From Ferroacidibacillus organovorans (lineage in GTDB: Bacteria; Bacillota; Bacilli; Alicyclobacillales; SLC66), in contig NZ_LSUQ01000023.1 in NCBI RefSeq assembly GCF_001642725.1, forward strand, positions 1-38,641: a stretch of DNA of 38,641 nucleotides, in the 5' to 3' direction. Below the pieces are notes generated by a model that was given only the letters and a program-made list of their open reading frames with translations, did not search any database and was not told where the DNA came from. Below, piece by piece: positions 1-38,641 of the stretch. Numbering within the stretch: the stretch's first letter is position 1; every line of letters begins with the position of its first letter. The position numbers and the translations under genes are program-made.

Positions 1-2214
1 GAGCGGGCGCAACGTGTTGTTTGCCAAGATCATGTGCCCCGCTTCAAGCGCGAGATCCGCGCTCGCGCCCATCGCGACGCCGAGATTCGCTTCGACGAGC
101 GCCGGAGCGTCATTTATGCCATCTCCGACAAAACACACCTGTGTCCCCTCTTTTTTAAGTGCAGCAACGAGTCGCGCCTTATCGAGCGGCGTCTGTCGCG
201 CGTACCACTGCGTGATCCCTAATTGATCCGCGATGTGCGCCACCGCTTGTGGATGATCTCCACTTGCCAGCAAAATTTTGCACCCATCTCGTTTGAGGGT
301 TTCGATGACAGCGCGCGCCTCAGGTCGAATCTCACTTCCAAACGAGAGGATGGCCTTCACGTCATCATCAATGATGACGTAAGAAACCGTACTGCCCGCG
401 GCAGACCATGTTTGACACGTTTTCTGAAAACGTTGTGACACAGGGCACGCGAGGGGTGTGGCGCCAACTTTTACAGAGTGCCCCCGTACGGTCGCGTGAA
501 CCCCCCACCCGCCCACTTCGCAAAACGAAGCTACCGGGTGCAATTCGCACGCCTGATCATGTGCAAAGCGAAGGAGTGCGTCGGCGATTGGGTGTTGTGT
601 GGGGTACTCTGCGGACGCGGCCAAATTGAGCCAGGATGCAGTCGGCCTGTTCCCAGACGAACCCTCTGCCTTTTGCAAATCGACGTCGTCCGTGCACTGA
701 TAGGCCGTGACTGTCACTCGCCCAGTCGTCAGCGTTCCCGTTTTGTCAAAAAGAACAGCGGAGACTTTTTTCGCGCGCTCCATCGCGTCTTGACTGCGCA
801 GGAGAACACCGTGCTTCGCCAAGGCCTGCGCCCCGCTGAGCAACGCCACAGGCGTTGCGATACTCAGCGCGCATGGGCAACCGATGACCAATACTGAAAT
901 GGCGCGCAACCACGCGCTCGCGAGTGGGAGATGCGCGACGAAGAACCCGTAGACAAACGTAATCACGCCAAGCGTGAGTACCGCCGGAACAAAAATCACG
1001 ACAATGCGCTGCGCCAGATGGTTCCATGTTGACGTGGACGCCTGAGCGCGCCGCACGTAGTCGGCCGATTGGGAAAGCAGCGTCTCTTTGGCGCGCACCA
1101 CTTCGACGATCACGTCTGCGCCGTAGTGTGTCGTCCCCGCGTAAAGCAGATCGCGCACCCCTTTACTCACGCGTGTTCCTTCTCCCGTGAGTATCGCCTC
1201 ATCCACATCGCTCGCGCCGGAGACGATGCGCCCATCAACAGGAATAATCTCGCCTGAGCGGATGAGAACATGGTCATGCTCGCACACGCGCTCAACTGCG
1301 ATCCATTCTTCACGCATCCCCTGTTTGCGGCGCGCCTCGGTCGGCAGAATCTTTTGGACCATCTGTAAAACCGTCAGTGCGCGCTGTTTCGCCCCTGCCT
1401 CAAGGACGCGGCTCAGGAGAAGAAACGTAATCAATAACCCTGCGGTGTCAAAATAAAGGTAATCACCATTTAAGCGCAAACTGACGCAACTGTAGACAAA
1501 CGCAGACAAGCTCCCGATACTGACAAGCAGATCCATCGTGGGAACACCACGCGAAACGCTCGTCCACGCTCCGCGCAAAAACGGCCATCCGCTATAAAAA
1601 ATGGTAGGGATCGCAAGCGCAAGCAACCCGTACGATAGCGTCAACGCGAGAGGCTTTGAAAAAAGCGGGAGATCCCCTGACCAGACGGGAATACTCAGCA
1701 TCATCATGAAAAAGGTGAGAACAAGGGCAAGTGCAAGCCGTTTTCGCAAATCGAGCACGTTCAACGCATCCGCCTCATCTGCAATCACTCGCTGCAAGAC
1801 CGGATAGCCGAGCTTCTTTATCTCCGACGCAATCGTCGTGTCATCCAGGCGCTCTGCATCGTACATCACCTCCGCGAGCGATTGCACGTAGTCTGTTTTT
1901 ACAGAGAGGATCCCTTCGCGACGGCTCAACACATGCTGAATCAGTGTGCAGCACGATGGACAGAAAACGCCAGAGAGGGACAATCTTACAGTCTGCGGCG
2001 ATCCAGCGGATGACAAGGAACCAGACTCTTTGCGAACAGGCAGTTGGCTCAAAACATCAAAGCGAAAGCCTGGCTCACGCTTTAGACGCTCCACCTCTTT
2101 GGCGCCGAGCAATTCAAAGAGTTGCAGGCAAGCATGGCAACAAAACACACGCTTATCGCGGGGAATCGGTCGCACGATGGGCTGCTCACACAAGTCACAC
2201 GTTAGAATAGCCAT
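1..2214 (-). CDS. Heavy-metal (Cu) translocating P1B-type ATPase, CcoI/FixI-like; 3' end runs off the window
   Basis: Not in the ORF track because there is no stop in the window. Manual minus-strand translation from ATG 2214: MAILTCDLCEQPI...VFCCHAC (N-terminal Cys cluster of CcoI type), HMA motif GVFCPSCC, LTGE, VIGCPCAL, FDKTGTLT, VGDGINDAPA. Confidence 0.93.
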   Translation of the reverse strand, partial: MAILTCDLCEQPIVRPIPRDKRVFCCHACLQLFELLGAKEVERLKREPGFRFDVLSQLPVRKESGSLSSAGSPQTVRLSLSGVFCPSCCTLIQHVLSRREGILSVKTDYVQSLAEVMYDAERLDDTTIASEIKKLGYPVLQRVIADEADALNVLDLRKRLALALVLTFFMMMLSIPVWSGDLPLFSKPLALTLSYGLLALAIPTIFYSGWPFLRGAWTSVSRGVPTMDLLVSIGSLSAFVYSCVSLRLNGDYLYFDTAGLLITFLLLSRVLEAGAKQRALTVLQMVQKILPTEARRKQGMREEWIAVERVCEHDHVLIRSGEIIPVDGRIVSGASDVDEAILTGEGTRVSKGVRDLLYAGTTHYGADVIVEVVRAKETLLSQSADYVRRAQASTSTWNHLAQRIVVIFVPAVLTLGVITFVYGFFVAHLPLASAWLRAISVLVIGCPCALSIATPVALLSGAQALAKHGVLLRSQDAMERAKKVSAVLFDKTGTLTTGRVTVTAYQCTDDVDLQKAEGSSGNRPTASWLNLAASAEYPTQHPIADALLRFAHDQACELHPVASFCEVGGWGVHATVRGHSVKVGATPLACPVSQRFQKTCQTWSAAGSTVSYVIIDDDVKAILSFGSEIRPEARAVIETLKRDGCKILLASGDHPQAVAHIADQLGITQWYARQTPLDKARLVAALKKEGTQVCFVGDGINDAPALVEANLGVAMGASADLALEAGHMILANNTLRPL

Positions 2215-2945
2215 GCATTCACACTCGGGATCCAGTGATTCATCGCAAGTCCCCTCAAAATAAACAGAATGCCACTGCACGTCATCACGGTGGCGGACAC
2301 GTTCGCAAAAATTCTTCCCTGCAAGCGCTTCTTCCCGTACCAACCGATGATGGCAACCGCAAGAAGCGAGGGAACCGTCCCCAATCCAAACGCGAGCAAG
2401 CTGAGCCCGCCTGCGAGAGCAGAACCGGTCGCTGACGCGGCCAATAACAACGCAAACATAAGCCCGCAGGGGTGCAAACCGAGCAGCGTGCCGGAGAAAA
2501 AGGCGTAGCCTGCTGAGGTTCTCTGCATTCCTTCTCGCAGCACACGCTGAATCGGCTTCCACGAGAGGATGGACCAGCGCTCAATGAACCCACCACCGTG
2601 CCCCGTGCGAAACTCGTCCACTGCCCAACCGATCATGAGAATTCCCCCCACAAGCCCTGAGATCGCTTCGATTCCCGTCGCGCTGCGAAGGGTGTTTAAA
2701 AAGGATCCCATCTCCCCAAACACTGCGCCAAGACACATAAAAGCGGTCACACGTCCCAGATTGTGCAGCAACTGACTTTTTAGAAACGCGACCAAAATAA
2801 AATGTGGTGAAGCGCCTTGCTCCGCTTTGACGCGCGCTCCTAAGCTGTATGCGAGAACGAACGGCCCGCACATTCCCGAACAGTGGAGAAACCCCTGAAT
2901 AAACCCGATCAAAAGCGCCCCACTCATCAGCATATAAAGCTGCAT
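2202..2945 (-). CDS. DsbD_2 / TauE-SafE-like membrane protein, probable oxidase Cu/thiol maturation factor
   Basis: HCSGMCGP and LHPCGL motifs, about 6-7 TM helices, GGAGG RBS, overlaps the ATPase start. Confidence 0.85.
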   Translation of the reverse strand: MQLYMLMSGALLIGFIQGFLHCSGMCGPFVLAYSLGARVKAEQGASPHFILVAFLKSQLLHNLGRVTAFMCLGAVFGEMGSFLNTLRSATGIEAISGLVGGILMIGWAVDEFRTGHGGGFIERWSILSWKPIQRVLREGMQRTSAGYAFFSGTLLGLHPCGLMFALLLAASATGSALAGGLSLLAFGLGTVPSLLAVAIIGWYGKKRLQGRIFANVSATVMTCSGILFILRGLAMNHWIPSVNAWLF

Positions 2946-2973
2946 GTAAACCCACCTCCGCCTACCGCACGGT

Positions 2974-3558
2974 TTACCAACTGCTACTCGCCAGAATGTT
3001 TGTTAGCATCATAAAAACCAGCACCGTTTGAAAAAGCAACGCAAGCCACAAACGATTCGGGAGCAGTATGCTCCACGCGCTACCCGTGAGAAATCCCGTG
3101 AGAACGAGTGAGAGATTCGCTTCGACAAAAAGCCAGATGTGTCCATCAAGAAACGCATTGAGTGTCGGAAGTGTCCACAAGGGCACCGGGAGCATGCCTA
3201 AAAAGACAATGCAGGCGGCGATAGAGCGCAGGAGTTCCTTACGCTTTGTTTCTGCCGTTTTAGGCAGCAACGTGCGCAGCAGCGTCTCTCCGACACGACG
3301 CGTGGAAATCGGTAACGACAGACCCACGATGACACCGCAAAGTGCGAGTGCAAAATAGACAATCGCGTGAGGTAAGACCACCGCGCGGCGGTCTGCTTGC
3401 GTGATCAGAAAATCCACTTGGCGCGATACGGCTGCGATAAAGATCATCAGCGCGATCGTGCGCCACATGAGAATCGTCTTTGACCTCACCCAGTCAAACG
3501 AGGTTGTGATGGATAGCGCGCGCTTAGGAATGGACTTCGATGGAATCGCTTTGCTCAT
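2974..3558 (-). CDS. Hypothetical membrane protein (about 5 TM)
   Basis: Hydrophobic ORF inside the operon. ATG at 3558 follows a GAGGTG RBS; the ORF track start is 3567. Confidence 0.65.
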   Translation of the reverse strand: MSKAIPSKSIPKRALSITTSFDWVRSKTILMWRTIALMIFIAAVSRQVDFLITQADRRAVVLPHAIVYFALALCGVIVGLSLPISTRRVGETLLRTLLPKTAETKRKELLRSIAACIVFLGMLPVPLWTLPTLNAFLDGHIWLFVEANLSLVLTGFLTGSAWSILLPNRLWLALLFQTVLVFMMLTNILASSSW

Positions 3559-3943
3559 AGAGGGCACCTCTTATCGCGAGTAAAAAATGGATCGTCCACC
3601 TTCCCCGCATCGTAAATAGCACATCTCCTTCATAGCGTTCGGGTGCGACCGGACGCATCACAGCTTCCACCGCCGGCATGCTCATGCCTAGCATCGTTGC
3701 TCTCACGCGCACCGATTGAATCTGCGTACGACGCATCTCCGACGGCAGTCGTACGCTGATCCGCACGCGCACCCATCTCAACTCGTAAAGTTTTGCAGGA
3801 AAACGGAGCAGTGTGACGCGGATTCCCTCTTTTTGAGCAGGGACGGCACTGGGGAGCGCATCCTGGAAATTTCCACAACCGAGCAAACCGCTCATCACGA
3901 GGGCGATGGAAAGGATCGACTGAAGCTTTACATCCCTCATCAT
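3524..3943 (-). CDS. YtkA/FixH-like lipoprotein (Cu delivery to oxidase)
   Basis: Lipobox LLGC. Motifs TMLGMSMP and YEGDVLFTMRGRWTI are typical of YtkA-like domains. Confidence 0.8.
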   Translation of the reverse strand: MMRDVKLQSILSIALVMSGLLGCGNFQDALPSAVPAQKEGIRVTLLRFPAKLYELRWVRVRISVRLPSEMRRTQIQSVRVRATMLGMSMPAVEAVMRPVAPERYEGDVLFTMRGRWTIHFLLAIRGALYEQSDSIEVHS

Positions 3944-4006
3944 CTCCCGGCATCGCTCCCACAAATCTGGTTAGACAGTCAACAAATTGCTTAGCTGGAA
4001 CTTCAT

Positions 4007-4037
4007 GCATACCTTTTACGTTTGCAGATCATATTAT
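4007..4037 (+). promoter_or_regulatory. Putative sporulation sigma (sigG/sigE-type) promoter for the cupredoxin-cox operon
   Basis: GCATA-N18-CATATTAT matches the B. subtilis sigG consensus (GnATA-N17/18-CATnnTA). Confidence 0.4.
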
Positions 4038-4075
4038 CCCTAAACCAGATCGAAAGAGGTGAGATTCTCAAAGAG

Positions 4076-4606
4076 ATGAAAACGAAATCAAGATGGATGA
4101 TCGGCGCGATGACAAGCGCGCTGTTGCTGACAGGTTGTGATGCGCAAATTCAGAGCAACCCGTCATCTTTGATGGTGACAGACGCTGCGACACAGACCGT
4201 CAATCTTTTTCTCTCAATGGCGCGGCACAGCGAAAACCTCTCTGCCAATTTTAACGGCTATGCAAACGGCCAACTGGTCATTACCGTACCTGTCGGATAC
4301 ACCGTGGCGCTTCACGTGACGAATGACGGAGGAATCCCATATGACATAGGCGTTTACGATGCGGCACAGCACGTCGCCTTTGCCGGATCTGCGCTCTCCA
4401 TCTCCGATTTGGAGAACAATCCCACGGCAGGCATCATGCCAGGCAACTCGCAGACCCTTCGCTTTGTCGCGAATCGCGTCGGCAATTTCCGTTTAGAAAA
4501 CATGCTGTATCGCTACCCAACCCACGCCCCAACCCATGAACCGCTTGGCATGTGGGCACAGTTTCGCGTGGTCTCGTCAGGCGTGCCGAGTGTTCAAGTT
4601 GAGTAA
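4076..4606 (+). CDS. Sulfocyanin (SoxE)-like cupredoxin-fold lipoprotein lacking the type-1 Cu cysteine
   Basis: Lipobox LLTGC, sulfocyanin signature NFNGYANGQLVITVPVG, C-terminal GMW. The only Cys is the lipobox Cys. Confidence 0.8.
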   Translation: MKTKSRWMIGAMTSALLLTGCDAQIQSNPSSLMVTDAATQTVNLFLSMARHSENLSANFNGYANGQLVITVPVGYTVALHVTNDGGIPYDIGVYDAAQHVAFAGSALSISDLENNPTAGIMPGNSQTLRFVANRVGNFRLENMLYRYPTHAPTHEPLGMWAQFRVVSSGVPSVQVE

Positions 4607-4667
4607 GGGGTTTTGACGTACGTGAGGATGATCGATAGGACGATTGAAAAGTTCGGAGGGTTTACGT

Positions 4668-5300
4668 ATGCAGGAGGATTCTTCACTGCGACGAGTTGAT
4701 CCATCAAGACGCGACCCACACTGGAGCGCAACCACGTTTTTTGTCGTTCTCGGTTTGGTCGTCTTGATCAGTATCCTCTCGCTTTTTTTGAAACGGCCCA
4801 TAAGTGATGCGACCGCCGCGATGACAGGCACAACGCTAAATGAGCCAGTCACGCAGATTGAGCAATATGACTATGGTTTCGAACCACACCACATCACGTG
4901 GCGGGCAGGTGACCAGGTAACCATCTCACTTCACAACCGCAGCACAACACACTGGCATGAGATGATGCTCGGCCGCGGCTACGACTATACGCCTTCCGCA
5001 TTTGGTCCGATCGCAACACAGTTTGACACTGATTTTTGGAACGGCATCCATGTCACGTTCAGCGGTGCAAACCATGTTGACAACTTGTGTGTCAACAAAG
5101 CGATCGCTAAATTTATCGGCCCGATGCCAAACATCGTGACGGGCGGGAATTTTAGTCCAACACTGCAACCAGGCGGCAGTCTCAACATGACATTTACAGT
5201 GCCGAATAAACCGGGGACATGGCACTACGGGTGCTTCGTGCAACAGTACGTGCATTACATGGCAGGGATGCGGGGAACCATTACCATTTTGCCAAGGTGA
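4668..5300 (+). CDS. Membrane-anchored cupredoxin, AcoP (Cup)-like
   Basis: N-terminal TM helix. Type-1 Cu ligands in HWHEMMLG and FTVPNKPGTWHYGCFVQQYVHYMAGMRG, closely resembling remembered Acidithiobacillus AcoP. GGAGG RBS before ATG 4668. Confidence 0.85.
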   Translation: MQEDSSLRRVDPSRRDPHWSATTFFVVLGLVVLISILSLFLKRPISDATAAMTGTTLNEPVTQIEQYDYGFEPHHITWRAGDQVTISLHNRSTTHWHEMMLGRGYDYTPSAFGPIATQFDTDFWNGIHVTFSGANHVDNLCVNKAIAKFIGPMPNIVTGGNFSPTLQPGGSLNMTFTVPNKPGTWHYGCFVQQYVHYMAGMRGTITILPR

Positions 5301-5348
5301 AGATTCGGCAACGCATTACCGTTTCATGTACATGAAAGAGAAGTAGGG

Positions 5349-6146
5349 GTGAACATGATCGATATTCTACTGTTTGCATTCTTTTGGCTGATCGCAACGC
5401 TCCTTGGTGAGTGGGGGGTTCACGCCATGGAGGCGCGCGGGTTGTATTATAGCGCAGCCACATCGCAGGCGCTCGATGGCGAAAAAGCGGTTGCTTTCAT
5501 CCTGACGATGCTCGTTCCGGTCATCGCGTTTGTCGTGGTGATGTTGATCTACACGGCGATCCGATTTCGTTCGCGAAAATCACTTCAGTTTCGCGACAAC
5601 AAAGTGTTTATCGGCATCTGGGTTTTGTTCAGTATCGCGCTAAATATTCTATTCTTTGTGCACCCTTCTGCTTCAGCGCTAGAACAGATGTTTAACAATG
5701 AAGAGGCTCGTTTGAATCGTCACGATCTGATTGTCAATGTCACGGCACGCCAGTGGGAGTGGATCTTCAGCTATCCGCAATACGGAATTCAAACCGCTGA
5801 AGACAGCAACGGCAACAGCACACTGTATTTGCCAGTCAACCAAAATGTGCGTTTTGTTTTACGTTCCTATGACCCATACCACACGTATGATCCGAATGGG
5901 GCTGTGATACACGATTTCTGGATTCCGGCATTCGGGCTAAAGCAAGACATCATTCCGGGAGAAACGCGTCTCGAGTACGTTCACACGAACAAGATCACAT
6001 CGTACGACGTCGATCCGATGGTTCGGGTGCAATGCGCGGAAGTATGCGGTCCAGGCCATCCCTTCATGGAGGCGCCAGTGCATGTCGTTTCCTCCTCCGA
6101 TTTTATGAAGTGGGTACAAGCTCAGCGCAAACTCGAAGCATCCTGA
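5349..6146 (+). CDS. coxB: Cytochrome c oxidase subunit II (CuA), no fused cytochrome c
   Basis: ARQWEWIFSYP, VIHDFWIP and the CuA motif CAEVCGPGHPFM. Confidence 0.95.
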   Translation: MNMIDILLFAFFWLIATLLGEWGVHAMEARGLYYSAATSQALDGEKAVAFILTMLVPVIAFVVVMLIYTAIRFRSRKSLQFRDNKVFIGIWVLFSIALNILFFVHPSASALEQMFNNEEARLNRHDLIVNVTARQWEWIFSYPQYGIQTAEDSNGNSTLYLPVNQNVRFVLRSYDPYHTYDPNGAVIHDFWIPAFGLKQDIIPGETRLEYVHTNKITSYDVDPMVRVQCAEVCGPGHPFMEAPVHVVSSSDFMKWVQAQRKLEAS

Positions 6147-6200
6147 TGATTCATAGAAAGATTCATCAGGAACAATTCCCCTAAATAAAGGAGCATTTGG

Positions 6201-8069
6201 ATGAGCGCTAATGCTGCGGGACTAAGCGGTGTGGATACCGCAAACCGCCAAAGACGGCGAATAGCTCCGCCTGTTATTCGCGGACTGTTATGGGCTGCCA
6301 TCGGATTTCTCGTCTTTAATACGCTGGTGAGCCAAGTCATTGATCGACAACCGTATGACCCATTTGTCACGCGCGTCTCCGCAACAGTCGGATGGGCTGC
6401 CGCAGTCATTGGCTGGTTGCTTGGCGTCGGTGCGTGGGAAGTGATTGTTCGCCCCTTTTTCGGCCACCCTGTAGAGTGGGACATCCCGAATGATTGGCGC
6501 CGCTACTTCATGTTCAGCACAGATCACAAAGTGGTTGGTCTTCAATACATTTTCACGACCACGGGGAGTTTTCTTCTGGCTGGATTGGCTGCCATGATGA
6601 TGCGGATGGAATTGATGAACGCAAAACTGTGGGTTTTCACAAATCCGGGCGCTTATCTGACAACCGTCGGCATTCACGGCACCGTCATGATGTTTTCTGT
6701 CGGAACGGTCGCATTGGTCGGAGGTTTCGCAAACTATTTCATTCCGCTAATGATGGGTTCTAACTCATCCGCCTATCCGCGCATGTCAGGACTCAGCCAC
6801 TGGCTGCTTCCGGCAGGTATCGCCACTGTATTTCTCAGTCCACTGCTCGGACAGTGGACAACCGGTTGGCGCGCTTATGCGCCATTGTCAGGGCAAGATC
6901 CGTCAGGGATCGTGTTTTACTATCTTGGAGTGTTTGCGATGACCACGTCATCCCTGCTCGTGGCGATCAATCTGACCGCGACCATCATCTTCAATCGTGC
7001 GCCCGGACTCACCTGGAATCGGCTACCGATGTTTGGGTGGGGAATTCTCGCGGTTAGTCTGCTCACCATTATTTGGGTGCCTGAGATTCAAATGACGTTT
7101 ATCATTTCTCTCCTCAACTTGATCGTACCCTTTTCACTTTTTGAGCAAACCGGCTCACCGCTCACCTATATGGAGTCGTTTTGGCTTTTCGGTCACCCGG
7201 AGGTATACATCATCGTCGTTCCAGCATTCGCGCTGTGGCAGGAGATCATCCCTGTCATGGGTCAAAAAACGTTGTTTGCAAGACAGTGGGGCGTGCTCGG
7301 CCTCGTGTTTGTCATGCTGTTCAGCGGTCTGGTTTGGGCGCATCACATGTTTACAAACATGCGCAACAGCGAGATGCTTCCGTTTTCCTTTTTTACAGAG
7401 ATGATCTCGATTCCGACTGGTTTCTCTTATCTGGTCGTACTCGGCACGCTGTGGGGGGCAAGACTAAAGTTCAGTACGCCTACTCTTTTCGTGCTGATGA
7501 GCATGTTCAATTTTCTCATCGGGGGGATCACGGGCGTTCTCTTGGCCGACCCTGTCATCAATCTGCAAACACACGACACCTTTTTTGTCTTATCTCACTT
7601 TCACTACACCGTGATTGGCTCTATGGTCTTCACGTGGCTCGCTGCAGCCTATTACTGGCTCCCTAAATTGTCCGGGCGCATGTACAACGAAACCCTAGGT
7701 AAATTGGGCGCAATCTGGGTATTTATCGCATTCAACTCAGCGTTTGGACAAATGTTCTTCGTTGGACTTCGCGGCATGAATCGCTGGGTTGCAGTCTACC
7801 CACAGTATCTACAAAACATGAATTTTTCAATTTCCATGTTTGCCTTTTTACTGGGATTGGGATTCCTGTTTAACTTTGTGCATATCACATGGATGTGGAA
7901 TAAAGGGAAGCCAGTTGGGCAAAATCCGTGGAATGGCAAAACTTTAGAGTGGTTTGGCACACCAAAACCTGGGATTGCCACGTTCAGCCCACTTCCGCAC
8001 GTTGAGACAGGCTTTTACGATTACAGCGAAAACACGCCACCAACACCATCACCGCCAAAAAGGATGTGA
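6201..8069 (+). CDS. coxA: Heme-copper oxidase subunit I, A1 type, with N-terminal 2-TM extension
   Basis: TDHK, IHG, WLFGHPEVY, WAHHMF and SHFHY motifs; 622 aa. Confidence 0.97.
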   Translation: MSANAAGLSGVDTANRQRRRIAPPVIRGLLWAAIGFLVFNTLVSQVIDRQPYDPFVTRVSATVGWAAAVIGWLLGVGAWEVIVRPFFGHPVEWDIPNDWRRYFMFSTDHKVVGLQYIFTTTGSFLLAGLAAMMMRMELMNAKLWVFTNPGAYLTTVGIHGTVMMFSVGTVALVGGFANYFIPLMMGSNSSAYPRMSGLSHWLLPAGIATVFLSPLLGQWTTGWRAYAPLSGQDPSGIVFYYLGVFAMTTSSLLVAINLTATIIFNRAPGLTWNRLPMFGWGILAVSLLTIIWVPEIQMTFIISLLNLIVPFSLFEQTGSPLTYMESFWLFGHPEVYIIVVPAFALWQEIIPVMGQKTLFARQWGVLGLVFVMLFSGLVWAHHMFTNMRNSEMLPFSFFTEMISIPTGFSYLVVLGTLWGARLKFSTPTLFVLMSMFNFLIGGITGVLLADPVINLQTHDTFFVLSHFHYTVIGSMVFTWLAAAYYWLPKLSGRMYNETLGKLGAIWVFIAFNSAFGQMFFVGLRGMNRWVAVYPQYLQNMNFSISMFAFLLGLGFLFNFVHITWMWNKGKPVGQNPWNGKTLEWFGTPKPGIATFSPLPHVETGFYDYSENTPPTPSPPKRM

Positions 8070-8656
8070 TCAAAATGTCCAGTCATAACACCTACACAAA
8101 AACCTCATTACGGATAGGGCCACTGTCCGAGCGCGATTTGAGGAAAAATCGCTTCGGTATGAGCTTATATTGCATTTCGCAAGCGGTACCCTACTTCTTG
8201 CTTATCAATATTCGCTTTGTGATTGCCGGGAATTTCGTACCTGTCGGCCTGAATCTGTGGTTGGGAGGAATCATTCCGACCGTCGCGCTACTCGTCGGAA
8301 TCATCCCGCTTTTCACCGCGCGCGCTGCATTGCAAAAAGACGACATTCCACGCGTTCGCAGCCATGTCATGACTGCGATGCTTCTTGGCTTGATCGGTCT
8401 GCTCAGCCTGCTGTTCCCACTCTGGTTTCACAATTTTGATGCGCTGAGCCCATTTGGAGAGATTGATCTGATCTCACTCGGTGTCGCCAGCTTCTACACC
8501 ATAATTGCTCTGATCGTCGCCTGGGGCGTCTATCTTCGTCTCGGTAAAGGGCTCATCCGAAAAGAGACCGGTTGGGGCATCGAAGCGACCATTTGGGTCT
8601 ATGCGTTTAATGCGATCGCCTGGACTGCGCTTTTCTTCACGCTCGATCTCTTGTAA
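8066..8656 (+). CDS. coxC: Cytochrome c oxidase subunit III (short, 5 TM)
   Basis: Follows coxA with overlap, hydrophobic 5-TM pattern, resembles the short Acidithiobacillus CoxC. Alternative ATG at 8075. Confidence 0.8.
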   Translation: MIKMSSHNTYTKTSLRIGPLSERDLRKNRFGMSLYCISQAVPYFLLINIRFVIAGNFVPVGLNLWLGGIIPTVALLVGIIPLFTARAALQKDDIPRVRSHVMTAMLLGLIGLLSLLFPLWFHNFDALSPFGEIDLISLGVASFYTIIALIVAWGVYLRLGKGLIRKETGWGIEATIWVYAFNAIAWTALFFTLDLL

Positions 8657-8708
8657 GGCGTATCCGCTCCTCTCCGTACAATCGAGCACCTAAGGAGTGA
8701 ATTTATTT

Positions 8709-8903
8709 ATGAGATGGCCAACCGCCCCCTTTTATATTCCGTACAGCCCAGGTATGCCGGACTGGTGGGATCTTGTTTGGTGGGTCTTTCAACTCGGCAT
8801 CATGTCCTTGCTGCTCTGGTTTTTAGCAACCGTAGCGATGCGAGTCGATCGCGACTTTGTCAAGACTGGGCAGTCGCACGATCTGCAAGACGACGATGTT
8901 TAA
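8709..8903 (+). CDS. Small single-TM protein, probable oxidase subunit IV (CoxD-like)
   Basis: 64-aa ORF with AAGGAG RBS directly after coxC and one TM helix. Assignment rests on position and size only. Confidence 0.6.
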   Translation: MRWPTAPFYIPYSPGMPDWWDLVWWVFQLGIMSLLLWFLATVAMRVDRDFVKTGQSHDLQDDDV

Positions 8904-8918
8904 GGAGGTTCAGGAACG

Positions 8919-9413
8919 ATGAGACCCTTGCGATTTCGCCTGCATAGAAGAATAAACGCCTTCGCGGTTTTAACCTTCACCTTGATCTCTTGCTCCGGGT
9001 TTGCCTTTGTACGCGATCGCGAACCTGACAAGAGTCATGTGCACATCAATGATTCAAACGCTCTGCAAAACGCCACCGTCAAAAAAACTGCATTTCACCC
9101 ACGCCTTGATCTAGGAAAAGCGATCACTGCACAGATTCCAAACGTCTCATTTGCCACTGTACTCCAACGTAAAGATGACCTTTACGTTGGAATCGCAACG
9201 AGGGATGGTAAAAATCTCACACCATTGTTAGAGCATCAAATTATGACAACCGTTCAATCCGCGGTTCCATCCGCACAGCATATTTTGATCAGTACAGACA
9301 AGACGCTGGTGAACCACTTCCAGATCTTTTCAAGCTCTTTTAAAAACGGGAGCACATCTGGAAGCGATCTGATCATCAGCGATGTTGAGCGGGTGTTCCC
9401 ACAACTAAAATGA
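8919..9413 (+). CDS. YhcN/YlaJ-family spore lipoprotein
   Basis: AAGGAGG RBS, lipobox LISC, pattern IPNVSFATVL...LYVGI...ILISTD...VERVFP. Confidence 0.75.
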   Translation: MRPLRFRLHRRINAFAVLTFTLISCSGFAFVRDREPDKSHVHINDSNALQNATVKKTAFHPRLDLGKAITAQIPNVSFATVLQRKDDLYVGIATRDGKNLTPLLEHQIMTTVQSAVPSAQHILISTDKTLVNHFQIFSSSFKNGSTSGSDLIISDVERVFPQLK

Positions 9414-9425
9414 ACGTTTCAAGGA

Positions 9426-9797
9426 TTACGTCTCCAAATGGAACGATTTAGGAAGCACGACGCGATGCAGGCCCTCTTCAAACAACGCAAGCACGATCGC
9501 GATAGCTTCTGCGACATAAAAAGGGACGATGGTAAAATTGCTCATTCCTAAAGAAAGAAGCGAAATGACCAATAGGAACGCCATTTTATCAACATAAAGC
9601 GTCGGAAAACTCCCGATGCGCGGCAAGACGACCCAGTCCAGGATGAGCCCTACCGCCGCGACGGCCAACGACGTGAGAGCCAAATCCCAGTAGCTGTCAT
9701 AAAGCGTAAAGATGCGATCAGCAATTGTGATCACCAGTAGGCTGAGGACAAACTTCGCGATAAAGTCAAAAACGGGACGTCGGAGTGGCTCGTTCAT
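9426..9797 (-). CDS. DUF2512 (YndM-like) 4-TM membrane protein
   Basis: AAGGAGG RBS; pattern KFV...DWVVLPRIG...D...FEEGLHRVV. Confidence 0.7.
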   Translation of the reverse strand: MNEPLRRPVFDFIAKFVLSLLVITIADRIFTLYDSYWDLALTSLAVAAVGLILDWVVLPRIGSFPTLYVDKMAFLLVISLLSLGMSNFTIVPFYVAEAIAIVLALFEEGLHRVVLPKSFHLET

Positions 9798-9941
9798 TCT
9801 CATTCCTCCTTTTGATTTTGTACGTCATTATGTCCGCAAATGAGTTGGGCAATACTCCCCCAAAATTGGATGAAAAGGCGAATAGGCCAAACAAGATGCG
9901 GCATATTCTCTGAGGAATTTCCATCTGGGGAGTGACAGGCC

Positions 9942-10568
9942 ATGCCTTGGTTCTTGTTAGGATTAGCGATCTTGCTCGGGGTTCGACACGCATCAGCACC
10001 CGATCACGTGATGGCGGTTACAACCTATGTCGAGCAAAATCACGCATCTGCGCGATCAGGAATTGGTTATGCGCTTCGCATTGGCCTTGGCCACAGCATC
10101 GGAATGATCATCATGGGCATCGCTGTCCTCTTTTTATTACACCACCTCCCTGGAACGTGGGGAACATTATTAAGCAGAGTGTCAGGTCTGTGGATTCTGC
10201 TTTTCTCAGGTCTGATCCTTGCGAATCTCTGGTGGGGGAAAGAACACTCAACCCTTCGCAACCGCGTGAGCCAGTGGGTCGGCTCGCGCTCATCGGCTTG
10301 GATTCTCGGAATCCTTCTCGGCCTGGCCGTGGCGCCGGGAGACTTGGCAATTTTCGGCTTGATGACCACACTCCCGAATCAAGTCGACGGCGCTTTGTTA
10401 CTTTTTAGTTTTTTGTTGGCCATGCTGACTTCTCTCTCAATTCTTGGCGCCAGTCTGGAATTTTTCCATAAATTAGGACGCGCGCAGTGGCACCGTTGGA
10501 CGACAAATGGGGTTGGCGTGCTTGGAATGGGTGTTGGCCTCGCGCTTTTATCAGGGATTCTTCACTAG
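9942..10568 (+). CDS. Ni/Co transporter (NiCoT/UreH-like)
   Basis: RHASAPDH and GLGHS motifs, about 6 TM helices. Confidence 0.8.
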   Translation: MPWFLLGLAILLGVRHASAPDHVMAVTTYVEQNHASARSGIGYALRIGLGHSIGMIIMGIAVLFLLHHLPGTWGTLLSRVSGLWILLFSGLILANLWWGKEHSTLRNRVSQWVGSRSSAWILGILLGLAVAPGDLAIFGLMTTLPNQVDGALLLFSFLLAMLTSLSILGASLEFFHKLGRAQWHRWTTNGVGVLGMGVGLALLSGILH

Positions 10569-10588
10569 TGGGGAATGTCGATTTTTCC

Positions 10589-11848
10589 ATGTCGTCACTA
10601 CTCATCGTTTCCGTTCTGGCTGTGCTGGTTCCACTTTTTGTATCAAGAGTTACGTGGATTCGCATTCCCATCGTCGTCGGAGAAATCCTGGTGGGCGTCC
10701 TTGTCGGGAAGAGCGGATTTAACCTGATTCATACGAGTCAATGGCTCGAATTTCTGCGATTTTTTGGTTTATCCTATTTAATGTTCGTGTCTGGACTGGA
10801 ACTCGATTTTAAAACACTGCGTCCTGAAAAATTCGGGAAACACCGTGGATTTAGACACTCACTCACAGACGCGCCAATGTTTGCCGTGATTTCTTGCGCG
10901 CTAACGTTTGGGCTTTCTCTACTTTTTTCCATCTGGCTGCACGAGCACCATTTTATTAAAAGTCCTTTTCTCTTTGCATTGATCATCACGACCACATCGC
11001 TTACTGTGGTGGTGCCTGTGCTTAAAGAATATGATCTCATGCAGACTGCATTTGGTCAGCACATGATGGCGGCCGCTGTATTCGCCGATTTTTTCACCAT
11101 GCTGTTCATCTCTGTCGCCGCCTCGCTCTTTAAGGGGGGGCAATCCACGAGCGTCTTTCTCGTCTTCATCCTCATCTTCCTGCTTATTGCACTGTATCAC
11201 GTCTTTCAACGCTTTCCAGCGCTTACGGCCGTACGAAATCTCGCCCACGGAACAGCCCAACTCGGGATTCGCGCCTCCATGGCCCTCATGATCATCTTCA
11301 TGGCACTCTCACAAACCCTGGGCGTTCAAGTGATCTTGGGAACGTTTTTGGCGGGTGTCCTTGTCGGTTTGATCAATGAGCAAGAAAAAACGGACGTATT
11401 TCACAAATTAGACGCGATCGGTTTTGGTTTTCTTATCCCGATCTTTTTTATTATGGTGGGCGTTAATTTTAATCTTCATTCATTGCTTGTTGATCCCAAG
11501 GCGCTCTTGTTGCTTCCCCTTCTGTTCCTTGCAACCTATGTATTTAAAGCATTGCCCATACTCATCCTTCGCCTTTGCTACCCTTGGCGACAGACGCTCG
11601 CAGGCGCCACACTGCTCACAACACAAATGAGCGTAACCGTGGCCGCCGCAGCAGTCGGTTTAAAGATCGGAGCCATCAGTTCAGGCGTCGACACAGCCAT
11701 TGTCTTTGTCGCCATGTCGACCGCCGTCATCTCCCCTGTGATCTTTGGTAAACTACTGCCAGCGCGCGTCGATCAAAAAAAATCGCGCTCCCTTATGAGG
11801 CGTACCCGTCCACCACGACGTCCAGTTTCCCCATCTCAGGGTCAATGA
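10589..11848 (+). CDS. CPA2 monovalent cation:proton antiporter (YjbQ-like), apparently lacking its C-terminal RCK domains
   Basis: PIVVGEILVG, SGLELDF, TTSLTVVVPVLKE and GFGFLIPIFF motifs. It ends in a short Arg/Pro-rich tail encoded antisense to a carbonic anhydrase remnant. Confidence 0.88.
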   Translation: MSSLLIVSVLAVLVPLFVSRVTWIRIPIVVGEILVGVLVGKSGFNLIHTSQWLEFLRFFGLSYLMFVSGLELDFKTLRPEKFGKHRGFRHSLTDAPMFAVISCALTFGLSLLFSIWLHEHHFIKSPFLFALIITTTSLTVVVPVLKEYDLMQTAFGQHMMAAAVFADFFTMLFISVAASLFKGGQSTSVFLVFILIFLLIALYHVFQRFPALTAVRNLAHGTAQLGIRASMALMIIFMALSQTLGVQVILGTFLAGVLVGLINEQEKTDVFHKLDAIGFGFLIPIFFIMVGVNFNLHSLLVDPKALLLLPLLFLATYVFKALPILILRLCYPWRQTLAGATLLTTQMSVTVAAAAVGLKIGAISSGVDTAIVFVAMSTAVISPVIFGKLLPARVDQKKSRSLMRRTRPPRRPVSPSQGQ

Positions 11849-11992
11849 CGAGTCCGTGTACGAGACGTTTTTGGCATCAACGGGTGACGGCGGATCAGGC
11901 GCACGCTTTCTTGCACACTGTCTGGAATAGACTCGATACGCTGTAACCAAGAATGCAGATTGATGCCAGTCACTTCCAGTGTATCGCCTCTT
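11793..11992 (-). pseudogene. Frameshifted 3' remnant of a beta-class carbonic anhydrase (YtiB/YvdA-like)
   Basis: Manual translation: DTLEVTGINLHSWLQRIESIPDSVQESVRLIRRHPLMPK, a frameshift near 11862-11872, then VHGLVIDPEMGKLDVVVDGYAS*. The 5' two-thirds of the gene is absent. Confidence 0.8.
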
Positions 11993-11998
11993 ACTCTA

Positions 11999-13246
11999 TC
12001 ATCCCTCCAAGAGAAGCGCTTCCGGATCTTCGATCAGTTGCTTGACTTTGACTAAAAACTGTACAGCCTCAGCGCCATCGACGATGCGATGATCATAAGA
12101 TAAAGCGATGTACATCATGGGGCGTATGACCACTTGTCCGTCACGCGCAACCGGGCGCTCCTGTATGCCATGCATTCCCAGGATGCCTACCTGCGGCGCA
12201 TTGAGAATAGGCGTCGAGAACAAGGAACCAAACACGCCGCCGTTCGTGATGGTGAAGGTGCCTCCCTGTAAGTCGCTCAATCCTAGTGTGTTTTCTCTCG
12301 CCTTTTTTGCGAGTCGAGCGAGTTCCTTTTCAATCTCTGCAAAAGACAAGCGATCCGCGTTTCGAATCACCGGAACGACCAGACCACCCTCTGCCGCGAC
12401 TGCGACACCGATGTCATAGTGACGTTTGATCACCATCTCATCCTCTTGAATCTCCGCGTTCAAAAGTGGATACGCCTTGAGCGCACCCACGGTCGCTTTC
12501 GTAAAAAAGGACATGAACCCGAGCGATGCACCATAGATTTCCTTAAATTTCGCCTTGCGGCGATTGCGGACTTCAAGCACACTTGTCATATCCACTTCGT
12601 TATACGTCGTCAGGTGCGCCGCGGTGTGTTGTGCCTCAACCAGGCGTTTTGCGATAGTGAGCCTTCTTCGCGTCATCTTTTGCCGCTCTTCATCGTTGCG
12701 CTGATCAGGAATTACGGGGTGCGATACCGATTCGCGCGCCGGGTGCGCGACACTTTGCTCCACGACAGGCGCGACATTGTCCGTGGTGTGACGCGGTGTG
12801 ATGACGACTTGACTCAGGTCGATCCCCCGCTCGCGCGCCTCTTTTCGAATCGACGGTGTCGAGCGCAGCGGAAAGAGCCCTTGCCCAGATGCGTTAGGGC
12901 GCACGGAAGGCGGTGGTGTAACAGATGTAACAGACCCTTCTTTTTTCACCGACGCTACATCTTCGCGGTTTGCGACAGGTACTTCTAACGATTGACGCAG
13001 TTCCTTACTCGATGAAGAATCAAGTATGCCGATCACTTCCCCGACACGCACCGTTTCCCCTACGCCCTTTTTTACACTCGATAGCATTCCGCTCTCTTCC
13101 GCAATCACCTCAAGGTTCACTTTATCCGTCTCAAGTTCTGCCACCGCTTCGCCCGCCGCGACGGTGTCACCCGCCTTTTTAAGCCAGTTGAGAATGGTTG
13201 CATCAACAATCGATTCTCCGAGTTCAGGCACGCGTATGTCGCTCAT
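11999..13246 (-). CDS. odhB: 2-oxoglutarate dehydrogenase E2 (dihydrolipoamide succinyltransferase)
   Basis: Lipoyl motif ELETDKV, catalytic DHRIVDG, GGAGG RBS. Confidence 0.97.
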
Positions 13247-13273
13247 CGCTTGTGACCCTCCCTTTCGTCTCAT

Positions 13274-15859
13274 CTACTGAATGGGTGACACCCTAAGCGC
13301 TTCTTCCACCACTTTTCGCTGAAAATAATCATGCATGCCAGCCATTCCCTCAGCAGGACTCGCGCGATCCGGTCGACCTGCATAGCGAATCAGGATATCT
13401 TTTGACGATACCTCTGGCAATCGCGCCGCCACAAAACTCCACGCCCCCATATTTTTAGGTTCTTCTTGCGCCCACACAATCTGGCGCAAATGAGGGTACG
13501 AACGGATGATGTCGCGCAGAGCCGAAACTGGAAACGGATAAAGTTGTTCGACGCGCGCGAGTGCAATCTCGCCCGATGACTCTAAAGTGGATAGCATTTG
13601 CTCAAGATCGATCGCCACTTTGCCAGAGCATAAAACCAACTGTGTTACGCCTTCACGATTCTCGGAAAATCTATGAAGAACAGGTTGAAACATTCCTTCT
13701 GTCAGTTCGCTGACTGTAGATTGTGCCTGCGGATGGCGAAGCAGGCTCTTCGGAGTCATGACAATAAGCGGGCGTGGATCAACACGCAACACGGCCGCTT
13801 GCGAGCGCAGCAGATGAAAATACTGTGCGGCGGTCGTCGGATGGACAACGCGCCAATTGTCCTCGGCGGACAATTGCAAAAAACGCTCCAGGCGAGCGCT
13901 TGAGTGCTCTGGCCCCTGGCCTTCATACCCGTGTGGAAGAAGCAGAACAAGCCCCGACGACTGAAGCCATTTAGAGCGGCCAGAAGACAGAAATTGGTCG
14001 ATGATCACTTGACCAGCGTTTGCGAAATCGCCAAACTGCGCCTCCCAAATCACAAGTGTTTCCGGAGCTTGAATGGTATACCCATACTCAAACCCCATAA
14101 CCCCTACTTCAGAGAGTGGACTGTTGTACACGGCGAAAGACGCTTTTGCGTGAGGCAGCTGCTGTAATGGACAGTGCGTCTGGCTGACATTTCGATCGTG
14201 CAGAACGAGGTTTCTCTGGCCAAACGTGCCCCGCTGTGAATCCTGTCCGGAAATTCGAATCGGCGTTCCGGCGGCCAAGATCGCCGCAAACGCCAAAGTC
14301 TCAGCGTGAGCGAAATCCACGCTTCCATTCTCCGAAAAGACCGTCCTTCTGCGTTCAAGGATTTTTTCCAGTTTTTTGTACACAGCAAATGAAGATGGAT
14401 AGTGTAACAGCGCCTCGTTCATTTCCTGCAGTTGCTCGCGCGAAACCGATGAGACCCTGTCCACTTGCGTTACAAAAAAGTTCGAGTCTGCGGGCGCCAC
14501 CTGCCGCGTCTCGCCTTGTTTGACGACTGCGAATGCCTCAGTCAATTTGTTTTTTATTCGCTCACTTGCGAGTTCAAGCTCTTCATTTGTCACAACTCCA
14601 TCTTTAAACAAACGCTCGCCATAGATCTCGCGAACGGTGAGATGGGCTGTGATGCGCTCATACATTTGAGGTTGTGTAACAAACGGATCGTCCATTTCAT
14701 TATGGCCCCATCTACGGTACCCCACCAGGTCAATCAGAAAATCGCGATGAAAACGTTGCCGATACGCAAACGCCATCTGAACAGCAAAGAGGCACGCGTC
14801 AGGGTCATCCGCATCGACATGCACCACAGGGATCTCAAACCCTTTGGCTAAGTCACTCGCATAATGCGTCGAGCGCCCTTCATGTGCCTCGGCTGTAAAC
14901 CCCAGTTGATTGTTCGCGATGATGTGGATCGTCCCACCGGTCTGATAGCCGTCAAGCCTTGACAGATTCAGCGTTTCAGCGACAACCCCTTCGCCTGGAA
15001 AGGCGGCGTCCCCGTGCACCAGCATCGCCATGGCCTCATCCTGATGAAACACAGGCTGCCCTGCTTGATCGCGACCATCCTGGACCGCGCGCGCATAGCC
15101 CTCTACCACAGGATCGACAAATTCGAGGTGACTGGGATTATGTGCGAGGACAATTCGCACTTCGCGGATGTCATCTTCTCGAAGATCGCGATGTGCGCCG
15201 AGGTGATATTTTACATCTCCCGTCCACCCGTAGTTGATCCCAAGCGACCCTTCAGACGGAACGAGATCCTTGTTTGGCGCCATGTGAAACTCTGAAAAGA
15301 TGTCCGCATACGGTTTTCCCAGCACGTGCGCCAACACGTTCAACCGACCGCGATGTGCCATTCCCATCATGACCGTCTTGATTCCTGACGAGGCAGCCTG
15401 TTTGACAAGTTCGTCCACCATCGGCACGAGCATGTCGAGTCCTTCAAGTGAAAACCGTTTCTGCCCTGGAAATGCCCGCTGGAGAAATTTCTCAAACTCG
15501 TCCACTTCAAGCAGGCGCATAAGCGTCTCCCGGCGCAGATCTGGACGTCTCTTCGCCCTTGAGGTCATCAACATCTGCTCAAGCCAATCCTGCTCTTCCC
15601 CACTTGCCGTATGTGCGTATTCCATCACGAAACTGCCTTGATTCATCTCGCGCAAAAGCGCGCGTTTACCCTTCTCGCCATCCCTTGGGTGTACATGGTT
15701 TTGCGATTGTACAGGCATTCCATAAATCTGAAACCATTCCCTTGTCTCCTCATCGACACTCAGCGGATCTCGCAGGAAACGCTCATACAATTCTTCGACA
15801 TAGCCTGCGTTAGGCCCTGTGAATTGCTGCCATACACTCCCCGTTTCTTTAGTTTCCAC
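13274..15859 (-). CDS. odhA: 2-oxoglutarate dehydrogenase E1
   Basis: GMAHRGRLN, GDVKYHLG, HGDAAF, WEAQFGDF and PHGYEGQGPEHSS motifs. Confidence 0.97.
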   Translation of the reverse strand: METKETGSVWQQFTGPNAGYVEELYERFLRDPLSVDEETREWFQIYGMPVQSQNHVHPRDGEKGKRALLREMNQGSFVMEYAHTASGEEQDWLEQMLMTSRAKRRPDLRRETLMRLLEVDEFEKFLQRAFPGQKRFSLEGLDMLVPMVDELVKQAASSGIKTVMMGMAHRGRLNVLAHVLGKPYADIFSEFHMAPNKDLVPSEGSLGINYGWTGDVKYHLGAHRDLREDDIREVRIVLAHNPSHLEFVDPVVEGYARAVQDGRDQAGQPVFHQDEAMAMLVHGDAAFPGEGVVAETLNLSRLDGYQTGGTIHIIANNQLGFTAEAHEGRSTHYASDLAKGFEIPVVHVDADDPDACLFAVQMAFAYRQRFHRDFLIDLVGYRRWGHNEMDDPFVTQPQMYERITAHLTVREIYGERLFKDGVVTNEELELASERIKNKLTEAFAVVKQGETRQVAPADSNFFVTQVDRVSSVSREQLQEMNEALLHYPSSFAVYKKLEKILERRRTVFSENGSVDFAHAETLAFAAILAAGTPIRISGQDSQRGTFGQRNLVLHDRNVSQTHCPLQQLPHAKASFAVYNSPLSEVGVMGFEYGYTIQAPETLVIWEAQFGDFANAGQVIIDQFLSSGRSKWLQSSGLVLLLPHGYEGQGPEHSSARLERFLQLSAEDNWRVVHPTTAAQYFHLLRSQAAVLRVDPRPLIVMTPKSLLRHPQAQSTVSELTEGMFQPVLHRFSENREGVTQLVLCSGKVAIDLEQMLSTLESSGEIALARVEQLYPFPVSALRDIIRSYPHLRQIVWAQEEPKNMGAWSFVAARLPEVSSKDILIRYAGRPDRASPAEGMAGMHDYFQRKVVEEALRVSPIQ

Positions 15860-15942
15860 ACGAATCGCCCCCTCACAAGAACCACGGCACGATACCTTTT
15901 CTTCTTACTATACAATGCACTGAGAACTGCCATCGCCGATCT

Positions 15943-16242
15943 TTAAATGCGCAGTTGAGCTCTCGCCTCTTCTGACATACACTCAGGTGTCCACGGCGGA
16001 TCCCACACCACGTCAACATACACCATTGACACTCCTGTCGCATGTGCCGCCGCCCACTCTACAGACTGACTCAGCGTGTCGTGTGCAGGGCATCCCGGCG
16101 TCGTCATAGTCATCTCCACGTGAACCGTTCCTTGTTCCGTTTCTTCGATCACATAAATCAAGCCTAAATCCACCACATTAATCCCGATCTCCGGATCAAA
16201 GACTTCCTTTAGCCTTTCCCGTACCTCGTCCAAATCAATCAT
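15943..16242 (-). CDS. DUF59 (SufT/PaaD-like) metal-sulfur cluster assembly factor
   Basis: DPEIGINVVDLGLIY, TTPGCP and WDPPWTP motifs. Start at 16242 overlaps the upstream stop. Confidence 0.92.
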   Translation of the reverse strand: MIDLDEVRERLKEVFDPEIGINVVDLGLIYVIEETEQGTVHVEMTMTTPGCPAHDTLSQSVEWAAAHATGVSMVYVDVVWDPPWTPECMSEEARAQLRI

Positions 16243-17548
16243 GATCTGACAACTCCTTTCCCAACTTTTTAAGATCAAGCACGCGAAACATCTGAATACA
16301 GAATAACAGAATGGCAAAAGCCGTAAGGGTCGCACCAAAAACGGTAAGCGGCAGCCACATACTGATCTCTCCAGCCGTAAGCGTGACGACGCCGAGCGCA
16401 AATCCGATAAACACGGGTCGCGACGTACTCACATTGACAATATCGGCGATAACAGGCGCCTTGCCTGGCCCTTTATGATGGCTATAGCGTTTGCTCCAAA
16501 TCAAAAAGGGTACGATTTTATACGCAAATCCCATCATCGTCATGGTCACCCACCCTAGCAGATAAAGCGTTACGACACTTTTCCAAGACACTTGTCTGCC
16601 ACCCGTAACAGAAGCGACAGAGAACAGGCCAATCGCGAGAAGACCCGCCGCTAACGCATAGAATACGGCATGAATCGGCGCCTCAACCTTTTTTCTCATT
16701 CTGTGCCTGACCATGTCTTTAAGCGACACAGCCTGTAACACAATGACACACACCCCTGCCACTAACCCGAACCATGTGAACAGGGCCATGGAGCTCCAGA
16801 TGCCAAGGAGCAAAAAGAGCATTGCGCTATGCGCGAGAATCAGTGTCCACCTGTGCCACTTCGTTTGATACCCGTGAGCAAGCGTAAACATCGGCAACAA
16901 TTTATAGCTAAACCCGATGAGCAAGAAAGAGAAAAAACCGACTGCAGCCAGAAGAATGTGCGTTGCAATCAGTTGATTCATCCATGGTGAGAGGGCGTTC
17001 ATCGCACCTGAATCGACAGATAAGAGCACAATCGCTAGCGTTATCGCGAGAATGAGATAAACATGCGCAGACACGACGAAACCCCACATCACATCTTTCA
17101 CCTTGACCTGCGTGAGGGATCGGAGCATGACGATTGCATAGATGAAGAGTGCCACCACAGCCAGCCCGCCAAAAAGCAAAAATCCCGACGCCCACCACAA
17201 GCTCATCGAGATAAAAAGACCGATCAATGAGAGCGAATACAGCCAAAAATTAAAGCGTGCCAATGGAACATTCGCAATCGGAATCAGGAAAGCGACCGTT
17301 GCCAACTGATAAACTGCGCCCATGACAAAGGAAAGAAGGGAGCCAAGCGTAAGCATGTGCGTGAGCGCAACCAATGCAGGCGCCCCAGGATCGCCACTCG
17401 CAAGATGATGGGACTGAAAAGCGAGATCCATCGCAAAGATTCCGAAGCATACGATTCCAAACGTCATATAGCGAATGGGAACCGCAAAAGGTGGCGATTG
17501 GCTTACCATTCCCCCGCGACCCTTCGAGTGAATCGACGCTTGTTGCAT
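16235..17548 (-). CDS. 12-TM membrane protein of the NnrS/heme-copper-oxidase-subunit-I-like superfamily usually linked to DUF2249/DUF59
   Basis: Repeated helices THMLTLG...GAVYQL, THILL..G...GFSYKLLPMF and GFAYKIVPFLIW; strong AAGGAGG RBS. Confidence 0.7.
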   Translation of the reverse strand: MQQASIHSKGRGGMVSQSPPFAVPIRYMTFGIVCFGIFAMDLAFQSHHLASGDPGAPALVALTHMLTLGSLLSFVMGAVYQLATVAFLIPIANVPLARFNFWLYSLSLIGLFISMSLWWASGFLLFGGLAVVALFIYAIVMLRSLTQVKVKDVMWGFVVSAHVYLILAITLAIVLLSVDSGAMNALSPWMNQLIATHILLAAVGFFSFLLIGFSYKLLPMFTLAHGYQTKWHRWTLILAHSAMLFLLLGIWSSMALFTWFGLVAGVCVIVLQAVSLKDMVRHRMRKKVEAPIHAVFYALAAGLLAIGLFSVASVTGGRQVSWKSVVTLYLLGWVTMTMMGFAYKIVPFLIWSKRYSHHKGPGKAPVIADIVNVSTSRPVFIGFALGVVTLTAGEISMWLPLTVFGATLTAFAILLFCIQMFRVLDLKKLGKELSDHD

Positions 17549-17560
17549 ACAGAATCCTCC

Positions 17561-18040
17561 TTACGCCTCGTCGAGTGAACGAGAGATGCGGACACACACC
17601 GTTCCGTCAGGATCTTCGCGCACATCATGCGAGAAACCTGCGTCGTCAAGCTCTGGTAAGAGGAATGCGGGAACACGCTCATTCCAGATTTCAAGTCCTA
17701 ATACGCCGTCTTTTATCTCTGATTGATGTTCAAGGATTTCCAGTGTCCGCACCATCGGTTGGGGCGGTTGAAGCCCCCGATTGTCCAAGTGAAAATACGG
17801 GAGTTCCTCTGCTGACTTGTAAAAATCAACGACGTAGTGATCCGCTTCAAGCTGTACCACTGCGTGACGAAATCCGCGTTTTGCAAGAACATTTAAAAGT
17901 GGGTCTGGTTTAAATGTCGCGTGGAGTTGAAGTACATCCCCTACATCCAGTTCGGAGATCGCCGTCATGATGCGTTGGAACGGTTCTTCTTTCGCCCGAA
18001 GCATTTCGCGCACATCAAGATCAATCAGTCGCCTCGTCAT
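17561..18040 (-). CDS. Tandem DUF2249 (SirA/TusA-like) domain protein
   Basis: LDVR...EPFQRIM...TFKPDPL and LDNRGLQPPQPM motifs; AGGAGG RBS. Confidence 0.85.
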   Translation of the reverse strand: MTRRLIDLDVREMLRAKEEPFQRIMTAISELDVGDVLQLHATFKPDPLLNVLAKRGFRHAVVQLEADHYVVDFYKSAEELPYFHLDNRGLQPPQPMVRTLEILEHQSEIKDGVLGLEIWNERVPAFLLPELDDAGFSHDVREDPDGTVCVRISRSLDEA

Positions 18041-18145
18041 TTTGCAGCCTCCTCCTGTTTCACTTCATTCACTAATGCCAACACGGTTATTTTCTCAAAA
18101 AACGATTCTTAAGGTTGTGCGCTGCGTCACGCTCACAACGTGTGA

Positions 18146-18829
18146 TCAGAGATACAGATCAGATCGCCACATTTTGTGGAGCGGTTCAATGGTCATCTGC
18201 GTATCTGGATGGAACTGATTGATAATTTGTCTCAGCCTCGCCTCGTCAACCGTGTGACCGAACTGGCTGCGGTGGGCGCTTGTAGCCAAACACTTTCGCT
18301 CAAACACACTCGTGATATCCACATAATAATTAGGTTCATCACAGTTGAAGAGATAGAGTTCCTGACTGCGGTGGCATACCACATCACCCGTGATCTGCTG
18401 CCTATAATACCAACAGTTCGCGCCTAAGTGTGCCGCCTCAATCATGGCAAACCCGATCGTACGGTGATCCGAGTGAATCTCATAACGCTTCCAAGGGTCA
18501 AACGTGAGAACAAGATCAGGCCGTATTCTTCGAACAAGGTGAAACAAGGTCTCCTTCAAATCGTTTGCGTATTGCAGTTCTCCGTCTTGATACCCCAATT
18601 GAATCACTTCACGAATGCCCAAGCGTTTCGCCGCAACCTCCATCTCTTGGCGTCTCATCTCGGCAATCGCGGGTGGAGATAGCGCAGGATCGTGGCTCCC
18701 TTTTTCCCCTTGCGTCCCAACGACCAGATACACGTCATTCCCCAGATCTGTCAATTTTAGAATCGTCCCCGAACAAAACACTTCATCATCGGGATGCGCC
18801 ACACATACCAGTACCTTTTTACCATTCAA
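18146..18829 (-). CDS. PIG-L/LmbE-family deacetylase (BshB-like)
   Basis: AHPDDE, TQGEKG, HSDH and HRSQ motifs. Confidence 0.92.
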   Translation of the reverse strand: MNGKKVLVCVAHPDDEVFCSGTILKLTDLGNDVYLVVGTQGEKGSHDPALSPPAIAEMRRQEMEVAAKRLGIREVIQLGYQDGELQYANDLKETLFHLVRRIRPDLVLTFDPWKRYEIHSDHRTIGFAMIEAAHLGANCWYYRQQITGDVVCHRSQELYLFNCDEPNYYVDITSVFERKCLATSAHRSQFGHTVDEARLRQIINQFHPDTQMTIEPLHKMWRSDLYL

Positions 18830-18852
18830 CGCGAGTCACCTAGCCTTCCCGT

Positions 18853-20517
18853 TCACGCCGTTTTCTTGCGCATTTCTTGTACGATCCAGCCGCCCGTCAA
18901 ATTGTACACCTCACGCACCCCAAGGCCGCGCAAGATCTGATACGCAAAATAACTTCTCTGTCCGCTTCGGCAATACACAACATGCGGTCGACTCCGATCG
19001 ATTTCAGTGATGCGCGCACGCAATTCATCCAATGGAATGTGAATCGCTCCCGGCAGGATTCCCTCGGCCACTTCTGACGGCTCTCGTACATCTATGAGAA
19101 TCGCTCCCAAATCCGCAACTTCTTGCAGGGTTTGAACCGTGCGCACTTCACCATCCATTACGTGTTCGGCTGTCATCGCCGCCATGATCACAGGATCTTT
19201 CGCAGAAGAAAATGGTGGCGCATACGCAAGATCCAGCATCGCCATCTCTTCGACGGTTAACTTCCCGGAAATGCTCGTCGCGATGACATCGATCCGTTTA
19301 TCAACGCCTTCTTCACCAGCGATTTGTGCACCAATGACGAGGTGACTCGACGAATCAAGAAGCAGTTTTATGGTCATATTTTTGGCTCCTGGATAGTACC
19401 CCGCGTGATGACCTGACGTACTATAGGACACTTGATACTTCAGATTTTCTGCGCTAGCCATTTTTTCAGAAAGTCCGGTCATCGCCAGAGTCACGTTTCC
19501 AAACTTGACAATCGCCGTGCCTAAAGCACCGCCAAACGTTTCATGCGCGCCGCAAATGTTCTGGCCGATGACGCGCGCTTGTTTGTTGGCGAGGCCGGCC
19601 AAAGGAATAAAGTGCGCCAGTTGATCGACGAGATGCGTCATCTCCGCCACGTCACCTGCCGCAAAGATGTTCGGATCGCTCGTCTGCAATTCCTGATTGA
19701 CGCGAACAGCGCCTGACACTCCTAATTCAAGGCCAGCATTCTTGGCCAGTGTAAAATCCGGCCGTACACCAATCCCAAGCAGAAACATGTCACCTTGAAC
19801 TGCGCGACCACTCTCAAGCAACACTTCTGTCGCCCGCTTTGCGCCTTGAAACGACACAATCCCGTCGCTGAGAATGGTCTCGACGCCGCGCTTCTTTAGT
19901 TCATCTAAAAGAGACGCGGTCATTTCGCGGTCAAAAGGAGGTAAGACTTGATCGGCTTTTTCAATCAAGACCACTTCGATCCCCAGGTGCGTCAAATTTT
20001 CCACAATCTCAAGCCCAATAAAGCCTGCCCCGACAATCACCGCACGGCGCACGTTTTGTGCTGCGATCCAGTCTTTCATTGCATCCGCATCAGGCACTGT
20101 GCGCAACTCAAAAATTCCTGGCAACGTTATCCCAGGCAAATTTGGAACGATCGGTTTCGCACCAACCGCCAGTACCAGTTTGTCATAAGACTCTTCAAAA
20201 CGTGTGCCATCGATTAAATTGACAACGCGAACGCATTTTCGCTCTCGATCAATCTCTGTCACCTCGTGATGCGTGTGCACATTCACGTCAAAGCGCCGTT
20301 TCAGCGACCCCGGCGTGTGCAAAAGAAGTGCATCTCGCTCAGTGATCACGCCTCCCACGTAATATGGCAGTCCACAATTCGCAAATGAAACATGCGTCCC
20401 CCTCTCAAACAGCACAATTTCAGCAGATTCGTCCATTCTTCTCACCTTGGCAGCGACGCCCGCCCCTACGGCAACTCCACCCACGATGACAACCTTATTG
20501 CGTGATGATCCGCTCAT
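18853..20517 (-). CDS. cdr: CoA-disulfide/persulfide reductase with C-terminal rhodanese domain (CoADR-RHD)
   Basis: SFANCGLPY redox Cys, GAGFIG, YAPPFS and rhodanese YCRSGQRS. Confidence 0.92.
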   Translation of the reverse strand: MSGSSRNKVVIVGGVAVGAGVAAKVRRMDESAEIVLFERGTHVSFANCGLPYYVGGVITERDALLLHTPGSLKRRFDVNVHTHHEVTEIDRERKCVRVVNLIDGTRFEESYDKLVLAVGAKPIVPNLPGITLPGIFELRTVPDADAMKDWIAAQNVRRAVIVGAGFIGLEIVENLTHLGIEVVLIEKADQVLPPFDREMTASLLDELKKRGVETILSDGIVSFQGAKRATEVLLESGRAVQGDMFLLGIGVRPDFTLAKNAGLELGVSGAVRVNQELQTSDPNIFAAGDVAEMTHLVDQLAHFIPLAGLANKQARVIGQNICGAHETFGGALGTAIVKFGNVTLAMTGLSEKMASAENLKYQVSYSTSGHHAGYYPGAKNMTIKLLLDSSSHLVIGAQIAGEEGVDKRIDVIATSISGKLTVEEMAMLDLAYAPPFSSAKDPVIMAAMTAEHVMDGEVRTVQTLQEVADLGAILIDVREPSEVAEGILPGAIHIPLDELRARITEIDRSRPHVVYCRSGQRSYFAYQILRGLGVREVYNLTGGWIVQEMRKKTA

Positions 20518-20531
20518 CTCTGATCGCCTCC

Positions 20532-20551
20532 ATATACCCATAACGGTATAT
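20532..20551. promoter_or_regulatory. CsoR/CstR-family operator-like inverted repeat upstream of cdr
   Basis: ATATACC-CATAAC-GGTATAT directly upstream of the cdr RBS. Confidence 0.6.
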
Positions 20552-20653
20552 TCGTTTGAATTGATTTAATGATAAATCACATTCAGGGGCGACGTCAGAC
20601 CCGAATAGATCAGTTTTGAAATGTTCTCGACTAGTCCGTATGAGTGTTGCAAT

Positions 20654-21943
20654 TCAGTCTTCATGCGTGATGCGCTTAATTCTCCACTGCATGGCAAAGA
20701 GGAAGAATCCAAGAGTGGCGCTGACGCCTCCGATGGCGAGCACGTCATTAAATAGGCCGATTCGTCCTGATCCCATCCCGATCATGCCGAGGATCAGCAG
20801 CGCGGCACCCATCGTCGACAGGATCACTTGCGGCGTGGCGAGACGCGCAAACGCTGGCGCTCGATGTAAAAGGTGTGGAAAAAAAACATAGCCGACGCCG
20901 TAGACGAGTGTCGTGATCCACCCTAGAAACAGCAAGTGAATGGCTGGCAAAGAGAGTGGATCAAGTCCGAATGTTTGGCTGATGCCAAGAACAAAAGCAA
21001 ATGTCCACGCAATCCCCCACGCCAGTTTCACCGCCTGCTGCGCCTGTCGCATCGCAGAAGACATTCGTATTAGATACATCGCAGCGAGTACTGCAAACGA
21101 CAGCCCAATCGCGCGCTCGCCCAGACGATGCAGCCACCAGCCAGGTGGGAGGACTCCCGCCAAAAGGATGCCGATGAACCAGATCGATTGCGCGAGTTGC
21201 GCAATCTTTGGTGAAATCGCGATGGTGGGGCGATAGCGAGGAAACAGGTGCAAGGAGACGGATAAAACGGTTCCGGCAATCCATCCATCATAGAGAAGAA
21301 CGCGAATGCGGTCGGAGGATAGCCAGGGATCTCCTCCCTTCACGATGCCTTCCGCTGAGGCCAACAGCGTAGCGACAATCAATACGACTAGAGCAAGGGA
21401 GGTCCCGCGCTTCGCAACGCGATCTGTATCACGAATTTCGTCATTTTTCAGTTCAACATGAAATCCCGCAAAAGATGCAGGCCACTCCATCTCCGAGTTG
21501 ACGTAAAGGTGTTCTGTCGCAGAAATCGTCGGTTGTGATTTTCTTGCTTTTCTTGAGGTGGCCACTGCGCTGATGATCGCAATGAGAAAAAGGATACCTG
21601 CGGAGGTCTGAAAGAACCATCCCCAATGAACCCATAAAGGTCGCCTCAACCAATCTCCGAAGATGATCAACACGACACCTGCTTCTGCCGCAACAAAATG
21701 GAGCCACGGCAATCCTTTCCACGGCACGCGAAGCGACGCGAACAGTTGGAGCACCGCATAGGTCATCCCGTAGATGAGAAATGTGAGCCATCCGAACGGA
21801 TTGAGTTCCGCGTGGTAAGGAGAAAGGGCGTCCCACCAAGTCACCTGACTTGCCATCAAGGCTCCAAGTGTCGTCCCAATAAGAAAGTGTACAAGCGCAG
21901 CGATCAAAAAAGCTCGTGAAACTGGCTCGATTCGTATACGCAT
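20654..21943 (-). CDS. Polytopic membrane protein, heme-copper-oxidase-subunit-I-like (NnrS-like) fold, function unknown
   Basis: HAELNPFGW...YG and IHLLFLGW...YG helical repeats; GGAGG RBS before ATG 21943. Confidence 0.65.
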   Translation of the reverse strand: MRIRIEPVSRAFLIAALVHFLIGTTLGALMASQVTWWDALSPYHAELNPFGWLTFLIYGMTYAVLQLFASLRVPWKGLPWLHFVAAEAGVVLIIFGDWLRRPLWVHWGWFFQTSAGILFLIAIISAVATSRKARKSQPTISATEHLYVNSEMEWPASFAGFHVELKNDEIRDTDRVAKRGTSLALVVLIVATLLASAEGIVKGGDPWLSSDRIRVLLYDGWIAGTVLSVSLHLFPRYRPTIAISPKIAQLAQSIWFIGILLAGVLPPGWWLHRLGERAIGLSFAVLAAMYLIRMSSAMRQAQQAVKLAWGIAWTFAFVLGISQTFGLDPLSLPAIHLLFLGWITTLVYGVGYVFFPHLLHRAPAFARLATPQVILSTMGAALLILGMIGMGSGRIGLFNDVLAIGGVSATLGFFLFAMQWRIKRITHED

Positions 21944-22038
21944 CTCAATCCTCCAGTGATTTTCATCGAAATTCACGAATCCACAACCAGCTCTACCAAA
22001 AATTTCATCATCAGTATCTCATTTATTTCAATATAAAA

Positions 22039-22056
22039 TTGTGTTTATCATCACAA
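22039..22056. promoter_or_regulatory. Crp/Fnr- or Rex-like operator
   Basis: TTGTGTTTATCATCACAA (TTGTG-N8-CACAA) upstream of the 21943 gene. Confidence 0.5.
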
Positions 22057-22128
22057 CACGTAACAAGCTGCATCGAAGAACGATGCAGCTTGTTACGTCC
22101 AAGATGGATCTATGGATACTACACACGC

Positions 22129-23226
22129 TTAATGCAAGGCAATCCAACGATTTGATACGAGATGCGGGAATGTCGCTGCGAGCTTATCGTTCTTTAGGGA
22201 GATCGCGACGGTCTCTTTCATATCTTCAACGGTCGCATACGCGTACTGTCCCGAAGGGTCAATCGCGATACCGCTCAATTTCGCCATCGGAACGGTCGGA
22301 ATATTTTTCTCAAAGGTATTATTTCTTGCATTAAAAACCAGGATATTACCGCTAAATGAAGCAGCGTACACATGGTTCCCGCGCGGACCTACGGCCAATT
22401 GCATGTATCCACCCGTCGCCTTCATCATGTTCTTCATACTCCCCATATCTTGCATGCTGAATCCTCCACCTTCAGATTGATGGATGACGTTGGCGATGCG
22501 ATGAGTTTTTGTATTGACAACCGTCATATCACCGTTACTCCAATTTGCAAGCCAGAGTGTGTGTTTCTGAGGATCATAGACTGAATCCTCAATCATTCCT
22601 ACCGGAAGAGTGCCCGTCACCTTCCCAGACTTCAAATCGATCAGCGCTGTTTTACTCGCGGAATTTCCTGATAGATAAGCGATATTCCCTGCAACGGACA
22701 GCGTGTTGCCTCCCGTACTGATCTGCCAAATACGTTTAAGCGACGGAAGCGCATAGGCAGTTACAGATTTCCCACCTGTGATGATGAGTGTGTGATCATC
22801 GTTTGATAAGCTTGCGATTCGTGCACCGATAGGACTCGAAAAGTGAGAAATGACGCGGTGCGTTTGAAGATTGATCAAATACGTTTTACCTTGAAGCGTC
22901 GGTACATAAGCGATAGGACCTGCAACCGCAAGTTGAAACGCATTCGCATTTTTGAAAACTGGAACAGTAATCATTTTTGAAGTGTGCGCCTGTTCAAAAA
23001 ACACCATTCCATTCCCATTGCCCGAGGGCGGACTCGCCGCGGCGCCAACGAGAACATCCGAAGTATCGATTGAATTTTTCATCGTAGAATGCGTCATGCT
23101 CGATTTACTCTGATTCATTCCATTTGAGGTTTTCATCGAGTGGGCTGAAGCAATGACAGATCCACCGAGTGAAAAACCAATCATCAAACTTGAGGCAAGT
23201 ATCCCCGCCAACTTTTTCTTCTCCAT
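22129..23226 (-). CDS. Secreted YncE/YVTN-type beta-propeller protein with Met-rich segments
   Basis: Signal peptide ending ASA-H, repeats such as GIAIDPSGQYAYAT and YDPQKHTLWLAN, Met-rich loop SMQDMGSMKNMMK; GAGGAGG RBS. Confidence 0.8.
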   Translation of the reverse strand: MEKKKLAGILASSLMIGFSLGGSVIASAHSMKTSNGMNQSKSSMTHSTMKNSIDTSDVLVGAAASPPSGNGNGMVFFEQAHTSKMITVPVFKNANAFQLAVAGPIAYVPTLQGKTYLINLQTHRVISHFSSPIGARIASLSNDDHTLIITGGKSVTAYALPSLKRIWQISTGGNTLSVAGNIAYLSGNSASKTALIDLKSGKVTGTLPVGMIEDSVYDPQKHTLWLANWSNGDMTVVNTKTHRIANVIHQSEGGGFSMQDMGSMKNMMKATGGYMQLAVGPRGNHVYAASFSGNILVFNARNNTFEKNIPTVPMAKLSGIAIDPSGQYAYATVEDMKETVAISLKNDKLAATFPHLVSNRWIALH

Positions 23227-23243
23227 TAAACTTCCTCCTCTAA

Positions 23244-23296
23244 GACGTGCATAGGCACTTATACTACATAATGTAGTATAAGTGCCTATGCACGTC
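23244..23296. repeat. Perfect 53-bp palindrome containing a sigA promoter and a BlaI-type operator
   Basis: GACGTGCATAGGCACTTATACTACAT-A-ATGTAGTATAAGTGCCTATGCACGTC (26-bp arms). Minus strand reads TTGACG-N17-TACATT; core TACTAC-N5-GTAGTA. Confidence 0.9.
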
Positions 23297-23328
23297 AAGG
23301 AATGATCCACTTTGCGCCCCAAGCTAGG

Positions 23329-24183
23329 TTAGCGACACCAAATAAGCACGCCCTCGCCTAGTGTGAAAAGAATGGCAACCGCTGTAGAAAGCATCCGATT
23401 ACGCAGTGGTACGTCCCACCAACCAGGCAATTGTCCTGACTCCATAACGTCGAGTCGCGCATGCAACGCACCCGTCAGACCGACCTGCGGTTCCTTTGTC
23501 ACAACGGATTTTGAAACCGCTAAAAGCGCCGTCAGTAGAGGAACCTCGTCCCCTTCACATGCAGAGATTGAAAACTGATCCGCCAAGAGTTCGCGACGAA
23601 TCAGATAACGCTTGTAGAGTAGCGAAACTGCAAGCGGATGAAGTGCTGCAGAGAGTGCTTGAAGAAGGGATTGTTGTAACGTGTCGCGCGCTAAGACATG
23701 GGCTACTTCATGATAGAGAACCGCCCGTAGTGAAGGCTCATCAAGCGTCTCCCACAACCCTTTTGACACGGCGATCTTCGGATGCTTAATCCCCCATGTA
23801 AATGCATAGCGTGCATCATCGTTATCCACTAAACACCATTCGATCTTTCCCTCATAATCGATAGGATTTTCACGACAAAGAGGCATAAGGGATGGATTCA
23901 CTGCAGTGAGGAATTTTTTTCTATACTCGATTTGATAGAGAATATTCGCGATGAGACGATACCAAAATACAAGAATGAGCAGCGCCAGAATGGCGACGAC
24001 TGCATAGAGCCAAAAAGGGATCATGGCAGATCGATTCATCGCGCTCATCCAAACAAGGTGGTGCAAGCTACTATAGAGTGCAAATCCTAGAACCGATTGA
24101 ACCATTATCGCAATACCTGCCGCCGTTAGCGAGTAAGTGTACATGTGAAACCTACGACCACGAGCCAAGATACGTCGTTTCAT
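23329..24183 (-). CDS. M56-family (BlaR1-like) membrane metallopeptidase without penicillin-binding domain
   Basis: AFTWG...PKIAVS, HEVAH (HExxH) and RELLAD motifs; ATGA overlap with the BlaI-family gene. Confidence 0.9.
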   Translation of the reverse strand: MKRRILARGRRFHMYTYSLTAAGIAIMVQSVLGFALYSSLHHLVWMSAMNRSAMIPFWLYAVVAILALLILVFWYRLIANILYQIEYRKKFLTAVNPSLMPLCRENPIDYEGKIEWCLVDNDDARYAFTWGIKHPKIAVSKGLWETLDEPSLRAVLYHEVAHVLARDTLQQSLLQALSAALHPLAVSLLYKRYLIRRELLADQFSISACEGDEVPLLTALLAVSKSVVTKEPQVGLTGALHARLDVMESGQLPGWWDVPLRNRMLSTAVAILFTLGEGVLIWCR

Positions 24184-24557
24184 TCTTCTTTCCTCATTTT
24201 TCGACGCTCTGCGAGCAAGCGCTCCAGTTGTTGAATCGAATCAGGCAAAAGTTCATCCATCGTATCAAGAAAGTGTGTAAGTCCCAGTTCTCCCGATTGA
24301 GAAAGCAGGTCAGACGCCGCTTTCGACGCGCGCGCCTTGATCACTTCCTCTGTCGGTTGTGCTTCGTATCGATAGTGGCGACGAGTCCCACTGCGAATCA
24401 ATAGCTTTTGCTCAACCAACCGATTCAATACGGTTTGCACAGCGGTCAAAGAGATATCTCGATCTTGACGAACGGCTGAACATACATCCATCGTCGTACA
24501 GGAGCCTTTCTCTCTCACAATCCAAAGCACCTGCTGTCGCAGGGCTCCTTTTTCCAT
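24180..24557 (-). CDS. BlaI/MecI/CopY-family transcriptional repressor
   Basis: SLTAVQTVLNRLVEQKLLIR...YRYEA winged-helix pattern; adjacent to the M56 gene. Confidence 0.92.
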   Translation of the reverse strand: MEKGALRQQVLWIVREKGSCTTMDVCSAVRQDRDISLTAVQTVLNRLVEQKLLIRSGTRRHYRYEAQPTEEVIKARASKAASDLLSQSGELGLTHFLDTMDELLPDSIQQLERLLAERRKMRKEE

Positions 24558-24574
24558 CGATTCATCGCCTCATT

Positions 24575-24611
24575 TACTACGAATTGTAGAAATAAAGCCG
24601 CGACGTGTCAA
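24575..24611 (-). promoter_or_regulatory. sigA promoter of the BlaI-family gene with overlapping operator
   Basis: Minus strand reads TTGACA-N17-TACAAT. Operator TACTAC-GAATT-GTAGAA (24575-24591) overlaps the -10. Confidence 0.75.
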
Positions 24612-24617
24612 CATCAC

Positions 24618-25286
24618 TCATAAACTGCGCACCACGCGGACATCTTTTAACTGTGAAACTTTTGTGTGAAGGATCTCTAGCAAATCTCCCCGAATCTCTT
24701 CATCCACCTCGCAAACCGTAATGGCGTAACCGCCTCGACGCCATCGCTCTAGGCTTAATCGAGCGATGTTATAGCCTTCTGAATCTAATACGTGGGACAC
24801 TTTTGCAAGAAATCCCTGTTGATCAGCGTGATATAAAATAAGCGTATTTTTTTCGCCTGAAAAACGAATCGAAAGACCGTCCAACTCTTGAACCTCAACT
24901 TTACCGCCCCCGAGAGAACTCGCGATCAAATCGACGTTGTGACGATCACCATGAAGAAGAACTGCTACTGTATTTGGGTGAAAGAAACCCAAATGTTCCT
25001 TTTTAAATGTGTAAACCAATCCAACTTCAGTCGCACGTTTATCAGCTTCCGATACAGCCGGATGATCCGTCGAATATCCCATGACGCCTGCCAGCAATGC
25101 CAAGTCTGTTCCATGCCCTTGGTAGGTTTCATAAAAGGAGCCCATCAGTCGAAACTCTACCGATCGCGGTTCTTCATTCAGGATTTCTCTCGCCAAATTC
25201 CCGATGCGCACGGCGCCCGCTGTATGGGAGCTGGATGGTCCAACCATCACAGGCCCGATCATCTCAAATGCGCTCTGATACTTCAT
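24618..25286 (-). CDS. sdaAB: L-serine dehydratase, Fe-S dependent, beta subunit (with ACT domain)
   Basis: IGPVMVGPSSSHTAGA, GHGTD, HPNT and SLGGG motifs. Confidence 0.95.
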   Translation of the reverse strand: MKYQSAFEMIGPVMVGPSSSHTAGAVRIGNLAREILNEEPRSVEFRLMGSFYETYQGHGTDLALLAGVMGYSTDHPAVSEADKRATEVGLVYTFKKEHLGFFHPNTVAVLLHGDRHNVDLIASSLGGGKVEVQELDGLSIRFSGEKNTLILYHADQQGFLAKVSHVLDSEGYNIARLSLERWRRGGYAITVCEVDEEIRGDLLEILHTKVSQLKDVRVVRSL

Positions 25287-25296
25287 CGTCGTTGGA

Positions 25297-26187
25297 TCAC
25301 TCCGTTTCCACTTTTTTACCAAAGACGCGCTCGCGCAGCGCCTTTCCTGTCGGCGTTGCCGCGAGCCCACCTAATCCCGTTTCTCTTAGAGACTCTGGCA
25401 TCGCATTGCCAATCGCGTACATCGCTTGGATTACCTCATCAGCAGGTATGACACTTTTGACACCGGCAAGCGCCATGTCCGCGGCAGCTAAAGCGGTTAC
25501 AGCGTGGAGGCCATTTCGTATAATGCACGGTATTTCAACCAATCCTCCTACCGGATCACACACCAAGCCCAAAGAATTTTTGAGCGCCAAGCCGACGGCG
25601 TGCCCTACTTGTGTGGGCGTTCCACCGCCGAGTTCGACGATCGCACCTGCAGTCATTGCCGTGGCAGAACCGATTTCCGCTTGACAGCCGCCAGCTGCCC
25701 CTGAGATAGATGCAGAATTGGCAATGACAAGCCCAAGTGCCGCCGCTGTGAACAGTGCTCGCACAAGATCCTCTCGGGAATAGCGTCCAGAATCCAACAG
25801 CGAGATAAATACTCCTGGCAAGATCCCGGCCGACCCCGCGGTTGGTGTCGCCACAATCCGCCCCATTCCGGCGTTCACTTCATTGACCGAGAGCGCAAAC
25901 GACATCGCTTGGAGCGTCTGTGGCGCTAAAAAACTGGTTCCTCTCTTCAAATAAGCTCCGACGCGATGCGCATCCCCTCCAGTTAACCCTGTGCGCGAAT
26001 AGACAGGCGTTTCCACCCCTTTGCGCGCCGCTTCTTCCATGACGAAAAACTGTCGGTTCATGCGCTCCAAAATCTCTTTCTCTGTGTGCAAAGACTGCTC
26101 TATTTCGACCTCAAGCATAAGATTTGCGATCGATGTCTGTTTCTCATCAGCCATTCGAATGAGTTCATGCAAATGTGTGAACGACAC
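25297..26187 (-). CDS. sdaAA: L-serine dehydratase, Fe-S dependent, alpha subunit
   Basis: PTAGSAG, GGCQAEIG and LGLVCDPVGGLVEIPC motifs; GTG start at 26187 after a GGAGTG RBS. Confidence 0.95.
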   Translation of the reverse strand: MSFTHLHELIRMADEKQTSIANLMLEVEIEQSLHTEKEILERMNRQFFVMEEAARKGVETPVYSRTGLTGGDAHRVGAYLKRGTSFLAPQTLQAMSFALSVNEVNAGMGRIVATPTAGSAGILPGVFISLLDSGRYSREDLVRALFTAAALGLVIANSASISGAAGGCQAEIGSATAMTAGAIVELGGGTPTQVGHAVGLALKNSLGLVCDPVGGLVEIPCIIRNGLHAVTALAAADMALAGVKSVIPADEVIQAMYAIGNAMPESLRETGLGGLAATPTGKALRERVFGKKVETE

Positions 26188-26224
26188 GCGTTCATCACTC
26201 CAATCCTTTTTTATCCATGCGAAG

Positions 26225-26277
26225 AAAATAAAAAGACAGAGGCAAGCAGGAATAAACCCTAACTTGCCTCTGTCTTT
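26225..26277 (-). terminator. Intrinsic terminator, expression platform of the glycine riboswitch
   Basis: 15-bp stem AAAGACAGAGGCAAG/CTTGCCTCTGTCTTT followed by a U-rich tract. The 5' arm overlaps the P1 3' strand of aptamer 2. Confidence 0.85.
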
Positions 26278-26465
26278 GAACCTGAAAGATCCAAAAGGAA
26301 GGACTGAGATGTCCAGCCGTTTCCTCTCGTTGCCTCGTCGGTAGCTGCAATCGCTTTTCCAGAGTTGCATCCTTCGCCGCTATTTTACCTGAGAGTTTCT
26401 GTGTTCGCTTAGGTGGCGCGCACATTGCCCCATCGGTGGTAGCCCGTACACTCTCGCGTCGAAAT
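26266..26465 (-). ncRNA. Tandem glycine riboswitch
   Basis: Aptamer 1 reads GCGAGAG...CACCGAUGGGGCAA...AAACUCUCAGGU. Aptamer 2 reads CUCUGGAAAAG...ACCGACGAGGCAA...UCUUUCAGGUUCAAAGACAGAG. Confidence 0.88.
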
Positions 26466-26502
26466 CATTTGCCTTGTATTCAATTGTAAGCTTGCATCTT
26501 TC

Positions 26503-26531
26503 ACTATAGTCGCGAACCACATGATTTTCAA
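26503..26531 (-). promoter_or_regulatory. sigA promoter for riboswitch-sdaAA-sdaAB
   Basis: Minus strand reads TTGAAA-N17-TATAGT. Confidence 0.6.
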
Positions 26532-26692
26532 TCCCAATCGATACCTTAATGCTCCTACACGCTCTTTATCCGCCAATTCACTTGACTAAATATAGTATCT
26601 ATTATATTGTATAAACAAATCATGCGGGCGTACCGTGGGACACACGGGCAGACGTCCGCGTCTCGCGGTGCCCTTTAAAAGGGAGAAACAAC

Positions 26693-28213
26693 GTGACAAA
26701 CGACAACGAACACCACAAGAACACCACGTCGAAAGTTTGGGTCATGGTCACCGTTATGTTGGCCATGGTGTTGGCAGCGCTCGACATGACAATTGTCGGA
26801 ACTGCCATGCCAAGCATTATTAATGACCTGCACGGACTTGCAACGTACAGTTGGGTCTTTTCAGCCTACTTACTCACGTCGACTGTCCCCGTTCCTATCT
26901 TCTCAAAACTGGCCGATATGTACGGTCGCAAGCGCCTGTTTCTGATTGGCGCCGGCATTTTCACGATCGGCTCACTCCTTTGCGGAGTCGCTGTTACCAT
27001 GCCCCAACTGATCGCCTTTCGGGCGATTCAAGGCCTTGGCGCTGCAGGGGTTCTCCCTATCGCTCTAACCATCATCGGAGATGTCTTCACCATGGAACAG
27101 CGTGCGCGTATCCAAGGTTTCTTTTCAGCCGTCTGGGGAATCTCAGCAGTCGTGGGACCGCTGCTCGGCGCTGTCATCGTTGAATACACCAATTGGCGAC
27201 TTGTTTTTTATTTGAATGTCCCCATCGGCATTCTCGTCATGATTGTATTGGCACTCTCGTTCAAAGAGCGTAAAAGCGTCACAAAGCATCGACTCGACTG
27301 GCTTGGCACGATTCTCCTTTCTGCAGGTGTGACCCTACTCTTACTCACACTTGTGCAAGACTCGAGTCACCTACTCTCGCCATCGGCGATTGCAATGTTC
27401 ACGTTGGTTCTTGCCTGCCTTATCGCATTTGCATGGTGGGAACGTCGCGCCACTGAGCCTGTGTTACCCAGCATCTTGTTTCAACACCGCATGCTTCTCG
27501 TCGCAAACGGTGTTAATCTTTTTGCGGGGGCCGTGATGTTTGGCTTAATCTCGTACCTGCCACTTTTTGTACAAGGCGTTGAAGGTGGCTCACCGACACT
27601 CGCGGGTCGCGCGATTACACCGATGCTTATTGGTTGGCCACTCGCGGCACTCGTTGCAGGCCCCTTTCTTTTGCGCGTCGGATTTCGCATCATCGGTATC
27701 GTAGGGGGGCTTTTGATCGCCGTCGGATCAGCCATTCTCGCTGCTGCCTTGAACAGCGGCCAAGTCACGGTAGACGGCGCACTCTTCCTGATCGGCGTCG
27801 GGATGGGTCTTTCACTGACAGGGCTGCTCATTGCAGCACAAAATGCCGTTCCGTGGAATGTGCGAGGCGCAGTCACGGGCTCAAGTCAATTCTTTCGCAC
27901 GATCGGAGGCTCTATCGGCGTGGCGCTGATGGGCGCTATTTTAAACGCACAATTGACCACTCGTGCGATCGCGACGCACGCAGCGACGAACCCGTCGCTC
28001 ATCACGGAATCCCTGCTCTCTGCAAATGTGCGCGCCATGTTGCCAAACTCCGTGTTGACCACGTATGTACACATCTTGAACGGATCACTTCGCGATGTAT
28101 TTATCTCTGGATTCATTTTTTCACTCGCTGTCGCAGTACTTGTTCTGCTGATTCCAAGTAAGCGCACAGAACCCAAGACTTCTTCTCAAAGCGTTCATCA
28201 GATGTCATCTTAA
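26693..28213 (+). CDS. MFS DHA2 (EmrB/QacA, 14-TM) efflux transporter
   Basis: LDMTIVGTAMP, KLADMYGRK, GPLLG and WRLVFYLNVPIG motifs. Confidence 0.95.
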   Translation: MTNDNEHHKNTTSKVWVMVTVMLAMVLAALDMTIVGTAMPSIINDLHGLATYSWVFSAYLLTSTVPVPIFSKLADMYGRKRLFLIGAGIFTIGSLLCGVAVTMPQLIAFRAIQGLGAAGVLPIALTIIGDVFTMEQRARIQGFFSAVWGISAVVGPLLGAVIVEYTNWRLVFYLNVPIGILVMIVLALSFKERKSVTKHRLDWLGTILLSAGVTLLLLTLVQDSSHLLSPSAIAMFTLVLACLIAFAWWERRATEPVLPSILFQHRMLLVANGVNLFAGAVMFGLISYLPLFVQGVEGGSPTLAGRAITPMLIGWPLAALVAGPFLLRVGFRIIGIVGGLLIAVGSAILAAALNSGQVTVDGALFLIGVGMGLSLTGLLIAAQNAVPWNVRGAVTGSSQFFRTIGGSIGVALMGAILNAQLTTRAIATHAATNPSLITESLLSANVRAMLPNSVLTTYVHILNGSLRDVFISGFIFSLAVAVLVLLIPSKRTEPKTSSQSVHQMSS

Positions 28214-28228
28214 CTTCCACCCTCTTCT

Positions 28229-28278
28229 GGCTCGACCTTCTATGTCCTTCACGGACAAGACCGGTCGAGCCGATTTTT
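28229..28278 (+). terminator. Probable intrinsic terminator after the MFS gene
   Basis: GGCTCGACC...GGTCGAGCC stem with inner TGTCC/GGACA pairing, followed by ATTTTT. Confidence 0.6.
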
Positions 28279-28384
28279 AAACTACGTTATCTTGTTAATC
28301 GATAAAGCTGTTTCAACCCACGGATAGAATCACTTGTATTTATCCTCTGTTTTTCGTACTATAATTTATGAATCGCGATAATTT

Positions 28385-28468
28385 CATATTGGCAAACCTA
28401 TCGAAAGATAGGGACGCAAAGCTACGGGTCTAAGGGCTGTCGCCTATGATCGCCGGGTTGCTGCCAGT
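28385..28468 (+). ncRNA. Cyclic di-GMP-I (GEMM) riboswitch
   Basis: GGCAAACCUAUC-GAAA-GAUAGGGACGCAAAGCUACGGGUCUAA...AUGAUCGCCGGGUUGC with G20 and C92 equivalents present. A hairpin plus U-tract follows at about 28488-28518. Confidence 0.93.
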
Positions 28469-28544
28469 TCACTGAGCATACCCGACATCCCTATAAATTT
28501 AATGGGGAATTATTTTTATGACAAACGGGAGCAGGTGAGCCGGT

Positions 28545-30386
28545 ATGTTAAAATCCATTTTTAAGTATTTCCAGCATGATCAAAAGAATAGTAACAATCA
28601 AGTTGCGGAGAATCCCCCGGCACAGCCCCTTCCCATTCCTTCGCCCAATTCATCATCTATTGACGGTTATGCATATATAGAGAATAACAAACTTGTTGTC
28701 GTCGACCCTAAAAATTACGGATTTTATGCAACGGTCATCGTTCCAGACGATGATCGACTGGAATTTAGGATCGACGGGAAAAAAACCATTGGTGAAGTTG
28801 TCGTCAGTGAACTCTATCAAATTGACGTGGTTACTCGTGGAAGAGAGCCTTCCACAAAACGATTCACGAGAGTTTCCGAAGATAAGCTCTCCGTCTCAGC
28901 GATTGTTCAGATTGAGACTGGAAGCAGCGTCATGCTATCCAATAGCCGACCCTCTTTGCAAACAGAACTTGTGATTGAAGAGTATGCAGAGGAACGAGAA
29001 GTTGAACCTGTTTCACCCTATGCGATTTTAACCTTACTCAAAGAACAAAACTTCCACGGAGAGATCGATTACTCTGCGATCCATCGATTATGCCAACTGT
29101 CAACCTCAGGTGAAGAAGTTGTTCTAAGAGGGATTGCTCCCAGCCAAGGGGAACCTGATCACCTAAACCAGATAAACCTCCCCGTTGAGAAAGATGATGA
29201 ATTACGTTTGACACACCCATCCCTCATTACGGCAGGAACCATTATCGTCGATCAACAATTGGGAAAAGAAGGAACTCCAGGACGAGATGTTTATGGGTTT
29301 GAGATTCCTGCCTCACAAAATGTCAAACCTCTCACGCTTGGGCAAGGTGTCATACGAGTAAATACACACATCGTAGCGGCAAAAAACGGTAGGCTCATCT
29401 TCTCAAAGCAGCGAATTGACGTCGTCTCTGAATGTGTTGTCGATCACGATGTAACCTCAGCAGACGGAAAAATCGTATTTGATGGAAATGTCATTGTAAA
29501 AGGCTCTGTACTTGATGGTGCACACATTCACGCAACAGAATCTGTTATCGTTTACGGAGATGTTTTTCACTCCACAATCTATGCCGAACAGGATGTCATC
29601 GTAGCGAGAACGATTCATAATTCAAAGGTTTGGGCAGGAAACTTAAAAACCATTTACAGCGACTTGAGTCCACTGCTTCTGCGAATGATCTCAGGTCTTG
29701 AGAAATTAAAGGAAGAGTATTTGTTGATGAAATCGCATGTACTAAAACGTTATGATGCACATGCCGTATTACCAAAAATCTCTTCCGTCCTTCTTGAAAA
29801 ACGGCATGTTGACTTACTGGATGATCTAGAGTTTTTCGTAAAAGAGTATCAAAACCACCTTTCCATCGATCGCGAATATCAATCCTTATCGGAATTGCTA
29901 TGTACGAAGTGGAAGGAAGTACAGCTTACCCCACTCTTAGAAGAAGATATTCAGAACTTACTCTCTAAGATGAAGGATTATCATGACCGAATTGTAAAAA
30001 TCACTCCCGGCATCTCGGTTATCCGTGTCTCCAATGCTATCTCTTCTTATCTGAATTCATACGGAAATATTTTCATTACGGATAAAGGATGTTTTTCAAG
30101 TAACCTTGAGAGCAAAAAGGCGATCGCCATACGCGGAAGTTTACGCGGTGGATTTGCAACGGCATACCATGCTGTATCCGTCGGTGAGTTGGGAAATTCA
30201 TATGGAATGGAGAGCAGCGTTCGCGTCACCAGCTTATCAGGAATGATTAAAATTGCACTGCGTCACTCCAATACGCTCGTTGAATTATGCGGTAAACGTG
30301 ATCGATGTTATTCAGAAGAAAATAATCTTTATTTAAGGGGCGATACGATCAATGATCAAAATCCTGTTAGTCGACGATTATCCTGA
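28545..30386 (+). CDS. FapA/DUF342 family protein
   Basis: VSEDKLS, GKEGTPGRDVYG, AAKNGRL and beta-helix DVTSADGKIVFDGNVIVKGSV, LRGG motifs. Confidence 0.85.
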   Translation: MLKSIFKYFQHDQKNSNNQVAENPPAQPLPIPSPNSSSIDGYAYIENNKLVVVDPKNYGFYATVIVPDDDRLEFRIDGKKTIGEVVVSELYQIDVVTRGREPSTKRFTRVSEDKLSVSAIVQIETGSSVMLSNSRPSLQTELVIEEYAEEREVEPVSPYAILTLLKEQNFHGEIDYSAIHRLCQLSTSGEEVVLRGIAPSQGEPDHLNQINLPVEKDDELRLTHPSLITAGTIIVDQQLGKEGTPGRDVYGFEIPASQNVKPLTLGQGVIRVNTHIVAAKNGRLIFSKQRIDVVSECVVDHDVTSADGKIVFDGNVIVKGSVLDGAHIHATESVIVYGDVFHSTIYAEQDVIVARTIHNSKVWAGNLKTIYSDLSPLLLRMISGLEKLKEEYLLMKSHVLKRYDAHAVLPKISSVLLEKRHVDLLDDLEFFVKEYQNHLSIDREYQSLSELLCTKWKEVQLTPLLEEDIQNLLSKMKDYHDRIVKITPGISVIRVSNAISSYLNSYGNIFITDKGCFSSNLESKKAIAIRGSLRGGFATAYHAVSVGELGNSYGMESSVRVTSLSGMIKIALRHSNTLVELCGKRDRCYSEENNLYLRGDTINDQNPVSRRLS

Positions 30387-30780
30387 GACGCTTGAAGCGC
30401 TCTCGCAATTGTACGAACTGCATTCAAATGTAAAAATTGGGGGATGCGCTCTGAATGGAGCAGAGCTCTTTAAAATTCTTGAAAAGGATAACACATTTGA
30501 TATCATTTCCATCGATATTCAATTAGGGAAAGAAAACGGACTTCAACTTTGTGAAGAAATTTACCAAAAATATCCAAATTCTTTCATTTTAATGTGCTCA
30601 CTAGAAGCGAGTGAAGCAAATCAAAAAGAAGCAATTCGTGCAGGTGCATCTTATTTTTTAGCTAAACCGATTTCTTCTACCTCTATTCGAAAAGTGATTG
30701 AAGTTTATAAAGCTACAAGAATGAAACGGGCATTTCCCGAACAATTCGATCATTGGGTCGATGATCTTTTAATCAAGTAA
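30352..30780 (+). CDS. Single-domain response regulator receiver (CheY/Spo0F-like)
   Basis: ILLVDD, phospho-Asp in ISIDIQL, ENGL, CS and FLAKP motifs; no output domain. Confidence 0.92.
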   Translation: MIKILLVDDYPETLEALSQLYELHSNVKIGGCALNGAELFKILEKDNTFDIISIDIQLGKENGLQLCEEIYQKYPNSFILMCSLEASEANQKEAIRAGASYFLAKPISSTSIRKVIEVYKATRMKRAFPEQFDHWVDDLLIK

Positions 30781-30811
30781 ACTATTTCTGCAATCCAATT
30801 GCAATTTTGAA

Positions 30812-32278
30812 TTACGTTTGAAACAGTTCAAAAAAACGCTCCACAACGGTTTCGTCATACCGCATACCACATTGACTAGCGAGTTGGTGTAGACACTCAT
30901 CGTGCGTTTTTTGATGGATCGTGACTCCTTGTGTATACGCGTCAACAACACTCAAAACTTTCGCTAAAAAATTAATATCATTGGCCTGTTTTCCTTGGGG
31001 AAATCCTGATCCATCGAGAAGCTCATGGTGGTCGATAATGATGTCGATTACACATTGATCCAATTGGATCGTTTGTGCCATACTCACACTCAGCCATGGA
31101 TGCTTTTTATATTGTTCATAAGCTTGAACCGATCGATCGGGGTTTAGCACCAACTCGTGCTCTAATGCAGTTAATCCATAGTCTGCCAATCGCGCGGCGA
31201 GAATGAGACGATCTTTTTCAGTGTTTGACAAACCCAATTGATCTGCGAGCAATTTTACATAGTGAACTCGAACATCCAACAATGTAGAAATTTTTTTATC
31301 AATAAGTTCTTGAGAATTGATGGCATCGAGGATCGTAAGAAAAAGACGAATTTCTTGAAGAGAAATTCCATTTAAATCCGTGCCATCAGGGGTATCTGTG
31401 CAACTCGCTGACAACTCCATCCATTCCGTCACTTCAGAGTCAATATCCTGCCACTGTCTCCACATTCCTAATTGCCCAAAAAATAATTGAGCTTTCTCGT
31501 TTAGGCGAATTGCCAAATCCACCTCATGAAAGTGCATGGAGATTTGAGCTAACAGATGACATAAACGAGCAATTTCCTCTTTATCATAATTGATAATTCT
31601 GGACCAAACGAGACGAAGCGCTGCCTCTGCGTTATGAATACCTTCATGAATACGGCCTCTTAAGAGATTCATTCTCCCCATTTCAGAGATAATATCCATG
31701 TGCTGATCACCAGATATTGTGAAGGCACGGTTCAAATACTCCTCCGCCTGCTCAAAGTCTCCATTCTCTAGGTAGGCCAGCCCCAAATTGTTATAAAGAT
31801 CTGCGATGTATCCCTCTGAATCTTTAACCAAAGAAAAAAATTCTAAACTTTTATGAGCGCTGATCATCGATTGATCGTAAAAACCGTGAATGCCTTGAAC
31901 CGCAGAAAGGTTAAGGTACAAAAGACCACGTGTCTGAGCCGATATTTCATCTTTAAACTCAAGTAATTGATTGAGGTAGCGATAACTGGTATCAAACTCC
32001 GAAAGTCGTCGGTAGGCAACTGCGAGATGAACATGATACTTAACCCAGGCGTCTTTGCTGTGTGCGCATGAAATTGCTGATAAAAAAAGCCCGACAGACC
32101 GCTTATAATCTGTTAAATAAATCGATAATTTTCCTTGTTCATCATAAAACTCTCCCTTATTTTCATTATTTTGATCCTCTGACGTATGCTCTAAATTTCG
32201 CAGTTCATCAAGCGCTGCGTGAAAGAGGCCATTGGAAATGAATGCTTTCGCTTTATGTAAACGCTCTCCCCAATTCAC
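30812..32278 (-). CDS. TPR-repeat protein fused to a degenerate HD-GYP domain
   Basis: TPRs such as ADLYNNLGLAYLENGDFEQAEEYLNRA; C-terminal LADYG, KHP and HHELLDGSGFP. GTG start at 32278 after an AGGAG RBS. Confidence 0.85.
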   Translation of the reverse strand: MNWGERLHKAKAFISNGLFHAALDELRNLEHTSEDQNNENKGEFYDEQGKLSIYLTDYKRSVGLFLSAISCAHSKDAWVKYHVHLAVAYRRLSEFDTSYRYLNQLLEFKDEISAQTRGLLYLNLSAVQGIHGFYDQSMISAHKSLEFFSLVKDSEGYIADLYNNLGLAYLENGDFEQAEEYLNRAFTISGDQHMDIISEMGRMNLLRGRIHEGIHNAEAALRLVWSRIINYDKEEIARLCHLLAQISMHFHEVDLAIRLNEKAQLFFGQLGMWRQWQDIDSEVTEWMELSASCTDTPDGTDLNGISLQEIRLFLTILDAINSQELIDKKISTLLDVRVHYVKLLADQLGLSNTEKDRLILAARLADYGLTALEHELVLNPDRSVQAYEQYKKHPWLSVSMAQTIQLDQCVIDIIIDHHELLDGSGFPQGKQANDINFLAKVLSVVDAYTQGVTIHQKTHDECLHQLASQCGMRYDETVVERFFELFQT

Positions 32279-32282
32279 GTTC

Positions 32283-32954
32283 TCACTCCTGATATACGGG
32301 TACTTGAATGATAAATGTACTCCCTTGCCCAATGCTAGAATGGATTTCCAATGTTCCTCCTAAATAGGCTGCTCTTTCTTTCATCCCGATGATTCCGTAA
32401 TGACCGGGAGGTGTATAACTCGTATCAAAGCCGATCCCATTGTCTTTAATGTCTACCACAAGATCACCTCCATTTTTTGAAATTAACACATCAATCGTTC
32501 TCGCTTTTGCGTGTTTCTTCACATTGTTAAGGATTTCCTTGATGAGTCGATAAATCGCCACCTGTTTTGCAGGCGCAATTTCACTAGAAAAAACGATCTC
32601 ATCCATTGTCATGAGAATGGGGATGCTCCAATTCTTCTCCAATTGTTTGCAGAGTTCCTTAACTGCTTCGAATAATCCAATTTCATCAATGGCAATCGGT
32701 CGTAGATCATAGATGAGATGCCGTATTTCATTCACAACAGCGCCCACTCTTTTGTGCAACTGATTTACCTGTACCTTAGCCATTTCCGGGTGACTGTCAA
32801 TCATTTGTTCAATAACATCGAGTTTCATACTGATATTTGTTAAAACTTGTGCAGGGCCGTCATGCAAATCTCGCGCGATTCTTCGCCGCTCTTCTTCAAG
32901 AATCCATATCCCGTGATCCATCTGATCATAGACAGGCAACGTAGGTTTTTCCAT
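32283..32954 (-). CDS. Cytoplasmic HisKA_3 (DegS-like) histidine kinase with no sensor domain
   Basis: EERRRIARDLHDGPAQ H-box about 20 aa from the N-terminus, N-box ILNNVKKHA, DNGIGF, GHYGIIGMKER. Confidence 0.92.
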   Translation of the reverse strand: MEKPTLPVYDQMDHGIWILEEERRRIARDLHDGPAQVLTNISMKLDVIEQMIDSHPEMAKVQVNQLHKRVGAVVNEIRHLIYDLRPIAIDEIGLFEAVKELCKQLEKNWSIPILMTMDEIVFSSEIAPAKQVAIYRLIKEILNNVKKHAKARTIDVLISKNGGDLVVDIKDNGIGFDTSYTPPGHYGIIGMKERAAYLGGTLEIHSSIGQGSTFIIQVPVYQE

Positions 32955-32972
32955 ATGAGATCATCCATTTCC

Positions 32973-33005
32973 AAGAAAAATAGGAGGGGAATCCATCCCC
33001 CTCCT
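32973..33005 (-). terminator. Intrinsic terminator/attenuator between the peptide gene and the kinase
   Basis: Minus strand reads AGGAGGGGGA-UGGA-UUCCCCUCCU-AUUUUUCUU. Confidence 0.75.
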
Positions 33006-33020
33006 TCGATCTTTTTACAA

Positions 33021-33233
33021 TTATAACGCCGTTCTCCAACCGTCATGCGTCATCTTGCTGGTTGTTCCTGTCGCAGAGCGATGCGATTGCCCCTGAGCAC
33101 TGCCGGCATTTGATCCCATCGCCGTCGGTTTACCAGTACTACCACTAGAATGAATGACGTTTGCAAATGCAGGTGCTACATTTAAAGCGACTGCGACAGC
33201 GATCGTAGACAATGATATTACGAGTTTCTTCAT
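33021..33233 (-). CDS. Small secreted (pro)peptide, 70 aa
   Basis: MKKLVISLSTIAVAVALNVAPAFA Sec signal with an AxA site, G/S/T-rich linker, C-terminus KMTHDGWRTAL; AAGAGGGG RBS; first gene after the riboswitch. Confidence 0.8.
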   Translation of the reverse strand: MKKLVISLSTIAVAVALNVAPAFANVIHSSGSTGKPTAMGSNAGSAQGQSHRSATGTTSKMTHDGWRTAL

Positions 33234-33261
33234 GACGATCATCCCCTCTTATCGGTTGGGT

Positions 33262-33350
33262 TCCGGCAACTCGGCCACCATAACACGTTAATCCATGTGT
33301 AGTAGGCCCGTAGCTTTGCGTCCCGATCTTTCGATAGGTTTGCCCGGTTA
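33262..33350 (-). ncRNA. Cyclic di-GMP-I (GEMM) riboswitch
   Basis: Minus strand reads GGGCAAACCUAUC-GAAA-GAUCGGGACGCAAAGCUACGGGCCUA...AUGGUGGCCGAGUUGCCG. Confidence 0.93.
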
Positions 33351-33355
33351 GCAAA

Positions 33356-33384
33356 ACTATTGCATATCCTCTTTGTGAAGTCAA
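33356..33384 (-). promoter_or_regulatory. sigA-like promoter for the riboswitch-peptide-kinase-TPR operon
   Basis: Minus strand reads TTGACT-N17-AATAGT with a TG extended -10. Confidence 0.5.
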
Positions 33385-33494
33385 TCTAACGAAATGTGGC
33401 CACTCCCTGCGCTCGGATAACAAACCCTAGAACTGGGGTATACTTCAATGATCCCATTCGATTCAGCAAAATCTCTCATTCGAGGTACTCTTCT

Positions 33495-34445
33495 GTGATC
33501 CGTACACTCTTGATTTCATCAGATCATAAAAGTCGCATCGATCATTACCCAACATCGCCAAAATCTGGGGAGTGGGGATGGTTACTCGCGTCATCGTGCA
33601 CGAGCGACGAGTGGACTGCGCTTTGCGACGAGTATCCATTGCATCCTGAAGAAATTAGAAAACTGACAACGTCTAGCGAATCAGGGTTGCGTTTTACGGT
33701 GAGCAGAGACCATATTTCCTTTATCATAACCTACCCCCATCCACCGATTGAATCATCAGCAAAGCCGCAGTTTTCAAATGCGCTTGTTGTTCTTCACGAG
33801 AAGTGGATGCTTGTCATCGGCGAAAATCAAATGCCAAATGCCGAGTCTCTGTTTCACGAGATGGAACTTCAAACCTACGATCACAAGCATCTGACATCCC
33901 ACGCACTCTCCCATCTCGATCAATTTGTCATCAGTGCCTACGCCGCGCTCGTCGAACCGATCGTGGCGCAGGCAGAAGAGGTGACAGACCATCTCAATCA
34001 TCGCGGAGAACTCTTTGAGCAAATTCGCACGTTACGCCATCAGGCGCGATGTGTCCTTTTGCCGCTTCGCGCACAGGCACGGATCTCGCAACTCTTGAAT
34101 GACGCAGCTCTCCCTTTCCTGACCGGATTACACAATATCTACTTTCTCGACGCGGCAGATCAGATGCATGGCTTGGCGGATCAACTGGCGGCCGTCCGCG
34201 ACAATCTCCTGGAATCCGTTGAAGGGTACACGTCCATTCAATCAAACCACATGAACAAAGTCATGAAAACCCTCACCATCGTATCGACGATTTTTTTGCC
34301 AGCAACCCTCATTGCAAGCATCTACGGGATGAATTTCCGTATCCCTGAATACGGTTGGAAATACGGTTACGCCTATTCCATAACACTCATGACGGCCATC
34401 GCCGTCCTATCGCTTTTGTTTATGCGCAAAAAAGGATGGTTTTAA
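33495..34445 (+). CDS. corA: CorA-family Mg2+/Co2+ transporter
   Basis: MNKVMKTLT, FLPATLIASIYGMNF and KKGWF motifs; GTG at 33495 after a GAGGT RBS. Confidence 0.92.
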   Translation: MIRTLLISSDHKSRIDHYPTSPKSGEWGWLLASSCTSDEWTALCDEYPLHPEEIRKLTTSSESGLRFTVSRDHISFIITYPHPPIESSAKPQFSNALVVLHEKWMLVIGENQMPNAESLFHEMELQTYDHKHLTSHALSHLDQFVISAYAALVEPIVAQAEEVTDHLNHRGELFEQIRTLRHQARCVLLPLRAQARISQLLNDAALPFLTGLHNIYFLDAADQMHGLADQLAAVRDNLLESVEGYTSIQSNHMNKVMKTLTIVSTIFLPATLIASIYGMNFRIPEYGWKYGYAYSITLMTAIAVLSLLFMRKKGWF

Positions 34446-34499
34446 AGCGCCGGGAGACACTGACAAAAGTACATCACACTGTAAAGGGAGAATGAATCC

Positions 34500-34862
34500 G
34501 TGTCCACGAAAAATCCATCGTCAAATAAATCAACACCCAAAGACGATAAAAAAGCAATTCATTTTCAAGTACAACAACAGTTGCAATTTGAACAGCAGAA
34601 ACTGCAAATCACGGACACATTGGGACAAGCCCTCCAGGAAATCCAGCAGGCAACCCAGTCGGAGAATACTCATCAATTGCCAAAAATCCAACAAAATCTG
34701 CAGATGGTCGCGCTACAAATGCAACAATTGCAACCTCCGAACACGCAACAGCCACAGATTCGGCAGCAGCTTGAACAGGTTCAGCAGCAGATTACTCAAG
34801 CCGCGCAAACGCTGAAAATGATTCACGATCTTTCTGCGAGTCACGATAGCTTTATAAAATAG
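34500..34862 (+). CDS. Gln-rich hypothetical coiled-coil protein
   Basis: AAAGGGAG RBS, GTG start, very Q-rich helical repeats. Confidence 0.7.
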   Translation: MSTKNPSSNKSTPKDDKKAIHFQVQQQLQFEQQKLQITDTLGQALQEIQQATQSENTHQLPKIQQNLQMVALQMQQLQPPNTQQPQIRQQLEQVQQQITQAAQTLKMIHDLSASHDSFIK

Positions 34863-34885
34863 GCCACAAGATCATCCGTTTAAAC

Positions 34886-34917
34886 AAAGGGGCGCCCCTA
34901 GAGACGCCTCTTTCTTC
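34886..34917. terminator. Probable terminator between convergent genes
   Basis: AAAGGGGCG...CGCCTCTTT stem followed by TCTTC. Confidence 0.5.
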
Positions 34918-34956
34918 AAACGAAGATATTTTTGCTCTCTGGATTCCTCACTGTGC

Positions 34957-35457
34957 CTATTCCTTGTCTCCGCCTTGCGTCGTCTGCGTTGAATGACGGA
35001 GCACCGCGTGTACGGCGTCTTTGATTTCCTGATACCCTGTACAGCGGCAGAGATTAGGCTGTAACCACTCTTTGATCTGCTCATCTGTAGGTTCCTTACA
35101 CTGTGTGACGAGCGCATGACACACAACGACAAACCCTGGTGTGCAATACCCACATTGAATCGCCCAGTAGTCAATGAATGCCTGGCGGATCGGGGAATCG
35201 ACAAGCCCTTCCGCTGTCGTTACGGAGTGTCCCACCGCCTCCACACCAAGCGTCAGACACGCATGCACCGGCACTCCGTCAAGCAACACGGTGCAGGCGC
35301 CACAATCACCGTTTTCACACCCAGGTTTGGCGCCCGTCAACCCAAGATCCCGAAGCGCGTGCAGCAATGTGTCTGATGAGCGCAATACGACCTCGCGGAA
35401 TTGCCCATTGACATGAACCTCAAATACACCTGGACGCAATCCACATCGCACGCTCAT
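34957..35457 (-). CDS. Xanthine dehydrogenase family 2x[2Fe-2S] small subunit
   Basis: GCENGDCGAC...AC and QCGYCTPG...NLCRCTGY motifs; ATGA overlap with the FAD subunit. Confidence 0.95.
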   Translation of the reverse strand: MSVRCGLRPGVFEVHVNGQFREVVLRSSDTLLHALRDLGLTGAKPGCENGDCGACTVLLDGVPVHACLTLGVEAVGHSVTTAEGLVDSPIRQAFIDYWAIQCGYCTPGFVVVCHALVTQCKEPTDEQIKEWLQPNLCRCTGYQEIKDAVHAVLRHSTQTTQGGDKE

Positions 35458-36293
35458 ACCGCCCACCCCATTTGCTTAAGAATCTCTTCCAGCGTCAATT
35501 GGAGCACAAACTTGCGGTAATCTTCAGAACCCTCCAGATCATGAAGCACCTCATGCGGAAACTGCTCGATCACCTGCTTCACCCGCTCACACAGCGGGCG
35601 CGCACGGTTGCTCACAAGTTCCTCCAACCGCTCATCCCGAAAAGGAAACGCGCAGACGCCACTGAACGCCATCCGAATTCTATCCCCATCCTCAAGTGCC
35701 AAAACCGTGACAAGCGGATAATTTACGCTGGACTGCTTCGTTTTTTTGAGATGCACAAAAGTGTTCGCCACAAACGACCGCGGAATGTAAAACTGTGTGA
35801 TCAATTCGCCCGGCTTAAGGTTCAGAGCATGATGAAACACATCTGTAAAAGGCAACAAGCGCGCACCCTGAGGCCCGAAAAGTTTTACCTTGCTGTCACA
35901 CAGAAGAAAAGGCAACGCCATTTCGCGATACATCAGCCGCCTGCTCCCCACGTTTCCCCCCACCGTTATCTTGTTGCGCGCTGTGCGATCCGCAATCGCC
36001 TGCGCCGTCTGCCCGAACAGCGGAAAAATGTCCGAGTCTGCCAACTGATTTAGCGTGACGGCAGCGCCAATGACGATCTCTTCACCATCGATCCCAAGAA
36101 CTTGACACTCCGGCAGATCCTTGATGTCGATGATCGCATCTGCGGCCATTTGTCCCATGCGTGAAAAAGTGATGATTTCCGTACCCCCAGCATAGTAAAG
36201 CGCGTGCTGCCCCTGCGCCGCCGCAGTTTCATACAGCGCGACTGCCTCCGACGGAGTATTGGGACGGGAATAGGCAAAGTCAAACGCGATCAC
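35454..36293 (-). CDS. Xanthine dehydrogenase family FAD-binding subunit
   Basis: YAGGTE, IDIKDL, IGAAVTL and RNKITVGGN motifs. Confidence 0.93.
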   Translation of the reverse strand: MIAFDFAYSRPNTPSEAVALYETAAAQGQHALYYAGGTEIITFSRMGQMAADAIIDIKDLPECQVLGIDGEEIVIGAAVTLNQLADSDIFPLFGQTAQAIADRTARNKITVGGNVGSRRLMYREMALPFLLCDSKVKLFGPQGARLLPFTDVFHHALNLKPGELITQFYIPRSFVANTFVHLKKTKQSSVNYPLVTVLALEDGDRIRMAFSGVCAFPFRDERLEELVSNRARPLCERVKQVIEQFPHEVLHDLEGSEDYRKFVLQLTLEEILKQMGWAV

Positions 36294-38637
36294 TCCCGCG
36301 CACCCCCCTCGCTCTCCAGATTTCCTCCGGTGTTAAAGGCAGATGGTTTAGATCCACACCTGCTGCCACGGAAAGACCGTTGGCAAGCGCCGCAGGCATC
36401 CCGATGACACCGTATTCGCCTATGCCGCGCGCGCCAAACGGACCATCGATGCAAGGCGTTTGAACAAAATCAACCACGTACTCGTCTGGCTGCTCCCCAA
36501 ATCGCAACACCTTATACGTGCGCAATTGCGGATTGAGCACCCGACCCGTGTCGTCAAACTGCAACGTCTCACAACTGGCATAGCTGAGCCCCATAAACAT
36601 CCCGCCACGCATTTGCTGTGTCGCCGTCCCCACATTAATGATCGTACCCCCGTCGAGCACGGTCACGGCCTTCAGAATGCGATACTGATTATCGCGAGGA
36701 TTCCACGCCACTTCAACGCCTTGCACACCCACGGACCACCAGGGACCGGGCTTTCCAAATCCCGTTTTCGGATCCATCCCCGTGAGATGTTTTTGAATGT
36801 ACTTTCCACTTCCAATCACCTGCCCCATCACAGCGTGTCCACTCGGATATTTATAGCCGAGCGCAATCTCCCCGTACTCAACATAAAAGGAAGGGCTATC
36901 CTTTACAAACACCTTCCCATCGTCATAATCCAAATCCTCGGCCGCGCATTGAAGGACGATCGCTGCCGTTTGTTTGAGTTGACGTATCGCGTCGTCTGCC
37001 GCCTGAATCACCGCACGCCCCGCAAGAAATGTGCCTGTGCTCGCAACGGTGCGCCACTCATGAGGGTTGTACGCGGTGTCCACATCAATCGTAACTCGAA
37101 TTTTTTGGATATTTATCCTCAGTTTTTCTGCGAGAATTTGCGTGAGAGCCGTCTTTGTCCCTTGCCCAAATTCAACGGTCGCGACGTTTAGATTGACACT
37201 GCCATCTGCGTCAAACGTCAGAATCGCGCCAGCCTGTCCATTGGGTGGCGTCGTCGAGGTTTTCCAAAAACACGCCACCCCCTTCGCGCGGATCGTTCCG
37301 TCCGGCATTTCAACACGTTGTCCTTGATCCCACTGCAAAAGCTCCTGCGCGCGCGCAAGACACGCCTTCACATCGCCGATGTTACTCTTGGTCAATACGA
37401 CATGCGTTGGCGTGCTGTCCCCCGGTTTGAGCAGATTCTTTGCGCGCAATTCGAGAGGATCCATACCCAGTTTTCGCGCAAGCACGTCCATCGTGCGATC
37501 CATTGCAAACGTCAATTCAGGATGGCCGTAGCCGCGAAACGACGTGCCATACGGATGATTGGTATAGAGGCAGTACGAATCGCACCAAACGTTTGCGATA
37601 TCGTAGGGACCCGTGCAGTCAATCGCCGCCGCGCGCGTGATTCCAGCCGCTTGGTCGGAATACGCCCCGCCGTCAAAATAAAAGGTGATCTTTGCCGCGC
37701 GAAGGTGACCATTCGCATCCGTACCGAGCTTCAAGGTCGCCTGCAATCCAACGCGGCCAGGCGCCGTGCAGATATCCTCTTCCCGTTCGTACGCGAGACT
37801 GACCATCCTGCCGCGCACCGCCTGTGACGCGAGATAGGCGATTGGTTCGAGTTGAATCGTGCCTTTGCCGCCAAACGCTCCACCCACCATGGCCACGTGC
37901 ACGATGACGTTCCCAACATCGATGTTGAAAAACTGATTGAACAATTTTTTGATGCTAAACGGCGACTGCGTGGTAGAGTGCACGATGACCTGGCCGTTTT
38001 GCAAAATCTGCACGCGTGCGCAGCGCGGTTCGAGCGCCGCGTGATCCGATACGTTAAGAGAATAGTCCTGTTCAACCACACACGTGCACGTATTCCAAGC
38101 CTTTTCTACGTCGCCTTTGCGAATCTTTATGTGATTTGCAATGTGCGTTCCTGGAACCGGATGAACACTTTCGACGATTTTTGTGTACTGCCCTGACTGC
38201 TCATGAATCGTGCCTTTTAGACTTTGAAATGCTTCATACGGTGAATTCACAACGGGGAGTGGGTCATATTCAATACGCACGAGTTTTGCAGCTCGTTTGG
38301 CCTGATGCTCTTTGTCTGCAACAACAATGGCAATAGGTTCCCCAAAGTACCTCACCTTGCCAACTGCAAGCGGCTGTCGATCTGCAAGGATTGGCCCGAT
38401 ATGATATGGAAAGACATCACCCGTGACAATCGCGCGAACGCCAGACACCTTCCAAGCTTCTGATGTATCTACGCTTTTCAATACAGCATGTGCATAGGTG
38501 CTTGTCACCAATTTCGCGTGAAGCATCCCTTTGGGGTCGACATCATTGGTGTATTTATACTCAGCCGACGCCTTGTCCCAAACGTCGACTCGTGCCACCG
38601 GTTGCCCGATCAAGCCCGTGTTCGATGAGCCAGCCAT
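36280..38637 (-). CDS. Xanthine dehydrogenase family molybdopterin-binding large subunit
   Basis: VGGAFGGK, SFRGYG, EFGQG and GARGIGE motifs. Confidence 0.95.
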   Translation of the reverse strand: MAGSSNTGLIGQPVARVDVWDKASAEYKYTNDVDPKGMLHAKLVTSTYAHAVLKSVDTSEAWKVSGVRAIVTGDVFPYHIGPILADRQPLAVGKVRYFGEPIAIVVADKEHQAKRAAKLVRIEYDPLPVVNSPYEAFQSLKGTIHEQSGQYTKIVESVHPVPGTHIANHIKIRKGDVEKAWNTCTCVVEQDYSLNVSDHAALEPRCARVQILQNGQVIVHSTTQSPFSIKKLFNQFFNIDVGNVIVHVAMVGGAFGGKGTIQLEPIAYLASQAVRGRMVSLAYEREEDICTAPGRVGLQATLKLGTDANGHLRAAKITFYFDGGAYSDQAAGITRAAAIDCTGPYDIANVWCDSYCLYTNHPYGTSFRGYGHPELTFAMDRTMDVLARKLGMDPLELRAKNLLKPGDSTPTHVVLTKSNIGDVKACLARAQELLQWDQGQRVEMPDGTIRAKGVACFWKTSTTPPNGQAGAILTFDADGSVNLNVATVEFGQGTKTALTQILAEKLRINIQKIRVTIDVDTAYNPHEWRTVASTGTFLAGRAVIQAADDAIRQLKQTAAIVLQCAAEDLDYDDGKVFVKDSPSFYVEYGEIALGYKYPSGHAVMGQVIGSGKYIQKHLTGMDPKTGFGKPGPWWSVGVQGVEVAWNPRDNQYRILKAVTVLDGGTIINVGTATQQMRGGMFMGLSYASCETLQFDDTGRVLNPQLRTYKVLRFGEQPDEYVVDFVQTPCIDGPFGARGIGEYGVIGMPAALANGLSVAAGVDLNHLPLTPEEIWRARGVRGSDRV

Positions 38638-38641
38638 AACA

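Follow-up and report, generated by a model that had tools for sequence, protein, structure and literature searches.

In Acidithiobacillus ferrooxidans the genes of the rus operon follow the order cyc2-cyc1-acoP/cup-coxB-coxA-coxC-coxD-rus. The cupredoxin AcoP binds and supports the oxidase of this organism, and it was first described as a tightly bound partner that keeps oxidase activity optimal at physiological pH (PMC4059628). AcoP homologues are also present within the cox clusters of Sulfobacillus (PMC4059628), and a '2TM acidophilic Firmicutes' class of COX1, Acidibacillus included, has been defined (PMC8239418 supplement). Sulfocyanin-oxidase clusters have been proposed as candidates for Fe(II) oxidation (PMC6315122, PMC9387220). 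Most of the picture is already in print (PMC4059628, PMC8239418, PMC6315122, PMC10654088), and this kind of cluster has been described in acidophilic iron oxidisers.

The window analysed here is a stretch of 38,641 nucleotides from Ferroacidibacillus organovorans (contig NZ_LSUQ01000023.1). The first-pass annotation had listed a lipoprotein gene, an acoP-like gene, coxB, coxA, coxC and a small coxD-like gene in that order, and all six forward-strand open reading frames were found in place, with intergenic distances of -4 to 54 nt. A seventh gene follows.

Gene 1, 4076..4606, forward strand: 176-aa cupredoxin-fold lipoprotein related to the N-terminal part of the SoxE family, without type-1 copper ligands ('pseudo-sulfocyanin').
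Gene 2, 4668..5300, forward strand: membrane-anchored AcoP-family cupredoxin of 210 aa; the open reading frame opens with TTG at 4644.
coxB, 5349..6146, forward strand: oxidase subunit II; it has a CuA site and lacks a haem c domain.
coxA, 6201..8069, forward strand: A-family haem-copper oxidase subunit I of 622 aa with two extra N-terminal helices.
coxC, 8066..8656, forward strand: short oxidase subunit III of 196 aa.
Gene 6, 8697..8903, forward strand: one-helix membrane protein of 68 aa (64 aa from the fifth codon) at the coxD/subunit IV position.
Gene 7, 8919..9413, forward strand: lipoprotein of the YhcN/YlaJ family (Pfam PF09580, 2.6e-10).

The start of gene 2 is likely the ATG at 4668, which comes after a GGAGGG motif and gives the 210-aa product. 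Gene 7 starts 15 nt past gene 6 and holds the same position and strand in nine loci (L010-L014, L016-L019), all from the CoxA subclade of the window; it is probably a seventh member of the operon in this subclade. A DsbD_2-type membrane protein is encoded near the cluster, here and in five related loci. The genome holds a second intact copy of the cluster and a third copy that is broken by an IS element.

The likeness to the acoP-coxBAC core of the rus operon was borne out, as the AcoP-like protein, CoxB, CoxA and CoxC are homologous to those of two proteobacterial MAG loci, L062 and L064, where Cyc2-like and dihaem Cyc1-like genes are present as well. Both loci show the acoP-coxB-coxA-coxC order, and identities to L062 are 33% for AcoP, 35% for CoxB and 44% for CoxA. 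The ligands of CuA and AcoP are alike in the two systems. In contrast to the rus operon, the Cyc2 porin-cytochrome and the dihaem Cyc1 are missing here, which is expected because the organism has no outer membrane. Rusticyanin-like genes lie on another contig and not in the operon, a SoxE-fold lipoprotein gene stands in front of the cluster and the YhcN/YlaJ lipoprotein gene behind it. CoxC as a single sequence gave no Pfam match, but a 16-row profile matched the Rhodobacter subunit III (1m56_C, E=3.9e-20) and the 184-aa ORF that follows coxA in L062 (hhalign probability 97.5%). The last small gene differs. Gene 6 follows coxC in 48 of 52 Firmicute loci (the remaining four are truncated) and has a conserved IPYSPGMP.WWD motif; it has no Pfam match, its atlas record, which starts at the fifth codon, scores no more than 0.83, at noise level, and no homology to the 63-aa ORF of L062 was detectable (hhalign probability 4%). 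The label 'coxD-like' could thus not be upheld, and the name CoxD refers to position only.

Compared with the Bacillus caa3 (CtaCDEF) and aa3-600 (QoxABCD) oxidases, the cluster shares membership of the A family, four subunits and the lipoprotein biology of Firmicutes. The product of coxB (COX2 1.5e-9; TIGR02866 1.4e-32) carries the CuA motif CAEVCGPGHPFM and no CxxCH, and so, unlike Bacillus caa3 and as was claimed from the sequence at first, it has no fused cytochrome c. Twenty-two rows, three of them proteobacterial, show no variation at H188, C229, C233, H237 and M240, nor in RVQC, part of a motif named in the first-pass annotation. An intact CuA implies that the electron donor is a one-electron carrier, soluble or tethered, rather than quinol. 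CoxA matches COX1 (3.7e-104) from residue 112 onwards; the two transmembrane segments claimed in front of it are seen as hydrophobic stretches at residues 21-47 and 59-83, and the extension motif named in the first-pass annotation appears as GW.LG.G.W(E/D/Q) in L062, L064, L067 and L065. Alignments to solved oxidases show that the Glu and Tyr of GHPEVY and all six His ligands are kept. In both trees CoxA groups with the AcoP-linked CoxA of proteobacteria, outside CtaD and QoxB (100/100 support), and it scores 416-483 bits to AcoP-linked CoxA of other phyla as against 252 to B. subtilis QoxB and 273 to Thermus caa3. Reciprocal monophyly separates the Firmicute copies from the proteobacterial ones, and identity between the two groups is only 33-44%, which means that any transfer between them would be ancient.

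Three lines of evidence make a single module of the AcoP-like protein and the oxidase: the order AcoP-like, CoxB, CoxA, CoxC and small gene, which is kept in 48 of 52 Firmicute loci (truncation accounts for the other four); the AcoP tree, whose subclades match those of the CoxA tree; and the five genomes of the order without AcoP that were examined, where the nearest CoxA was only 32-36% identical. Module and order are shared with the AcoP-homologue cox clusters of Sulfobacillus (29 Sulfobacillus-type loci; group II homologues in PMC4059628; Sulth_0449-0453 in PMC6315122), and the COX1 of Acidibacillus, with two extra transmembrane segments and a modified K-channel (PMC8239418 supplement), is the same type of protein. 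The S. thermotolerans copies are 59-61% identical in CoxA and 42-44% in AcoP. Among the named carriers are known iron oxidisers: A. ferrooxydans, A. tolerans, Sulfoacidibacillus thermotolerans and Sulfobacillus spp.

Gene 2 encodes a true AcoP-family cupredoxin. It aligns with solved AcoP (PDB 7Z3B, E=7.3e-17) across the ligand loop, the motif VPNKPG.W.YGCF of the first-pass annotation also falls in register with that structure, and the best seven Foldseek matches are all AcoP chains (TMt 0.76-0.79). The product is 91% identical to an AcoP-like protein of F. organovorans and has a single hydrophobic helix at residues 25-54, an N-terminal anchor. The loop reads C197-x6-H204-x4-M209, with H105 as the fourth ligand; all four residues are invariant in 37 diverse rows, and the x6/x4 spacing occurs in 99 of 110 AcoP-like proteins among the matches listed. 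Strict conservation of the type-1 ligand set favours a redox-active copper. It is quite unlikely, in our judgement, that the protein is a partner that protects or stabilises the oxidase at acid pH, or a copper buffer, with CuA being fed directly by Fe(II) or by rusticyanin-like proteins. Such a role would agree with the original description of AcoP in terms of tight binding and maintenance of activity (PMC4059628), with the title of one paper in the reference list of PMC6803676, which ties copper resistance to AcoP and rusticyanin, and with the rusticyanin-like proteins with intact ligands that this genome encodes. Against it stand the invariant ligands and their spacing, and also four AcoP-positive genomes in which cytochrome c domains and rusticyanin-like genes are both missing, so that the AcoP-like protein is the only candidate carrier found there.

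Gene 1 had been taken for a sulfocyanin-like lipoprotein that feeds copper-borne electrons to the oxidase. The fold part of this claim stood: the AF2 model (pLDDT 77.5) is a beta-sandwich, and Foldseek matched the cupredoxin domains of Cu-nitrite reductase, CuA and multicopper oxidase with probability 1.0. Like the SoxE sulfocyanin of Sulfolobus/Ferroplasma-type oxidase complexes, it is a cupredoxin encoded beside an oxidase; it matches the N-terminal half of SoxE (Pfam 6e-8, residues 53-112 only) and keeps the C-terminal GMW, and it is a lipoprotein (lipobox LLTGC), as is the intact sulfocyanin of the Sulfobacillus locus L106. Its score against TIGR03094 is 32.5 bits, below the equivalog cut-off of 168.4. 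The copper ligands, however, are missing. Cys21 of the lipobox is the sole Cys, and when the ligand columns were scored against an intact Sulfobacillus sulfocyanin, Cys was kept in 0, the first His in 2, the second His in 9 and Met in 23 of the 26 family rows. With the copper Cys lost in 26/26 rows, gene 1 is unable to act as a blue-copper electron feeder, and a type-1 copper electron carrier was ruled out. It would most likely serve the complex as an accessory, either structural or in assembly. A more specific role, in which gene 1 would be a copper chaperone or a metal-binding factor in the assembly of CuA or the AcoP-like protein, with Met, His, Asp or Asn as ligands, is possible but doubtful. 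The GMW Met is widely kept, every row has N, D or S in the lost-Cys column, two His occur in the loop of the window copy, the lipoprotein faces the same side of the membrane as CuA, and the DsbD_2-type protein is close by; but the loop His residues are unconserved, the loop is weakly modelled (block pLDDT 59-62), and the gene is present in only 2 of 29 Sulfobacillus-type loci as compared to 23 of 23 loci of the Ferroacidibacillus/Alicyclobacillales subclade.

None of the six proteins contains CxxCH, as had been claimed, and the only CxxCH in the window ORFs of at least 60 aa lies in a 75-aa frame near 26794. Cytochrome c is also undetectable in the genome (96.8% complete), in which it was sought by two Pfam families and a CxxCH scan, the 87 matches of the scan judged by eye only: there were no PF00034 and no PF13442 matches at E<=0.1. 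No ResB was found, and the sole CcsA-family gene is read as HemX because it sits between hemA and hemC/hemD. By comparison, genes for cytochrome c maturation are present in Sulfobacillus (PMC6315122 Table 1) but missing in this genome, and a small lipoprotein ORF with one CxxCH (mono-CxxCH) lies near 11 Sulfobacillus-type loci but not here. Nine of the 16 AcoP-positive genomes of the order gave no PF00034 match, among them the four mentioned above. The other seven have cytochrome c domains and, together with the mono-CxxCH loci, make cytochrome c input possible in relatives. Two anchored rusticyanin-like proteins with an intact Cys-x4-His-x4-Met loop are encoded on contig C28, and such a gene is present in 9/16 AcoP-positive and 4/37 AcoP-negative genomes. 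The C28 genes lie 2-4 kb from a Cu-ATPase-like gene, so the proteins could serve copper handling instead. In this organism a small copper protein, and not cytochrome c, probably supplies the oxidase with electrons.

The link of the cluster to Fe(II) is plausible but unproven. Whole-cell spectra of Sulfobacillus and A. ferrooxydans reduced with Fe(II) are dominated by a-type cytochromes (PMC5143472), and Sulth_0449-0453 is highly transcribed, with still higher levels where no other iron oxidiser accompanies Sulfobacillus (PMC6315122 Table 1). A. mengziensis S30H14, for which the species description states that it 'did not oxidize' Fe(II) (assay at pH 4.0, PMC9558579), keeps two complete clusters (L012, L025), and this counts against the link. 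The cluster could instead serve general respiration at the acid face during heterotrophic growth, with the AcoP-like cupredoxin in the place of cytochrome c, as the link from a membrane complex that oxidises quinol to the terminal oxidase. The sulfocyanin of archaeal SoxM-type chains offers a parallel. The candidate quinol oxidiser would be one of two cytochrome b6-like genes (contigs C5 and C10), each with a membrane partner of ~340-360 aa. Relatives of the organism are obligate heterotrophs (PMC4888994), and the retention of two clusters in the reported non-oxidiser also agrees with this. However, neither contig has a Rieske gene, which leaves no evident canonical bc complex; three QoxB-type quinol oxidases are already encoded in the genome; and the AcoP-like gene is missing in 37 of 53 genomes of the order and present in none of 16 in the largest genus, which is unexpected of a housekeeping role. 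The loss of both canonical proton channels, described below, would be wasteful, given the large driving force that quinol oxidation offers. We regard general respiration as unlikely.

We favour, at somewhat better than even confidence, an A-family aa3-type '2TM' terminal oxidase of acidophiles that has its own AcoP-like cupredoxin as donor to CuA, Fe(II) as electron source, poor or no proton pumping and gene 1 as an accessory. The oxidase would consist of CoxB with CuA, CoxA, the short CoxC and a small fourth subunit. On the outer, acidic side of the membrane, electrons would reach the AcoP-like cupredoxin one at a time from a donor of high potential. This donor would most likely be Fe(II), acting directly or through the pair of rusticyanin-like proteins of C28. 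A point against this step is that solved AcoP has a potential of about +566 mV at pH 5, which is below that of Fe(III)/Fe(II) at low pH. Electrons would then pass to CuA of CoxB, to haem a and to haem a3-CuB, where O2 would be reduced with cytoplasmic protons, and cytochrome c would play no part in the chain.

Unlike Bacillus CtaD and QoxB, and like the rus-type loci, CoxA has lost the canonical proton-channel residues. The entrance Asp of the D-channel is present in 0/50 Firmicute and 0/4 proteobacterial AcoP-linked rows (Glu takes its place in six of the 50), the Asn after it in 0/54 and the Lys of the K-channel in 0/55, as against retention of all three in 16/16 outgroup rows. Such losses suggest that the enzyme is probably a poorly pumping or non-pumping consumer of protons. 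A Thr-Glu pair, conserved eight residues upstream of where the Lys was lost, may be a substitute proton pathway, to judge from the alignment, and pumping may then be possible. Poor or absent pumping would suit the small driving force of Fe(II) oxidation.

The cluster at 4076-8903 consists of six tightly packed genes on the + strand, with intergenic gaps of -4 to 54 nt by the ORF calls. The genes are as follows.

Genes of the cluster
4076-4606, + strand: gene 1, SoxE-family lipoprotein of 176 aa with the lipobox LLTGC; Pfam SoxE match at 6e-8 over residues 53-112 (N-terminal part of the model)
ORF from 4644, likely start ATG 4668, + strand: gene 2, AcoP-like cupredoxin; a GGAGGG motif precedes the ATG
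5349-6146, + strand: coxB, 265 aa, with the CuA motif
6201-8069, + strand: coxA, 622 aa; COX1 match from residue 112
ORF after coxA, + strand: coxC, 196 aa; no Pfam match
ORF after coxC, + strand: gene 6, 68 aa; no Pfam match

A motif scan found CxxCH in none of the six proteins and nowhere in the neighbourhood of the cluster, and the 265-aa CoxB, itself free of CxxCH, lacks the C-terminal cytochrome c that is fused to the Bacillus caa3-type CtaC. Thus the first-pass annotation had described the gene set correctly as one devoid of CxxCH, with a CoxB that carries no cytochrome c. The promoter and terminator scan of 3400-10100 leaves the ends of the operon undefined, since the counts there (3 and 7 sites) were no better than those in shuffles (6.1 and 6.9 sites). 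The flanks (window 2202-3964 on the minus strand, and 9426-10568) code for a DsbD_2-type membrane protein, a TM protein, a YtkA-like lipoprotein, a DUF2512 protein and a NicO/DsbD_2-like protein. Of these, the genes for the DsbD_2-type protein and for the uncharacterised TM protein are also found 4.6-5.5 kb upstream of the cluster in the related loci L011-L015, and a DUF2512 gene lies downstream in convergent orientation in 5 loci. The YtkA-like upstream ORF (3524-3964; Pfam 0.0014, below cut-off) was considered as an assembly factor and this lead was dropped, because none of the 58 loci has a counterpart of it close to the cluster. It was also observed that the G+C content is 0.40-0.45 in window 28001-34000 as against about 0.50-0.57 in the rest of the window.

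The product of gene 2 is a true AcoP-family cupredoxin, as its sequence, ligand spacing, predicted fold, anchor and position all agree. Its Pfam cupredoxin matches are weak; phmmer against the PDB aligned residues 71-217 to residues 36-167 of AcoP 7Z3B (E=7.3e-17) with the ligand loop in register, and the next family was auracyanin-like at 2e-6. The copper ligands are H105 and the loop C197-x6-H204-x4-M209, and all four are invariant in an alignment of 37 diverse relatives. PMC4059628 singles out the x6 spacing between Cys and His as unprecedented and specific to AcoP. Among the matches listed, 99 of 110 AcoP-like proteins show the x6/x4 spacing, as do 57 of the 58 AcoP-like ORFs at related loci. 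When the AF2 model (pLDDT 79.7) was searched with Foldseek, the best 7 matches were all AcoP chains (E 6.7e-12 to 3.5e-10; TMt 0.76-0.79), followed by auracyanin at 6.6e-6, five orders of magnitude weaker. The N-terminal anchor is a single hydrophobic helix (residues 25-54). Further hallmarks of AcoP are a green copper site, a high redox potential and an affinity for cytochrome c and the oxidase; of these partners, cytochrome c is not detectable in the genome of the window. The gene directly preceding coxB codes for an AcoP-like protein at 51 of the 52 Firmicute loci (the 52nd is truncated) and at 5 proteobacterial loci. A F. organovorans protein shares 91% identity with that of the window, and other named relatives are those of Alicyclobacillus ferrooxydans, A. 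tolerans, Sulfoacidibacillus thermotolerans and Sulfobacillus thermosulfidooxidans.

A different picture emerges for gene 1, whose lipoprotein had been proposed as a cupredoxin feeding electrons to the oxidase. Its only Cys is that of the lipobox, and none of the 26 aligned members of the family carries a Cys beyond the lipobox column. The ligand columns were set on L106, an intact sulfocyanin from the complete S. thermotolerans genome (PHS, C-x4-H-x4-M). At the column of the copper Cys none of the 26 rows has Cys (N in 15, D in 10, S in 1), and the first His, second His and Met are found in 2, 9 and 23 rows, respectively; the window protein has Y, N, H and M at the His, Cys, His and Met columns. 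The match to Pfam SoxE (32.7 bits, cut-off 21) covers profile positions 8-66 of 149 only, and the NCBIfam equivalog TIGR03094 is matched at 32.5 bits, far under its cut-off of 168.4 bits. The AF2 model (pLDDT 77.5, low confidence at the would-be copper loop) gave Foldseek matches of probability 1.0 to domains of Cu-nitrite reductase, CuA and multicopper oxidases, and the modelled fold is that of a cupredoxin; phmmer against the PDB returned nothing at E<=10. Judged by its residues, which do not make up a type-1 copper ligand set, the protein is predicted not to be a working sulfocyanin, and with the copper Cys missing from all 26 rows its role as electron feeder could not be upheld. The same divide is seen within S. 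thermotolerans, where only one (L106) of three SoxE lipoproteins (L105, L106, L107) has the full type-1 ligand set; L105 has Ser for Cys and Asn for the first His, and the copy beside the AcoP-cox cluster is Cys-less. It should be noted here that a homologue of gene 1 is publicly annotated as 'sulfocyanin-like copper-binding protein', and that PMC6803676, PMC6315122 and PMC9387220 view sulfocyanin beside oxidases as a candidate for Fe(II) oxidation. A copy of gene 1 stands in front of the cluster at 25 Firmicute loci out of 52, namely at all 23 of the Alicyclobacillales type as against 2 of the 29 of the Sulfobacillus type.

The subunits of the oxidase were compared with those at related loci and in solved structures. 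An alignment of 22 CoxB rows, 3 of them proteobacterial, shows no change at any of the CuA ligands (H188, C229, C233, H237 and M240), and the RVQC motif is kept in it as well. The strict motif CxExCGxxHxxM is present in 52 of 57 CoxB ORFs, the 5 exceptions being proteobacterial with the ligands still present. A 16-row coxC profile matched subunit III of Rhodobacter (1m56_C, E=3.9e-20) over the C-terminal five-helix part, and it matched the ORF after coxA in the locus L062, a proteobacterial MAG comparator, with an hhalign probability of 97.5%; the 196-aa ORF is a short oxidase subunit III. Gene 6 codes for a conserved one-helix protein. Its profile showed no homology to the 63-aa ORF of L062 (hhalign probability 4%), and its scores in the protein atlas were at chance level (<=0.83). 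Therefore 'CoxD' is a positional name here: of the 'coxD-like' designation the position holds and homology to the proteobacterial small ORF is not supported.

CoxA has two extra N-terminal helices (hydrophobic segments 21-47 and 59-83), and the motif GW.LG.G.W(E/D/Q) of this extension is common to the AcoP-linked CoxA of Proteobacteria, of Acidihalobacter and of a Chloroflexi MAG. H332, H381, H382, H466, H468, Y336 and E334 are conserved in 50/50 Firmicute and 4/4 proteobacterial rows, and H159 lies within an HG motif; these positions correspond to the six ligand His, to the cross-linked Tyr and to the Glu of TM6. With two extra TM segments, GHPEVY (HPEVY, TM6) and a replaced Lys, the protein falls in the '2TM acidophilic' class of A-family COX1 as defined in the supplement of PMC8239418.

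In an alignment to solved oxidases, the window CoxA has G-S-N-S-S-A-Y-P-R-M-S opposite the conserved G-x-x-D-x-A-F-P-R-x-N, and PTG-F-S opposite PTG-(V/I)-K. The changed positions are presumably the Asp at the entrance of the D-channel, its first Asn and the Lys of the K-channel, and they are distributed as follows.

Canonical channel residues in CoxA
D-entrance Asp: AcoP-linked Firmicute rows 0/50 (Glu in 6); proteobacterial rows 0/4; Chloroflexi kept; outgroup 16/16
Following Asn: AcoP-linked Firmicute rows 0/50; proteobacterial rows 0/4; Chloroflexi kept; outgroup 16/16
K-channel Lys: AcoP-linked Firmicute rows 0/50; proteobacterial rows 0/4; Chloroflexi 0/1; outgroup 16/16

Where the K-channel Lys would stand, the window CoxA has Ser, and each of the 50 Firmicute rows has A, S or G; a Thr-Glu pair eight residues upstream of it is conserved in AcoP-linked rows only. 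Loss of the canonical residues of both channels is in keeping with the narrow energy margin of iron respiration and lends itself to direct measurement; that the oxidase of A. ferrooxidans is unable to pump has been argued on energetic grounds. In its supplement, PMC8239418 already lists both the altered K-channel and the 2-TM extension for 'Acidibacillus ferrooxidans', Sulfobacillus, Alicyclobacillus and the rus-operon oxidases, and for D-channel variants it refers to a 2020 paper. In a search of open papers, which did not extend to that 2020 paper, none was found that states the loss of the D-channel in this oxidase clade.

Related loci were collected with two peptide patterns from a 14-row AcoP alignment, with one genome per species, and this gave 63 loci; the diverse 37-row alignment has no stretch conserved enough for a genome scan. 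The set is non-exhaustive, being without the classical Acidithiobacillus AcoP and without at least one AcoP-positive genome of the Alicyclobacillales. Genes for the AcoP-like protein, CoxB, CoxA, CoxC and the small protein follow in the same order in 48 of the 52 Firmicute loci, and the other 4 are truncated at their ends. Outside Firmicutes, genes for AcoP-CoxB(-CoxA) are present at four loci from proteobacterial MAGs and at one from Acidihalobacter. In two of the MAG loci (L062 and L064), which served as comparators, a 507-531 aa ORF with one CxxCH and a 225-232 aa dihaem cytochrome c lie upstream of the AcoP-CoxB genes, which we take to be the layout of the rus operon. The window shares with the rus operon the core acoP-coxB-coxA-coxC and differs from it in that Cyc2 and the dihaem Cyc1 are absent upstream of acoP, no CxxCH being found in or near the cluster; a coxD homologue and an in-operon rusticyanin are likewise lacking, and the rusticyanin-like genes are on another contig, C28. 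Hence the view of the cluster as the core of that operon stands for acoP-coxBAC and is not supported for the homology of coxD.

The window CoxA matches AcoP-linked CoxA of other phyla at 416-483 bits and solved oxidases at <=288 bits (actinobacterial CtaD 288, Thermus caa3 273, B. subtilis QoxB 252). In five genomes of the same order without AcoP, the best match has only 32-36% identity. In a careful CoxA tree of 51 rows, which included 28 of the 48 Firmicute locus rows, all 35 AcoP-linked rows fall on one side of a single branch, with the CtaD-type and QoxB-type oxidases outside; a grouping of CoxA with ordinary CtaD or QoxB, which would have spoken against the first-pass annotation, is not seen. 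Firmicute and proteobacterial AcoP-linked CoxA are reciprocally monophyletic (support 100/100 and 100/99, respectively), so a recent transfer between the two phyla is not supported. The AcoP tree reproduces the CoxA subclades, which argues that cupredoxin and oxidase diverged together. At 11 Sulfobacillus-type loci (L030, L032, L036, L053, L054 and L056-L061) an ORF of 152-224 aa with one CxxCH and a signal or lipobox-like N-terminus lies on the minus strand, 0.7-2.1 kb downstream of the cluster. It resembles a small cytochrome c bound to the membrane; Alicyclobacillales-type loci have no such ORF.

The genome of the window carries related clusters on other contigs. A second intact six-gene cluster lies on C62 (C62:1572-6364, partly L004 and L088), and its products are 39% (gene 1), 43% (AcoP-like), 54% (CoxB), 67% (CoxA), 26% (CoxC) and 47% (small gene) identical to those of the window; the gene 1 product encoded there is Cys-less as well. 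Gene 1 is missing from a third AcoP-coxBACD cluster, which is divided between C27:102-3359 and C39:19960-23645. Transposase-like ORFs, taken to be IS3-like (orfAB) on C39 and IS110-like on C27, interrupt the coxA of this third cluster in the stretch from about residue 240 to residue 247, and the two contig ends overlap across the break by 70 identical bases. The AcoP of this cluster is closest to Sulfobacillus-type copies (57% identity), without a supported placement in the tree.

Cytochrome c was sought throughout this genome (3.03 Mb, 98 contigs, 96.8% complete). The domains PF00034 and PF13442 gave 0 matches each at E<=0.1, and ResB gave no match. The sole CcsA-family gene lies between hemA and hemC/hemD, and from this position it is read as HemX. 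A CxxCH scan returned 87 ORFs with one CxxCH each, none of them cytochrome-like as judged by eye alone. The absence of ResB was considered as evidence that cytochrome c is lacking and is uninformative alone, because ResB is found in 0/53 genomes of the order and cytochrome c domains in 23/53. AcoP is present in 16 of these 53 genomes. Cytochrome c domains are missing from 9 of the 16, spread over 6 genera, and in 4 of these 9, belonging to 2 genera, a rusticyanin-like gene is absent as well. In those 4 genomes the AcoP-like protein is the only candidate carrier found. The window genome itself has rusticyanin-like and cytochrome b6-like genes, as listed here.

Rusticyanin-like and cytochrome b6-like genes elsewhere in the genome
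C28:20557-21219 and C28:22858-23775: two rusticyanin-like proteins (L086, L087), each with an N-terminal anchor and an intact C-x4-H-x4-M loop
C5:84729-86425 and C10:874-2467: paralogous cytochrome b6-like pairs (L099, L100)

The rusticyanin-like proteins have Gly/Met-rich linkers and score 96-100 bits against the rusticyanin model (cut-off 146.7), and their genes lie 2-4 kb from a Cu-ATPase-like gene (16407-18623). Rusticyanin-like genes occur in 13 of the 53 genomes of the order, namely in 9 of 16 AcoP-positive as against 4 of 37 AcoP-negative genomes; this co-occurrence is only suggestive, since the relatives are not independent. Each of the two cytochrome b6-like genes (204-213 aa) is followed by a gene for a 341-361 aa membrane protein without a Pfam match, and a Rieske gene was not found on the same contig as either pair. 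A canonical bc complex able to feed the oxidase from quinol is not evident; the pairs resemble the non-canonical 'petB-like' operons of Sulfobacillus (PMC4378227). The genome also has three QoxB-type oxidases. As for other copper proteins, a 391-aa two-domain multicopper oxidase-like ORF at C28:4943-6118 (L009:1375-2550, minus strand) lies beside a sensor histidine kinase fragment and is possibly a copper-response gene. Two more small Cupredoxin_1-family genes are at C38:5348-5800 and C1:85197-85496, the former coding for a 150-aa protein with a Cys...His...Met C-terminal loop.

The route of Fe(II) oxidation in Gram-positive acidophiles is still unsettled in the field, and Firmicutes receive one mention in a 2026 protein-focused review (PMC13741234). 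Dissimilatory iron oxidation by Ferroacidibacillus and Sulfoacidibacillus has been described (PMC4888994, PMC11123200), and carriers of the module include A. ferrooxydans, A. tolerans and Sulfobacillus. The spectra of Fe(II)-reduced cells of Sulfobacillus and A. ferrooxydans are dominated by a-type cytochromes (PMC5143472). Table 1 of PMC6315122 gives high transcript levels for Sulth_0449-0451 and Sulth_0453, with an increase of 1.7-3.6 log2 units when Leptospirillum is absent; going by gene order only, Sulth_0453 would be the orthologue of gene 1. The module is absent from 37 of the 53 genomes of the order, including all 16 of the largest genus, and this counts for a link to Fe(II). Against the link counts A. 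mengziensis S30H14, which has two clusters (L012 and L025) and did not oxidise Fe(II) at pH 4.0 (PMC9558579). The most likely reading is that the cluster encodes an aa3 oxidase that would be fed by AcoP independently of cytochrome c and would serve a donor of high potential, probably Fe(II); gene 1 would be an accessory without a redox function. A bolder version is possible and, in our judgement, rather doubtful: in Gram-positive acidophiles free of cytochrome c, the AcoP-type green cupredoxin would couple Fe(II) to the oxidase as the sole entry to an aa3 enzyme that, with its two canonical proton channels lost, no longer pumps; the adjacent 'sulfocyanin' would be a pseudo-cupredoxin devoid of copper that acts as a structural subunit.

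Much of this outline is in print. PMC4059628 reports Sulfobacillus AcoP homologues within cytochrome oxidase clusters. According to PMC10654088, CoxA and CoxB of Acidithiobacillus lie close to those of Chloroflexi, Actinobacteria and Firmicutes, and its Rus and Cup group with Bacillales, Alicyclobacillus among them. PMC8239418 sets up the 2-TM COX1 class and counts Acidibacillus in it, and PMC9387220 records that a related strain has a sulfocyanin-like gene in one cluster with cytochromes. Three Acidibacillus genome announcements do not mention these genes, and the searchable literature yielded no account of copper-ligand loss in the oxidase-adjacent 'sulfocyanin', of the absence of cytochrome c from many carriers of the module or of a clade-wide loss of the D-entrance Asp/Asn. 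With the main outline already published, the gain lies in refinement and in a cleaner experimental system, and not in a new type of system. The locus is a compact and testable candidate, with one anchored cupredoxin and one oxidase in an organism without detectable cytochrome c. An oxidase-adjacent 'sulfocyanin' without copper ligands in every copy examined could alter the models of this respiration, and so could an oxidase clade stripped of the canonical D- and K-channel residues; if the bolder version is true, the published schemes of iron oxidation in Sulfobacillus and Alicyclobacillus that start at sulfocyanin would need revision.
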